A stretch of DNA of 64,000 bases from Candidatus Tayloriibacteriota bacterium (GCA_016188455.1 JACPHR010000010.1:3655-67654); one strand, 5' to 3'; counted from the stretch's first letter, positions 1-64,000 are shown. The notes: generated from the letters alone by a model not told the origin. Numbers and translations: made by a program.

Positions 1-96
1 ATTTAATTCACTTGCCAACGAGCATGCTCAATGCTATACTCTCCACATTAGGGCTTCGGCCTCCGAGGACCCCGCAGAAATGCGGGGTCCGATTTG

Positions 97-480
97 TTAT
101 AGTGATTTTATCCACACTTTTTTCAATTCATCAAACATGGCTTCATTGAGCACGCCGACTTTGCGCGATAATCTTTTGTTACTTATCACTCGCATTTGAG
201 TCAACTTCACCCAGGTAGTCTTATCTTCGGACTGAATTTTGTGATGGAAACGGTCATCTTTTGGTTTAGTAGTTAATGGTAAAATAACCATCGTCTCCTT
301 GTTATATACTTTCATGACAATAACCGGCCGTTCAAAACTTTCGTTTTTACCGTCAATCTCTGCTCCAAGGTTTACCCCAAGCGAACACCACCATATCTCT
401 CGCGGGTACGCATATTTTTGCGTTAAAGCTTTTTCGAGTTCTTTTTTATTTTCATTCCACTTATCAAAATTTTTAAGCAT
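97..480 (-). CDS. PemK/MazF-family mRNA-interferase-like toxin (solitary)
   Basis: 127 aa. Has the PemK/MazF pattern: IWW..LG....E..GK....RPV.V.. then a hydrophobic strand and PLTTK. ATG start confirmed. No antitoxin ORF upstream. Confidence 0.55.
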   Translation of the reverse strand: MLKNFDKWNENKKELEKALTQKYAYPREIWWCSLGVNLGAEIDGKNESFERPVIVMKVYNKETMVILPLTTKPKDDRFHHKIQSEDKTTWVKLTQMRVISNKRLSRKVGVLNEAMFDELKKVWIKSL

Positions 481-543
481 ATACCTTTTCTTTTCGATTA
501 ATAATTCAAAACCAAACTCTACTCATGTGCTCCATATTCCATG

Positions 544-2193
544 CTATGCGCTCTGTGTCCGATTGATATGCTCCCACTCGTAATTCCTAATGGCGCCGAC
601 TTTTTTGCCGGGGTTGAAAATGTTTAGGGGGTCAAAAATACGCTTGGTTTCTTCAAAAAGCTCGATTATCTCCGGAGAGTACATCAAAGGCAAAAAGGAG
701 CTGCGAATCAAGCCGTCGTTGTGCTCGCCACTAATGGTGCCTTTGAAATTTAAAACCAGCCGATAGACCTTGTCGGTAAGTTCTTTGATAATTGCCAGGC
801 TTTCCGGTTTGCTCAGGTTCATCAAGGGAATAATGTGGAAATTGCCGTCGCCCACGTGCCCCGCCACCGTGTAAGTGATTGGGTACTTGGAAAGGATGGC
901 GTTGAGCTTCGGCAGAAACTCCGGCAAAAATTCCGGCCGCACCACGAAGTCGTCAATGAAGGGCGCGGTGCGGAGATTCCTCATGTGCTGGCGCAGGAGA
1001 TTGAAACTCTCGCGCCTGAAAGTCCAGTATTTTTTGGCCTCGGCTTCGTCGCGGGCGATTTTGGTTTTCAGGCCGAAAGGCAAAAGGGATTCTTGGGCGG
1101 CGGCGGCCTTGGCCGCCGCCGCCTCTTGCGTGTCCGCCGTAAACTCGGCAATCAAAATGAGCTTGGGCACGCCGCCGGTAAGCGCCATAAAAAACTCCGG
1201 CAAAAATTGAATCGCCAGTTTGAGCAAACTGCCGTTTAATTTTTTGACAATGGCCGGAAAAAGCTTGAGCGCCACTTTGAGCGTGTGGTCGTCAAACGAT
1301 TCAAAACTTTCGGGCTGGAATTGAAGGACATGGTTGGTAATTTCGGCGAGCGGCCGCAGACTAGGCAAAAACATGATAAGCAAGGACGAGAAAGGCTTGG
1401 GCGCCACCAGCCGAAACTTCACTTCGGTAATGATGCCGAGAGTGCCCTGCGAGCCGACAATGAGCTTGGTCAGGTCAAAAAGGCCTTTTTCTTTGTCGTA
1501 AACGTTCCAAAGAAAGTAACCGGCCGAATTTTTTGAAACCGCCGGCTTGGCTTTTTTCAGAAGGTCGTAATTTTTAACGACCAGCTCAAACATTTGCCGG
1601 CAGACTTCGCCGAAAAAATCCCGCCGGCCGCGCGCTTTTTCCAATTCCGGAATAGTGAGTGGCTGAAAAACGTATTCCCCGCCGTCCGAGAGGACCGTCT
1701 TCACCTGCCGGACGTAATTTTCGGTTTTGCCGTAGGTCAGAGTTTTCTCGCCGCCGGCGTTATTGGCCACCATGCCTCCCACGGTGCAAAGGTCGCGCGA
1801 AGCCGGATAGGAAGGCATCCAAAGGCCGCGCTTCAAAGTTTCCCGCTCAAAATCGCGGTAGTAAACGCCCGGCTCGGTGACGGCGTAGCCCGCGCCCACT
1901 GCTTTGACGTGATTAAAATGCGGCAAAAAATCCACTACGATTGATTCGGTCAAAGGTCCGCCGGTCATATCGGTGCCGGCCGAGCGGACAGTGAGAGAAA
2001 TTTTCCCGCCCTCCCGCTTCTTTCTGGCGGCAAAGGCCACCAAGTTTTTAACGTCATAAACATCCCGCGGCGCCACGACCAGAGCCGGTTTGACTTCAAA
2101 AATACTGGCGTCGTGACTGGCTGCCGCGAGCGTTTTTTCGTCTGAGCGCACTTCGCCTTTGAAAAATTTTTTTATTTCAGGCGCGTAATCCAT
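544..2193 (-). CDS. FAD-linked oxidase (GlcD / D-lactate dehydrogenase family)
   Basis: PCMH-type FAD-binding region (SAGTDMTGG) and a C-terminal FAD-oxidase domain ending DP.NIFNPGK. The track ORF starts at a TTG (2226); the first ATG, at Met12, gives 2193. Confidence 0.8.
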   Translation of the reverse strand: MDYAPEIKKFFKGEVRSDEKTLAAASHDASIFEVKPALVVAPRDVYDVKNLVAFAARKKREGGKISLTVRSAGTDMTGGPLTESIVVDFLPHFNHVKAVGAGYAVTEPGVYYRDFERETLKRGLWMPSYPASRDLCTVGGMVANNAGGEKTLTYGKTENYVRQVKTVLSDGGEYVFQPLTIPELEKARGRRDFFGEVCRQMFELVVKNYDLLKKAKPAVSKNSAGYFLWNVYDKEKGLFDLTKLIVGSQGTLGIITEVKFRLVAPKPFSSLLIMFLPSLRPLAEITNHVLQFQPESFESFDDHTLKVALKLFPAIVKKLNGSLLKLAIQFLPEFFMALTGGVPKLILIAEFTADTQEAAAAKAAAAQESLLPFGLKTKIARDEAEAKKYWTFRRESFNLLRQHMRNLRTAPFIDDFVVRPEFLPEFLPKLNAILSKYPITYTVAGHVGDGNFHIIPLMNLSKPESLAIIKELTDKVYRLVLNFKGTISGEHNDGLIRSSFLPLMYSPEIIELFEETKRIFDPLNIFNPGKKVGAIRNYEWEHINRTQSA

Positions 2194-2307
2194 AAGGTAA
2201 ACATACCAATCTACTAATACATACAAATCTGCGAATAACTACGAATAAGAAAAGGCCGAATTAGCAGTTATTAGTAGTATTAGTATAATTCGTATATTAG
2301 TATGACG

Positions 2308-3060
2308 CTAGCTTATCATTTTGCTTATGGCGGCGAGAGTTTCTTCCGGGCCGGAAACTTGAAGGGTGTCGCACACGCCGATGACGGAGTCGTCATTGCC
2401 GCCGGAAAAAAGGGCGTCGCCTATATAGATGGAATCTTCAGTCTTCCAGCCGTAAAACTTCATGAGCTGGGAAATGTTATAGCCTTTATTTTTACCCCGA
2501 CGAAAATAGTCAAAGGATGTCGTGCCGCCGATTTTAACCTCGAGTGTCTTGGACGAAAAGGGAATTTTTTCAAGAATACTGGTGCGCAATTCCACCTTCG
2601 GGTCAAAACGCTCTTTGCGCGTCAGTTCCGCGTTGTGGCCGACAAGGCTGAAGGTAATCTGACAGCCACGGTCTTGAACAAGGTCGTGCTCGTCAACGTC
2701 AACGAACAATTCTTTGAATTGGCGGCGAATGAGGCCAATGTGCTCCATCATTTCTCTTTTTTCGCCCTCCGACAAATTGTTCCTCCATAAATCTTTGCGG
2801 TCCTTGGCCACGGCGTAATTGCCGTTTTGCGCCAACACAAAGACTTTACCGCTAAAATCAACGCCGACTTGCTTCCAAATTTGCTCAATCTGGGCGCCGG
2901 AAACCACGACCACGTCTTTGGTCGCGCACAACTTGAAAAGCGCCGCTTTCATTTGAGGCTCAATCAGCGTCCGGCTGCGGGTCAATGTTTTATCCACGTC
3001 AAAAAAAACATGCTTGTAAATTTTGCCTTGCGAATCCAAAACCGCGTTGAAGTTTTTCAT
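2308..3060 (-). CDS. HAD-superfamily hydrolase (Cof-like, HAD-IIB)
   Basis: N-terminal FFDVDKTLT (DxDxT) motif and a C-terminal GD....D motif. 250 aa. Confidence 0.7.
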   Translation of the reverse strand: MKNFNAVLDSQGKIYKHVFFDVDKTLTRSRTLIEPQMKAALFKLCATKDVVVVSGAQIEQIWKQVGVDFSGKVFVLAQNGNYAVAKDRKDLWRNNLSEGEKREMMEHIGLIRRQFKELFVDVDEHDLVQDRGCQITFSLVGHNAELTRKERFDPKVELRTSILEKIPFSSKTLEVKIGGTTSFDYFRRGKNKGYNISQLMKFYGWKTEDSIYIGDALFSGGNDDSVIGVCDTLQVSGPEETLAAISKMIS

Positions 3061-3346
3061 AATCTAAAGTATAGCAGAGGTATAGACTGCCACAAAACTG
3101 ATTACTCACCGTAAAAATTGCTTTAAAGTTGATTTTTCCAAAGTTGAAGTTTTCAACATATGCGGATTAAATAAACTTAGGAAAATGCGTTTCCCTATTC
3201 GTGTGTTTCTATTCGTTAAAACTATTCGCATGCCAATGTCTGAATTATTCGTGTGGGCGTATTTGTAACGCTATTCGCATGCCAAATTTTGACTCTGAAA
3301 CAACTTGCCGTATAATGCTATGACTTATCATAAAATTTCAACCGCC

Positions 3347-3583
3347 ATGCGTAGCGTAACAATTTACAGCACCCCCACCTGCCACTTCTGCCACCTGGCC
3401 AAGGATTTTTTCAAGCTAAACAACATCGCTTACACCGATAAAAACGCCGCGGCCGACCCGGTGGCCCGCAAAGAAGCCATCACCAAATCTGGCCAGATGG
3501 GCGTGCCGGTCATTGATATTGACGGCGCTATTGTGGTCGGTTTTGACGAGCCGAAATTACGCAAGCTTTTGGAAATAAATTAG
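3347..3583 (+). CDS. glutaredoxin-like (Grx/NrdH family) protein
   Basis: VTIYSTPTCHFC CxxC thioredoxin-fold motif. The track ORF begins at TTG 3305; in-frame ATGs lie at 3320 and 3347; a tataat box sits at 3310-3315. Confidence 0.7.
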   Translation: MRSVTIYSTPTCHFCHLAKDFFKLNNIAYTDKNAAADPVARKEAITKSGQMGVPVIDIDGAIVVGFDEPKLRKLLEIN

Positions 3584-3607
3584 AAACCTGCTGTTGCACG
3601 GCCACGA

Positions 3608-3644
3608 GAACCACTCCGTCCCGCACTGCGGGACGGAGTGGTTC
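3608..3644. terminator. GC-rich hairpin between convergent genes (bidirectional terminator candidate)
   Basis: gaaccactccgtcccgc-actgc-gggacggagtggttc, a 16-bp stem, followed by a T-rich run. Confidence 0.45.
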
Positions 3645-3685
3645 TGCTTTCCTAAATTCTGCCTATTCCCTAACCCCATCCTCTC

Positions 3686-6600
3686 CTACCGCGCTGTGGA
3701 GCTATTCAGTTGCTTCTGAAGTTCTTGGACGCGCTTGATGGCCTCATCAATTTGTTTCTCCAAAGCTTCCCGCGCCGCTTTTGAAGCGCTGGAAGCTCCT
3801 GCTGAAGTTTCCACCGTGGCGGCGGGCGCACTGGCCGCGCTCATCGCTTTGAGTTGAGCCCGGGTTTTAGGACCAACATCACCATAGCCGCTGTCTCCCG
3901 GATTGGCAATACCATATTTCACTTGGAATCGGCCGACTGCCCTTTGAGTGGCCGGGCCGAAGAAGCCGGTGGCATCGCCTTCAGGGTACAGCTCTTTGTC
4001 TGCCGAAAGGAATATCTGCAAAGCTTTCACGTCATCCCCTCTGGCGCCGCGAACGAGGCCCCGAGTGATGTTCGGCGCGCCGGCGGAGACTCCGGACGAT
4101 GGTGTCGGAGCGGCAGGAGGGGCCGCCGGAACTTGAGCGTTTTCCTTGAAGACTTCATTAATCTTTGCCCGAGTGGCCGGACCGAGTTTGCCCGCGCCAG
4201 CCGACTTTTCACTCTTGATTACTCCGTGCTTTAGCTGAAAGGCCTTAAGCGCTTTTTCAGTCAGAGGACCAAAGAAACCGGTTTGTTCAACGGCTATGAG
4301 AGCCTGCAGACGTTTGACATCCTCCCCTCGGGCTCCACGGGTCAGGTCTTTATTGAAGACCGGGGAAACCAAGCGGGCGGTCGCGGATGCTTGCGCTACT
4401 GACGCCGCCGGTACGGTAACGGCCGCCGGCGCCGGGGTTGAGGTTTTAAACTTCTTGTCAAGCTCCGCTATCTTGGCCGCCGCGCCGACTTCGTCAAGAT
4501 AGACTACCGTACCGTCAGGATAAATCTTTTGGGCGCGTGGGGCAGGAGCGCCAGTACCGCCGCCTCCGCCGCCGCCAGGGGCGGCATTGCCGGCGTTGGC
4601 CGACACCGTGGCGCTCACCGCGCTTGAGGCGGCTGATTCTGAGGCGCCGCTAGATTTGTAAGCCGAAATCTTGTAGTAGTAGGTGGTGCCGGCCGTTACT
4701 GACGTATTGGAATAACTAAGAGTGCTGCCTCCCGATATGTTGGCGAGAAGGGGGAACGAGCCGGTAGAGCTGGTGTCTCTGTAGATGTAGTAACCCTCGG
4801 CGGTGGAAACCGTTCCCCATGAAAGCGCAATGGGGCTGCCGTCCGTCACTCCGGCAGTGGCCGTGAGGCCGCCGGGCGTATCGGGCGGCGAAACGCCGAC
4901 TTGAGACGACAGAGCGTAGGCCGAGAAGTGGGTGCCTTGGGCGGCAAAGGTTACGGATGAGACATTGGAAAGGTCGGCGGAGGGCGACGCCACGGCGGCA
5001 CCGGTGGAATCTTTATAGGTCGGCACGGTAGAAAGCGTTTCCCAGTCTCCCTTGTCGGCGCTGTACGACATTACGGTAAGCTTGTTGACTGCGGTTGTGC
5101 TGGTAATGCTGGAAGAAGTAAGTTCCGCCTTGGTGTAGGTCAATTCAATATCGGCTTTCTTGCCGGTCTGGAGGTTCGTCACCTGACTGCCGCCCGAGAA
5201 GGCGCTGATATCCTTGGCTTTGCTCCCGATAATGTTGACACTGGAGGTGTTCGGATAGTTGCTGGTTTCCTTGGCCGTGATATAAGAGCTGTTGCCTGAA
5301 GCGCCCAAGGCGTTGGCGTCAAGATTGACCTTGGTGTTGACGGAAGCGTCAGAAAACGAACCGGCAGAAGTGTCCGTGAAAGTATTTGAGGTAGCAAGCT
5401 TGGACGAAAGCGAGGATGCCGTCGTGAGCGCCACATTGATGCCGGTTTGGGAACTGTTAACGGTAACCGGATTGGAAGCGGAAGCTCCTTCCGCATAGCC
5501 GTCGGCGGCGGCAAAGACTCTCCAGTTGCCCGGAGTGACGTTTAAGGTATAGGCGCCGCTAGTATCAGTTTGGGTAATCGCCTGGCCGCCGCCGATTTTA
5601 CCGGCGCGGACGAAGGAATTGGCCGCCGCCACGCCTCCGGCCGTGACCGTGCCGGAAATCGTAAGCGAGGATGCCGTCATAATGAAGTTTTGAGTGGTGG
5701 TGCCTGAAACCGTCACCGTTACGGGTGAAGCGACGTATTGGGGTTTGGATACCAGTACTTGGTAGGTGCCGTTCACGGCCTTAATGCTGTAACCGCCGGT
5801 GGAAGTGGCCTGGGCGCCGAACTGCACGCCATTCGTCTGGTCAACGAACTGAATCCAAGCGCCGTCAAGTTCGTTGCCGGCCGTGGCCGCTGTTTTGTAG
5901 ACCGTGCCCGCAATGTTGCTCAAGGCCGCGCCGGTGGACGAAGTGTTGACGGTAATTTTGACCGCTTCGGTGGCATGGCTAACGGAGAGATTGCCGCTTG
6001 ATACGGTGGTCTGCGCGCCGTCTGAGGCCACGGAAATGTTTGCCGGCGGAATACCTTGAATGTAGGCCCGGATGGAAGGCGTGGTGCTTGAAGCGATTAA
6101 GAGCGAGGTGGTTGAAGCGTTGGTAATTTCAATGTGGTTGCCCAAGCCGGTGGTTTTGTCAAAGAGGTCAACGAAGGCCTTGGAGACGACCAGCGGGTTG
6201 CCGTCTGAGTCCTTGATGGTGAAGTTGACGGTGCTCCGAACCGGTACGCGGATGTACTGATTGGTTGATGAAGCGCTGAGGTCAATGGTACCGATAGCCG
6301 TACCCGCGCTGTTATACGCCGCAAGCCTGCCGTAGGACGGCGAGAAGATGTCTCTGATGGTATAGCCACTGGCGGATGGCACGCGGATGGAGAAGGCTCC
6401 GTCAGCGCCTGAAACGCCTTCGTTGACGCTGGTGCTGTTGGAAAGACGGATGACGGCGCCGACAATGGCCTCGGTGGTGGTGGCGTACTTGTTGTTGTCA
6501 TCCAAATCCTCGTAGATATTGCCAGAGTAAATACTGAAACTTTGACTGGAGGAGGGGGCGAAGTTGATACTGGACTGGCTCGCGCCGGCAATGGTGACAG

Positions 6601-9600
6601 TTTGCTCGGCCATCGGTCCGAAACCGGGGATAAACGAGTTGACTTTCCAGGTGGTTGGATTGGCCGCAGTTCCATCCACATAAAGCGTGTAGTTGCCGGT
6701 GGAAGAATCAGTCATGGCATCGGCGCGGCCCGGGCCGTCGGTGCGATAGGCGAAGACCGGCGCGTTGCCCACTGGGTTAGTGCCGTCCGTCACTTGGCCG
6801 GTGATGGTGTACCCCGGCTTGACCATTTTAAGGATGAAAGGATTGGCGCCGCTTGAACCGGTGGAGGCGGTCGGAGAACCGTCAATATAGAATACGTCAG
6901 TTCCGGATGAGTCCATGACTACCGTTACTTTTTTGGATTCGCCGATACCGGGCGAGTAAGCGCCAACCACATAGGAACCGGCCACCACTTTAATGGAGAA
7001 CGTTCCTGAAGTTGAAGTTTGGGTGTTGCCGCCCAAACCGCCGCCGCTATCCGTGTTGGGCGAGAAAGCGAAGACCATGGCGTTCGCTATGGAATTGCCG
7101 CTGCCGTCTTTGAGCACGCCGGAGATGGTTTTATTGGCGGTGGAAATCGTAAAGGTATTTGATGTGGTCGCGAAGCTGTTAACGCTTGATACGCAAGCGC
7201 TTGGACAGCCGGTTACCGTCACATTTATCGCTTTTGGCATAGACCAATTCGGCATGGGAGGCGGGCCACTGAAGCCGCCAGATGTGCCTTTCGGCATGGC
7301 GGGTCCGATACCGATGCCCCAGCTGCCGTTAAACTGCGGAATGGGAATGACGGTCAGAGTTGAAGCCGTCAGAGCCGAAGCGCCGGGCGTAACGGTGCGC
7401 ACCACGAATTGTCCGGGACCGCCGGCGAAGACGTCCACATTTTCGGTCGCCGTAAAGGTATTGGCCGCCGCGGTCAGCCTGACCGTGAAGTTAATGGCGG
7501 ACGAGGTCGCCGTCAGCGCAAAGTTCCTGGTGATGATGGAAGAAGAGGTAGCCTGCACCGGCGTGGGCATGGTGTTGCCGAAGAAGGCGGTGGTAGTAGC
7601 GCCATCGGCATCGCTTACCCCGCTTACAAACGGGTCAGTAAAGAGCATGTAGTGGCTGCCGCCGCCGAAATTGTTCGTCAGAAACTGCGAACCGACAGGC
7701 AGGTTGGAGAAGGTGAAGAGGCCGGTTGAGTCAGTGACGGCGTCAATCGGTCCGGTCTGGGGAGACATTAGGTGAATGGTCGCTCCCGTCAAGTTGCCGC
7801 CGTTGCCCGAAACTGTGCCTCGGATAGTGGTCACCGCTCCGCCGCCGGCCGCGCCGCCGCCGATGTAGATGGGATTGCCGCTGAACGACTCAAGAAGCGT
7901 GCCGTCCGATTTCTTTGATTTAATGTCAAGCACATAGCCGGAGCTGTCCATGCCTTTCGGAATGGAAGGATTGACCATGTCCGCGAGCGAGAATTTAAGG
8001 AAATCATGTTCATCGTTGCCGCTCTTCCTGGTGCCGGTAATGCCGGAACCGGTGGCCTTGAGCGTCAAGGTGATGGTCTTGGCAGTCGAGCTCGTCGCGA
8101 TAGCACTGATGCCGATAGTGCCGTCGCTTGAGCCGTTGATATCGCTGTTGACGGAGGCGAGGAAGGGATTCTTGGCAGAAGTGGTGGCGACGCAACAAAG
8201 GCCAAAGTCGGAACTGGAAGGGAGGGTAATCACGATGCTGCCGCCGTCGTCAATCTGTTTGGCAACCGGAAGCTCAAAGGAATAGGTGGAAGAGGCGCTG
8301 ATGAAGCTGGTAGAAGGCCTGATTGAGACGGGGGGCATGAAGCCGATGCCCGAAGCGCTGAAATCCTTAATCTCGCCGAAGGTGGTGCCGGTAAAGCTTC
8401 CGGGGCCCACAAATCCGCCGGTGCCGCCGGCACCGGTGGCCGAAGAAACGGTGCAGGAACCGCTCATGGGCGCCGTAGTCGTCAAGTTCCCCGACATGTC
8501 CTTAATGTTTGTCGCCGATACCGTAACGGCGGCGCCGGAGGTAAGGCGGAGCCCCGAGAGTTTGGCTGTGCGGGTGCTTTCATCATAAGTAAGAGTGTGT
8601 CCCGCCAGCGCCGAAAGCGTCTGGGCTACTCCGCCCACCGTCAAGGTGTAGTTGGCAAGGGTGGTAGCGTCGGTTTTATTAACTGCTTCGCTGAAAGTCA
8701 CAGCGACCGTGAACTCGTCGGCGTTGACAAAGAGGATGGCCGGCCCGCTGATATCGCTGTTGGCCGCCTCAACCGTCCATGACCTGGTGACATTCGCGGC
8801 CAGAGCCGTGCCGGAAATATTTTTGAGCGCGCCGCCTTTGAGAGTCAGAACTATCGTTTGGCCGACAGGCAGCACGTTGCTTGCCGTGAAGTGGCCCTCT
8901 TTGGAAACCGGGTCGTAGCGAACGCTGCCGGGAAGGTTGGCCCCGCCGGAAATGCCCAGAGTGACGGCTCCGGAGGTGGCCGTGGCTGAGTCAATGTTGT
9001 CGTCAAAGGTGAAGACAAAGTCGTTGGTGTTTGCCGCGATGGTCGTGCTTGGAGTCGGCAATACGCCCACAATCGTCGGTGCCGTGGCATCCGTGCTGCC
9101 GCCAGTGGTAAAGGTGGTGGTGTATGCCGTTGACAGGGCAATGCCCTGGAGAGTGCGCACGCCGGTCCCGACAGTGAGAGTGTATTGGGTGTTAGCGGCC
9201 ACAGTCCCGCGAATGCCCGCTGAAAGGATATTTTTGCCGGTTGAAGTGCTAAAACTGAAACTGCCAAGCGTCAGGCCACCGGAGAGAAAAATGTTGGTGT
9301 TGGTGAAGGTCGTGGTGTCCATCGTTGACTGGTTGAACTCAATCGTGGTGGTGCCTATATTAGTCGGCACATTCTGCGAGCCGCGGAAAGGCGAAGCTCC
9401 CATGACCGCCGGCGGCGTCACGTTGGCCGAGGTAAAACCGGCCGCGCCGGTGGTAAAGGTCGCGGTATAAGACTGACTGCCCGGCGTAAAGCCGTCTTGG
9501 TCCAAAGCGTTGCCGGATAGGTCATAGACGTTTGAAGTAACGGTGAAAGTGTAGGAAGTATTGGCCGACAGAGAAGCGGTCAGGTTGCATTTGGCGGACG

Positions 9601-11113
9601 GCTCAAAGTTTGAAGGGAAGGGATTGTAGGTAACGGTGGTGCAGAGATTCCCCGTGCTGTCAGCGGTTTTTCGCAACACAACGGTCGTTGTCGCAGTTGA
9701 CGTATTCAACCAAATAATAGTGGTAGTGGAAACCGACTTGTTGAAACCAAAACCTAAAAAGGTCATGTCAATCGGCGCGTTGGTCATGCCGTTGCCCGGA
9801 AACGAGCCTTGCACTTGAAGGGTTGAAATGTCCGTGCCGCCGCCGCCGAAAGGAAACTCATGGGGACTGAAACTGTTCTGGGGATTAGCCGTTGTTTGCG
9901 CCACGAATTCGGTTTTGTTGAAATTCTTGTCAAAGCCGTTGCCTTTTGTGGAATCAACGCCGCCCGTGGCCATTGAGGCGGCAGTGGAGGTGGCAGAGGG
10001 ATAACCTGTTGCAAGACGCTCCAGCGATGAACCGTCTTCAGCGAGAGCGGTGGCGCACGGCGTAGAACTTGCCTCTCCGTTCTCGCAATTGCCAGTCTTT
10101 TGCGCTCCCCAGCCGACATAATCAATGGCCGTTGAAGTGGCGAAGGTGCCTAAACTGCTTGTGGCAATGGATACGCCGCCGTCCGCCAGGATAATGTTGA
10201 AACTGGAAGTGGCAAAGACCGCGTCAAGCGGCACCGAACCGCCGTAGCCGATCTGATTACCAATGAGAAAATAACCATACGACGGGATGACTTTTCTGTA
10301 ATAGGTCAGAGGTATGCCGGGCGTTGAACTGCCGGTGGTATAAAAGGAATGGAGCTGAAGACCTAAGTCGGAGAGGTTAATGTCCGCCTCGCCGGAGTTG
10401 TAAAGCTCCACGAACTCATCGCTGGCGTTCACGGCTGTACCCGACTTGACTTCGCTGATTTTAACCGTGGCGTTTTGATTGAGAGTAACTTTTTTATTTG
10501 AGGCCAGGGCCGTACCGACGACGCTCCCCCCAGCCGTGGTTGAAGCATAGCCCGTCTGGAGTTGCGCGTTGAACGCGTGGCCGTTGGTAATACCGGTTGT
10601 ACCAGTGGTGGATGCCACTAGATAGAAAGTGGTAGGGCTACTGCCAATACTTTCCGCGGTCGTCGGCGTAAGAACAATGAGAGTACTGTTCACAAGCGGG
10701 GTAGTAGAAGCCGCGCCAGCGATAAACGTATCGCTATCAAGCTGAAAACCAGGCTGGCCACCCGCCTCTTTCCAGAGCGAAACGCGAGATATCTCCCCTT
10801 GGGACATGGTGGTTGAAGCGACGATCTGGACTCCCACTTTGCTCAGGGTGTCATTGCCAGTAGACTGGACTAGTTGAAAGTTAAGCAGTGGAATAATCGC
10901 GCCGCCGCCAATGGTGGTAGACGCAAAGAAAGCATCCGTAGGCGGCGCCACTTCGGTAATGGCGGCCGAAGCGGTGGAAGCGCCGAGCGCCAAAAGCAAA
11001 GCGGCAGACAGAAAAATACACGCCTTAAGAGCGTGCTTTCTAACTCGCGACCCCAACCTAAAAGCTCTTGCCATTAAAATGCTCCCGGACCCGACATTGG
11101 AAATGAAAATCAT
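3686..11113 (-). CDS. giant (2475 aa) secreted cell-surface protein: signal peptide, LTD (lamin-tail) domain, Ig/FN3-like Thr/Ser-rich repeats, two C-terminal peptidoglycan-binding (PG_binding_1-like) domains
   Basis: N-terminal signal peptide (LLLALGASTASA). LTD motif SDEFVELYNSG. FN3-like segment (GYYIYRD..). Poly-Gly linker. Two C-terminal repeats of G.RG.DV..LQ..L....GFFGP.T..A...FQ..G. A coiled-coil tail. The start could also be Met14 (11074). Confidence 0.85.
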   Translation of the reverse strand: MIFISNVGSGSILMARAFRLGSRVRKHALKACIFLSAALLLALGASTASAAITEVAPPTDAFFASTTIGGGAIIPLLNFQLVQSTGNDTLSKVGVQIVASTTMSQGEISRVSLWKEAGGQPGFQLDSDTFIAGAASTTPLVNSTLIVLTPTTAESIGSSPTTFYLVASTTGTTGITNGHAFNAQLQTGYASTTAGGSVVGTALASNKKVTLNQNATVKISEVKSGTAVNASDEFVELYNSGEADINLSDLGLQLHSFYTTGSSTPGIPLTYYRKVIPSYGYFLIGNQIGYGGSVPLDAVFATSSFNIILADGGVSIATSSLGTFATSTAIDYVGWGAQKTGNCENGEASSTPCATALAEDGSSLERLATGYPSATSTAASMATGGVDSTKGNGFDKNFNKTEFVAQTTANPQNSFSPHEFPFGGGGTDISTLQVQGSFPGNGMTNAPIDMTFLGFGFNKSVSTTTIIWLNTSTATTTVVLRKTADSTGNLCTTVTYNPFPSNFEPSAKCNLTASLSANTSYTFTVTSNVYDLSGNALDQDGFTPGSQSYTATFTTGAAGFTSANVTPPAVMGASPFRGSQNVPTNIGTTTIEFNQSTMDTTTFTNTNIFLSGGLTLGSFSFSTSTGKNILSAGIRGTVAANTQYTLTVGTGVRTLQGIALSTAYTTTFTTGGSTDATAPTIVGVLPTPSTTIAANTNDFVFTFDDNIDSATATSGAVTLGISGGANLPGSVRYDPVSKEGHFTASNVLPVGQTIVLTLKGGALKNISGTALAANVTRSWTVEAANSDISGPAILFVNADEFTVAVTFSEAVNKTDATTLANYTLTVGGVAQTLSALAGHTLTYDESTRTAKLSGLRLTSGAAVTVSATNIKDMSGNLTTTAPMSGSCTVSSATGAGGTGGFVGPGSFTGTTFGEIKDFSASGIGFMPPVSIRPSTSFISASSTYSFELPVAKQIDDGGSIVITLPSSSDFGLCCVATTSAKNPFLASVNSDINGSSDGTIGISAIATSSTAKTITLTLKATGSGITGTRKSGNDEHDFLKFSLADMVNPSIPKGMDSSGYVLDIKSKKSDGTLLESFSGNPIYIGGGAAGGGAVTTIRGTVSGNGGNLTGATIHLMSPQTGPIDAVTDSTGLFTFSNLPVGSQFLTNNFGGGSHYMLFTDPFVSGVSDADGATTTAFFGNTMPTPVQATSSSIITRNFALTATSSAINFTVRLTAAANTFTATENVDVFAGGPGQFVVRTVTPGASALTASTLTVIPIPQFNGSWGIGIGPAMPKGTSGGFSGPPPMPNWSMPKAINVTVTGCPSACVSSVNSFATTSNTFTISTANKTISGVLKDGSGNSIANAMVFAFSPNTDSGGGLGGNTQTSTSGTFSIKVVAGSYVVGAYSPGIGESKKVTVVMDSSGTDVFYIDGSPTASTGSSGANPFILKMVKPGYTITGQVTDGTNPVGNAPVFAYRTDGPGRADAMTDSSTGNYTLYVDGTAANPTTWKVNSFIPGFGPMAEQTVTIAGASQSSINFAPSSSQSFSIYSGNIYEDLDDNNKYATTTEAIVGAVIRLSNSTSVNEGVSGADGAFSIRVPSASGYTIRDIFSPSYGRLAAYNSAGTAIGTIDLSASSTNQYIRVPVRSTVNFTIKDSDGNPLVVSKAFVDLFDKTTGLGNHIEITNASTTSLLIASSTTPSIRAYIQGIPPANISVASDGAQTTVSSGNLSVSHATEAVKITVNTSSTGAALSNIAGTVYKTAATAGNELDGAWIQFVDQTNGVQFGAQATSTGGYSIKAVNGTYQVLVSKPQYVASPVTVTVSGTTTQNFIMTASSLTISGTVTAGGVAAANSFVRAGKIGGGQAITQTDTSGAYTLNVTPGNWRVFAAADGYAEGASASNPVTVNSSQTGINVALTTASSLSSKLATSNTFTDTSAGSFSDASVNTKVNLDANALGASGNSSYITAKETSNYPNTSSVNIIGSKAKDISAFSGGSQVTNLQTGKKADIELTYTKAELTSSSITSTTAVNKLTVMSYSADKGDWETLSTVPTYKDSTGAAVASPSADLSNVSSVTFAAQGTHFSAYALSSQVGVSPPDTPGGLTATAGVTDGSPIALSWGTVSTAEGYYIYRDTSSTGSFPLLANISGGSTLSYSNTSVTAGTTYYYKISAYKSSGASESAASSAVSATVSANAGNAAPGGGGGGGTGAPAPRAQKIYPDGTVVYLDEVGAAAKIAELDKKFKTSTPAPAAVTVPAASVAQASATARLVSPVFNKDLTRGARGEDVKRLQALIAVEQTGFFGPLTEKALKAFQLKHGVIKSEKSAGAGKLGPATRAKINEVFKENAQVPAAPPAAPTPSSGVSAGAPNITRGLVRGARGDDVKALQIFLSADKELYPEGDATGFFGPATQRAVGRFQVKYGIANPGDSGYGDVGPKTRAQLKAMSAASAPAATVETSAGASSASKAAREALEKQIDEAIKRVQELQKQLNSSTAR

Positions 11114-11340
11114 TTTATAAAAAATTAAAATTATAATTCAAATAGAACCGAACGCTCTTTCTTCGACAAGAAAGAACGCGCGGTGAGAAAAATCTCACAA
11201 TGTGCCACTATATTATAAAACTTAGTCCGCCATAACTAAAGGGATGAGTGTGGATAACCCCGCAGCAGGTTTTCCTGTCGTTTTGATCACTCAAAATAAA
11301 AGAAAAGCCGGCTGGAAATCCAGACCGGCGTGGGACTGCC

Positions 11341-11571
11341 CTACTTGCCAACCATTTCAACCGTTCTGGCGACCAGCCAGCCGTGGCGCCAGTCGTCATA
11401 CAAAATGGAATCGCCCATAGCCGGTTTATACGCGGCCGGAAAAGCTTCCAAGGTGAGCCCCCTCTGATAGGCATCCCGACCGCTCTTGAAAGCTTCACTG
11501 CGCTCTCTTTTTGAATGACGAGTAGTCAAAGGACCGACGGGTCGGGCAAGCGGTTTTGAGCTGATAGGCAT
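11341..11571 (-). CDS. hypothetical small protein (76 aa)
   Basis: Only an ORF in the 700-bp gap upstream of the giant gene. No recognisable motif. Confidence 0.25.
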   Translation of the reverse strand: MPISSKPLARPVGPLTTRHSKRERSEAFKSGRDAYQRGLTLEAFPAAYKPAMGDSILYDDWRHGWLVARTVEMVGK

Positions 11572-11607
11572 AGTTATACTCTTTCTTTATTTTGTTGAAC
11601 TGTAATG

Positions 11608-11698
11608 TTTTCCTCCCCACTTCTCGCGAAGCGGGTAAAACAAAACGAGCTCTTTCCAGAGCTCGTTTCCAGCATCGTTTTATAGTGGGGAGTTTAAC
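11608..11698. terminator. nested inverted repeat (bidirectional terminator candidate downstream of the ftsQ-like gene)
   Basis: Outer stem ctccccact/agtggggag encloses a perfect inner stem aaacgagctc-tttccag-agctcgttt. Confidence 0.35.
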
Positions 11699-11815
11699 GA
11701 TAACAGAAATAAGCTCTGGAACTTTTCGTCCAAAAGCCAAAAAAGAAGAAGGTAAAATTGCTACCCGATTTCATAATTAATATCCTATACAAAGCCTCCA
11801 AAAAAGTCAACCAGG

Positions 11816-12592
11816 TTACTTGAACTTATAAAACACCTTGTTGCCGTATCGCAAGTCAATATAGTCCACCTTGGCCAAGCCGCCTGTCCCGCTAAAACCC
11901 GGGTCAGAAACAATGGTGTGAAAATTGTTGAGAACTGAGGCAAAATCGGCGGCTCGGCTGAAAATAAGCCGTTGGCCGGTAAGCAGTTTCGCTTCAAAAT
12001 CGCCGTCCGGCCGTTCGCGAAACAGAGAAGCCGTAAAACTGAGAGAGGCAAGGTTTTTGGCAAATACCGACAGCGCCCGAAAATCTTCGGCTGAGCCGTA
12101 TGTTTGCCCGACGGGATTTTCCTTGTAAACCGCGGAATAAAATCGGATAAAGGCGGGCGAGGTGCTGGCCGCGGCCGAAAACGGCGCGAAAATCAATCCG
12201 TTGTCGTCCAAAAGATAACACCGCTCTCCCCCGCTGGCCGCCAAGGTTAAGGCCAAGGCTTCGCCTTGGCACCACAGCGCCGAGACTCCGCGTTCAGCCA
12301 CTTCAAGGCCGATGGTATGAAAATTTTCAAAGCCGACGGCAACGCGTTCTATCCGTGGAAAAGTCCGGAGAATATCCGCTTCAATGGCGCTCTTCGGGTA
12401 GAAAAAAATGTTGGCCCGAGAGACGGTGAAAAAATACCGGCCGGCTAAAAATTTTTGAGCGGCCTTGGCGAGGTCGGAAGGCGAAACCGAGGTAGCGATG
12501 GAAACCAAAGCGAAAACCGTCCGACTGACGGCGGCCCTGCGCCGCCTGGCTCTGAGCCGCGCGGATTTGAAATTGTGCTTGCGACTAAGCAT
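11816..12592 (-). CDS. ftsQ: cell-division protein FtsQ/DivIB-like
   Basis: Basic N-terminus (RLRARRRR) followed by one TM helix and a POTRA-like segment. C-terminus YIDLRYGNKVFYKF matches the FtsQ tail. Abuts serS. Confidence 0.5.
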   Translation of the reverse strand: MLSRKHNFKSARLRARRRRAAVSRTVFALVSIATSVSPSDLAKAAQKFLAGRYFFTVSRANIFFYPKSAIEADILRTFPRIERVAVGFENFHTIGLEVAERGVSALWCQGEALALTLAASGGERCYLLDDNGLIFAPFSAAASTSPAFIRFYSAVYKENPVGQTYGSAEDFRALSVFAKNLASLSFTASLFRERPDGDFEAKLLTGQRLIFSRAADFASVLNNFHTIVSDPGFSGTGGLAKVDYIDLRYGNKVFYKFK

Positions 12593-13867
12593 TCAAGATT
12601 GGGAGTTTTTGGCAATCACCGCCTTGCCGAAATATTTTTGCAGCTCTTCGGGAATTGCCACGGAACCGTCGGCCTGCTGATTGTTTTCCACGATAGCCGC
12701 CAAAATGCGCGGCGTTGCCGCCGCCGTGCAGTTTAGCGAATGGGCGTAAAACTTTTTGCCGCCGGCGTTATAGCGAATATTAAAACGGCGGGTCTGAAAA
12801 TCATGGTAGTAGGAGGCGCTGGAAAGTTCTCTGTAGGCTTTCTGCGAGGGCATCCACACTTCGGTATCGTATTGTTTTACTTTGCTCAAAGAGAGCTCGC
12901 CGCCGCAAATCAAAAGCCGGCGGTACGGCAAGCGGAGCGATTCCAAAAATTCCTCAAAATTTCTGTTGATTTCCTCATGAAGTTTGACGGATTCGGCGTG
13001 GTCGGCGACTGAAAGAACGAGCTGTTCCAACTTAAAAAATTCGTGGACGCGAATCAAACCTTTGGTGTCTTTGCCGTAACTGCCCGCTTCCCGCCGGAAA
13101 CAGGGCGAAAAAGCCAGGTATCTTTTTGGCAGCTCCTCTGCTCTGAGAATCTCGTCTCCGTGATAGGCCATCATCGCCACTTCGGCCGTACCCGAAAGAT
13201 AACCGCCGTCTTGGGTGTAATATAAATCTTCCGCCTCTTTCGGCAGATGTCCGGTGGCGTAAAAAAATTCTTTTTTTACGACCGAAGGGGCGATAAAGGC
13301 GGTGAAATTTCTCTTGCCGAAAAATTCCCTGCCGTACTGCCACAGCGCCCAAGAAAGCTCCGCCCCGTCGCCTTTTAGAAAGTAGCCCCGAAAACCGTGC
13401 GTTTTCACGCCGCGCTCAAAATCAGCCATGTGAAGGGCGGTCATGAGTTCAATATGGTCCTTCGGTTCAAAAGCGAAGGCCGGCTTATCGCCCCATGTTT
13501 TGATTTCCGCGTTATCGGCCTCCGTCGCGCCCTCCGGCACCGACATGTCTGGCACATTGGGCACTTGGAGCATCAGGGTCTGCCAATCTTTCATCACCGC
13601 TTTGAGCTCCTCCTCCTCTTTTTGAAGGCTTTCTTTGAGGGCTTTCATGGTCACAATGAAAGCTTCGCGCTCGCCGGCAGTTCCCGCTTTGGCGATTTTG
13701 TCGTTAAAAGAGTTCTGCTCCGCCCGTTTTTTCTCGCTTGAAGTCATAAGCTCGCGCCGGCGGTCGTCAAGCCGCAAAAGCCCGTCAATGTCAACCGCCA
13801 GACGCTTTTTTTTGGCGCCCCGCTCTATGATTTCTTTATTGTCGCGGATAAACTTTATGTCCAACAT
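12593..13867 (-). CDS. serS: seryl-tRNA synthetase
   Basis: MLDIKFIRDN N-terminus with coiled-coil arm. Class II motifs (FRREAGS, GLIRVHEF). The track ORF (to 13990) carries a spurious 41-aa extension; the ATG at 13867 was confirmed. Confidence 0.9.
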   Translation of the reverse strand: MLDIKFIRDNKEIIERGAKKKRLAVDIDGLLRLDDRRRELMTSSEKKRAEQNSFNDKIAKAGTAGEREAFIVTMKALKESLQKEEEELKAVMKDWQTLMLQVPNVPDMSVPEGATEADNAEIKTWGDKPAFAFEPKDHIELMTALHMADFERGVKTHGFRGYFLKGDGAELSWALWQYGREFFGKRNFTAFIAPSVVKKEFFYATGHLPKEAEDLYYTQDGGYLSGTAEVAMMAYHGDEILRAEELPKRYLAFSPCFRREAGSYGKDTKGLIRVHEFFKLEQLVLSVADHAESVKLHEEINRNFEEFLESLRLPYRRLLICGGELSLSKVKQYDTEVWMPSQKAYRELSSASYYHDFQTRRFNIRYNAGGKKFYAHSLNCTAAATPRILAAIVENNQQADGSVAIPEELQKYFGKAVIAKNSQS

Positions 13868-14283
13868 AAGAATGTTGTACCGATACCAATATGCTAATGG
13901 TACTAATGATACGAATAACCACCAATGAATACCAAGAAGTATATCGTACTTGGAGAAAAGAAAAAAGCAGCGGATTAGACTGCTTCCCAAGCCTCATCAG
14001 CTATGGCCTTAACGCAAACGGCGATAATCCGGTCGGCCGCGGCATCGCCTAAAATCCGCTTGCCTATGCCGGCAATGCCGACAACATTTGAATCGCGAAA
14101 ATCGCCTCTGGCTTTCTTCAAGCCCAGAGTCAGGGCTGTTTGGAAATATTTCTCGGCTTCTTGCCGTTGCCGCGCCTTGACAAGAGTTAGAAGAGACAGC
14201 TGTAAATCCAACATTTCCATAAGACTTCCTTTGGGTTGATTGTGATTGGTACAAGCAAAAACCGTACATATGGTATAAAATGG

Positions 14284-15171
14284 ATGAGAAAAATGCAAAA
14301 AGTCCAAACGTCAAGTATCAGAAAACTTGACAGAAAAGATTTTCCCAGACGGCTTTTGGAAATACCCGACTGTCCTGAGAAATTATACATCCGAGGGCAA
14401 TTGCCGCCGGAGGAATATAAGTGGCTCTGCGTGGTCGGCTCGCGAAAGTATTCCGAATACGGCAGGCAGGCGGTGAAAAAAATGATTGGCGGCTTGCGCG
14501 GCTACCCCGTAGTTATCGTCTCTGGGCTGGCGCTTGGCATTGATTCAATCGCTCATCGCGCTGCTTTGGAGGCAGGCTTGCTTACTGTCGCCGTACCTGG
14601 CTCGGGTCTTGACCTAAAAGTTTTATATCCGGCGAGCCACCAGCAACTGGCGGAAAAAATCGTGGCCGCCGGCGGGGCGCTCCTCTCTGAGTTTGAACCG
14701 GCTTTCCAAGCCACGGCCTACAGCTTTCCCCAAAGAAATCGCATCATGGCCGGTCTCTCGGACGCGGCGCTCATCGCGGAAGCGGAACTGAAATCGGGCA
14801 CGCTTATCACTGCCAAATTCGCCGCCGATTACAACCGCGACGTCCTGACAATTCCCGGCTCAATCTTTTCGCAAACCGCCGCCGGACCCCACATGCTCAT
14901 CCGCCTGGGCGCCGCGCCCATTACCTCAAGCGCGGAACTTTTGGACGCTCTCGGTTTTGAACTAAAAACTAAAAACTCACAACTAACAACTGCTTATAAC
15001 GATTGTTCCCCAGATGAACTGAAAATCATCGCGCTTCTTCAAACGCCCCTGCCCCGCGACGAACTTATCCGGGCCATCGGCATGAATGCTCGAGACGCCA
15101 ACATTCTCCTCTCAATGATGGAGCTGAAGGGATTGATTAAAGAAATGATGGGAGAAATTCACTTGGTGTGA
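14284..15171 (+). CDS. dprA: DNA-processing protein DprA (Smf)
   Basis: Rossmann-like DprA core: GSRKYSEYG, SGLALGIDSIAHRAALEAG, FPQRNRIMAGLSDA. The track ORF starts at TTG 14236; the first ATG is at 14284. Confidence 0.85.
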   Translation: MRKMQKVQTSSIRKLDRKDFPRRLLEIPDCPEKLYIRGQLPPEEYKWLCVVGSRKYSEYGRQAVKKMIGGLRGYPVVIVSGLALGIDSIAHRAALEAGLLTVAVPGSGLDLKVLYPASHQQLAEKIVAAGGALLSEFEPAFQATAYSFPQRNRIMAGLSDAALIAEAELKSGTLITAKFAADYNRDVLTIPGSIFSQTAAGPHMLIRLGAAPITSSAELLDALGFELKTKNSQLTTAYNDCSPDELKIIALLQTPLPRDELIRAIGMNARDANILLSMMELKGLIKEMMGEIHLV

Positions 15172-15234
15172 TAAAAAAGCCGTTCCGAGAATGTCGGAAC
15201 GACTTGGGTATGGGGGCAATAGCAACTGGCTATC

Positions 15235-15759
15235 TCACCTCATCATCTCATGTTGGAACTCTTTGTAGCGTTTCCGCAAAAGATTCGCCACCTTGCGCGC
15301 GAAGTCGTTCAAGGCAGTCTTGGATAAAAGGTCCGCCGGCGTCAGAAGCAGGTCGGTTTTCTTCTGGCCGGAGCGAATCTTATCGCGATTGGTCGTAAGA
15401 TCAACGGTGACGATAACTTTTGTCCCGGCCAGTTTGAAATAACAGTCAACGCCCCAATGAATGTCTATGGGGGTGCCCAAGGCATTGCCCAGCTCGACCT
15501 GAATCAGAGGCTTGAGACGGAGCGCGTTTTGAACTGCCTGCTGTATTTCAAGCGCCGTGATGGTAGGCGGGCTACCGGGGTTCCAAGTGCCGGCGCGCAG
15601 TTTATTCGCGGCATTGGCTTCCGCCTGCGTTAAGCTATCGGCAAAAGAGAGTTGGGGTACCCGACCGGCCTGCTCTCTGGTGAGCGGGACCGTCTCGCCA
15701 AAAATCATCAACTCAAACCTTCGGCCGCGCGCCCTCACCATCGCGTTGTTAACTTTCAT
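15235..15759 (-). CDS. hypothetical protein (174 aa)
   Basis: ATG start. No recognisable motif. Confidence 0.4.
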   Translation of the reverse strand: MKVNNAMVRARGRRFELMIFGETVPLTREQAGRVPQLSFADSLTQAEANAANKLRAGTWNPGSPPTITALEIQQAVQNALRLKPLIQVELGNALGTPIDIHWGVDCYFKLAGTKVIVTVDLTTNRDKIRSGQKKTDLLLTPADLLSKTALNDFARKVANLLRKRYKEFQHEMMR

Positions 15760-16412
15760 GATTCACTTCACCCCCTTTCTTGTTTCTTTACTGCCTTCAT
15801 TTAAGCACCTCGGCCTTCAAAATGCAAACTCTTTGGCGACCTTACCGCTTATCCACTTTGTATGCACAGTTTTTCCCCTTGAGCAACCTTGCCAAAAAAA
15901 CCAGCCGTGTTACTCTGCCCACCGGAAGTAGTTCAAGCCAAGCACTAAATGAAGGACAGAAAAATCGCCATCGCGCTCGCCAAAAGCGCCGCCCGCGCTC
16001 GCGAGCTGGAACATCACCCCAAACTCAAGGGACAAACAATTCATTTCACCGTTGAATCAAGAACCGCGAAAGCGAGCGATTTGATAACTCGGCCAAACCG
16101 GTTCGCGTTGATTTGACCGCGGGATGCCCCGCCCCGTTCGCCGCGGCGAACGGGGCGGGGCGGAAGGTTCGCTTTCATTGTGCCACAATCAGTGGCACTT
16201 TTCTTTTGCGAAAATTTATCTCTTCGCTTTACATCTCGCCTTACAGCTTCACCCTTTCCTTCATACACCAATTATACACGGCCGTGTAGGATTGGTGTAT
16301 ACAACTTCACTGCGAGGTTTGCAAAAAATTTTGATTGCGCCGCGCCCTGTTAGATATTTTCAGTTCAGCTAAACTTGCCTCAAACGGCAATATGTGTAAA
16401 TCTTAATCAATC

Positions 16413-18683
16413 ATGAAATTATTGATCGTTGAATCGCCGGCGAAGGCGAAAACCATTTCAAAATATCTGGACGGCCTGCCTGCGCCTGCCGGCGCGAAAG
16501 CAGGCGGGCAGGCGGGCCGGTACATCGTCAAGGCTTCCGTCGGCCATGTCCGCGACCTGCCAAAGAGCAATAAAAACGCCATTGACATTGAGGGCGGCTT
16601 TGTGCCCCATTACGAAATTTCCAAAGGCAAGGAAAAGGTGGTCTCTGAGATAGAGGCTTTGGCCAGGAAGGCGGACACCGTGCTCTTGGCCACCGACCCC
16701 GACCGCGAGGGCGAGGCCATTGCTTGGCACTTATCCGAGCTTATAAAGGATAAGCTCGGAGAATCACGAATCAAGAATCACGAATCAAGAAGACCGATAC
16801 AGAGGGTGGTGTACCATGAAATAACGAGGGAGGCCATAAAAGAGGCTTTGGAGCATCCGCGAGACATTGACGAAAACTTGCGGCGCGCTCAGGAGGCGCG
16901 GCGGGTTTTAGACCGTCTCGTCGGCTACGACCTCTCCGGCCTGATTTGGAAAAAAGTGCGCTACGGCTTGTCCGCCGGCCGGGTTCAGTCTCCGGCTCTG
17001 CGCATTTTGGTGGAACGGGAGCGGGAAATTCGCGCCTTTAAGCCGGAAAAATTTTTCGTCATCAGCGCGGAAGTGGAAAGCAAAACCGGCGGTCGGTTCA
17101 TGCTTTTCTGCGTGGCAGAACCGCGCGACAAAGGGCTGGTGGAAAAAATCCTGGCGGCGGGCCGGCGCGAAGATTGGGTCGTTAAAGAGATTGCCGAAAC
17201 CGAAGCCAAGCGAACGCCGAAGGCGCCTTTCATCACCTCCACTCTCCAGCAAACCGCGAGCTCGCGGCTGGGATTCGCCCCCTCGCGCACCATGGGCATC
17301 GCCCAAAAACTTTACGAAGCGGGACTGATTACCTACATGCGCACCGACAGCACCACTTTGTCCGCCCACGCCCTGGCCCAAATCGGCCCGGCCATTCTGA
17401 AAAAATTCGGCGCCGGCCTCCACCAAAACCGGGTCTTCGCCAAAAAAAGCAAGAACGCCCAGGAAGCCCACGAAGCCATCCGCCCGACCAATCTTTCTCT
17501 GGAATCCGCCGGCGCGGGAAACGAGGCCCGCAAGCTCTACCGTTTGATTTGGCAGAGGACAATCGCCAGCCAAATGATTGACGCCAAAATTTTACGAAGC
17601 AAGATTACTGTCAGGGTCGGCACGGGCCCCTCGCCTGCGCTCGGGGCAAGCGAAATTCCGGACTTTGCCGTGGGCGGCTCGCGGTTGCTTTCCCCCGGCT
17701 GGCTCTTGGCCGACCCCGAAGCGCGGGGCGAGGATGTTGAACTGCCGAAAGTTTCCTTGAACGAAAAACTAACGCTCCTTCAACTGAAAACGGAAGAAAA
17801 AGCGACGGAGCCGCCGCCGCGCTACAGCGAAGCGGGTCTGGTCAAAGAGCTTGAGAAGCGCGGCATTGGCAGGCCCTCAACCTACGCCTCCATCCTCAAA
17901 ACCATTGAAGACCGGGGCTACGTGACCAAAGAAAACAAAGCCTTGAAACCGACGGATACCGGCGAAGTGGTCAGCGGCTTTCTGGAAGACAATTTTCCGA
18001 CTTACATTAGCGACAATTTTACCGCGGAGATGGAAGACAAACTTGACGATATCGCCGTAGGAGCGCGTCAGTACGAAAAAACTCTTGAGGAATTTTATAA
18101 ACCCTTCCATAAGGAAGTAAAAGCCAAGGAAAAGGCGGAAAAAGCCACCAACCTTGGAGAAGGCCCGAAAGAATTTTCCTGTCCGGTCTGCGACGGGCCC
18201 ATGATTATAAAACTCGGCAGGAGTGGAAGATTTTTAAGCTGCGCCAAATTCCCCGATTGCTTGGGCGCCCGCGCCATTGACGGCAAGGAACTTGAAGGGC
18301 CGAAAGAAACCGGCGAACTCTGTCCGGAATGTAAAACCGGCAAACTGGTTGAGCGCGACGGCAAGTTTGGCCGCTTTATCGCCTGCTCCAATTATCCGAA
18401 ATGCAAATATGTCAAGAAAGACGAGGCGCTGGAAAAGCAAAACTCAACCGGTGTCCTCTGCCCCGTCTGCAAGGAAGGCTTCATGACCGAGCGCCGCGGC
18501 CGATTCGGCCTTTTTTACAGCTGTTCCAACTATCCCAAATGCAAAAACGCCATCAAAGCCAAACCGACCGGAGCGCTCTGCCGCCTCTGCGGCGCGCTGA
18601 TGATGGAAGGCACGAAAACCATCCCCGAAAGATGCAGTAATAAAACTTGTGCCAACCATAACCCCCACAAACTCGCGAAGTAA
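16413..18683 (+). CDS. topA: DNA topoisomerase I with C-terminal zinc-ribbon repeats
   Basis: MKLLIVESPAKAKTISKYL Toprim N-terminus. Four Cys4 zinc ribbons at the C-terminus. An in-frame ~15-aa insert (LPAPAGAKAGGQAGR) is encoded by a GC-rich palindromic element. Confidence 0.95.
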   Translation: MKLLIVESPAKAKTISKYLDGLPAPAGAKAGGQAGRYIVKASVGHVRDLPKSNKNAIDIEGGFVPHYEISKGKEKVVSEIEALARKADTVLLATDPDREGEAIAWHLSELIKDKLGESRIKNHESRRPIQRVVYHEITREAIKEALEHPRDIDENLRRAQEARRVLDRLVGYDLSGLIWKKVRYGLSAGRVQSPALRILVEREREIRAFKPEKFFVISAEVESKTGGRFMLFCVAEPRDKGLVEKILAAGRREDWVVKEIAETEAKRTPKAPFITSTLQQTASSRLGFAPSRTMGIAQKLYEAGLITYMRTDSTTLSAHALAQIGPAILKKFGAGLHQNRVFAKKSKNAQEAHEAIRPTNLSLESAGAGNEARKLYRLIWQRTIASQMIDAKILRSKITVRVGTGPSPALGASEIPDFAVGGSRLLSPGWLLADPEARGEDVELPKVSLNEKLTLLQLKTEEKATEPPPRYSEAGLVKELEKRGIGRPSTYASILKTIEDRGYVTKENKALKPTDTGEVVSGFLEDNFPTYISDNFTAEMEDKLDDIAVGARQYEKTLEEFYKPFHKEVKAKEKAEKATNLGEGPKEFSCPVCDGPMIIKLGRSGRFLSCAKFPDCLGARAIDGKELEGPKETGELCPECKTGKLVERDGKFGRFIACSNYPKCKYVKKDEALEKQNSTGVLCPVCKEGFMTERRGRFGLFYSCSNYPKCKNAIKAKPTGALCRLCGALMMEGTKTIPERCSNKTCANHNPHKLAK
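16473..16518 (+). mobile_element. in-frame GC-rich palindromic mini-element (family E-like) inside topA
   Basis: ggcctgcctgcgcctgcc..gcaggcgggcaggcgggcc, an inverted repeat of the CCTGCC/GGCAGG type also seen at 23614 and 57688. It encodes an insertion absent from canonical TopA N-termini. Confidence 0.45.
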
Positions 18684-18821
18684 ATTTGGGAGCACGCAAC
18701 CTGCGTTGCGTGCGCAAGGGGTTTTCGTGAGGCGGAGTCATGTTTCGTCAGCGGACGAAACGGACGAGCCGGGGTCGCGAAAAATCCTGCTCGACGGAGC
18801 AGGGTTTATTTGTGACCGAAG
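18684..18821 (+). repeat. family A structured repeat unit (3 hairpins, 138 bp) inserted at the topA 3-prime end
   Basis: Homologous to the three tandem units after tRNA-Lys (40271-40676). Conserved linkers gcgcg.ggcggag and gacgagccggggtcg. Compensatory changes keep the hairpins intact. Confidence 0.6.
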
Positions 18822-18887
18822 ACGATTCCCGAACGTTGCTCCAACAAAACATGCGCAATGCACAACCCTCATAAACTCGCGAAGTAA
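18822..18887 (+). repeat. displaced duplicate of the last 66 nt of topA
   Basis: Translates to TIPERCSNKTCAMHNPHKLAK*, against the in-gene TIPERCSNKTCANHNPHKLAK*. About 80 percent nt identity; the differences are mostly synonymous. Confidence 0.6.
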
Positions 18888-18951
18888 TGAAAAAGCGTGG
18901 AGCCTGCTAATGAAGCCCCTTGCCCGAGATATCCCGTTGCAGTAGCATATA

Positions 18952-20460
18952 ATGAATATGGCAACCGTCAAAGACATCACCGACCTGATGCAAAATCCCT
19001 CGGCAGAGGACCTGACCGTCATCGCCAAAGCCTACGATTTCGCCGAGAAAGCCCATGCTGGTCAGCGGCGCGTTTCGGGAGAACCCTACTTCCTCCACCT
19101 CGTTGAAACGGCCAAAACTCTGGCCGAGCTCGGCATGGGTACCATGACTATTTCCGCCGGCCTGCTCCACGATTCAATTGAAGACGTAAACGTCAAACCG
19201 GAAAGCATTGAACGGGAGTTCGGCAAAGAAATCCGCTTTCTGGTGGAAGGGGTGACCAAACTGGGCAAACTTCACTACAGTGGTGCGGAACGTTATACCG
19301 AGAGTCTCCGCAAACTCTGCGTGGCCATGTCTAAAGACGTTCGGGTGCTGATTATCAAGCTGGCGGACCGGCTTCAGAACATGAAAACCCTTGAGGTGTT
19401 GCCGAAGGAAAAACGCGAACGCATCGCTTTGGAAACTCTGGAAATTTACGCCCCCTTGGCCTACCGCCTCGGCATCCGAAAGTTCAACCGTGAGTTGGAA
19501 GACCTGGCTTTTCCCCACGTGCATCCGGTCGAACACCGCAAAGTCAAAGAGTTGCTTAAAACAAAAAGCCGCGAGAAAGCGCGCCGTCTGGAAAAATTCC
19601 ACAAAGGAGTTTTGCGCCAGCTGGCCCGCGGAGGCGTCACCGAAATTCAGACCGGCTACCGGCTCAAAGGCTTATACAGCCTCTATCGCAAGCTCTTGAG
19701 AAAAAATTGGGACATTGAAAAAATCTACGACATTTCCGCTCTGAGGATTATCGTACCGACCGTTGGCGATTGCTATCGGGTGCTCGGTTTGATTCACAAC
19801 GTTTGGCGGCCGCTACCCGGCCGCATCAAAGACTACATCGCCTTCCCCAAGCCGAACAATTACCGGGGCATTCACACGACGATTTTTACCGGCGACGGCG
19901 GCATCATTGAAGTCCAAATCAGAACCCAGGAGATGCACCGGAAAACCGAGTACGGCATGCACTTTGAATACAAAGAAACCGCGGGCAATCCGAAACCGAA
20001 TTTCGCCGGCATTGAGTGGGTAAAGCGGTTCTTCCCGGCGTTCATACTCGGCAACAGGGAAATAAAAGAGGGGCAAAAAAATCCCGAGAGGACGCCGTCG
20101 TGGATTCAGGAGCTGGGCGAATACAACAAAGAGGTTTCGGGCGCCGAAGAGTTTGTTGAGGACGTCAAAAGCGATTTTTTCAGCGACAGGGTTTTCGTTT
20201 TTACGCCTAAAGGCGACGTGATTGATTTACCGACAGACTCAAGCCCTGTTGATTTTGCCTATGCCATTCACTCTGATATAGGCAATCACATGTCGGGAGC
20301 GAAGGTTAACGGCAAACTGGCGGCCCTGGAAACCAAGCTTCAAAATGGCGACATCGTGGAAATAGTGACCAAACCACCCGCTCGTCCAAGCCGAAAATGG
20401 CTGGCAATAACCAAAACCACCTTGGCCAAAAAACACATCAAGGCGGCGCTGGAAACGTAG
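18952..20460 (+). CDS. rel: bifunctional (p)ppGpp synthetase/hydrolase (RelA/SpoT family; HD + synthetase + TGS, no ACT)
   Basis: HD motif HLVETAKTL..LLHDSIED. Synthetase motifs YRGIHTTIF and IEVQIRTQEMH. TGS segment VFVFTPKGDVIDLP. Confidence 0.9.
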   Translation: MNMATVKDITDLMQNPSAEDLTVIAKAYDFAEKAHAGQRRVSGEPYFLHLVETAKTLAELGMGTMTISAGLLHDSIEDVNVKPESIEREFGKEIRFLVEGVTKLGKLHYSGAERYTESLRKLCVAMSKDVRVLIIKLADRLQNMKTLEVLPKEKRERIALETLEIYAPLAYRLGIRKFNRELEDLAFPHVHPVEHRKVKELLKTKSREKARRLEKFHKGVLRQLARGGVTEIQTGYRLKGLYSLYRKLLRKNWDIEKIYDISALRIIVPTVGDCYRVLGLIHNVWRPLPGRIKDYIAFPKPNNYRGIHTTIFTGDGGIIEVQIRTQEMHRKTEYGMHFEYKETAGNPKPNFAGIEWVKRFFPAFILGNREIKEGQKNPERTPSWIQELGEYNKEVSGAEEFVEDVKSDFFSDRVFVFTPKGDVIDLPTDSSPVDFAYAIHSDIGNHMSGAKVNGKLAALETKLQNGDIVEIVTKPPARPSRKWLAITKTTLAKKHIKAALET

Positions 20461-20851
20461 CAGTGAGAGCGCAAAACACAGTTCACAAAATCCAAACAAA
20501 ACACAAAACCACCAAACATACAAACAGTTCACTCCCCTTTTGGGTTTTGGGAAACTGTGCTTTGTTTACCTTGAATTACGAAACTCGGTTTCCGCGAAGA
20601 GCACTTCATCCCGCGCGCCTTATCCGGACTGAGGCAAGCCCCCGCACCAATTTCACCAAAGATGCGCGAGGGGTTTTGACGAGAGAGGCGGGTATAGACA
20701 CGCGACAATCACTGCATATCTGTTTTGTTAAATTGGTGTTGGGGCAAGCGGGAAGAAGTTCTCGAAACGCCAGTTCCGTAATTCAAGGTTTGTTTAGTTT
20801 TTGCCTGCCCGACTTCGCATGGACGAAGTTCGGGCGGGCGCCTGTTTTACC

Positions 20852-21814
20852 CTAGATACTGAAATTTTTGAGCGAATAGAGTTCTTCTTCGTTTTCGTCG
20901 GCTTGAATCTCATCCTTGGTCCTATCGTCAACCGGCGCTTCGGCGGCGGCCGCGGCGGCAATCGGCGCCGCTAAGCCGGCCGGCTTTCGGGCGTTTATCG
21001 TCTCCACCAAAGCATGAAGGTCGTCATCGGAAAAAAACTCAATGGTAATCTTGCCGCCCACTTCTTTCCGCTCAATCCGCACCCTGGTGCCGAGCGACTC
21101 CTTGAGCTTGGCCTCAATGGCCAAAAGCTCCGGGTCAACGTCGGCATTGTGAGCGCGGACGCGGTCAAGGGCAATCTTGCGGGCGATGACCTCCGCCTCC
21201 CGAACGGTAATTTTCCTAAAAATAATTTCCTTAAAAAGCGTCGCCTGCTCCGACGGCCGGTCAATGAGCATCAAAAGCGGCCGGGTGTGGCCTTCGGAGA
21301 TTTTGCCTTCCGAAAGGGCGATGAGCATCTCCTCCGGCAGGGCCAAAATGCGGAGAGTGTTTGAAACATAGACGCGGCTTTTGCCAACCTTGGCCGCAAT
21401 CTCGGCGTGCGTAAATCTAAATTCCGTGCTTAGCCGATAAAAAGCCCTCGCCCTGTCAACGGGGTTCAAATCTTCGCGCTGTAAATTTTCAATAATGGCC
21501 AGTTCCAGTTTTTCTCGGTCACTTTGCTCTGTTGAACGGATAATCACCGGCACTTGTTCAAGACCGGCCAGTTTGGAGGCCCGGAGCCGCCGCTCGCCGG
21601 AAATCAGCTCGTACTCCACCAAAAGCCCGCCGTCCTCTTTCATTCGTTCATGGCGGGTAACGACCAGCGGCTGAAGCACGCCGTACATGCGGATGGAGTC
21701 GGCCAAATCCCGAAGCTTCACCTCGTCAAACTCGTGCCGCGGCTGGTACGGGTTCGGATGAATCTTGTCAACCTCAATCCAAAATATGGCGTCGTTAAAA
21801 AATTGCGAGGGCAT
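20852..21814 (-). CDS. parB: ParB/Spo0J-family partition protein
   Basis: ParB N-domain (IHPNPYQPRHEFDE..LADSIRMYGVLQPLVV) plus an HTH. Acidic C-terminal tail. Confidence 0.85.
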   Translation of the reverse strand: MPSQFFNDAIFWIEVDKIHPNPYQPRHEFDEVKLRDLADSIRMYGVLQPLVVTRHERMKEDGGLLVEYELISGERRLRASKLAGLEQVPVIIRSTEQSDREKLELAIIENLQREDLNPVDRARAFYRLSTEFRFTHAEIAAKVGKSRVYVSNTLRILALPEEMLIALSEGKISEGHTRPLLMLIDRPSEQATLFKEIIFRKITVREAEVIARKIALDRVRAHNADVDPELLAIEAKLKESLGTRVRIERKEVGGKITIEFFSDDDLHALVETINARKPAGLAAPIAAAAAAEAPVDDRTKDEIQADENEEELYSLKNFSI

Positions 21815-21940
21815 AAAAAAGTTGAAAGTTACAAGTTTGTAAAGTTATAAAGTAAAAAGAATCACACCCACATGGTAACATACAAGAACGGCATGTGAAA
21901 TTGATTTTTGTGTATAATTTGATTAGACTGATAATTTAAA

Positions 21941-22025
21941 GCCAGAGTGATGAAATTGGCAAACATACTCGACTCAAAATCGAGCGCCGAAAGGCTTGTG
22001 GGTTCAAATCCCACCTCTGGCACCA
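21941..22025 (+). tRNA. tRNA-Leu (anticodon CAA), long variable arm, CCA encoded
   Basis: Acceptor GCCAGAG/CTCTGGC. Anticodon loop cTCAAaa, with positions 34-36 = CAA. 13-nt variable arm. T-arm GTGGG-TTCAAAT-CCCAC. Confidence 0.8.
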
Positions 22026-22224
22026 ACGCTCGTCAAGGCGACCCACCCAACTCGCTGCAGACGCATCTGCGTCGAAGCGGGCGGGAGTCAGGTAGGCAAA
22101 ATCACGCGGGGCAATCTATGAGAGTTTGATCCCCTCCTCGCCCACCACTTGTGCTAGATTTTCTCCCGCGTCACCATCCCCACGTGACTACTGCTCAGTT
22201 CACAAGCAAGATTAATTCCCCGCT

Positions 22225-22258
22225 CTTATATTCTAATTCGCGCGAATTAGAATATAAG
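22225..22258. promoter_or_regulatory. 34-bp perfect palindrome (ArsR-type operator copy / bidirectional terminator) downstream of arsR-like gene 1
   Basis: cttatattctaattcgcgcgaattagaatataag. Confidence 0.5.
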
Positions 22259-22268
22259 AAAAACAATG

Positions 22269-22529
22269 CTATAAAACCTTCAGCACTGATTGAATGACTG
22301 CGGGAGATTTGCCATTCAGAAAATAGTAAACCTCAAGAGCCTGCTGGCGCTTGTCCAGAATATCAGCGCGAGAGAGTATATTGAGATGCTTCGAGGTCGA
22401 GGTGAATGACAGTTTAATCTCATCGGCGATTTCTCCCACTGTTGCCTCATGTTCCTTTTTCAGAAATGCAACAATGGCAAGACGTCTGCGATTCGCCATG
22501 GCTTTCAATACTCGCTCATATTCTTTCAT
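22269..22529 (-). CDS. ArsR/SmtB-family winged-HTH transcriptional repressor (paralog 1)
   Basis: 86 aa. RLAIVAFL..TVGEIADEIKLSFTSTSKHLNIL motif. 69 percent identical to the paralog at 23659. Confidence 0.7.
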   Translation of the reverse strand: MKEYERVLKAMANRRRLAIVAFLKKEHEATVGEIADEIKLSFTSTSKHLNILSRADILDKRQQALEVYYFLNGKSPAVIQSVLKVL

Positions 22530-22553
22530 GGTACTATATATTATACCGGTACT

Positions 22554-22575
22554 TTCTAATTCGCGCGAATTAGAA
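22554..22575. promoter_or_regulatory. 22-bp perfect palindromic operator in the divergent arsR-like-1 / miaA promoter region
   Basis: ttctaattcgcgcgaattagaa, about 25 bp upstream of the arsR-like start. A tatatat -10-like sequence lies between. Confidence 0.55.
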
Positions 22576-22602
22576 AATGATGAATTTGTGGATAAGCATC
22601 AC

Positions 22603-23589
22603 ATGGAGGCGAGTTTTGAGAAATACATGAGAAGAGCTGATAAAATTATCATTATTGCTGGGCCGACGGCGGTCGGAAAAAGCACGCTCGCCGTTAAGAT
22701 TGCAAAGAAATTCGGCGGAGAGATTGTTTCAGCCGATTCGCGGCAGGTCTATCGCGGATTAAACATCGGCACGGGAAAAATTACCAAAAAAGAAATGTGC
22801 GGAGTACCGCATCATTTGCTTGACGTGGCGAGCCCGCGTCGCAGATTCAGCGTGGTGGAGTATCAAAAGCTCGCCCGACAAAAAATCAAGGATGTTTTGT
22901 CTATGGGCAAGCTCCCCATCATCTGCGGCGGGGCCGGTTTCTACATTGAAGCCGTCGCGGACAATGTGGCCCTGCCCGACGCGCCGCCGAATGAAAAACT
23001 CCGCGCTCGGCTCCGAAAAGAAACTCCTGAAACTCTGCTGAACCTGCTGATGAAACTTGACCCGGCCCGAGCCGAAAACATTGACCGAAAAAATCCCCGC
23101 CGGCTGATTCGGGCGATTGAGGTCGCCCGGTCTCTCGGCTCCGTTCCTTCTCCTCTTCCTCTTCAACATTCATACGTTCCCTGCCTTGCCGGCAGGCAGG
23201 CTAGGAATGTAGGAATGTCAAAGAAAGAATTCAACGTACTCTGGATCGGGCTTACCCTGCCTCCGGCGGAACTGAAAAGGAAAATTGCTATTCGCTTATT
23301 CGCGCGAATTAGAAAAGGTATGATACAAGAAGCCCGGCGGCTTCACAAAAACGGCCTCTCGTGGAAACGAATGGAGGAGCTGGGTCTTGAGTATCGCCAC
23401 CTCGCGCGCTACCTGCGAAATAAAACGTCAAAACTGGAAATGACTGATAAATTGCAGACAGAAATCTGGCGCTACGCCAAGCGCCAGCTAACCTGGTTCA
23501 AACGCAACCGGCGAATCAGGTGGTTCCAGCCAAACCAAACGGAAGAAATTAAAACGTTGGTTAAAAACTTCCTGTCAAAATCAAAATGA
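22603..23589 (+). CDS. miaA: tRNA dimethylallyltransferase
   Basis: P-loop IIIIAGPTAVGKST and the SADSRQVYRGLNIGTGK motif. The track ORF has a spurious N-terminal extension running antisense to the arsR-like gene. Carries a lineage-specific insert around 23165-23300 that includes palindrome-derived sequence. Confidence 0.85.
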   Translation: MEASFEKYMRRADKIIIIAGPTAVGKSTLAVKIAKKFGGEIVSADSRQVYRGLNIGTGKITKKEMCGVPHHLLDVASPRRRFSVVEYQKLARQKIKDVLSMGKLPIICGGAGFYIEAVADNVALPDAPPNEKLRARLRKETPETLLNLLMKLDPARAENIDRKNPRRLIRAIEVARSLGSVPSPLPLQHSYVPCLAGRQARNVGMSKKEFNVLWIGLTLPPAELKRKIAIRLFARIRKGMIQEARRLHKNGLSWKRMEELGLEYRHLARYLRNKTSKLEMTDKLQTEIWRYAKRQLTWFKRNRRIRWFQPNQTEEIKTLVKNFLSKSK

Positions 23590-23613
23590 CATCCCGCACT
23601 ATTCGCTTATTCG

Positions 23614-23652
23614 CCCGCCTGCCAAAGCCTGAGCTTGGCGATGGCGGGCAGG
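23614..23652. mobile_element. family E mini-element (TIRs only, 39 bp) inserted at the centre of an ArsR-type operator palindrome
   Basis: cccgcctgcc-aaagcctgagcttggcgat-ggcgggcagg, flanked by ttattcg | cgcgaattag. Removing it restores aattcgcgcgaatt. Confidence 0.5.
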
Positions 23653-23658
23653 CGCGAA

Positions 23659-23919
23659 TTAGAGAACAGAAATAAGATATTTAATAACAGGCACTTGTAA
23701 GTTGGTGATTTTATAAAACATTTGAAGGCTGACTTGCTCTTTTTCAAGAATTTCTGCGGCACTTAGAATAAGCAAATGTTTAGAAGTTGATGTGAAAGAA
23801 AGCTTGATGTTCTCTGCAACTGCACCAACTGACGCGACTTTCTTTTTCTTGAGGAAAGCCAGAATCGCTAACCGTCTTTTGTTCGCCACTGCCTTCAATT
23901 GTCTTTCGAGTTTTATCAT
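23659..23919 (-). CDS. ArsR/SmtB-family winged-HTH transcriptional repressor (paralog 2)
   Basis: 86 aa. RLAILAFL..SVGAVAENIKLSFTSTSKHLLIL. Confidence 0.7.
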   Translation of the reverse strand: MIKLERQLKAVANKRRLAILAFLKKKKVASVGAVAENIKLSFTSTSKHLLILSAAEILEKEQVSLQMFYKITNLQVPVIKYLISVL

Positions 23920-23937
23920 CCCTATTTTTTATTTATC

Positions 23938-23969
23938 TTATTGTCTAATTCGCGCGAATTAGACAATAA
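23938..23969. promoter_or_regulatory. 32-bp perfect palindromic operator upstream of arsR-like gene 2
   Basis: ttattgtctaattcgcgcgaattagacaataa, about 20 bp upstream of the start. Confidence 0.55.
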
Positions 23970-23992
23970 ATTAATTATTTTGAGGCATTTTC

Positions 23993-24154
23993 GGCGGGAG
24001 CTGGAGGAATCGGTCACAACTCTCGTTCTCCCGTCGGAGAACTCGGTCGCGACCCCGCCTCGTTCTCGCTCGGAACTCGCGAGATACTCCGGCTTCCGCT
24101 TCCTCTCGCGACCCAAGCAGTTGGCTCGCTCAACTCCCCATTCGGCCGCACTCA
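23993..24154 (-). repeat. family B element (~140 bp) plus 21-nt duplicate of the tRNA-Trp 3-prime end
   Basis: ggcgggagctggaggaatcgg at 23993-24013 repeats 24155-24175. The intervening sequence is ~70 percent identical to 28317-28442. Confidence 0.55.
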
Positions 24155-24228
24155 TGGCGGGAGCTGGAGGAATCGGACCTCCGACCGACGTTTTGGAGAC
24201 GTCCATTATGCCACTTAACTAAGCTCCC
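24155..24228 (-). tRNA. tRNA-Trp (anticodon CCA), CCA encoded
   Basis: Acceptor GGGAGCT/AGCTCCC. Anticodon arm GACGT-cTCCAaa-ACGTC. Atypical T-loop TCCGATT. Confidence 0.75.
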
Positions 24229-24290
24229 GGTGCGAGCAATATAGCACAAAAGGCGCGGGTTGCCAAAAAATAACCTCGCCCGGAGAGGGA

Positions 24291-24449
24291 TTATTTTTTG
24301 GCTTCTTTGTGCGGTGTCCGCGCGCGACACCATTTGCAAAATTTCTTGAGCTCTATCTTGCGCTCTACCTTCTTCTTGTTCTTTTCAGACCAATAGTTGG
24401 TGCGCTGACACTGGGAACAATTGAGCTTTATAAGTCGTTCCTGGCTCAT
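24291..24449 (-). CDS. rpmG: 50S ribosomal protein L33
   Basis: 52 aa, MSQERLIKLNCSQCQRTNYWSEKNKKKVERKIELKKFCKWCRARTPHKEAKK. Two CxxC pairs form the zinc ribbon. Under 60 aa, so absent from the ORF track. Next to tRNA-Trp, as in many bacteria. Confidence 0.75.
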   Translation of the reverse strand: MSQERLIKLNCSQCQRTNYWSEKNKKKVERKIELKKFCKWCRARTPHKEAKK

Positions 24450-24531
24450 ATGCTAGTTGGTAAGTTAATAACTTGGCACGTCTGTAAGTTTTAAGAGAAA
24501 CAGAATATAGCAGAAAACCACAGAAAAGAAA

Positions 24532-24561
24532 AGGCCTGAACTCGCAAGCGAGTTCAGGCCT
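24532..24561 (-). terminator. rho-independent terminator of the 24584 gene
   Basis: aggcctgaactcgc-aa-gcgagttcaggcct, followed by a T-run on the minus strand. Confidence 0.6.
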
Positions 24562-24583
24562 CACAAACACAACTTTAGCCTTT

Positions 24584-25711
24584 CTAGCCTTTTCCGGGAG
24601 TGGTGGTATTGTCCTCGGAGGGCACATGGTGCCGCTCACGATAATTGCGGCCGAAGTCGGGGTCTTCCCAATCATCCAAGATGATGTAGTAGAGTCCAGC
24701 ATCCAATTCCCCGGAAACCGGAGCGCTCTCGGAAGTGGAAAACTCTCCGAGAAAGCGACCCTTGCCATCAAGGAGCTGTCCTTTGCAGGCGTGAGTCAAA
24801 ATTTCAACCTGCCCGTTCACAAACCGATATCCCGTTGAAGGGAATATCGTCACTTTTAAACGTGCCGTGAACAGAACTGGCTGAACGAACTGCGGCGATG
24901 TTTCTTCTGCTTCGCCGCGGATTTCGCTCGGGTTCACAAGCAAGGGTCGGAAATTGGCGAAGGCGACGTTCGCCGTACCGCTGACCCGCTCCGGAGTAAC
25001 GAGTACTCCGCCGCGGAAGGTATCCTCGTGATATCCGTCCGAGTCCTGCACGAAGACCGAGAGCTCTCCGTAGCTATCCTCAAACTGGCCGCTGTCACGA
25101 TACTCCTCCACATTGCCGATGAGACCGACCGGGAACCTGATTTCTCCGTCAACGACGGGAATGTTTACTGTGCGGATGATGAAGCCTTCCTTCGTTTTCT
25201 GAACGAAGCGGGCCCACGAAGCGCCTTGGTAGGCGAAATAGACTTCGTCCACAATGCGCGGCTTGATCTTTCCCGCAACGAGGCGAAACCGACCCAATTC
25301 GGCCGGCACCACATACGCCGCCTCCGAGCCGTAAAAGAGCTGGCGCCCTTTTCGGTCAAAGAGGTTGAGGTACGCGTAGAGGCCATTCGTATCGGTGATA
25401 GCGAAGTCAAGCACGGCCGAGCCGAGCTTATCCGCAATTGTCTGGTGGTTCGCTCCGGTAACGTCCTGCGACAACAACACCTGCACATAGTTAGTGTTAT
25501 TGGAGTTTTCGGAGAGATTTTCCCCCCAGACCCCGACTTGACCCTGACTCGCCTGGTTAAGCGCCCACACCCAGAGCTGTTCAATATTCCGAATGGGCAA
25601 CTGGCTGGGCGCGCCTCCTCCCCCGCCGCCTCCGCCGGAACTTGAGGTTTGAGCGCTGGCCGCAAAGGCGATGCACATCGCCGACACGACTACTGATAAT
25701 ATGGTCTTCAT
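24584..25711 (-). CDS. secreted hypothetical protein (375 aa) with signal peptide and poly-Gly linker
   Basis: MKTILSVVVSAMCIAFAASAQTS signal peptide, then GGGGGGGG. No known catalytic motif. Confidence 0.6.
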   Translation of the reverse strand: MKTILSVVVSAMCIAFAASAQTSSSGGGGGGGGAPSQLPIRNIEQLWVWALNQASQGQVGVWGENLSENSNNTNYVQVLLSQDVTGANHQTIADKLGSAVLDFAITDTNGLYAYLNLFDRKGRQLFYGSEAAYVVPAELGRFRLVAGKIKPRIVDEVYFAYQGASWARFVQKTKEGFIIRTVNIPVVDGEIRFPVGLIGNVEEYRDSGQFEDSYGELSVFVQDSDGYHEDTFRGGVLVTPERVSGTANVAFANFRPLLVNPSEIRGEAEETSPQFVQPVLFTARLKVTIFPSTGYRFVNGQVEILTHACKGQLLDGKGRFLGEFSTSESAPVSGELDAGLYYIILDDWEDPDFGRNYRERHHVPSEDNTTTPGKG

Positions 25712-25758
25712 TTTCTACTTTCCTTTCTTTCCTTTGTTTTTGGTTTACGGTTTTTGGT

Positions 25759-26016
25759 TTAGGGCTGTTTACGACTCGGCACCAACGACACAGATACTCC
25801 CTCCATGCGGACATGGTAGAGACCGTCGTTTGTCCCGACCGTGTTGGTTTTGGTTTCCGCGACGGGCTCGAAAACCGGGCTTTCAGCCAATGACCGAATC
25901 GTAACCGACTCGGTCGGAGGCGAGTGAACCGCTTGAGGTTGAGGTTGTTGAGATTTTTCTGTCAGTATTGCTAAAGACAGAGTCACAAATATAAGGCAAC
26001 CGAGGAGCTTCTTCAT
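25759..26016 (-). CDS. small secreted protein (85 aa)
   Basis: Signal peptide MKKLLGCLIFVTLSLAIL. Likely co-transcribed with the 24584 gene. Confidence 0.45.
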   Translation of the reverse strand: MKKLLGCLIFVTLSLAILTEKSQQPQPQAVHSPPTESVTIRSLAESPVFEPVAETKTNTVGTNDGLYHVRMEGVSVSLVPSRKQP

Positions 26017-26145
26017 TTGGTTTAGGACTTAGGTAGTTATTTAACTGTCGAACAACGAAGGCAATTTTCCAAAACTGCCAATAAAAATAAGGGTTTTCAC
26101 CCTCACTTTTTTCCGGTGCTATTGTAAGCTATAACTCTTAGTCTG

Positions 26146-27342
26146 TCAAGTGAAGATTCTTTTGATGAGAGGGTTGATACGGGTGACAATTTCATAACAT
26201 GACGAGTCGGTGAGAGCGCCCAGCTCCTCTGCGGTAATTTTTTTGCCCATGATAGTAACTTCGTCGTGAAGGGATACGCCTTTTATATCAGTAACGTCAA
26301 TCGTAATCATATCCATGCTGACGCGGCCTATGACCTTTGCCTGCCCGCCGACCTGCCCGTTCGCGGAACGCAGGCGGGAGCCGTTTCGGCGCAGGCGGGA
26401 CATTTGACCTTGAACAATAACCCGGCCAATTGAAGAGAGAGCGCGTGGATAACCATGCCAGTAACCGACGGGCACGATGGCCACTTTGCTTTCCTTGTCC
26501 AAGGTTTCGGCAAGGTCGTAGCCGATGCGGCTTCCCTTTGGTAATTTTTTTATTTCAGTAATAATTGATTTCCAGACCAACGCCGGCTCGAGCGAAATCT
26601 TTTTCTTTAGAAATTCTTTTACTTCAGCGGCCGGCCAAAGACCGTAAAGGCCGATGCCGATGCGCACCATGTCAAAGTGAGACTCGGGAAGAAGCATGCA
26701 GCCTGCGGTGGCGGCGGCGTGCGCCATCGGCCGCATCCCTTCTTTTTGAAAGGCCGCTATCCATTTCTTAAATTCCGCGAGCTGGGCAAGCGTGTCTTTC
26801 GGGAAGGCGGGATTTTTCGCGCTGGCAAAATGCGTGTAGAGTCCCTCAACAACTATTTTTGCATTTTGAGTTTTGATTTTTGATATCAGGGTTTTTTGCT
26901 GCCGCAGCAAAAAACCCTGGCGGTGCATACCGGTGTCCACTTTGATGTGAACGCGTAGGGGCTTGGAAAAGTTTTTACTGTTTGCCGCGATATATCGTAT
27001 TATTTCAAAAGAGGAAACCGTAATAGAAATGTCATTTGCCGAAGCCGCCGCGACCATTTCGGGCAGAGTGTAGCCAAGTATCAAAATGGGCAGTTTGATT
27101 CCCTCTCGCCTTAAAGCCAGGCCTTCCGTGACCGAATCAACGCCGAGAAAATCCGCCCCGAGTTTTTCCATCTCGCGCGAAAAATCAATAAGCCCGTGGC
27201 CGTAGCCGTTGCTTTTGACCACCGCCATCAACTTGGTTCGCTTCGCAATGAGCTTCTCAAAAACGTTAAAATTGTGCTTGACGGCCTTTCGGTCAACTTC
27301 AATCCAGGTGCGCAAACCTTTGTGGGCGGTTTTGCTTCGCAT
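26146..27342 (-). CDS. alr: alanine racemase
   Basis: PLP site VVKSNGYGHG. C-terminal GRVSMDMITIDV. Start taken at Met13 (ATG 27342). Carries a GC-rich in-frame insert (GQMSRLRRNGSRLRSANGQVGGQ) with a duplicated cgcaggcggga. Confidence 0.85.
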   Translation of the reverse strand: MRSKTAHKGLRTWIEVDRKAVKHNFNVFEKLIAKRTKLMAVVKSNGYGHGLIDFSREMEKLGADFLGVDSVTEGLALRREGIKLPILILGYTLPEMVAAASANDISITVSSFEIIRYIAANSKNFSKPLRVHIKVDTGMHRQGFLLRQQKTLISKIKTQNAKIVVEGLYTHFASAKNPAFPKDTLAQLAEFKKWIAAFQKEGMRPMAHAAATAGCMLLPESHFDMVRIGIGLYGLWPAAEVKEFLKKKISLEPALVWKSIITEIKKLPKGSRIGYDLAETLDKESKVAIVPVGYWHGYPRALSSIGRVIVQGQMSRLRRNGSRLRSANGQVGGQAKVIGRVSMDMITIDVTDIKGVSLHDEVTIMGKKITAEELGALTDSSCYEIVTRINPLIKRIFT

Positions 27343-27398
27343 GAGGATAATATTATCTAAAATGAAAAAAAACGCCAATGGAAAACTCTCATTAGTGT

Positions 27399-27436
27399 TA
27401 TTCTACCATCTTGGCGATCGCCAAGATGGTAGAATA
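27399..27436. promoter_or_regulatory. 38-bp perfect palindrome (family G) downstream of the wHTH/Cas2-like gene
   Basis: tattctaccatcttggcgatcgccaagatggtagaata. Confidence 0.5.
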
Positions 27437-27457
27437 GCGTTTCAACCTTCTTCAAAT

Positions 27458-28057
27458 TCAAATGACGGGCCGAAGAGTTCCAGTTTGGCCAACCTGAAAA
27501 ATTTCAACGCACTTTATGAGGCGCAATCTGTATAAATCGTCAAGAAATTCCTGGGGAATTTTAACTCTTCCCATCCAAAAACTTTTTTGCACCATCTTCA
27601 GACCCAAATGCTTAAGCGCCTCGCGCAACCAGTCACGCTTTCTTTTCTCCTTTTGTGGGACGTCAAAAGCCACGATGGTTAAATGCTCACCCGACTGCCG
27701 TGGATACTCTATCAAAGGAAACCGGGCTGAAATTTGCAACTTCAGTCTGCGTTCGGCGTCTTTTCCGCGAGCAGTGATTGATAACAGTGTTTTATCGGCA
27801 TTTTTGCTTATGGCAATCAAACCGTCATGCTTTAACTTTGAAATCAATTTCTGGTATCTCAGTACAAGCTCTTTCTCTCCTACTGGAAGAGGGCGTTTAT
27901 TACTCCTCTTCTTCTGCCTTTCTCTGAGAACATAGCGGATTCTTCCCGGCGACGCGCCGTATCCGGCAATAAGAATGGCTTCGCACAGTTCTAGAGATTC
28001 TACTGCCATTTTACCGAGTGTCTGAAGAATATAAAGTGTAATGTGTCCTTTTTTCAT
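27458..28057 (-). CDS. winged-HTH + Cas2/VapD-like-fold C-terminal domain protein (PaaX-like architecture), paralog 1
   Basis: C-terminus HLTIVAFDVPQKEKRKRDWLREALKHLGLKMVQKSFW follows the Cas2 pattern (b-strand ..YDV, R..L...L...G..Q.SV.). N-terminal wHTH-like region. The paralog at 56238 shares IV.FD.PQK....RD.LRE.L..L....LQKS. ATG start, with a tataat box immediately upstream. Confidence 0.45.
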   Translation of the reverse strand: MKKGHITLYILQTLGKMAVESLELCEAILIAGYGASPGRIRYVLRERQKKRSNKRPLPVGEKELVLRYQKLISKLKHDGLIAISKNADKTLLSITARGKDAERRLKLQISARFPLIEYPRQSGEHLTIVAFDVPQKEKRKRDWLREALKHLGLKMVQKSFWMGRVKIPQEFLDDLYRLRLIKCVEIFQVGQTGTLRPVI

Positions 28058-28074
28058 TATAGTATTTTGTTATA

Positions 28075-28108
28075 TTCTACTAAAAAGGCGATCGCTAAGA
28101 TAGTAGAA
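28075..28108. promoter_or_regulatory. family G palindrome (imperfect copy) in the promoter region of the wHTH/Cas2-like gene
   Basis: ttctactaaaaaggcgatcgctaagatagtagaa, 18 bp upstream of the start codon. Confidence 0.45.
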
Positions 28109-28168
28109 AAACACTTTAGCGAGGGAAAAGTGGAACATTTTAAGTACTGCTCGCCATCTCAAATTTTG

Positions 28169-28252
28169 TGCCGAGGGTGGGACTCGAACCCACACGGTCT
28201 AAACGACCCCGAGATTTTAAGTCTCGTACGGCTACCATTACGTCACCTCGGC
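28169..28252 (-). tRNA. tRNA-Leu (anticodon TAA), long variable arm
   Basis: Acceptor GCCGAGG/CCTCGGC. Anticodon loop cTTAAaa. Variable stem GGTC/GACC. Canonical T-arm GTGGG-TTCGAGT-CCCAC. Confidence 0.85.
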
Positions 28253-28297
28253 AAAAAACTTGGAAGGACAAACGCATCTCCTGATTCCGCTTGCATG

Positions 28298-28442
28298 AGG
28301 CCACGGTGGGACTTGGTTACAGCTCTCGTCGCGCCGTCGCGCTCCTCGGCCGCGACCCCGCCTCGCTGCCGCTCTGAAACTCGCGGCGTGCTCCGGCTTG
28401 CAATTCCACACGCACGCAAAGCAGTTTGCGTGCTCGTCGCCT
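28298..28442 (-). repeat. family B element (~126 bp) plus 19-nt duplicate of the tRNA-Cys 3-prime end
   Basis: gaggccacggtgggacttg at 28298-28316 repeats 28444-28462. The insert is homologous to 24014-24154. Confidence 0.55.
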
Positions 28443-28518
28443 TGGAGGCCACGGTGGGACTTGCACCCACGTATAACGGTTTTGCAGACCGCTGCGTTGC
28501 TATCTTCGCCACGTGGCC
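28443..28518 (-). tRNA. tRNA-Cys (anticodon GCA), CCA encoded
   Basis: Acceptor GGCCACG/CGTGGCC. Anticodon arm GCGGT-cTGCAaa-ACCGT. Atypical T-loop TGCAAGT. Confidence 0.75.
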
Positions 28519-28525
28519 TTGGATT

Positions 28526-28849
28526 TTACTTCTGAGACAATACGTCAATCTTCTGTCTGTTCTTCTCGCCTAAGTCTATCTCAAAATCCACAAAGGGCAA
28601 CTGGAAAAGTTTGCTTTCCTCTTTGAGAAATTCTCTGAAATCGGAGCGCTTGCGTTTGGCGAAATCCATTACCCCCTTTTCTTTTTCGCTCGGATAAACG
28701 GTCAAAAATATCAAGGCCTTTTTACCTTTGGCCAGAAGCTTGACGTCGGTAACGGTAATCAAAGCCTGGCCGCTGGATTCTCTCTCCAAAAATGCGGAAG
28801 CCTTTTGGCGAACAATTGCCTTTACTCGCTCATTTTTAATGTCGCTCAT
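28526..28849 (-). CDS. rbfA: ribosome-binding factor A
   Basis: 107 aa KH-like protein (RVKAIVRQKASAFL..ALITVTDVKL). Conserved position immediately downstream of infB. Confidence 0.7.
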   Translation of the reverse strand: MSDIKNERVKAIVRQKASAFLERESSGQALITVTDVKLLAKGKKALIFLTVYPSEKEKGVMDFAKRKRSDFREFLKEESKLFQLPFVDFEIDLGEKNRQKIDVLSQK

Positions 28850-28915
28850 TAGGATTTAAGAATCAGTCGGGCCCCACCCCGCCCGCCGCGGGCGGGGTGG
28901 GGCCGCCAGTCTTGT

Positions 28916-30466
28916 TTACTTTTTGACGATGACAAACGACTCAATAACATCCCCGGGGGCGATTTCAATCCGGGCTTCGGCCATGGCTCCAAACTCGCGG
29001 TCTTTGACCACTTCGTCCGTTTTCACTTTTTGCTGCTGCAATTCGCGGATTTTGCCGGTGCCGACTTCGGCGCCGCGGCGGATGATTTTAAATTCATCGC
29101 CGGTTCTGACTAAACCTTCAATCACCTTTCCACCGATGACTTGCCGGTCTTTGACAACGCTAAACAGCCTTATGATTTTAGCCTTGCCTCTGGTTTCAAC
29201 CACTTCGATTTTCGGGGTACGTTCAAGGAGAATCTCTCGCGCCCGCTCCACCAGTTTATAAATCACCTCAAAGATTTGGACCTCTATGCCGTCCCGTTCA
29301 GAGAGACTTTTTGCCGCGTTGTCAATTTTCACATTGAAACCGAGAATGTGCGCGCCGGTGCCGCTCGAGGCGATTTTAACGTCCGATTCGTTGACGTCAC
29401 CGGTCCCGGTATGGATGATTTTCGGGAAAACTTTATCGGTCGCCAGTTTTCGCAGTTCATACTCTATGGCTTCAAGCGAGCCCGACACATCCGTCTTAAC
29501 GACAATCGGCACCGCTATCCGCTCTTCGGACCGATTTTTCGTCATGTGCGGCCGCTTCGGCGGCACCGCCCGCGCCGCCGCCAAGTATTTTTCGGCTTCT
29601 TTTTTGGTGGCGAACGAAAGAAAAGGACTACCAGTCTCAGGCATGCTGTCCCAACCCAAGACGGCCACCGGCGTGCCCGGACCGGCCGAAGAAATTTCTT
29701 CGCCTAAAAAATTTTGCATCACCCGAAGCGAGGAGACGGCCTCCCCAGCCACGATGGCCATACCTTTTTTGAGCGTGCCGTCTTTGACGATGAGCGTCGC
29801 CGAAAGGCCTTTTTCTTTTGACCGCGCGGCTTCCAGCACCACGCCTTCGGCCGGCTTATCTTTGCGACCGCAAATATTTTCCACGTCCGCCACCAGAAGA
29901 ATCATGTCAAGCAAGTCGCCAACGCCCGCGCCGGAGAGCCCCGAAACTGGCACGCTGGGAATCTCGCCGCCGTAGCCTTCAATGTATATTTCGTGTTCCA
30001 GCAAACTTTGTTTGGCCCTTTCAATGTTGGCGGCTGGCTTGTCAATTTTGGTCAGGGCGACGATGAAAGGTGTTTTGCTTTCCTTGATAAACTTCAAAGC
30101 CTCGAGAGTTTGCGGTTTAACACCGTCCTCGGCGGAGACAACCAGGACTCCAATATCGGCGATGCGGGCGCCTCGCGAGCGAATGCCGGCAAAAGCTTCG
30201 TGTCCGGGAGTGTCAAGAAAAGTGATTAGTTTGATTTTACCTTCAGCCGTTGTGCGGCTGACTTCATAGGCCGAAACATGCTGGGTGATGCCGCCGGCCT
30301 CGCCCGCCGCCGCGTTCCGGTGCCTTTTTTCGGCACTGATGGCGCAACATTGCCGAATGTAATCAAGCAAAGTGGTTTTGCCGTGGTCAATATGGCCCAT
30401 CACCGCCACCACCGGCGGGCGCGGCGTAACCGCTTCTTTTACTGTTTTTTTGTGCAATGCGTTCAT
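28916..30466 (-). CDS. infB: translation initiation factor IF-2 (short form)
   Basis: G-domain VVAVMGHIDHGKTTLLD and DTPGHEAF, plus the IF-2 C-terminal domains. Start moved to Met23 (ATG 30466); the track extension reads through a CA-rich repeat. Confidence 0.9.
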   Translation of the reverse strand: MNALHKKTVKEAVTPRPPVVAVMGHIDHGKTTLLDYIRQCCAISAEKRHRNAAAGEAGGITQHVSAYEVSRTTAEGKIKLITFLDTPGHEAFAGIRSRGARIADIGVLVVSAEDGVKPQTLEALKFIKESKTPFIVALTKIDKPAANIERAKQSLLEHEIYIEGYGGEIPSVPVSGLSGAGVGDLLDMILLVADVENICGRKDKPAEGVVLEAARSKEKGLSATLIVKDGTLKKGMAIVAGEAVSSLRVMQNFLGEEISSAGPGTPVAVLGWDSMPETGSPFLSFATKKEAEKYLAAARAVPPKRPHMTKNRSEERIAVPIVVKTDVSGSLEAIEYELRKLATDKVFPKIIHTGTGDVNESDVKIASSGTGAHILGFNVKIDNAAKSLSERDGIEVQIFEVIYKLVERAREILLERTPKIEVVETRGKAKIIRLFSVVKDRQVIGGKVIEGLVRTGDEFKIIRRGAEVGTGKIRELQQQKVKTDEVVKDREFGAMAEARIEIAPGDVIESFVIVKK

Positions 30467-30634
30467 AATTTTTGCAGTGTCCGGTCGCGGCGGAAATTCC
30501 AAATCACAAATACCAAACCCCAAACAATGCACAAATTCAAATGATCAAAATTGGGAACCGCGCCGAGGGGCAGTTGCGGTTTTGAATTTAAATATTTGAA
30601 TTTGTTTAGGATTTCGAATTTCGTGCTTCGGATT

Positions 30635-31102
30635 TTAGGCACGAAGTGTTTGTCTGGCCTTTTCTATCGCTTCCCGTTCCTCTTTCGTAAGCTCGTACGC
30701 CGATTTGAAATTATTGATTGGCTTGGCAAAGACGCTTACGCGGTCACGGGAGTAAAGGCTGGAGATGGCGACGCCGCCTTTCTCATTGAGGAAACTGGCG
30801 GCGAAACTCTGGTTGCCGCCCTCACCTTTGCCTTTGAACGGATTGAAACGTACCGTGCCGACTCCCCGCACGCTCTGGCAGAGCCGCTGCTCCACGGTTT
30901 CCAAATACCGCTCAATCTCTTCACGGAACTGTTTGAACCGCTTAATATCCGAGACGTTGCCGGCAATTACCGCTTCAAGGTCTTTGCCGGTTTTGCCGCG
31001 AAGCAGTCGGTTAAGGCGAAACTCCAGGTGAATGACAAGAGTGATGAGAATCGCGATAACGATTGCCGAGCCCACAATGATTTCTTGGATGTACGGCTCC
31101 AT
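30635..31102 (-). CDS. DUF4446-family membrane protein
   Basis: N-terminal TM helix followed by a coiled coil, then VRFNPFKG....SFA..FLNEKG.GV..SSLYSR..VSVFAKPI. Start at Met21 (ATG); the track start is GTG. Confidence 0.5.
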   Translation of the reverse strand: MEPYIQEIIVGSAIVIAILITLVIHLEFRLNRLLRGKTGKDLEAVIAGNVSDIKRFKQFREEIERYLETVEQRLCQSVRGVGTVRFNPFKGKGEGGNQSFAASFLNEKGGVAISSLYSRDRVSVFAKPINNFKSAYELTKEEREAIEKARQTLRA

Positions 31103-31212
31103 GACCTTGGGATTATACGTCAAGTTGAAACTTTTTTCCAGCGAAGATAAAAAGGCCAGCACATGCTGGCTGATGGAGCTATAGAATCATTGCTTGTTCG
31201 GCACAATCTCTG

Positions 31213-31587
31213 TCAGTCGTGCGTCCCGCTGTCTTTCCTTTCTTTGCGACGACGGATAAAATTTTCGAACAATTTAACAACAGCAGGAGGTGGTTGATTC
31301 TTTAATTTCTCAAAAGTTCTGTCGCTGGTGTAGCCCCCTCTTTCGTCGGGCCAGTGTACCCATATAATCGGGTTCCCATCTATACCGTCATACAGTGTTA
31401 CCACTTTCCCCCGATAGAGGGTGCCATACGCTCTTCCCTGTTCTACCACTTCATCTCCGAGAGATACTTTGAATCCACTCTCATCTTGAATGCTTATCAC
31501 CGTATGGTCTGTTTGCACTTCTACAATGAAACCGCGGGTGTTTTGCCTTTTCGTTGTGTCTGTTCTTTCGCTGTTTGACGTATTCAT
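31213..31587 (-). CDS. hypothetical protein (124 aa)
   Basis: ATG start. No recognisable motif. Confidence 0.4.
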   Translation of the reverse strand: MNTSNSERTDTTKRQNTRGFIVEVQTDHTVISIQDESGFKVSLGDEVVEQGRAYGTLYRGKVVTLYDGIDGNPIIWVHWPDERGGYTSDRTFEKLKNQPPPAVVKLFENFIRRRKERKDSGTHD

Positions 31588-31650
31588 TTTGTGTCTCCCA
31601 TAGAAGATTCTTGAGTGTTTCTGTAAGAATGATAGTATTCCTTCGTATAC

Positions 31651-32925
31651 ATGTCAAACAAGCGAATTTATCTCGATTGCGCCGCCACAACTCCGCTTGA
31701 CCAGCGGGTTTTGAAAGTTATGCTGCCCTATTTCGGGAAAAAGTTCGGTAATCCAAGTTCGATTCACGCCGAAGGGGTAGATGCGAAGAAAGCGCTTGAA
31801 GCGGCGCGCAAGAGTGTCGGGGGAATTCTCCGCGCCCGAGCCGACGAAATGATTTTTACCTCCGGCGGCACCGAGTCAAACAACCTTGCCATCCATGGCG
31901 TTCTGAACGCCATCACGGATATACGCAGATTGGACGCAAACAAACGCGGATTGAATATCAGCGTGCATCAGCGTAGTCATCAGCGTGCATCCGCGGAAAA
32001 ATTGCATATGGTGACGACTAACATTGAACACTCGTCCGTGCTGGAGCCGATACGGGCGCTCGAGCGGCGCGGCGTGGCCGTAACCTACGTGCCGATTGAG
32101 CCAAACGGTATCGTGGACCCTAAAAAAATCGCCGCCGCTTTGCGTCCGGAAACAGTTTTGGTTTCGGTCGGCTACGCCAATAATGAAATCGGCACCATAC
32201 AACCGATTTCTAAAATTGCCCGCGAGATTCGCATTTTTAGAAATCGGCTGAAAGCACAAATCACAAATCCCAAATTCAAACTTTCAAATTTCCAAACCCC
32301 GATTTTCCATACGGATGCTTGCCAAGCTCCCTTGTATCTAGATTGCAACATGGACAAGCTCGGCGTTGACCTTTTGACGCTCGACGGCCACAAAATGTAC
32401 GGGCCCAAGGGGGTCGGCGCCCTCTACATAAGGCACGGCACCCCTATTGCGCCAATGCTTTTTGGCGGCGGCCAGGAAAGCAGTCTTCGTTCAACAACGG
32501 AAAATGTGGCGGCTATCGTCGGTTTCGCTCGGGCGCTTGAGATGGCCGCGTCAAAACGCGACAAAGAATCCGCGCGTCTCACGAAGCTCCGCGACTTCTG
32601 TCATTCCAACATTCTTGAGAATGTTGGAATGACAGAAGTGATAATTAATGGCGATATGAAAGAACGGCTGCCGAATAACCTAAACCTCTCCTTCCCGGGC
32701 ATTGATACCGAAATGCTTCTGCTGCGGCTTGACGCTTTGGGCATCGCCTGCTCCACAAAAAGTTCCTGTCTGCGAGATGAGCCGGGTTCCTATGTCGTCC
32801 TGGCCTTGGGCGGCGGTGAAGCTCGGGCAAAATCAACTCTTCGCTTCAGCTTCGGCCGCGAAACGACCAAAAAAGATATTGATTATCTAATTATCCAACT
32901 TGTCCGCGTTATACAGCAATCTTGA
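31651..32925 (+). CDS. cysteine desulfurase (class V aminotransferase, IscS/NifS-like) with two lineage-specific inserts
   Basis: LDCAATTPLD N-terminus and the PLP-lysine region GHKMYGPKGVGALYIR. Inserts at ~31915-31990 (with direct repeats) and ~32225-32290 (CA-rich). Confidence 0.85.
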   Translation: MSNKRIYLDCAATTPLDQRVLKVMLPYFGKKFGNPSSIHAEGVDAKKALEAARKSVGGILRARADEMIFTSGGTESNNLAIHGVLNAITDIRRLDANKRGLNISVHQRSHQRASAEKLHMVTTNIEHSSVLEPIRALERRGVAVTYVPIEPNGIVDPKKIAAALRPETVLVSVGYANNEIGTIQPISKIAREIRIFRNRLKAQITNPKFKLSNFQTPIFHTDACQAPLYLDCNMDKLGVDLLTLDGHKMYGPKGVGALYIRHGTPIAPMLFGGGQESSLRSTTENVAAIVGFARALEMAASKRDKESARLTKLRDFCHSNILENVGMTEVIINGDMKERLPNNLNLSFPGIDTEMLLLRLDALGIACSTKSSCLRDEPGSYVVLALGGGEARAKSTLRFSFGRETTKKDIDYLIIQLVRVIQQS

Positions 32926-33116
32926 TTTTTTACCGCACACATTAACTTTTCACTATAGTGAAAAGTTAATGTGTGCGGTAATCTTGTATAAGTTAATGCT
33001 TGCTTTTTCTAACTTCAGAACTTTTTCCGTCTTGCCAAACCTGTGAAGCGGAACAAACCGGCAACTCCCTCAAAAATGTCTTGCATTTTTCACGGAGCTG
33101 ATTTATTATTCGACAC

Positions 33117-43765: not shown

Positions 43766-43865
43766 GCACCATTTTCACTAAATCAAAATTGCCGCTAAAT
43801 GGCAGGTTGTTTTTCAACCATTCAATAATTTTATGAATTGCTGTTCGGCAAAAATGGTGCTGGGG

Positions 43866-43930
43866 TAAACGCCCACAGAATATCCACCGCTTGGGGTGGT
43901 AATTCTGTGGCTTGCGGATAATAACCCCTG
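43866..43930. repeat. family C structured repeat, copy 3
   Basis: cacagaatatccaccgc-ttgg-ggtggtaattctgtg followed by gcttgcggataataacccctgc. The stem sequence differs from copy 2 but pairing is preserved. Confidence 0.5.
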
Positions 43931-44154
43931 CCTGACGGCAGGCAGGCCGCACCAATCCTAGGGCGAGCGCGTGTCCCGAATAGGGACATCCCTTGTTGGG
44001 CGAAGCGAGAGCATGTATGCCCTCTGGTGCTGGGGTTATTTCCGGCCGTGAAATACCGGCCGCTCACGATCTCAAGACCTCTCCTTAACTATGACTATAA
44101 TGTTTACGGCTCACTTAAAGCTTTCCACACAGAATCTTTTCTCTATTTTGCCGT

Positions 44155-44190
44155 CCAACTTTAAGATTGCTATAGCAATCTTAAAGTTGG
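44155..44190. repeat. 36-bp perfect palindrome
   Basis: ccaactttaagattgcta|tagcaatcttaaagttgg. Confidence 0.5.
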
Positions 44191-44251
44191 ATAACATTTT
44201 TAGGGTCACGCACGAATCTTTCCGTTTAATATCATCGTTAGCCATTAGAGA

Positions 44252-44509
44252 CTACTTTATGATTGAGTATTCAAACGTAAAAGGTGATTCGATCTCTGTT
44301 GGTTTTTCTTGAAGCTGAACATTAAACGCGGAAAAAATAGCGTCTCGTATTTGAGATTCTATTTCAATAGATGTCGGATTGGGGTTAGTGTTGGAAGAGA
44401 TAATGCCAGGCACTTCGTTGCATACGGCAGTCCACCCCTCTTCATCAAAATTAACCTTAAATGAAAGTCCGCCGATATTTTCTATCTGTTTGCCCACTCG
44501 CAACTGCAA
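44252..44509 (-). CDS. small HicB-like (UPF0150-type antitoxin-like) protein, TTG start
   Basis: 85 aa. FKVNFDEEGWTAVCNEVPGIIS....T..E..IRDAI fits the HicB N-domain pattern. The start codon lies inside a 50-bp palindrome. Confidence 0.3.
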   Translation of the reverse strand: MQLRVGKQIENIGGLSFKVNFDEEGWTAVCNEVPGIISSNTNPNPTSIEIESQIRDAIFSAFNVQLQEKPTEIESPFTFEYSIIK

Positions 44510-44555
44510 ATATACAGGTCAGACCTATATATATAGGTCTGACCTGTATATTTGC
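44506..44555. promoter_or_regulatory. 50-bp near-perfect palindrome overlapping the start of the HicB-like gene
   Basis: gcaaatatacaggtcagacctatat|atataggtctgacctgtatatttgc. Confidence 0.5.
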
Positions 44556-44565
44556 GATAAACTAT

Positions 44566-45021
44566 TCAAAACTTCATACTAACCTCATTCTGCCGAGGTT
44601 TTCTCAAAACAAGGAGTAGAAGAAGTCCGAGAATCAAAGTGGAGACTGCCTCCACCAAAAACAGCCCGTGATTGTAATTTGTTTGAGACGGGCCAACAAG
44701 CGCCCTGCCTCCCCCGCCGGTTTTTGGCAGTTGCGGCGTGGGTGTCGTGGCCGTCGGCGTAGAGGAAAAAGCGCTCGCGACCGAAGCCGCCTGGGCGGCC
44801 CTTAAAGGAACGGCGGCTCTTTGAGGAGCGACTGCCACTGGTCTTCGCGCCGACACGACAGTTCTTGGACCTTGACTTACGGCCAGCCGGGCGGCGCCGT
44901 ATTGGTAGGTAGTCGGGCTGTAAGAAACGATGCTCTTGATATATGTTTGCGCCGATGAGCTTGCGGGTGAAAGCGAAAGAAGCGCAAAAAGCGCGAGGGT
45001 TGAGAGGGTTTTTTTATCCAT
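44566..45021 (-). CDS. secreted Pro/Ala-rich protein with C-terminal LPKTG sortase-type sorting signal
   Basis: Signal peptide, then QLPKTGGGG, a hydrophobic stretch LILGLLLLLVL and a basic tail RKPRQ. Confidence 0.5.
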   Translation of the reverse strand: MDKKTLSTLALFALLSLSPASSSAQTYIKSIVSYSPTTYQYGAARLAVSQGPRTVVSARRPVAVAPQRAAVPLRAAQAASVASAFSSTPTATTPTPQLPKTGGGGRALVGPSQTNYNHGLFLVEAVSTLILGLLLLLVLRKPRQNEVSMKF

Positions 45022-45022
45022 A

Positions 45023-45373
45023 TTAGAGTGTCGTGGCGGTATTTTTGATGATAGTCACCAAGGCCGCGGCCGCAATCATGACGGTCATGCCGACTATGCC
45101 CCAAATCATCTGCCGGGCCCCCTTCCCCCGAGCTTCCGGGTCATCAGCAGAAGTGACAAAACCTTGAACGCCCCAAATAAATACCAGGGTGGCCAAGGCA
45201 AACATCAAAAACATCAGCGGCTTTAAGATGAAAGTGCTGATATTATTGACGAGCTTGTTAACTTCCGTTATACCCTCGGCAAAACCGAAAGCCGGCAGAA
45301 AGCTAAAAGCGGCAAAAATTAGCTTTTTCACAATTAAACGAACGCCAGTCACTTTTGCATTCTTACTCAACAT
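45023..45373 (-). CDS. T4SS-pilin-like (VirB2/TrbC-like) small membrane protein, paralog 1
   Basis: Signal peptide followed by two TM helices separated by ADDPEARGKGARQ, then IWGIVG. This pattern is shared by six genes in the array. Confidence 0.5.
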   Translation of the reverse strand: MLSKNAKVTGVRLIVKKLIFAAFSFLPAFGFAEGITEVNKLVNNISTFILKPLMFLMFALATLVFIWGVQGFVTSADDPEARGKGARQMIWGIVGMTVMIAAAALVTIIKNTATTL

Positions 45374-45770
45374 TTATATCTCCAGGAACAGTTGGAACCG
45401 TGACACCAGAAATGTCCTTGCTAAGATTTAACGAATTCTCCAGAATAGTCACCAACCCCCAAACCGAGAGCATGATGAAAATGCCGATGATTCCCCAAAT
45501 AATAAATTGCTTGGCGTTGGCCCGAGCTTCTTCGTCGGCGGCATTGCTGATGAAGCTAAAGACTCCGTAGATGACAACGAGGACAGCAAGACCGATAAGA
45601 AACGGAATGATGTAGTTTATAATCCGGTTGAGAGCGGTAATAAGACCGCCGATACCTGAGATATCAAACCCCACAGTTTTTTCAACAACTGGTGCAGGTT
45701 GGGCCGCCGCGACCTGGGCAAAACCGAGAAGAGCGGTGCCGAAAGAAGAACCCAAAATAAGCTTTTTCAT
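45363..45770 (-). CDS. T4SS-pilin-like small membrane protein, paralog 2
   Basis: Signal peptide (AQVAAAQP). IIPFLIGLAVLVVIYGV..ISNAADEEARANAKQFIIWGIIGIFIMLSVWGLV. Confidence 0.5.
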   Translation of the reverse strand: MKKLILGSSFGTALLGFAQVAAAQPAPVVEKTVGFDISGIGGLITALNRIINYIIPFLIGLAVLVVIYGVFSFISNAADEEARANAKQFIIWGIIGIFIMLSVWGLVTILENSLNLSKDISGVTVPTVPGDINVE

Positions 45771-46020
45771 TGTTAAAATTTGATTATTATGAACGACCTT
45801 TTAATAATAAAGACTTTCTCATAGTATACCCCTCCTAATCCGAATGGCAAGCGGGGTGTGGATAGCGGTATGCGAACAGCCTTGGCGAATAGGCACATGC
45901 GAATTAAGAAAGGTATGCGAATCCCAGTAGCAGAACAAGGCTCGCTACGGGACAGGTAGCCTTAACGAAACGAATAGGCACATGCGGATAAGCATGCGAA
46001 TCGCGAAATTCCCCCCCCCC

Positions 46021-46758
46021 TCAGCCGGATTGCCGGTCAGGCGTTGCCTCCGTTACCGGCAAGTTCGGCAAGTCAGGAATGGTCGGCCCCACCTTATCCA
46101 GCTCAAAACTTTTGACTAAGATGTTCACCAGACCCCAGATGGAAAGCATAATAAAAATACTGATAATGCCCCAGATAATGAACCGCCGTCCCTCGGCGCG
46201 CTTTTCTTCGTTATCCCCCTGACGAATGTAATTGATGATGCCGAAAAGGACGATGAAAACGCCAATGCCGACAAGAAACGGTATGACATGACTGCCGATG
46301 GCGATGGCCCGGTCAATGAATTCCGGTACCGTGGTGGGCACTTCCAGGTCGGAAACGTCAACCGGCTGGCCGTAAATATCCGTTACGACAGTAGTTGAAG
46401 TGTCAAGGTTGAAGCTGTTGACCAAAATAACCACGAAGCCCCAGACGGATAGCATGGCAAACACCCCGAGCACGCCCCACATGATGAAGTCCCGCGCTTG
46501 TTTGCGCTTTTCCTCATCCGCGGCCGAGGAAATGTAACCAAGAATGCCGTAGATGATGATAAACACCGCCAAACCGACAAGGAACGGGATAATGACATTG
46601 AGTATATTTTCAATTTGAACGATAAAATCGGCAATGCCGCCGTCCACCGCGTAGACAAAAACAGGAAGGATGACAAACAAACCTGAAAAAACGGCTCGCG
46701 GAAAAAGATTGGCCGCGCCGGCAATGAAGTGGTTACGGGAGTTTGAAAATAATGCCAT
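46021..46758 (-). CDS. tandem-duplicated T4SS-pilin-like protein (two pilin-like domains fused), paralog 3
   Basis: Two successive copies of IIPFLVGLAVF..YGI..YISSAADEEKRKQARDFIMWGVLGVF..LSVWGFV. Confidence 0.5.
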   Translation of the reverse strand: MALFSNSRNHFIAGAANLFPRAVFSGLFVILPVFVYAVDGGIADFIVQIENILNVIIPFLVGLAVFIIIYGILGYISSAADEEKRKQARDFIMWGVLGVFAMLSVWGFVVILVNSFNLDTSTTVVTDIYGQPVDVSDLEVPTTVPEFIDRAIAIGSHVIPFLVGIGVFIVLFGIINYIRQGDNEEKRAEGRRFIIWGIISIFIMLSIWGLVNILVKSFELDKVGPTIPDLPNLPVTEATPDRQSG

Positions 46759-46788
46759 GGATAACTTTAGTTAATGGGGAGTGGCTGA

Positions 46789-47466
46789 CTATAAAGCATT
46801 CTGAAAAGCTTGGCTGGCGGCTGTTTTTGCCGCGTTCAAGGTCGTCATCAGAGCCGCTTTATCAAGGTTAAATTTAGCAATAAGAGCTTTGAGGTCGGTT
46901 TGCTGTCTTGTCTGGGCGGCCTTGACGACGTCTTTATAAACCTTGTAGGCCGCATCAATTCTTGTTTTGGCAACGGTAAAATTGTCGGTTAACCTCCTCT
47001 TCTCCGTATTGAAGGTGCCAGTAGGACCAACTTTAGCGGCGTTAAAGACGCCCTTGGCCGCTGTGTCGGCGGTTTTTTTAGCGGTGACAGCGGCGGTTTT
47101 GGCAACACTGAGGTTAGTTTCAGTTTGGCGTCTAGCGTTTGCCTTAGCCACTGTGTCCGTCATGGCGTTGACCCTGGCAATGGCGGTATTATAAGCATTC
47201 TGGGCCGCGAGCAAAGCCGCGTCATAAGCAGTTTTGGCTCTTGTGAGAGCGGCTATGTAGGCATCGGCGGCGGGCTTGAGCGCGTTGTCCAGAGCGGTCT
47301 TGGCGGCTTTTATGCCGGCATCCCTTGTGGCTGTGAGGTCTTTAACGGCAGAGGCGTAAATCTGCTCGCCTGTCCTTGCCGTCTGGGCCTGTACGACAGC
47401 AAGGCCAAACGAGAGCGCTAAGGCGCTCGCGGCGATAACGGCCAAAAATATTTTTTGTTTTAACAT
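46789..47466 (-). CDS. secreted Ala/Thr/Lys-rich helical-repeat protein
   Basis: Signal peptide. 225 aa of low-complexity repeats of the form AKTA..A..AL. Confidence 0.5.
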   Translation of the reverse strand: MLKQKIFLAVIAASALALSFGLAVVQAQTARTGEQIYASAVKDLTATRDAGIKAAKTALDNALKPAADAYIAALTRAKTAYDAALLAAQNAYNTAIARVNAMTDTVAKANARRQTETNLSVAKTAAVTAKKTADTAAKGVFNAAKVGPTGTFNTEKRRLTDNFTVAKTRIDAAYKVYKDVVKAAQTRQQTDLKALIAKFNLDKAALMTTLNAAKTAASQAFQNAL

Positions 47467-47643
47467 GTTTTTTAATAATTTACTTGTAAATCTAGCTAAA
47501 GCTATTATAGCACGATTTCATTCTTGTTCATCCCCCCGTCCCGAGGTTCAACCTTTCTCCCGATTTAAGGTTGAATCTCGGGATTTCCTTTTTGCTATTT
47601 TCTACTATCTATTATCTATTTCTACCTATCTATTATCTATTTT

Positions 47644-47973
47644 CTATACTCCCAAATAGGTTTTAGCCAAAATCCTGGCAAGGCCCCAAAAGGAAAAGAT
47701 GACTAGCATGCCGACAAGGCCGTAAACGATGAGCTGTTTGGCTTTGCCCAAACGTTCTTCATCGCCGCCCGCGCCGACATATTTCAAAACGCCGGTGAAG
47801 AGACCAAAGAAACCAAAGAGGGCGAGGAACGCCACCACCGGATTGAGGATGGCAATAAAATTGTGGACGAAGTCGGTCAAATTTTCCGGCCTGCCGTCCG
47901 CGGTCATGGCAGAAACCGTAATTGGTAGATACGAACATGCGAATGTTACAAACCATACTAACATTACGAACAT
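47644..47973 (-). CDS. T4SS-pilin-like small membrane protein, paralog 4
   Basis: Start at Met34 gives the signal peptide MFVMLVWFVTFACSYLPITVSA. ..GAGGDEERLGKAKQLIVYGLVGMLVIFSFWGL. The track ORF extends to 48072 through promoter-like repeats. Confidence 0.45.
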   Translation of the reverse strand: MFVMLVWFVTFACSYLPITVSAMTADGRPENLTDFVHNFIAILNPVVAFLALFGFFGLFTGVLKYVGAGGDEERLGKAKQLIVYGLVGMLVIFSFWGLARILAKTYLGV

Positions 47974-48104
47974 TGTACGAAAATACAAAAAAATATGAAC
48001 GCCATAGCGGTATTTGCAAAGTTCTCGTATGCGTTCGTATAGTGCGTATGAAGTTCGTAATGTTCGTATCATTTGTATAGTTGGTATGTTGGTATGGCTT
48101 TAGC

Positions 48105-48512
48105 CTAGGGTGTTGGACAGGTAAGGCCCGCGGTGCCCAACTGCTCGATGGTGCCGCAAACGACGGCGGAAAGCACTTTGGCGCCGAGAAGGATGGCAAT
48201 GCCGATAACCGTCCAGAGAAGGGCGGTTTTGGCTTCGCTTAACTTGTCTTCGTTGCCGCCGGCCATAACCATTTTGAAGCCCGAGTAAATCAGGAAAAAA
48301 ATCGCCACCACGCTGGCAATCGGGAAAACGGTGTCAAGCAACAAAGTGATAAACTTGAAAAGGGTGTCGTTTTCGCGGCCGAGAGGATTGGGAATGGTGG
48401 CTGACGTGTTGGTGACTATGTCGTGGTTGGTAGCCAAAACTAAAGCCCGCGGAAGGTAAAAAAGAAAGCCGGCGGCAACCCAAAAAAACTTTTTACTTCT
48501 TTTTATAAACAT
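48105..48512 (-). CDS. T4SS-pilin-like small membrane protein, paralog 5
   Basis: Signal peptide. VFPIASVVAIFFLIYSGFKMVMAGGNEDKLSEAKTALLWTVIGIAILLGA. Confidence 0.5.
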   Translation of the reverse strand: MFIKRSKKFFWVAAGFLFYLPRALVLATNHDIVTNTSATIPNPLGRENDTLFKFITLLLDTVFPIASVVAIFFLIYSGFKMVMAGGNEDKLSEAKTALLWTVIGIAILLGAKVLSAVVCGTIEQLGTAGLTCPTP

Positions 48513-48532
48513 GATAGATTTTGTTAGCTAGC

Positions 48533-48979
48533 TTAAGGTGTGGTCGGAGTCAACAACGACTTGAACTGGCTGTCTTTGATGAAACCGGCCTCAATGGCGT
48601 GAACGATAAGCCAAGCGGAGAGCATAATGAGAAAGCCGATAAGCACTTTGCCGAAAATTGACTTGGCCTGCTCTATTTTACTCATTTCGCCGCCAGCCGT
48701 CATCATCAGGAAACCGGCCCAGCCGAAAGCCACCGCCGAGAAGGCGGCCCCGAGAATGATGAGATAGTTGGTAATGTTCCCCACCAGCTTAACCAGGTCG
48801 GCCCAGCCGCAGTCATGCTTGAAGGCCGCGTTTATCGGCTGACCTTGTGCGTCAACCGCGTTCGAAGCGTAACCGCAAGGCACAATGGGCGACTGGGCCG
48901 CCGCCACGAGGGGCGCCGCCGCAAACAGACTAAAAACGATAGCTATGGCGCCGACAAAAATTGTTCCTCTCTGCAACAT
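48533..48979 (-). CDS. T4SS-pilin-like small membrane protein, paralog 6
   Basis: Signal peptide (AAAPLVAAAQSP). ..AGFLMMTAGGEMSKIEQAKSIFGKVLIGFLIMLSAWLIV. Confidence 0.5.
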   Translation of the reverse strand: MLQRGTIFVGAIAIVFSLFAAAPLVAAAQSPIVPCGYASNAVDAQGQPINAAFKHDCGWADLVKLVGNITNYLIILGAAFSAVAFGWAGFLMMTAGGEMSKIEQAKSIFGKVLIGFLIMLSAWLIVHAIEAGFIKDSQFKSLLTPTTP

Positions 48980-49020
48980 TGATTTTTACTTTTTACTTTT
49001 TCCCCAATTCTTACTGTATT

Positions 49021-49053
<33 letters not shown>

Positions 49054-49058
49054 GACTC

Positions 49059-50339
49059 CTAAAGTCCCCTCGACAAACCAATTAAATTTTGCCCCGCGAC
49101 GCTGATGGCCCGGCCGACCTCAAGCTCCCCGCCCGTCACGGATTCTATCATACTTTGAAAAACAGCCTGCGAGGCCGCGGGATTGGGGTCAAGCCAAGCG
49201 CGCGCTCTGACGGCCGAGTTGTAAAAAATGGTTTGATAAGGGTCATTGGGGCTCGGCGCGAGCATCGCCCGCCTGACCGGCGGCAGGCCGGTGGCTTGGC
49301 TCAAACGGCCGAGGGGGCCGGGGCCGGTGATGGCGACGGCCGCTTGGAGGGCGCCGACGGCGTTTCCGGAATTTTTGAGCACCGCCAGACCCTGCATCCG
49401 CCCAAAAGTAAGAGCCACCGAGGCGCCTTTGGGCTGAGGGAAGAAAGTGACGTCAAAATTGAGGTTGGGATTTTTATCGCGAATCTTGGCAATCTCCGAA
49501 GCAAAGCCGAAATAAAAAGCCAAGTCGCCGGCGGTAAACATCTCTCGGGAATTGCTAAGCGCCCGGTTCCAGGCGTAATCCGGCTTGACCGGATTGGCAA
49601 AATCGGTATAAAAATTGAGGGCGCCGACGGTGCCGAGAGTGGGCGGGGTGAGCTTGACCTCAAGGCCGGCCGGGCCGTAGGCGGTGATGGGGTTGCCGGT
49701 CTGCATCAGGAGGGCGGCGATAATCTCTTTAGCGTTGGTGATATTGCGGAACTCGCCCAAAGCCACGGCGCTTTTCAAGATATTGAGATTCTTGTCTTTG
49801 ACGGTAAGCTTTGGCGCGAGAGCGATAAACTCGTTCCAAAACGCCGGCGGCAGGGACAAGCCGGCGTTTATAAGCAGATCGCGATTCCAATACATCACCA
49901 GCGGGTCAACGGCGAAAGGCAGGGCGATAATGCCGGCGTCGTCCAAATAGAGCTCCGCTTCCTGAATGAAAGTATTTTTGAACGTCGGCAGCGACATTGA
50001 GCTGTAAGACAAAGGCAAAACCTTGCCGCGGTATCTCATAATCAAGTCCTGCGGCAGCAGAATGGCGTCCGGCCCGACGCCCGAGGCCAGCGCTTCTATC
50101 AACCCCTGGTCAAAACTTTCCGGCTTCTTCTCAATGTAGGTGAGTTTCAAACCGGCCTTGCCCTGCTTGAGGTCGGCGACGGCGTTGTTAAACTCCGCGA
50201 CGGGCATTGTGCCCCAGATGACGACGGGGAAACTATTGCCGCGATTGGCGCTTTTAGTGGTGGCAAGCACAATCACGCCGGCGATAATCGCCAGAGCGAA
50301 AACGGCGAGAGTGATGGCTTGGAAAGGGGTAATCTTCAT
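49059..50339 (-). CDS. membrane-anchored extracellular solute-binding-protein-like (SBP family 1 fold) protein
   Basis: N-terminal TM anchor, then a periplasmic-binding-protein-like domain. No permease or ATPase genes are adjacent. Confidence 0.55.
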   Translation of the reverse strand: MKITPFQAITLAVFALAIIAGVIVLATTKSANRGNSFPVVIWGTMPVAEFNNAVADLKQGKAGLKLTYIEKKPESFDQGLIEALASGVGPDAILLPQDLIMRYRGKVLPLSYSSMSLPTFKNTFIQEAELYLDDAGIIALPFAVDPLVMYWNRDLLINAGLSLPPAFWNEFIALAPKLTVKDKNLNILKSAVALGEFRNITNAKEIIAALLMQTGNPITAYGPAGLEVKLTPPTLGTVGALNFYTDFANPVKPDYAWNRALSNSREMFTAGDLAFYFGFASEIAKIRDKNPNLNFDVTFFPQPKGASVALTFGRMQGLAVLKNSGNAVGALQAAVAITGPGPLGRLSQATGLPPVRRAMLAPSPNDPYQTIFYNSAVRARAWLDPNPAASQAVFQSMIESVTGGELEVGRAISVAGQNLIGLSRGL

Positions 50340-50447
50340 ATGTAGCGATGCTAATCTACGAATTCATGCGAATGATACGAATAAAATGGTGTAACGATAT
50401 TGTACCAACATTCGCGTTATTCGCATACATTCGCGGGTTCGCATCGG

Positions 50448-50972
50448 TTATCTTCTAAAGATAAGCCCGTAGTGATGCTCTCCCGCTTTGATGCCACGCT
50501 CAAAATCAAAACCGGCTTTTTCAAACAGAGAGCGAGCGTCCTCTTCAGAGAAAACATGCTCGGGTTGCGGACCTAAACCGCCAAAAGATTCTTTCCAGTC
50601 AACCACAAGCACTCGGCCCCCGGGCTTAAGGATTCTTTTGACTTCAAGAGGGAAATCATTTTTGCGCTCAAGCTGAAAAAGAGTGTTGCAGACAAGCGCT
50701 GAGTCCACCGAAGCATCGGCCAGCCTGGTGCCGCCAAGCTTTTCAATGTCGCCCCAGAGAGCTTCAATGTTCGGCAAGCCGCTCCGCTGGGCTTCGTTTT
50801 TAATTTTTTGGAGCATCTCTTTCAAAGCGTCAATGGCATATACCCGGCCGAGCTTGCCCACCGCCCGGGCGGCGGCCATGGTATAAAAACCGGCGCCTGA
50901 ACCGAGGTCGGCGACATGGGAGCCGGGCGCTAGGCTAAATTGCTCTATGTTTTTTTGAGGGTCGGAGAACAT
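50448..50972 (-). CDS. class I SAM-dependent methyltransferase
   Basis: Motif I VADLGSGAGFYTMAAA and motif post-I RVYAIDA. Confidence 0.7.
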   Translation of the reverse strand: MFSDPQKNIEQFSLAPGSHVADLGSGAGFYTMAAARAVGKLGRVYAIDALKEMLQKIKNEAQRSGLPNIEALWGDIEKLGGTRLADASVDSALVCNTLFQLERKNDFPLEVKRILKPGGRVLVVDWKESFGGLGPQPEHVFSEEDARSLFEKAGFDFERGIKAGEHHYGLIFRR

Positions 50973-50974
50973 GC

Positions 50975-51090
50975 CAAAATGAAAATTGAAAAATCAAAAT
51001 GGAAAATGACAATGTAAAATCTTAAAATTTTTAATTTTGCATTGTCATTTTGATTTTTGATATTTACATTTTACATTATTATAGCCTAGT
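50975..51090. repeat. family D AT-rich repeat, empty-site copy
   Basis: ggaaaatgacaatgtaaaat ... ttttgcattgtcattttga tttttga|tatttacattttacatt. Shares 20-mer and 16-mer words with 57611-57808. Confidence 0.55.
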
Positions 51091-51130
51091 TAGCAGCAAA
51101 TAAAAAGTCAGAATATCTTATATCACTTGG

Positions 51131-53608
51131 CTAAAGACATGTTAGAGACGCAATAGCGTCCCCTTCGCGCAACTTCATGACGCGCACCCCTTGAGTCTGG
51201 CGGCCGATAATCGGAATCTCTTTGACATCAACCCGGATCACCTGGCTCTTTTTGGAAATGGCGATGACTTCTTCGGTTTCCGTTTCGTCAACAACTTTTG
51301 AGGCCATGAGCTTGCCGGTCTTGGCGGTAATTTTGACCGTCTTAATGCCGGAGCCGCCGCGCTTCTGGGTCTTGTATTCCTTAAGCAAGGTCTTTTTGCC
51401 GTAGCCGTTTTCCATAATGACGAGCAGGGTCGGATTTTTCTGGCCTTTCTTGATGACGTCGGCGCCGACCAGGGTGTCGGCCTTTTTTAGGCGGACAACC
51501 CGCACGCCGCCGGCGCTTCGGCCCATTTCGCGGATATCGCTTTCTTGGAAACGGATGGCTTGGCCGTTTCTCGTGACTACAATGCAGTCGTCGCCTTTCT
51601 CCGCGAACGAAGCCGAAATCAGCTGGTCGTTTGGCTTAAGCTTGATGGCAATCAAGCCGGAACGGCGCACGTCATGAAAACTTTTGGCGGCCACTTTTTT
51701 ACCGACGCCGTTTTTGGTCACCATCAAAAGCGACAGGCTTGACTGCTTCACCGCCTTGGGCATGGCCAAAATGCCGGTGACTTTTTCGTCGTCGGCAAGC
51801 GGGATGAAATTGACGATTGACTTGCCGCGCGTCGCCCGCCGGCCTTCCGGCATTTCATACATCTTGATTTGGTAGGCCTTGCCTTTGTCGCTGAAAAATA
51901 AGAGGTCGCTGTGGGTGGTGGTGGTGAGAAAGGTGGTGACAAAATCTTCTTCTTTGGTGTCAAGGTCAACGACGCCGACGCCGCCGCGTTTTTGCTTGCG
52001 GTATTCTTCCGGGTCGGTGCGCTTGATATAGCCGCCTTTGGTGAGCACCAAGACGCTCTCGGTGTCCGGAATCAAATCTTCCTCGGAAAAAGCGCCCACA
52101 CCCTGTTTGATGATTTTGGTGCGACGCTCGTCCCCGTATTTGGCTTTGATTTCTTTCAGTTCGTCCTTGATGATGGCAAGAATTTTTTTCGGGCTGGCCA
52201 AAATTTCCTTAAGGGTTTTGATGAGGGTTTGAGTGACTTTGAGCTCGTCTTCAATTTTCTGCCGTTCAAGGGAAGCCAAGCGCGAGAGTTTCATTTCCAA
52301 AATGGCTACGGCTTGTTTATCGGAGAACTTGAATTGCTTCATTAGGTTGGCCTTGGCCTCATCCGTATCTTTTGACCTCTTGATGAGCTTAATGATTTCG
52401 TCGATGCGGTCAAGGGCCTTTTTGAGACCGATCAAAATGTGCTCCCGCTCTTCCGCTTTTTTAAGGTCAAACTCAGTCCGGCGCCGGACGACGCTCACCC
52501 GATGGGCCACAAACTCTTCAAGCAGGGCTTTGAGCGGCAAGGTCTGGGGGACGCCGTCCACGAGCGCCACCACGTTGAAGTGAAAGGTCTCCTCGAGCTG
52601 GGTGTGTTTGTACAGGAAATTCAAAACTTTCTCCGGATAGGCTCCCTGCTTCAGGTCTACGACGACGCGGATATCCTTGGACGATTCGTCGCGCAGGCCC
52701 TTAATACCTTCAACTTTTTTCTCCCTGACTAAATCGGCAATCCGCATGATGAGTTCGGCTTTGTTGACCCGATACGGAATAGAAGAGATGACAATCTGCG
52801 TCATGCCGGCTTTGCCTTCTGTGATTTCAGCCACGCCGCGTGTTACGACGCCGCCGCGGCCCGAGCCGTAGGCGTGCTGGAGGTCTTTGGCGCCAAAGAC
52901 GATGCCGCCGGTCGGAAAATCAGGCCCTTTGATGAACTGGAACAGGTCTTCAGTGGTGGCGTTTTTGTCGTCAATCAAGTGAACCGTCGCATCCACAACC
53001 TCGTCTAAGTTGTGAGGCGGAATGTTGGTAGCCATACCGACGGCAATACCGAGCGTGCCGTTCAAAAGCAGATTGGGGACAGCAGCCGGTAAAACTGTCG
53101 GCTCTTTCCTCGTACCTTCGTAATTGGGCCGCCAGTCCACCGTCTCCCGGTCTATGTCTCGAAGCATTTCTTGCGCCATGCGGGACATTTTGGCTTCCGT
53201 ATATCTGTCAGCGGCGGCATTATCGCCGTCAATCGAACCGAAGTTTCCCTGACCAATGACAAGGGGATAACGCATGCGAAAATCTTGGGCCATGTTGACC
53301 ATTGAATCATAGACAGCTACGGTGCCGTGGGGATGATAGTTACCGGTAACATCTCCGACAATTTTGGCGGATTTTCTGGTTTTAGCATTGGCAGTAAGAC
53401 CTAATTCGTGGAGCGTATACAAAATCCGCCGGTGTACCGGCTTCAAACCGTCGCGCACGTCCGGGAGGGCGCGGGCGGTGATGACCGACATAGCGTAGTC
53501 CAGATAAGACTCCTTCATTTCGGCCGAAATGTTGCGGGTAATAACATTCACATGCGGGCCTATTTCAGGCCTTTTTTCGGGCTTTTTGTCGTCCTTTCGG
53601 TCGGGCAT
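51131..53608 (-). CDS. gyrA: DNA gyrase subunit A
   Basis: [17 protein letters not shown], an active-site Tyr region, and GyrA-box-like QKRGGVG in the C-terminal beta-pinwheel. Confidence 0.9.
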
Positions 53609-53755
53609 AGTGCTGTAATTCTAGCAAAAATAGAGGCCTTTGGCCATACCAATCTACTAATGAATACGAATCTGCGAATAACTACCAATGTGATATGCGT
53701 GGGGGTATTATTCGTAGTTATTGGCGGTATTGGCAACATTCGTATATTGGTATAT

Positions 53756-54013
53756 TCATTTGTATCCGAAAATGTCGGCGCTGATTTTTTTGACCGAATC
53801 AATGAAACTGACAATGTTCGTTTTGACTTCATCAATCGGCCGCAACTGTTTCGCCAAGGCCGCGCTGTCTGCGTCGCTGACCTTCAGATTCAAATCAAAG
53901 GTGGAAAGCCACACAATAAAAATGACGCCCGTAATAACAGCGGTGGTAAAAAGCAAAACCCGTTTTCTGTAAGCCAACGGCTTTTTCCGGAGCTGTTCCA
54001 AGTAGTTAAACAT
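53756..54013 (-). CDS. small single-TM membrane protein (85 aa)
   Basis: Basic N-terminus followed by a TM helix LLFTTAVITGVIFIVWL. Confidence 0.4.
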   Translation of the reverse strand: MFNYLEQLRKKPLAYRKRVLLFTTAVITGVIFIVWLSTFDLNLKVSDADSAALAKQLRPIDEVKTNIVSFIDSVKKISADIFGYK

Positions 54014-54109
54014 ACTAATATACTATACTGCTAATAACTGCGAATACTCCCGGTAGACAACATTAAGTAGTTATTCGCAGATTCGTACTAATTCGTATAT
54101 TGGTATCGG

Positions 54110-54754
54110 TTATTGCGCCAGCAATACGACCACCTCTCCCTCCTTTCCCTCCAAATCTTTTTTCTTGAGAGTCAACTTGTCAACGGGCTTGGTTTCCTCT
54201 TCCCCCGCTTCCTTGAGAAAAACTTTGAGAGCTTTATCACCCACGCCGCCGTAGTGCATCGGAATTATCAATCGAGGCTCAAGCTTGACCGAGAGTTCAT
54301 AGGCGGCCGCGGGCGACAGTACGCCGCCGCCCACCGGCACGAACAAAATATCAATATCGTCAAGCGCCTCTTTGGTTTCAGCCGGCAAATCTTTTGAATC
54401 AAGCGCGCCGAGAAAACAGAGGTTCATGCCTTCGAGCGAAACGTTGTAAATAGTGTTGATGCGAGAATCTTTCGAGCCCGCCTCTAGTCCGTAACGCGAC
54501 TCTCCCTTGAAACCTTTTATAAAAATACCTTTTATCTCATACTCGCCCGGACCGCTAATGACAAACGGCGCCCGCTCGCCGTGGGTGACGTTCTCCACGC
54601 CGTTAAAATCCTTGTCGTTGAGACTGACCAAGGCGATATCGGCGCCGAAGCGGGCGCCCTTGTGTTTTGATTCTTTGGCAATGGGGTTAAAAGCGATAAC
54701 CGTGTCGCCGAATTGGATTTTGAATGCTTCAAGCCCAAGGTAGGTGATAATCAT
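54110..54754 (-). CDS. MBL-fold metallo-hydrolase (UlaG-like, Lactamase_B_3)
   Basis: MIITYLGLEAFKIQFGDTVIAFNP and a C-terminal HYGG motif. Confidence 0.7.
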   Translation of the reverse strand: MIITYLGLEAFKIQFGDTVIAFNPIAKESKHKGARFGADIALVSLNDKDFNGVENVTHGERAPFVISGPGEYEIKGIFIKGFKGESRYGLEAGSKDSRINTIYNVSLEGMNLCFLGALDSKDLPAETKEALDDIDILFVPVGGGVLSPAAAYELSVKLEPRLIIPMHYGGVGDKALKVFLKEAGEEETKPVDKLTLKKKDLEGKEGEVVVLLAQ

Positions 54755-54959
54755 AGGGAGAATAGTAAATAGAAAATAGAAAATAGTAAAGAGTTTTGCC
54801 TATTTTCTGTTGGGACGTTTGCTATGTTCGGGTTGTTATGTATAATATCCCGCATGCCTGTCTGCCCTCTCATTTTGGCGGTTTGCTAACGCAAAGGCCA
54901 TTAATAAAACGCGCCGGGGTTAACCTTGCGGACATGGGTTCGTAAACCCCCGGCCGCCA

Positions 54960-56168
54960 TTGATAATGAAAAAAAACGATACTGCGGCAACCGCTCTCAA
55001 AGAAGCCACTGACTTAGTAAACAGTCTACGGGGGTCGGCTAGGTCAACCGGACTAACCCAAAAAGACAGCAACGGCAAAACGGCGGAAGAGGAAAAAGAA
55101 AAAAAGGAAAGCCTGATGAGCAGGCTCCTGAAAGAGAGCGGCAATCCGCCTGCCGTTGGCGACTTGATTGAAGGTGGGGTTCTAAACATTGAGAAGGCTA
55201 GGGTGTTCGTTGACCTGCCGCCTTACGGCACGGGCGTCATCTACGGCCGCGAGTATATCAACGCCCGCGACGTCATCAAGAAAATTTCAATCGGCGACAA
55301 AATCACCGCCAAAGTCGTTGACGTGGAAAACGAAGACGGCTACATTGAGCTGTCGCTTCGCGAGGCCCGCCAAGCCATGATCTGGAGCGAGGCCGAGACG
55401 GCCATCCGCGACAAGAAAATCCTGGACCTCACGGTCAAAGAGGCCAACAAGGGCGGACTGATTCTTGAGTGGCAGAGCATCGCGGGTTTTCTGCCCGCCT
55501 CCCAGCTCAAAGCCGAACACTACCCGCGCGTGGCCGACGGCGACAAGGATAAAATTCTTGAGGAACTGCGAAAACTGGTCGGCGAGCGAGTTTTGGTGTC
55601 GGTCATTTCCGCCATTCCCAAGGAGGGTAAACTGATTTTCTCCGAAAAAAGCCCCGAGTCAAAAGACAAGAAAAAGATTGTCGGCAAGTACACTGTGGGC
55701 GACGAAGTGGCGGGTGAAGTGACCGGCACCGTGGACTTCGGCGTATTCGTAAAGCTGGAAGAAGGCCTGGAGGGCTTGGTGCACATTTCGGAAATTGATT
55801 GGGCGCTCGTTGAAGACCCGAGACTGCTTTTCAAGGTCGGCCAGAAGGTAAAGGTAAAAATCATTGAAATCAAAGACGGCAAGATTTCCCTCTCCATCAA
55901 GGCTCTCAAACCAAACCCTTGGATTGAAGCAGCCAAGAAATACAAGAAAGATGACGTGGTCAAAGCCGTCATCATTAAATTCAACAAACACGGCGCGCTG
56001 GCCTCAATTGAAGAAGGGGTGGCCGGCCTTGTCCACATTTCCGAATTCGGCACCGAGGATAAACTGCGTGCCAATCTTGAGCTCGGTAAAACCTATACCT
56101 TCAAAATCACCTTCTTTGACCCTAAGGAGCAAAAAATGGCGCTCTCCTTCGTGGCTGATAAAAAATAA
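54960..56168 (+). CDS. rpsA: 30S ribosomal protein S1 (four S1 domains)
   Basis: Four repeated S1 OB-fold motifs (G..V.G.V..I....VFVDL.. ; GLVHISEI). Confidence 0.85.
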   Translation: MIMKKNDTAATALKEATDLVNSLRGSARSTGLTQKDSNGKTAEEEKEKKESLMSRLLKESGNPPAVGDLIEGGVLNIEKARVFVDLPPYGTGVIYGREYINARDVIKKISIGDKITAKVVDVENEDGYIELSLREARQAMIWSEAETAIRDKKILDLTVKEANKGGLILEWQSIAGFLPASQLKAEHYPRVADGDKDKILEELRKLVGERVLVSVISAIPKEGKLIFSEKSPESKDKKKIVGKYTVGDEVAGEVTGTVDFGVFVKLEEGLEGLVHISEIDWALVEDPRLLFKVGQKVKVKIIEIKDGKISLSIKALKPNPWIEAAKKYKKDDVVKAVIIKFNKHGALASIEEGVAGLVHISEFGTEDKLRANLELGKTYTFKITFFDPKEQKMALSFVADKK

Positions 56169-56187
56169 ATGAACCCTCCTTTATCTC

Positions 56188-56227
56188 ATATAGATACGAT
56201 GGTAATTATATGAGATAAATGATAAAA
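56188..56227. promoter_or_regulatory. palindrome (13-bp arms, 14-nt spacer) immediately upstream of wHTH/Cas2-like paralog 2
   Basis: tttatctcatata-gatacgatggtaat-tatatgagataaa. Confidence 0.45.
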
Positions 56228-56237
56228 TTCCGAGTAA

Positions 56238-56813
56238 ATGGGGGAAAAACCTAAAAGCGTGAAAAGACTTCGGGTCGGCACTACCCAAAAACAAATTCTT
56301 CTCTTGTTGCTTGCCGGAACGGCAATGGGGCTGTCAGGGTCGCCAAAAACCTTTTTCAAAATACTTTCTTCTCTGCCGGAAGCTTTAAGAGAAATAGAAG
56401 AAAAAAATGTTCGCCGAGCGATTCAAAACCTCTATAGATCGCGCCTGGCGGAAAAACAAGAACACCCTGACGGCACCATGACACTGGCGCTGACTGATGA
56501 AGGAAAGCGCGTGGCTCTACGCTACGACATCAACAAGATGAAGGTGGTAAAACCTCGGAAATGGGACGAGAAGTGGCGAATCGTGACGTTCGATATTCCT
56601 CAAAAAGCCAGGTGGATTCGCGACAGTCTCCGAGAGCATCTGCGGCAACTTCAATTTTATGAACTGCAGAAATCGGTCTTCGTTCATCCGTTTGATTGTA
56701 AAAATGAAATTGACTATATCGTTGAATTCTACAACATTCGCCGCCACGTGCGTTTCATTATCGCCGACTCAATCGACAATGAGCTGCACATCATGCATTG
56801 CTTAGGGCTCTAA
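56238..56813 (+). CDS. winged-HTH + Cas2/VapD-like-fold C-terminal domain protein, paralog 2
   Basis: WRIVTFDIPQKARWIRDSLREHLRQLQFYELQKSVFVHPFDCKNEIDYIVEFYNIRRHVRFI, Cas2-like. Paralog of the gene at 27458. Confidence 0.45.
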   Translation: MGEKPKSVKRLRVGTTQKQILLLLLAGTAMGLSGSPKTFFKILSSLPEALREIEEKNVRRAIQNLYRSRLAEKQEHPDGTMTLALTDEGKRVALRYDINKMKVVKPRKWDEKWRIVTFDIPQKARWIRDSLREHLRQLQFYELQKSVFVHPFDCKNEIDYIVEFYNIRRHVRFIIADSIDNELHIMHCLGL

Positions 56814-57000
56814 AAACATCCCTTTCCTTCTTGCTCGTATACCAACGATGGTTGTTATGTGAGCCAAAAGTAACGTCAGTAACGTAACGTGGTTCACCGA
56901 AGGTGATTTAAAAGTGATTCAAAAGTCATTCACCGGCAGCTTTCCTTACCTTAATTAAAACGCGAGTCAAGCACGCGGCAAGGCCAGGCCATGATATTTC

Positions 57001-57591
57001 TCATATGTATTGCCGGCTCATCGCCTTCTCACGGCCGTCAACGACGAGCGACTTGAGGGCTTCGGCGATTTTGGGGGAAAGTTTTTTGAGCGCGGCGAGC
57101 TCCACGGGCGAAAATTCGCCGAGTATGTGTTTGTCCACCGCCGCGTCGCCACGCGGTTTTTTTAACTTACCGGAAGGCGTTGCGGGAGAAATGCCCACCC
57201 GAAGACGCAGAAAGGCTTGAGTTTTCAAAGCTTTGATGATTGATGCCACTCCGCGGTGGCCGCCCGAGCTTTTGTTGAAAGAAATTTTGAATTTCCCGAG
57301 GGGGATATCAAGGTCGTCGTGAATCACCACCAGATGCTCCACGGCCTTCTTGCTTTTTATAAGCGGTGCGACAGAAATCCCTGATTGATTCATAAAAGTT
57401 TCCGGTTCAACGAGCGTGACTGCCTCTCTCCCCAATTTTCCTGAAGAAGACAGTGCTTTGATTTTTGCGCTCAACTGCCAAGCGGGCAATTTTTCGGCTA
57501 TGCGAAAGGTTTCCAGGACCATTCGTCCCGTGTTGTGGCGAGTATCTTTATATTCATTACCCGGGTTACCGAGTCCCACGACAATATACAT
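57001..57591 (-). CDS. pth: peptidyl-tRNA hydrolase
   Basis: YIVVGLGNPGNEYKDTRHNTGRMVL. Start at Met22 (ATG 57591); the track extension is spurious. Confidence 0.85.
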   Translation of the reverse strand: MYIVVGLGNPGNEYKDTRHNTGRMVLETFRIAEKLPAWQLSAKIKALSSSGKLGREAVTLVEPETFMNQSGISVAPLIKSKKAVEHLVVIHDDLDIPLGKFKISFNKSSGGHRGVASIIKALKTQAFLRLRVGISPATPSGKLKKPRGDAAVDKHILGEFSPVELAALKKLSPKIAEALKSLVVDGREKAMSRQYI

Positions 57592-57810
57592 AAAAGTTAA
57601 AAAATTAAAGTGGAAAATGACAATGTAAAATTCAAAATTATCTGATTCGGCCAATTTTACACTTTAAACTGTCATTTTAGATTTTGACCCGCCTGCCTTC
57701 GCCTAAAGCTAACTCTCATTGCTCAACAAGTTGTAAAATTTTCTTTGCTTTTCATTAATCAAATAATCCGGCTCAGGCTTTGGCGGGCAGGTATTTACAT
57801 TTTACATTGA
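57592..57810. repeat. family D AT-rich repeat, filled-site copy (contains E3)
   Basis: tggaaaatgacaatgtaaaatt ... gtcattttagattttga | E3 | tatttacattttacatt. Confidence 0.55.
57688..57791. mobile_element. family E MITE-like element (104 bp) with 21-bp terminal inverted repeats, nested inside a family D repeat
   Basis: cccgcctgccttcgcctaaagc ... gctcaggctttggcgggcagg. The TIR 21-mer cccgcctgccaaagcctgagc also forms element E2 at 23614. The homologous site at 51058 is uninterrupted. Confidence 0.6.
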
Positions 57811-57918
57811 TAGACACGGAAGTCCACTCGCCAAAATTCAAAAATTTTAGGTAGTAAGTAGTGCGACATACTTAAAGACCTTGCGTCAACCGACTTCTGG
57901 TACTAAAATTGAAAACAA

Positions 57919-58563
57919 ATGAACGGAGAAAAAGAAAAGTCTCTCGGACAATCCGCAGAAAATAATTTTTCTCAAGAACCGCAACTTCAAAAAAGTCCCG
58001 ACACCGACCCGAAGCAAGAATCCTGGTGGGACATCGTCAAATTTGCCCTCATCACCGCGGCCATTGTCCTGCCCATCAGATTTTTTATCGCCCAACCGTT
58101 CATGGTTTCCGGACCTTCAATGGAACCGACATTCAGCAACCATGATTATCTTATCGTGGATGAAATAAGCTACCGTTTTGAGAAACCGAAACGGGGCGAG
58201 GTCATTATCTTCAACCGGCCGGAAGAAAAAAAGTATCTGATAAAAAGAATTATAGGGCTGCCGGGTGAAACCTTGGAGCTTGAGGGCGACACTATTACCG
58301 TCAAAAACGCCGAGCGCCCCGAAGGTTTTACGCTTGACCAAACATTCGTCGTCAACAAAAAATCGGAACCGAAATTAACCGTTATCCTGGACAATGAACA
58401 CTACTTCGTCTTGGGAGACAATCGTTCCGTTAGCTACGATTCCCGCGGCTGGGGGCCGCTTGACGCGAAAAATATCGTCGGCCGGGCACTTTTGAGGCTC
58501 TACCCCTTCACAGCGCTGGCAGTTTTTCCGGGAGACGCCAGCAAAATACTGAATAACCAATAA
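57919..58563 (+). CDS. lepB: signal peptidase I
   Basis: MVSGPSMEPTF (catalytic Ser), DYLIVD and GDNRSVSYDSRGWG boxes. Confidence 0.85.
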   Translation: MNGEKEKSLGQSAENNFSQEPQLQKSPDTDPKQESWWDIVKFALITAAIVLPIRFFIAQPFMVSGPSMEPTFSNHDYLIVDEISYRFEKPKRGEVIIFNRPEEKKYLIKRIIGLPGETLELEGDTITVKNAERPEGFTLDQTFVVNKKSEPKLTVILDNEHYFVLGDNRSVSYDSRGWGPLDAKNIVGRALLRLYPFTALAVFPGDASKILNNQ

Positions 58564-58657
58564 CGTACAACTGAATCAGTGAATAACATCGGTCTAAAGG
58601 GTTTTTGTCATTCAGTTATAAGTAATTCAGTTATTTGTTTATCAACAACGCACGTCA

Positions 58658-59953
58658 ATGTCTCACGCTCTCAAAGAAAAACCTATGAGAACTGTCCACG
58701 CCCATACAGAGCGAAGGCGGGAATATTGGTACAAAAACCTTGACCGGCCGGCCGAAGTGGCGCTTTATTACGGTTTTAATCCCATGGAAACGCCGGTCGT
58801 CACCAAAGAGGACGCCAGAAAAGCCAGAGCGCTCTGCGAAACCGAACTGCGAAAAGACGCTCCCGATTCGCCCGGCCGATTCGCCATTGAAGAAAAAATC
58901 GCGGTGCTGCGCCTCTACGAAGAACGAAATATGCAAAACTGGCCGCAACCGGTGATGCTCTATTTTGGAAAACCGATTCTCCGACAAGACGGCTCGAAAA
59001 AAAGCCTCGGCAAACCCGCCCGTACCGAACGTGGTTCGGCGCCTACCCGACTACATTCAGGCGGGCATTCGGGCGGGGAGCGGACCGTGATTCTTGAAGC
59101 TTTAGGCACGTCAAATAGCATCGCCGAAGCCCTCCTTATTAAGACCGCCCTGGAAATTTTGAAAGAAGAGGAATTTGAAAATCTTTCCGTTCATATCAAC
59201 AGTGTCGGCGACCGCGACACCGTATGGCGCTTCGCCCGCGAGCTTTCCGCCTATTACCGCAAGAACATTGAAACTCTCCCCGCCCATTGCCGACAACTGC
59301 TGAAAAAGGACGTTTTTGACCTGCTTTCGTGCAAAAATGAAAAGTGCCGCATCATCAAAGAAAGCGCGCCTAAGTCCATGAGCTTTCTTTCGGAACCGAG
59401 CAGGCAGCATTTCAAAGAAGTTTTGGAATATCTTGAGTTTCTTGAAATCCCTTATGAGATTGACCATTTTCTGGTGGGCAATCGGGCATTCGCCTGTCAA
59501 ACGCTTTTTGAAATCTACGACCCCGAAAGCCGCGAGCTCTGCCGGCCGCTAGCCGTCGGCGTCCGCTATGCGAACCTTGGAAAAAAAATCGGGCTGAAGA
59601 AAGACATCCCGGGCGTCGGCGCGCGCTTGGTTTTTAAAGAAAAAAATCCGAGCAAGAATCTTAAATTTCTTAAACCGAAAATTTACTTCATCCAGCTCGG
59701 CTTTGAAGCGAAGCTGAAAAGTTTGAAAATCATAGAAATCCTCCGTCAGGCCAAAATTCCGATGTATCACGGCATTTCACGAGATAAGCTCACGAGCCAA
59801 ATCTCCGCGGCGGAAAATATGAAAATTCCCTATACCGTCATCATGGGCCAAAAAGAGGCGCTTGAAAACACTGTCATCGTGCGGCACATGACCGACCGCT
59901 CTCAAGAGAGCGTCAGAATTGAAAATTTGCCGCAGTATTTCAAAAAGCTCTGA
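58658..59953 (+). CDS. divergent class II aminoacyl-tRNA synthetase, HisRS-like (HGTP anticodon-binding domain) with insert
   Basis: C-terminal HGTP_anticodon-like domain (IYFIQLGFEAKL..IPYTVIMGQKE..TVIVRHM). The N-terminal catalytic core is divergent and carries a basic, Gly-rich insert (KKSLGKPARTERGSAPTRLHSGGHSGG). Confidence 0.5.
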   Translation: MSHALKEKPMRTVHAHTERRREYWYKNLDRPAEVALYYGFNPMETPVVTKEDARKARALCETELRKDAPDSPGRFAIEEKIAVLRLYEERNMQNWPQPVMLYFGKPILRQDGSKKSLGKPARTERGSAPTRLHSGGHSGGERTVILEALGTSNSIAEALLIKTALEILKEEEFENLSVHINSVGDRDTVWRFARELSAYYRKNIETLPAHCRQLLKKDVFDLLSCKNEKCRIIKESAPKSMSFLSEPSRQHFKEVLEYLEFLEIPYEIDHFLVGNRAFACQTLFEIYDPESRELCRPLAVGVRYANLGKKIGLKKDIPGVGARLVFKEKNPSKNLKFLKPKIYFIQLGFEAKLKSLKIIEILRQAKIPMYHGISRDKLTSQISAAENMKIPYTVIMGQKEALENTVIVRHMTDRSQESVRIENLPQYFKKL

Positions 59954-60083
59954 AATATGAAATGCAAATCGGCACAAAGTTACAAATAAAGACTCCGTTT
60001 TAATTTGTAATTTGTATATTCGTATTTATTTGTATTTCGTATTTAATTTGCGAAAAAAGTTTTCTGTGCTATTATAGCGGCTT

Positions 60084-60320
60084 ATGGCCATCAATGTTGA
60101 AGTGGCAAAAACCGGCACGGAAAGCGGCGTGAGCCTCTTGCGGCGCTTTACCAAGCGCGTCCAGGGCGCGGGCATTTTGCCGCGGGTGCGCTCCCTGCGC
60201 TACAAAGACCGAAATAAATCCCCCGGCACGCGCAAAAAAATGACTTTGAAGAAATTGGCCCGGCGAAAAGAAGTAGACCGGCTCATCAAGCTGGGCAAAG
60301 CAGTTGAAAAGACCCGCTAG
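60084..60320 (+). CDS. rpsU: 30S ribosomal protein S21
   Basis: Basic 78-aa protein (LLRRFTKRVQGAGIL..R....KK.ARRKE). Confidence 0.75.
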   Translation: MAINVEVAKTGTESGVSLLRRFTKRVQGAGILPRVRSLRYKDRNKSPGTRKKMTLKKLARRKEVDRLIKLGKAVEKTR

Positions 60321-60325
60321 AGAGC

Positions 60326-60721
60326 ATGCTTCCGAAAACCGGAAAAAACTTGTCGGTTACAAACCTCACCAAAGGCAAACTCCCCCGCTTGCCTTTTATG
60401 GCCGTGAAGGAGGCGATACTGGGCAAGGGCTACGATTTGAGTGTGGTCTTCGCTTCGCGGGCGACGCTCCGGAAGCTCAACCGCGCCTACCGCTTAAAGG
60501 ACAAAGCGACCGACATTTTGAGTTTTCCCCTGGGTAAAATCCGGGGTGAAATTTTCATCAGTCCGGAGGAAGCGCGGAAAGAATCAAAAAAGTTCGGGCG
60601 AAATTTTGAAAATTTCCTTGGTTTCCTGTTTATCCACGGTTTGGCGCATTTGAAAGGATTACGGCATGGTAGTAAAATGGAGGAACAAGAAATCAAATTC
60701 CGCAGGCGTTTCGGAATTTAA
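60326..60721 (+). CDS. ybeY: rRNA maturation endoribonuclease YbeY
   Basis: FIHGLAHLKGLRHG, matching the HGxLHLxGYDH zinc motif. Confidence 0.8.
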   Translation: MLPKTGKNLSVTNLTKGKLPRLPFMAVKEAILGKGYDLSVVFASRATLRKLNRAYRLKDKATDILSFPLGKIRGEIFISPEEARKESKKFGRNFENFLGFLFIHGLAHLKGLRHGSKMEEQEIKFRRRFGI

Positions 60722-60807
60722 TTTCTACTTTTGACTCTTAATTATTAACTCTTGACCTGTGATTCTTCAGTTAATGGTTAACGGTTAATGGTTAATAGTC
60801 TTTCTCA

Positions 60808-61986
60808 ATGTCCCGTAACATTTCAGTCGGCATAGATATCGGTTCCTACCAAATCAAAGTGGTGGTGGCCTTAAGGGCGCGCGAAAAAGAAAGAGCTTTT
60901 CCGAAAATCACAGGCTTCGGCTATGCGGAATCTCGCGGCCTGCGCCACGGCTACATCCTCAATCAAGAGGAGGTGGCCAAGAATTTGCGTCTGGCTCTTG
61001 ACCAGGCGGAGAAAGCCGCGGCGGTGAAAATTAAAAAGGCTTTCGTTTCAATCGGCGGCGTGGGCCTGTCCGGCGTCACCGTAAACGGCAGCGTTATCAT
61101 CTCGCGGGCGGACGGAGAAATTACCGACCTTGACGTCAAAAAAGCCGTGGACGCCAGCCAGTCTGAAATCCCCCAGTCATTCTCGCTCAACCGGCGAATC
61201 ATTCACACGGTGCCGATCCAATTCAAAGTTGACGGCAAACCGGTTTACGGCAGACCCGCCGGCATGAAAGGCACAAAGCTTGAAGCCAAAACGCTTTTTA
61301 TCACCTGCCTCGAACACCATTTCAACGACCTGGTGGAAACTCTCGGTGAAGCCGGCGTGGAAGTGGAAGACGTGGTGGCCGCGCCGATAGCGGCCTCTCT
61401 GGTCACGCTTTCTAAAGCCCAAAAAATCGCCGGCTGCGTCCTGGCGAACATCGGCTCCGAAACGGTTGCCATCGCGGTGTTTGAAAATAACATGCCAATA
61501 TCTTTGGAAGTTTTTCCCTTGGGCGGCAACGACATCACCAACGACATCGCTCTGGGCTTGAAAATTCCGCTTGAGGAAGCCGAGGACTTAAAGCGCGGCG
61601 CGATTGTGGGCGTTACCTATCCGCGGAAAAAACTGGAAGAAATCATCGCCGCCAGGCTTTCGGATATCTTTGACCTGATTGAAGCCCACTTGAAAAAAAT
61701 CGGCCGCAGCGGCTTGCTGCCCGCCGGCATCGTGCTCACCGGCGGCAGCTCGGGCATAGAAACCATTGATGACTTGGCCAAGGCGGCCCTGCGCCTGCCA
61801 TCACGCATCGCGAGCATCAATTTCGGCGAGGGCAGCAAAGGCCAGATTAAAGACGCTTCCTGGTCCGTGGCTTTCGGCCTCTGTATTTTAGGCCTAAGCG
61901 AAGAGGACGACGGTTTGAGTGGCATTAAGCTCGCCAAGCGGGCGAAAAACGATATTGTGGGCTGGCTGAAGCAATTTTTGCCGTAA
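60808..61986 (+). CDS. ftsA: cell-division protein FtsA
   Basis: ISVGIDIGSYQIKVVVA actin-fold N-terminus and LTGGSSGI. Confidence 0.9.
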   Translation: MSRNISVGIDIGSYQIKVVVALRAREKERAFPKITGFGYAESRGLRHGYILNQEEVAKNLRLALDQAEKAAAVKIKKAFVSIGGVGLSGVTVNGSVIISRADGEITDLDVKKAVDASQSEIPQSFSLNRRIIHTVPIQFKVDGKPVYGRPAGMKGTKLEAKTLFITCLEHHFNDLVETLGEAGVEVEDVVAAPIAASLVTLSKAQKIAGCVLANIGSETVAIAVFENNMPISLEVFPLGGNDITNDIALGLKIPLEEAEDLKRGAIVGVTYPRKKLEEIIAARLSDIFDLIEAHLKKIGRSGLLPAGIVLTGGSSGIETIDDLAKAALRLPSRIASINFGEGSKGQIKDASWSVAFGLCILGLSEEDDGLSGIKLAKRAKNDIVGWLKQFLP

Positions 61987-62161
61987 CACGACACCAATTT
62001 ACGAATGAGCGCGAATGACACGAATAGAGAAGTTGTGCGGAATTAGAAATTATGAATTAGTAATGAAGCCCAGCCCCAGAAATTTTGCCGCAAAATTTCT
62101 GGGCTGTTTTGTGCTTAAATCTATTCTTAAATTCTCAAGAATGCCAGAATAGAATTTGAAT

Positions 62162-62190
62162 AAAAAAAAGCGGGAGGTTAATTCCCCCGC
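62162..62190 (-). terminator. rho-independent terminator of the 62178 gene
   Basis: Minus strand reads gcggggg-aattaacc-tcccgc followed by tttttttt. The stop codon lies in the hairpin loop. Confidence 0.55.
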
Positions 62191-62510
62191 CGCAATTTTT
62201 CCAACCTTGCAACTCGCAATTGTTTCAGATGAGCATTCATCGCCTCACTTGAACCGGACTTCTGCAACTCAACTTCGTCTTCCGGTTCCAACCGAACGAT
62301 AGTCCCGGCATGGCTTCCCCACACCATCACGGCGTTGCCCTTTTCGGATTGGTCTTCTGCCAATTTAAGGCAAGTTACATTAAAACCTAGCAAACCGTGC
62401 TCTTCAACCGCGTTGGTATTAAAGATGTCTCCCGGACGAAGTTTTTTAAATGTTTCCGGCAAAAATCGGTCTTCAAACTGCCGCGCCAAAGGCCTAATGG
62501 TTGCTGGCAT
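62178..62510 (-). CDS. hypothetical protein (110 aa) encoded on the opposite strand between ftsA and ftsZ
   Basis: ATG start and its own terminator. No recognisable motif. Confidence 0.45.
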   Translation of the reverse strand: MPATIRPLARQFEDRFLPETFKKLRPGDIFNTNAVEEHGLLGFNVTCLKLAEDQSEKGNAVMVWGSHAGTIVRLEPEDEVELQKSGSSEAMNAHLKQLRVARLEKLRRGN

Positions 62511-62720
62511 CTTTTATTCCTTTCAAATCTGACGATTTTTTACTGGATACTTTATACTTAATACTTAATTAAAAGTCAACCCTTGTATTTATTTTGGCCT
62601 TTAGCTATGATAGGATTCTACGAAAATGGCTTATAAGGCTTATGCTTTATTCCGCCTTTGTTCTTGGTTTTTTAGGATTTATTTTTCATTTTTACTTTTT
62701 AATATTTTAATCTCTCTATC

Positions 62721-63860
62721 ATGCCCCAAGTATCACCAGAGGTTGAAACTTTCGCTCGCATCAAAGTTTTAGGCGTGGGCGGCTCAGGCAAAAACGCCAT
62801 CAACCACATGATCAACTCCAAAGTGAAGGGGGTTGAATTCGTGGCGGTCAACACCGACGCGCAGGATTTGCACCACACCCTCTCCAAGAAAAAAATCCAC
62901 ATCGGCAAAAATCTCACTCGTGGCCTCGGCACCGGCATGAATGTTGAGCTCGGCAAGCGGGCCGTGGAAGAAACCAAAGAGGAAATCCAGGAAGCCGTCA
63001 AGGGCGCGGATATGGTCTTTATCGCCGGCGGCATGGGCGGCGGCACCTGCACGGGCGCGGCACCGGTGGTGGCCAAAACGGCTAAAGAAATCGGCGCCCT
63101 GACCGTGGCTGTGGTTACCAAACCGTTCTTTTTTGAAGGCGCCCAGAGAATGCGTTTGGCTGAACAGGGCTTGGAAGAGCTGCGAAAATCGGTTGACGCC
63201 ATCATCGTTATTCCCAATGACCGTTTGCTTAGTACGGTCAGCAAAGAAACTACGGCCCGGGCCGCTTTCGCCATGTGCGACGAGATTTTGAAACAAGCGG
63301 TTGAAGGCATCTCCGACCTCATCACCACCCCGGGCATCATCAATATTGATTTCGCCGACATCCGCTCCGTCATGGAAAACGCCGGCAGCGCTCTCATGGG
63401 CATCGGCAACGCCTCGGGTGAAAAACGCGCCGAGGAAGCGGCCAAAAACGCCATCAACTCTCCCCTGTTGGAACTTTCCATCCACGGCGCCAAGGGCGTG
63501 CTGTTCTCCATTGCCGGCGGCGACGACCTCACCATGTTTGAAATCCAGGATGCGGCCAAGGTCATTACGGAATCAATTGACTCCAACGCCAAGGTCATTT
63601 TCGGCACCGTCCGCGACGAAAAACTAAAGAAGGGCGAGGTCAGAATTACCGTTATTGCGTCGGGTTTTCCCGAAAACGTGGTCAAACGGAGTCTCTTCCA
63701 CCTTGATACGGGGGATGACAAAAAAGCCAAGCCCCATGGGGCCATAGGCGGTCAAGCCGCGACGAAAGAAGTTTCAAAAGCCGAAGAAAAGAAGGCGGCG
63801 GAAGAAGCCGACGATGATTGGAGCGCGGTGCCCGCTTTTTTGCGCCGAGCGAAAAAATAG
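62721..63860 (+). CDS. ftsZ: cell-division protein FtsZ
   Basis: GVGGSGKNAINHMI and the tubulin signature FIAGGMGGGTCTGAAPVVA. Acidic C-terminal tail. Confidence 0.95.
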   Translation: MPQVSPEVETFARIKVLGVGGSGKNAINHMINSKVKGVEFVAVNTDAQDLHHTLSKKKIHIGKNLTRGLGTGMNVELGKRAVEETKEEIQEAVKGADMVFIAGGMGGGTCTGAAPVVAKTAKEIGALTVAVVTKPFFFEGAQRMRLAEQGLEELRKSVDAIIVIPNDRLLSTVSKETTARAAFAMCDEILKQAVEGISDLITTPGIINIDFADIRSVMENAGSALMGIGNASGEKRAEEAAKNAINSPLLELSIHGAKGVLFSIAGGDDLTMFEIQDAAKVITESIDSNAKVIFGTVRDEKLKKGEVRITVIASGFPENVVKRSLFHLDTGDDKKAKPHGAIGGQAATKEVSKAEEKKAAEEADDDWSAVPAFLRRAKK

Positions 63861-63894
63861 CATCACGAATCAAGAATCTTGAATCAAGAATGAG

Positions 63895-63920
63895 ACCCGC
63901 GGGAGCGGGTTTAATTCTTT
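63895..63920 (+). terminator. terminator after ftsZ
   Basis: acccgc-ggga-gcgggt followed by ttaattctttc. Confidence 0.5.
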
Positions 63921-64000
63921 CTATAAAAAAGTGTGCCGGTAAAACATTTTTGTTATAATTAACCTTATGAGTAAGCAAAAAGTTTTTTATTCATAATTCC

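Follow-up and report, generated by a model that had tools for sequence, protein, structure and literature searches.

A small GC-rich palindromic element inserted upstream of pth in a Parcubacteria-type bacterium, with relatives that carry tRNA genes

Results

Two AT-rich repeats, one empty and one filled

The DNA analysed here, called the window throughout, is a stretch of 64 kb from a Parcubacteria-type bacterium (Patescibacteria). It contains two copies of an AT-rich repeat, family D. The first lies upstream of the methyltransferase gene, in the spacer that separates its ATG at 50972 from the stop codon of gyrA at 51131, and has hairpin arms at 50982-51020 and 51034-51072; Logan contigs break within this copy. 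The second lies upstream of pth. The two words by which an earlier note had recognized the repeat occur at both places and exactly twice each, at positions 51001 and 57612 for GGAAAATGACAATGTAAAAT and 51062 and 57793 for ATTTACATTTTACATT, against a chance expectation of about 0.02-0.03. The junction of copy 1 is unbroken and reads ttgatttttga/tatttacatt, while exactly 104 nt are inserted at the same point in copy 2, beginning with CCCGCCTGCC and ending with GGCGGGCAGG. Excising this insert, which we call E57, restores GATTTTGA joined to TATTTACATTTTACAT and raises the global alignment score of the two copies from 78 to 115.5, so that they align across the junction. The features of the window are collected in Table 1.

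Table 1. Coordinates of the repeats and GC-rich hairpins in the window
Feature	Position	Strand	Remark
Diverged GC hairpin, in frame in topA, encoding LPAPAGAKAGGQAG	16476..16517	+	homologue comparison
Unbroken copy of the E23 flanks (CTATTCGCTTATTCG/CGCGAATTAGA), second empty site, within the miaA coding sequence	23289..23314	+	family D8
E23, 39-nt core copy; reverse complement CCTGCCCGCCATCGCCAAGCTCAGGCTTTGGCAGGCGGG	23614..23652	+	interrupts a palindrome resembling an ArsR-type operator
Diverged GC hairpin, in frame in the alanine racemase gene (alr)	26340..26399	-	exact left end CCTGCCCGCC, two GCAGGCGGG right ends
Family D copy 1, empty site; junction 51061/51062	50975..51090	-	pair I7
Family D copy 2, pth-proximal part; AT-rich quasi-periodic hairpin between E57 and the pth ATG (57591)	57592..57687	-	family D14, pair I1
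E57, the 104-nt GC hairpin element with cargo, within family D copy 2	57688..57791	+	exact insertion relative to copy 1
E57 left arm, CCCGCCTGCCTTCGCCTAAAGC	57688..57709	+	homologous to metagenome left arms (CCCGCCTGCC-WTCGCY-AAAGC)
E57 AT-rich cargo, about 60 nt, not recognisable as tRNA	57710..57769	+	tRNA model search, cargo comparison
E57 right arm, GGCTCAGGCTTTGGCGGGCAGG	57770..57791	+	its 21-mer used for the metagenome scan
Family D copy 2, distal part (TATTTACATTTTACATT)	57792..57810	-	word match

A minus-strand site resembling a promoter (57826-57799, a consensus match only) has its -10-like TAAAAT in the distal part of copy 2, and E57 would therefore fall at the start of the pth leader. 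The identical filled site recurs in all three Logan contigs from this population. Strains did not differ in the presence of E57 among these three contigs, which thus lend no support to recent activity in this genome. The cargo of E57 gave no tRNA model match at E<=10 and no similarity to the tRNA cargos of the metagenome copies described below, and it showed weak similarity (z 2-3.6) to the AT-rich cargos of four of these copies (L138, L134, L149 and L107b).

Other copies in the window

The window holds two canonical copies of the inserted element, family E. A shorter version at 23614, E23, has the same ends as the 104-nt copy and interrupts the palindrome TTATTCG/CGCGAATTAG, just as the earlier note had it; its DNA fold has an energy of -12.7 kcal/mol (z = -3.0). 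With the unbroken copy of its flanks it forms a second filled/empty pair (23614-23652 versus 23289-23314). The version noted earlier in topA is indeed in frame, but it does not share the same termini and is a diverged relative (CCTGCCTGCG...GGCAGGCGGG) whose fold has z = -2.9. It adds 14 aa relative to E. coli TopA, and of 19 close TopA homologues from Parcubacteria 15 lack it. At the hairpin in alr, the alignment with PDB Alr splits into two stretches, with about 17-20 extra residues there. Over the whole window, 14 GC-hairpin arm pairs were observed compared with 0.17 in shuffled sequences, and the hairpins are more stable than shuffles (z about -3). E57 as a whole is no better folded than its shuffles (z -0.7 and -1.3), which we count against our preferred explanation and which follows from its long AT-rich loop.

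Ends and architecture of the element

The 104-nt segment is bounded by inverted repeats as had been claimed, but these are imperfect and not the 21-bp terminal inverted repeats first described: the ends of E57 pair at 8 of 10 positions in register (with one C.A mismatch and one T.G) and at about 14 of 22 over 22 nt, and both end mismatches are the same in all copies. Its left end is cccgcctgccttcgcctaaagc and its right end, reverse-complemented, is cctgcccgccaaagcctgagc; the string cccgcctgccaaagcctgagc, put forward for genome searches, is the left end of the 23614 copy and neither end of the 104-nt copy. The termini are made of 4-nt CCYG units and occur in two combinations only, both asymmetric, CCTGCCCGCC...GGCAGGCGGG or CCCGCCTGCC...GGCGGGCAGG, so that every real copy has the ends L:TC with R:AG or L:CT with R:GA. 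Because these combinations are fixed and asymmetric, the hairpin folds 4 nt out of register and is never perfectly paired in register. The core of the element is a 39-nt hairpin, and in long copies both arms, each about 20 nt, are retained around a loop with 64-77 nt of cargo. Among the metagenome copies, the interior occurs in both orientations relative to the ends.

Distribution in other genomes

A metagenome scan with the E57 right-arm 21-mer (R at two positions) gave 66 loci; one arm was fixed in choosing this sample, which is therefore biased with regard to how conserved that arm is and how often tRNA-Thr contexts occur. We distinguished 43 insertion events with differing flanks, several of which hold a 39-mer identical to E23. 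Identical 39-mers were found in L088, L096, L114, L120, L125, L131, L132 and L137, and the 39-nt core, the reverse complement of 23614-23652, occurs in many unrelated contexts in Parcubacteria contigs. The unselected loci of relatives (1.19 Mb) contained a single clear copy (L080), which also counts against our preferred explanation and indicates that the element is sparse or patchy.

The sites occupied comprise AT-rich hairpin repeats, palindromes, tRNA genes and in-frame surface loops of proteins. Coding copies are in frame with lengths that are multiples of 3, in RluA (L088), TatD (L132), an XerC/D-like protein (L110) and, as a related 54-nt copy, Pth (L080), and the copies in protein genes are read through as 13-20 extra residues. 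The RluA gene of L088 has orthologues that lack the insert, and 41-nt variants are confined to noncoding DNA. Copies with AT-rich cargo lie upstream of genes in L093, L098, L138, L149 and L134.

Target sites and mobilizing enzyme

No target-site duplication, neither TA nor any other, was found at E57, at E23 or at the 43 metagenome events, and no conserved target tetra- or pentanucleotide adjoins either end in either orientation scheme. The flanks show a weak preference, with no T at -1 and A rare at +1. Insertion is precise, since exact deletion of the element restores intact tRNAs in seven loci. Those window ORFs that were scanned against Pfam gave no transposase, integrase, HUH or HNH family match, so the cognate transposase of IS630/Tc1-like or IS200/IS605 type that had been suggested has no match among them; no RAYT (Y1 HUH) gene was seen in the 64-kb window, and neither there nor in 149 loci is an ORF enclosed by a pair of arms. 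DprA is encoded in the window.

Copies that carry tRNA genes

The cargo of long copies is often one complete tRNA gene, and such copies always lie inside a tRNA gene with the same anticodon as the cargo. In-silico excision restored an ARAGORN-detectable tRNA with the anticodon of the cargo in seven loci, where the inner and outer tRNAs are 65-88% identical; in all, 7 of 13 interrupted outer tRNAs are intact after deletion of the element. Other outer copies are decayed or truncated (L089 level 1, L128 level 2, L099, L104 and L145), and L089 and L128 contain nested, three-level tRNA-Thr structures. Within the tRNA, the element is repeatedly inserted behind nt 22-24, 34-37 and 54. Together with the arms, the acceptor stem of a cargo tRNA makes a helix of about 19 bp.

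Discussion

Family E is a small mobile palindromic element, a conclusion strongly supported by the two filled/empty pairs, the excess of arm pairs over shuffles, the identical 39-mer at many unrelated sites and the seven restored tRNAs. The mobility proposed in the earlier note is thereby borne out, but its label of a MITE with 21-bp terminal inverted repeats does not fit imperfect ends in two fixed asymmetric combinations, without a target duplication or a conserved target tetranucleotide. We estimate a probability of roughly 0.72 that family E is a selfish DNA element of Patescibacteria (Parcubacteria) which is non-autonomous, GC-rich and an imperfect palindrome, behaves like the Rickettsia palindromic elements and is not a classical MITE. 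No prior description of it was found in the searchable literature. E57 is a cargo form of this element situated in the putative AT-rich promoter or leader hairpin upstream of pth, and the paralogous hairpin on the methyltransferase side is still empty.

We infer that family E would be copied in trans by an enzyme encoded elsewhere, other than a DDE transposase, which recognizes the folded hairpin, probably as single-stranded DNA, and that the interior could flip relative to the termini by way of the hairpin arms. The tRNA copies may enter tRNA genes of the same anticodon by a homology-dependent route (DNA uptake and recombination), disabling and replacing the resident gene. The copies in the window are probably inert passengers, and E57 would give the 5' end of the pth leader a stable stem.

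The alternative that survives best, which we nevertheless consider unlikely, is that family E is REP/REPIN-like or derived from IS200/IS605, a hairpin with an unpaired 4-nt head (CCTG or CAGG) that moves by cut-and-paste in single-stranded form, the enzyme being a HUH (Y1) transposase of RAYT/TnpA type encoded in single copy elsewhere. The absence of target duplication, the imperfect palindrome, 35-39 nt long, whose predicted fold leaves a constant tetranucleotide unpaired, the fixed asymmetry of the ends, the two orientations of the interior relative to them and the resemblance of the long forms to REP doublets forming a hairpin are all consistent with this origin; however, the head is neither GTAG nor CGTC, copies also lie within coding DNA and are not only extragenic, neither end adjoins a conserved target tetra- or pentanucleotide, and those window ORFs that were scanned against Pfam gave no Y1_Tnp-type match.

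Much less probable is an element that acts at the RNA level, in which the arms form a processing helix and the insert is removed from transcripts as an intron or split-tRNA device (compare the archaeal bulge-helix-bulge), leaving the interrupted genes functional. RNA removal would predict the 7 of 13 outer tRNAs that are intact without the element, and the recurrent insertion points in tRNA genes and the acceptor stem extended by the arms to about 19 bp agree with it. Splicing would, however, make it unnecessary for all coding copies to be in frame and multiples of 3, and a working outer gene would make it needless for the cargo anticodon always to equal that of the interrupted gene; moreover, the insertion points fall within the anticodon or stems with no common exon-side structure, outer tRNA copies are decayed or truncated, and the loci and window gave no match to an Rfam intron family.

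A still smaller chance is given to a host-functional hairpin, which would be conserved, not selfish, and put to use at many sites to bind a protein, stabilise mRNA or act as a terminator. While the near-identical sequence in different genomes, the position of E57 directly downstream of the promoter-like site of pth and the AT-cargo copies upstream of genes in five loci would suit such a function, the element occupies non-equivalent places (coding sequences in several frames, tRNA genes, the centre of an operator-like palindrome, and both 5' and 3' regions), close relatives lack it at orthologous or paralogous sites, and no T-run terminator signature was found; single copies may have been exapted. 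Least probable of all is a classical MITE, derived by deletion from a DDE transposon (IS630/Tc1-like or similar) and moved by cut-and-paste through terminal inverted repeats, because its small size, inverted-repeat ends and dispersed copies are outweighed by 43 events without TA or other duplication and tRNAs restored base-perfectly on excision, ends that pair 8/10 with always the same two mismatches, a DDE transposase not found among the window ORFs scanned and, across 149 loci, the lack of any longer copy whose arms enclose an ORF.

Within the preferred reading of family E as a selfish palindromic element, we offer tentatively, at somewhat less than even odds, that the GC arms constitute a previously undescribed tRNA-gene cassette, which homes into a gene of the same anticodon and inactivates and replaces the resident, the 39-nt core and E57 being derivatives that have no cargo or whose cargo has decayed. 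Such a cassette would consist of a complete tRNA gene within a conserved hairpin's loop, with recurring points of entry that lie in the D stem, anticodon loop or T loop; the derivatives, core and window copy alike, would by now be spreading or persisting in protein loops and at neutral sites. If this is true, a host with single-copy tRNAs cannot lose the invader, and repeated invasions leave tRNA genes nested inside each other.

Comparison with known systems

Bacterial MITEs such as Correia, RUP and Nezha are mobilized by IS630/Tc1-type or other DDE transposases. Family E is likewise small, noncoding and dispersed, with inverted-repeat ends, and sometimes in frame or co-transcribed, but it differs in having no target-site duplication, in its imperfect and asymmetric ends and in the parent IS not being found in the window. 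REP/REPIN elements have a GTAG or CGTC head and an extragenic location. Like them, family E is an imperfect palindrome in the 20-40 nt range, leaves a constant tetranucleotide unpaired at one end, occurs also as doublets or long hairpins and duplicates no target; it differs in its CCTG/CCCG head, its presence within the RluA, TatD, XerC/D-like, Pth, TopA and Alr coding sequences, and its low density (two canonical copies per 64 kb) in a window where no RAYT gene was found. IS200/IS605 elements enter the DNA 3' of a conserved target of four or five nucleotides and do not duplicate it; family E likewise makes no duplication but has no conserved target word. One paper on REP/REPIN elements with RAYT transposases is PMC3733652.

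Like the GC clusters of yeast mitochondria, family E consists of GC-rich palindromes scattered in AT-rich spacers and inside genes. Those clusters are palindromic mini-elements in AT-rich spacers, with in-frame copies in var1 too, and they move although they have no enzyme themselves; unlike family E, they are organellar and eukaryotic, unrelated in sequence and without tRNA cargo. Archaeal bulge-helix-bulge introns and split or permuted tRNA genes (PMC3978253, PMC4390854 and PMC3293823) and the group I introns in tRNA genes of Patescibacteria (PMC13011429, which is silent on palindromes, hairpins and nested genes) similarly present tRNA genes broken at non-canonical positions with GC-rich complementary flanks. 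In contrast to the archaeal introns, family E has a bacterial host and junctions with no common bulge-helix-bulge geometry; compared with group I introns, it is far too short for a catalytic core and has no Rfam intron match; and unlike tRNA introns in general, its insert holds a complete second tRNA of the same anticodon, with outer copies that decay.

The closest likeness in behaviour is to the Rickettsia palindromic elements, short palindromic repeats of a reduced bacterial genome that occur in frame in protein genes, at surface positions where they are tolerated, and also in RNA genes and intergenic DNA. To our knowledge, they have no associated transposase and no described forms that carry complete tRNA genes and replace resident ones. 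They were reportedly described by Ogata et al. in 2000/2002. Family E is also palindromic, belongs to a reduced genome, is in frame at tolerated surface positions and is absent from orthologues (topA, alr and the RluA gene of L088). The comparison of the two is one of behaviour, and family E differs in the phylum of its host, in a core of 39 nt as against about 100-150, in very GC-rich arms with a fixed 4-nt register slip and in forms that hold complete tRNA genes.

Insertion at the family D repeat

Each of the two words noted for the AT-rich family D repeat occurs exactly twice in the window (chance expectation ~0.02-0.03), in the two intergenic places reported in the earlier note, and the two copies are an empty and a filled site. 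In copy 1 the junction described there as uninterrupted does read ...ttgatttttga followed directly by tatttacatttt, and at exactly this point copy 2 holds the 104 nt of E57, a copy of the GC-rich hairpin element (family E), where copy 1 has nothing. Global alignment of the two family D copies scores 78 with E57 kept and 115.5 after its removal, which restores the junction ...GATTTTGA to TATTTACATTTTACAT; no base is duplicated at the E57 junction when copy 2 is compared with copy 1. The segment starts with CCCGCCTGCC and ends with GGCGGGCAGG. Since these ends are imperfect inverted repeats, pairing at 8 of 10 positions in register (one C.A, one T.G) with ~14 matches over 22 nt, the 21-bp terminal inverted repeats attributed to the element were an overstatement, and the string proposed for counting its copies is the left end of the copy at 23614.

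A search for family D elsewhere matched only this organism's own contigs. No strain polymorphism was seen at E57, as contigs with an identical pth all carry the filled site. The ArsR-like neighbour of E23 (the 39-nt copy at 23614) was absent from the record, and the methyltransferase contigs terminate within family D. Two independent short-read Logan contigs (L150 and L151) stop at ~window 51018, inside family D copy 1 and 46 nt 5' of the methyltransferase ATG, consistent with an assembly break at a repeat.

On the pth strand a promoter-like site, identified by consensus match only, lies just upstream of E57, which therefore would begin the pth leader. A consensus scan of that strand placed the only promoter-like site upstream of the element and none inside it, and a mobile promoter as its cargo (the sequence held between the ~20-nt paired ends, or arms) is not supported. 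A decayed tRNA-Thr, prompted by ...CAACAAGTTGTAAAA, was rejected: the cargo matched no tRNA model at E<=10 and gave no alignment signal to tRNA cargos.

Copies elsewhere in the window

Pairs of element ends <=240 nt apart number 14 in the window vs 0.17 in shuffles. Because palindromes of the family TTCTAATTCGCGCGAATTAGAA flank two paralogous ArsR-type genes (56% identical) on both sides, "operator" is a reasonable label for the palindrome that E23 splits. There is a second empty site, as the 29 nt flanking the 23614 copy recur unbroken at 23289-23314, inside the miaA coding sequence. The topA hairpin is in frame as had been claimed; E. coli TopA lacks the 14 residues it encodes, and so do 15 of 19 close Parcubacteria homologues. 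Its ends are not the same, and the hairpin is a diverged relative. The alignment of alr to solved alanine racemases is interrupted at its GC hairpin by ~17-20 extra residues.

Very short CCTGCC...GGCAGG hairpins of ~22-24 nt also occur and may be related to the element as minimal or decayed forms. The one in miaA overlaps a 14-aa variable insertion in MiaA with ambiguous boundaries and is only a possible copy.

Features of the window and, where a locus number is given, of other assemblies and metagenomes
Feature	Position	Length	Remarks
Family D copy 1	50975-51090		between gyrA stop (51131) and ATG of minus-strand methyltransferase (50972)
Family D copy 2	57592-57810		between ATG of minus-strand pth (57591) and lepB (57919)
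E57	57688-57791	104 nt	in family D copy 2
E23	23614-23652	39 nt	E57-type ends; centre of TTATTCG / CGCGAATTAG
ArsR-type HTH genes	22269-22529, 23659-23919	86 aa each	both minus strand
TTCTAATTCGCGCGAATTAGAA palindromes	22224-22257, 22547-22580, 23597-23664, 23936-23969		bracket the ArsR-type genes
topA hairpin	16476-16517		in frame
alr GC hairpin	26340-26399		in frame; exact left end CCTGCCCGCC
Short CCTGCC...GGCAGG hairpins	23170-23205 (miaA), 43920-43950, 49268-49291	~22-24 nt
AT-rich quasi-periodic hairpin repeats	2184-2303, 13882-13926, 16760-16805, 47929-48095, 53645-53756, 54063-54106, 63859-63890		units such as ACGAAT/AATCAAG
tRNA-Tyr	39563-39647		own 3' end (gcttcgaatcctgcccgacgc) again ~100 nt downstream, around 39764-39784; region 39563-39790
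Tandem structured repeats	40269-40675	three of 136 nt	several hairpins each; directly after tRNA-Lys
Related units	18718-18780, 24006-24075, 28309-28378		after topA; downstream of tRNA-Trp, tRNA-Cys
PaaX_M/Cas2-like proteins	27458-28057 (-), 56238-56813 (+)		beside tRNA cluster; beside pth and E57 locus
T4SS-pilin (TrbC/VirB2-like) domain genes	45023-48979		at least 5, small, clustered; long AT-rich hairpins between
Second arm family	L128 5060-5200, L086 1005-1110, L093 1110-1345, L138 4155-4340

The family in other genomes

A metagenome scan with GCTCAGGCTTTGGCRGGCRGG gave 66 loci, a few of them unrelated high-GC sequence and the remainder elements with both ends, and we count 43 distinct insertion events with the window's own included. 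Core copies of 39-41 nt make up 22 of the 43, several being the base-for-base reverse complement of E23 in unrelated flanks. Every real copy has ends of either CCTGCCCGCC...GGCAGGCGGG or CCCGCCTGCC...GGCGGGCAGG; a combination able to pair perfectly was not found in any. In the predicted fold CCCGCC pairs with GGCGGG and a 4-nt head is left unpaired, and the 39-mers fold ~3 sd better than shuffles. Relative to the ends, the interior (ATCGCC...GCTCAGGCTTT) is found either way round. Neither orientation scheme shows a conserved flank word as target motif; T is disfavoured at -1, as is A at +1.

As to the host, the neighbourhood of the window's S1 protein matches solely MAGs of Patescibacteria/Parcubacteria (Taylorbacteria, Zambryskibacteria and similar), none above 79% identity, and relatives of TopA and RluA bear the same names. 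Unselected loci of relatives, 1.19 Mb altogether, contained only one clear copy (L080). Both arm patterns were without a match in viral contigs, which gives no sign of a phage or plasmid origin, and Rfam recognised only tRNAs in the window and 20 loci.

Copies inside protein genes

The 39-nt core, when translated, is open in five of six frames. It stands in frame in an RluA-family pseudouridine synthase (L088), many orthologues of which have no insert at that loop, in TatD (L132) and between the two domains of a XerC/D-type recombinase (L110), and a 54-nt relative is in frame in Pth (L080). All coding copies have lengths that are multiples of three, and the 41-nt variants are confined to non-coding or tRNA contexts.

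The AT-rich quasi-periodic repeats, in which GC element copies are often nested (L088, L125, L132, L147), appear to be a second kind of repeat that inserts into proteins. One is in frame in topA, encoding ESRIKNHESR, and relatives of TopA and RluA have similar in-frame runs (DSRFKIQDS / ESKILNRES) in the same loops.

tRNA genes as cargo

Twenty events are of the cargo type, 104-230 nt long with both arms kept. In six of them, as in E57, the cargo is AT-rich (64-73 nt); these cargos show only weak similarity among themselves and are unrecognisable as tRNAs. The remaining ones contain a whole tRNA gene (Thr, Pro, Gly, Glu or Val), facing either way, and each of these copies is inserted in a second tRNA gene with the same anticodon, recurrently after nt 22-24, 34-37 or 54. 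When the element is deleted exactly at its ends, ARAGORN recognises an intact tRNA spanning the junction at 7 loci. The inner (cargo) and outer (resident) tRNA genes are 65-88% identical. Some outer copies are truncated or lack a stem, and at some loci a single arm and a 3' remnant remain. In L089 and L128 tRNA-Thr(UGU) is nested three levels deep, the innermost level of L128 having a different arm family (CCCCGTTAGAAAT...).

tRNA genes are found between the arms of this second family (CCCCGTTAGAAAT...ATTTCTAACGGGG, also CCCCGTTAC...GTAACGGGG), and in L093 and L138 the arms surround a segment whose GC element sits shortly before an ORF; the ORF of L093 reads at its N-terminus as an nth-like endonuclease III. 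In the window, the second tRNA-Tyr 3' end may have been left behind by a tRNA replacement of the type seen in the metagenome loci. The 136-nt structured repeats near tRNA genes matched no Rfam family.

Flank complementarity was compared for 44 of the 46 tRNAs of the window and unselected loci (two were too near a contig end) and was no higher than in a mismatched-flank control. Parcubacteria tRNA genes are thus not hairpin-flanked in general, which makes the cassette structure a specific trait of these elements.

We consider that the tRNA-carrying copies would spread by a homology-dependent route, with DNA uptake and recombination through the tRNA halves ending in replacement of the resident tRNA gene, which would account for the same-anticodon rule. 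An intron-like reading of the element is unlikely, as the coding copies respect the reading frame, the outer tRNA copies decay and the cargo anticodon is always that of the interrupted gene. Random insertion followed by selection leaves the same-anticodon rule unexplained, because tRNA-carrying copies were never seen at neutral sites.

Search for a mobilising gene

The cognate transposase that the earlier note proposed to look for (IS630/Tc1-like or IS200/IS605-type) was not among the window ORFs scanned against Pfam: their functions were housekeeping or unknown, and transposase, integrase, HUH and HNH families were all absent. A longer autonomous copy was not seen in the window or in 149 loci, as no distant pair of arms has an ORF between them. 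DprA is encoded in the window. Given the hairpin-with-head architecture, the mobiliser would most plausibly be an enzyme that recognises single-stranded DNA, and the constant asymmetric hairpin mismatches offer a concrete substrate for identifying it.

Significance and relation to known elements

Full-text literature searches, of incomplete coverage, for the end sequences, Patescibacteria tRNA introns, nested or interrupted tRNA genes and palindromic elements in the group found no description; one paper (PMC13011429) treats group I introns, with hairpins and nested genes unmentioned. Judging by the tRNA-carrying copies, a gene-drive-like cassette may be able to replace tRNA genes laterally, and such cassettes may be the part that is new in kind. 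Lateral replacement, if confirmed, would be a new turnover route for translation-machinery genes and could account for odd or missing tRNA calls in Patescibacteria genomes.

Patescibacteria genomes are among the smallest and most streamlined in bacteria, and selfish palindromes still colonise them. Lineage-specific insertions are frequent in their proteins; with its 13-20 extra residues in essential enzymes (TopA, Alr, Pth, RluA, TatD and the XerC/D-like recombinase), the element is a source of such insertions. Annotation can go astray at split operators, at tRNA fragments and where assembly breaks at a repeat.

The element is conserved, dispersed and palindromic, inserts precisely without target duplication, is tolerated in frame in proteins and is nested in AT-rich hairpins. 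The MITE label given to it does not hold in the classical sense, because the element makes no target site duplication, has asymmetric ends and showed no parent IS, and a strict IS200/IS605 or REP assignment fails on the target word, the head motif and extragenic location. We rate it among the selfish palindromic mini-elements, a known kind. In-frame coding insertion has been described for the Rickettsia palindromic elements, and the coding copies of the element behave as theirs do.
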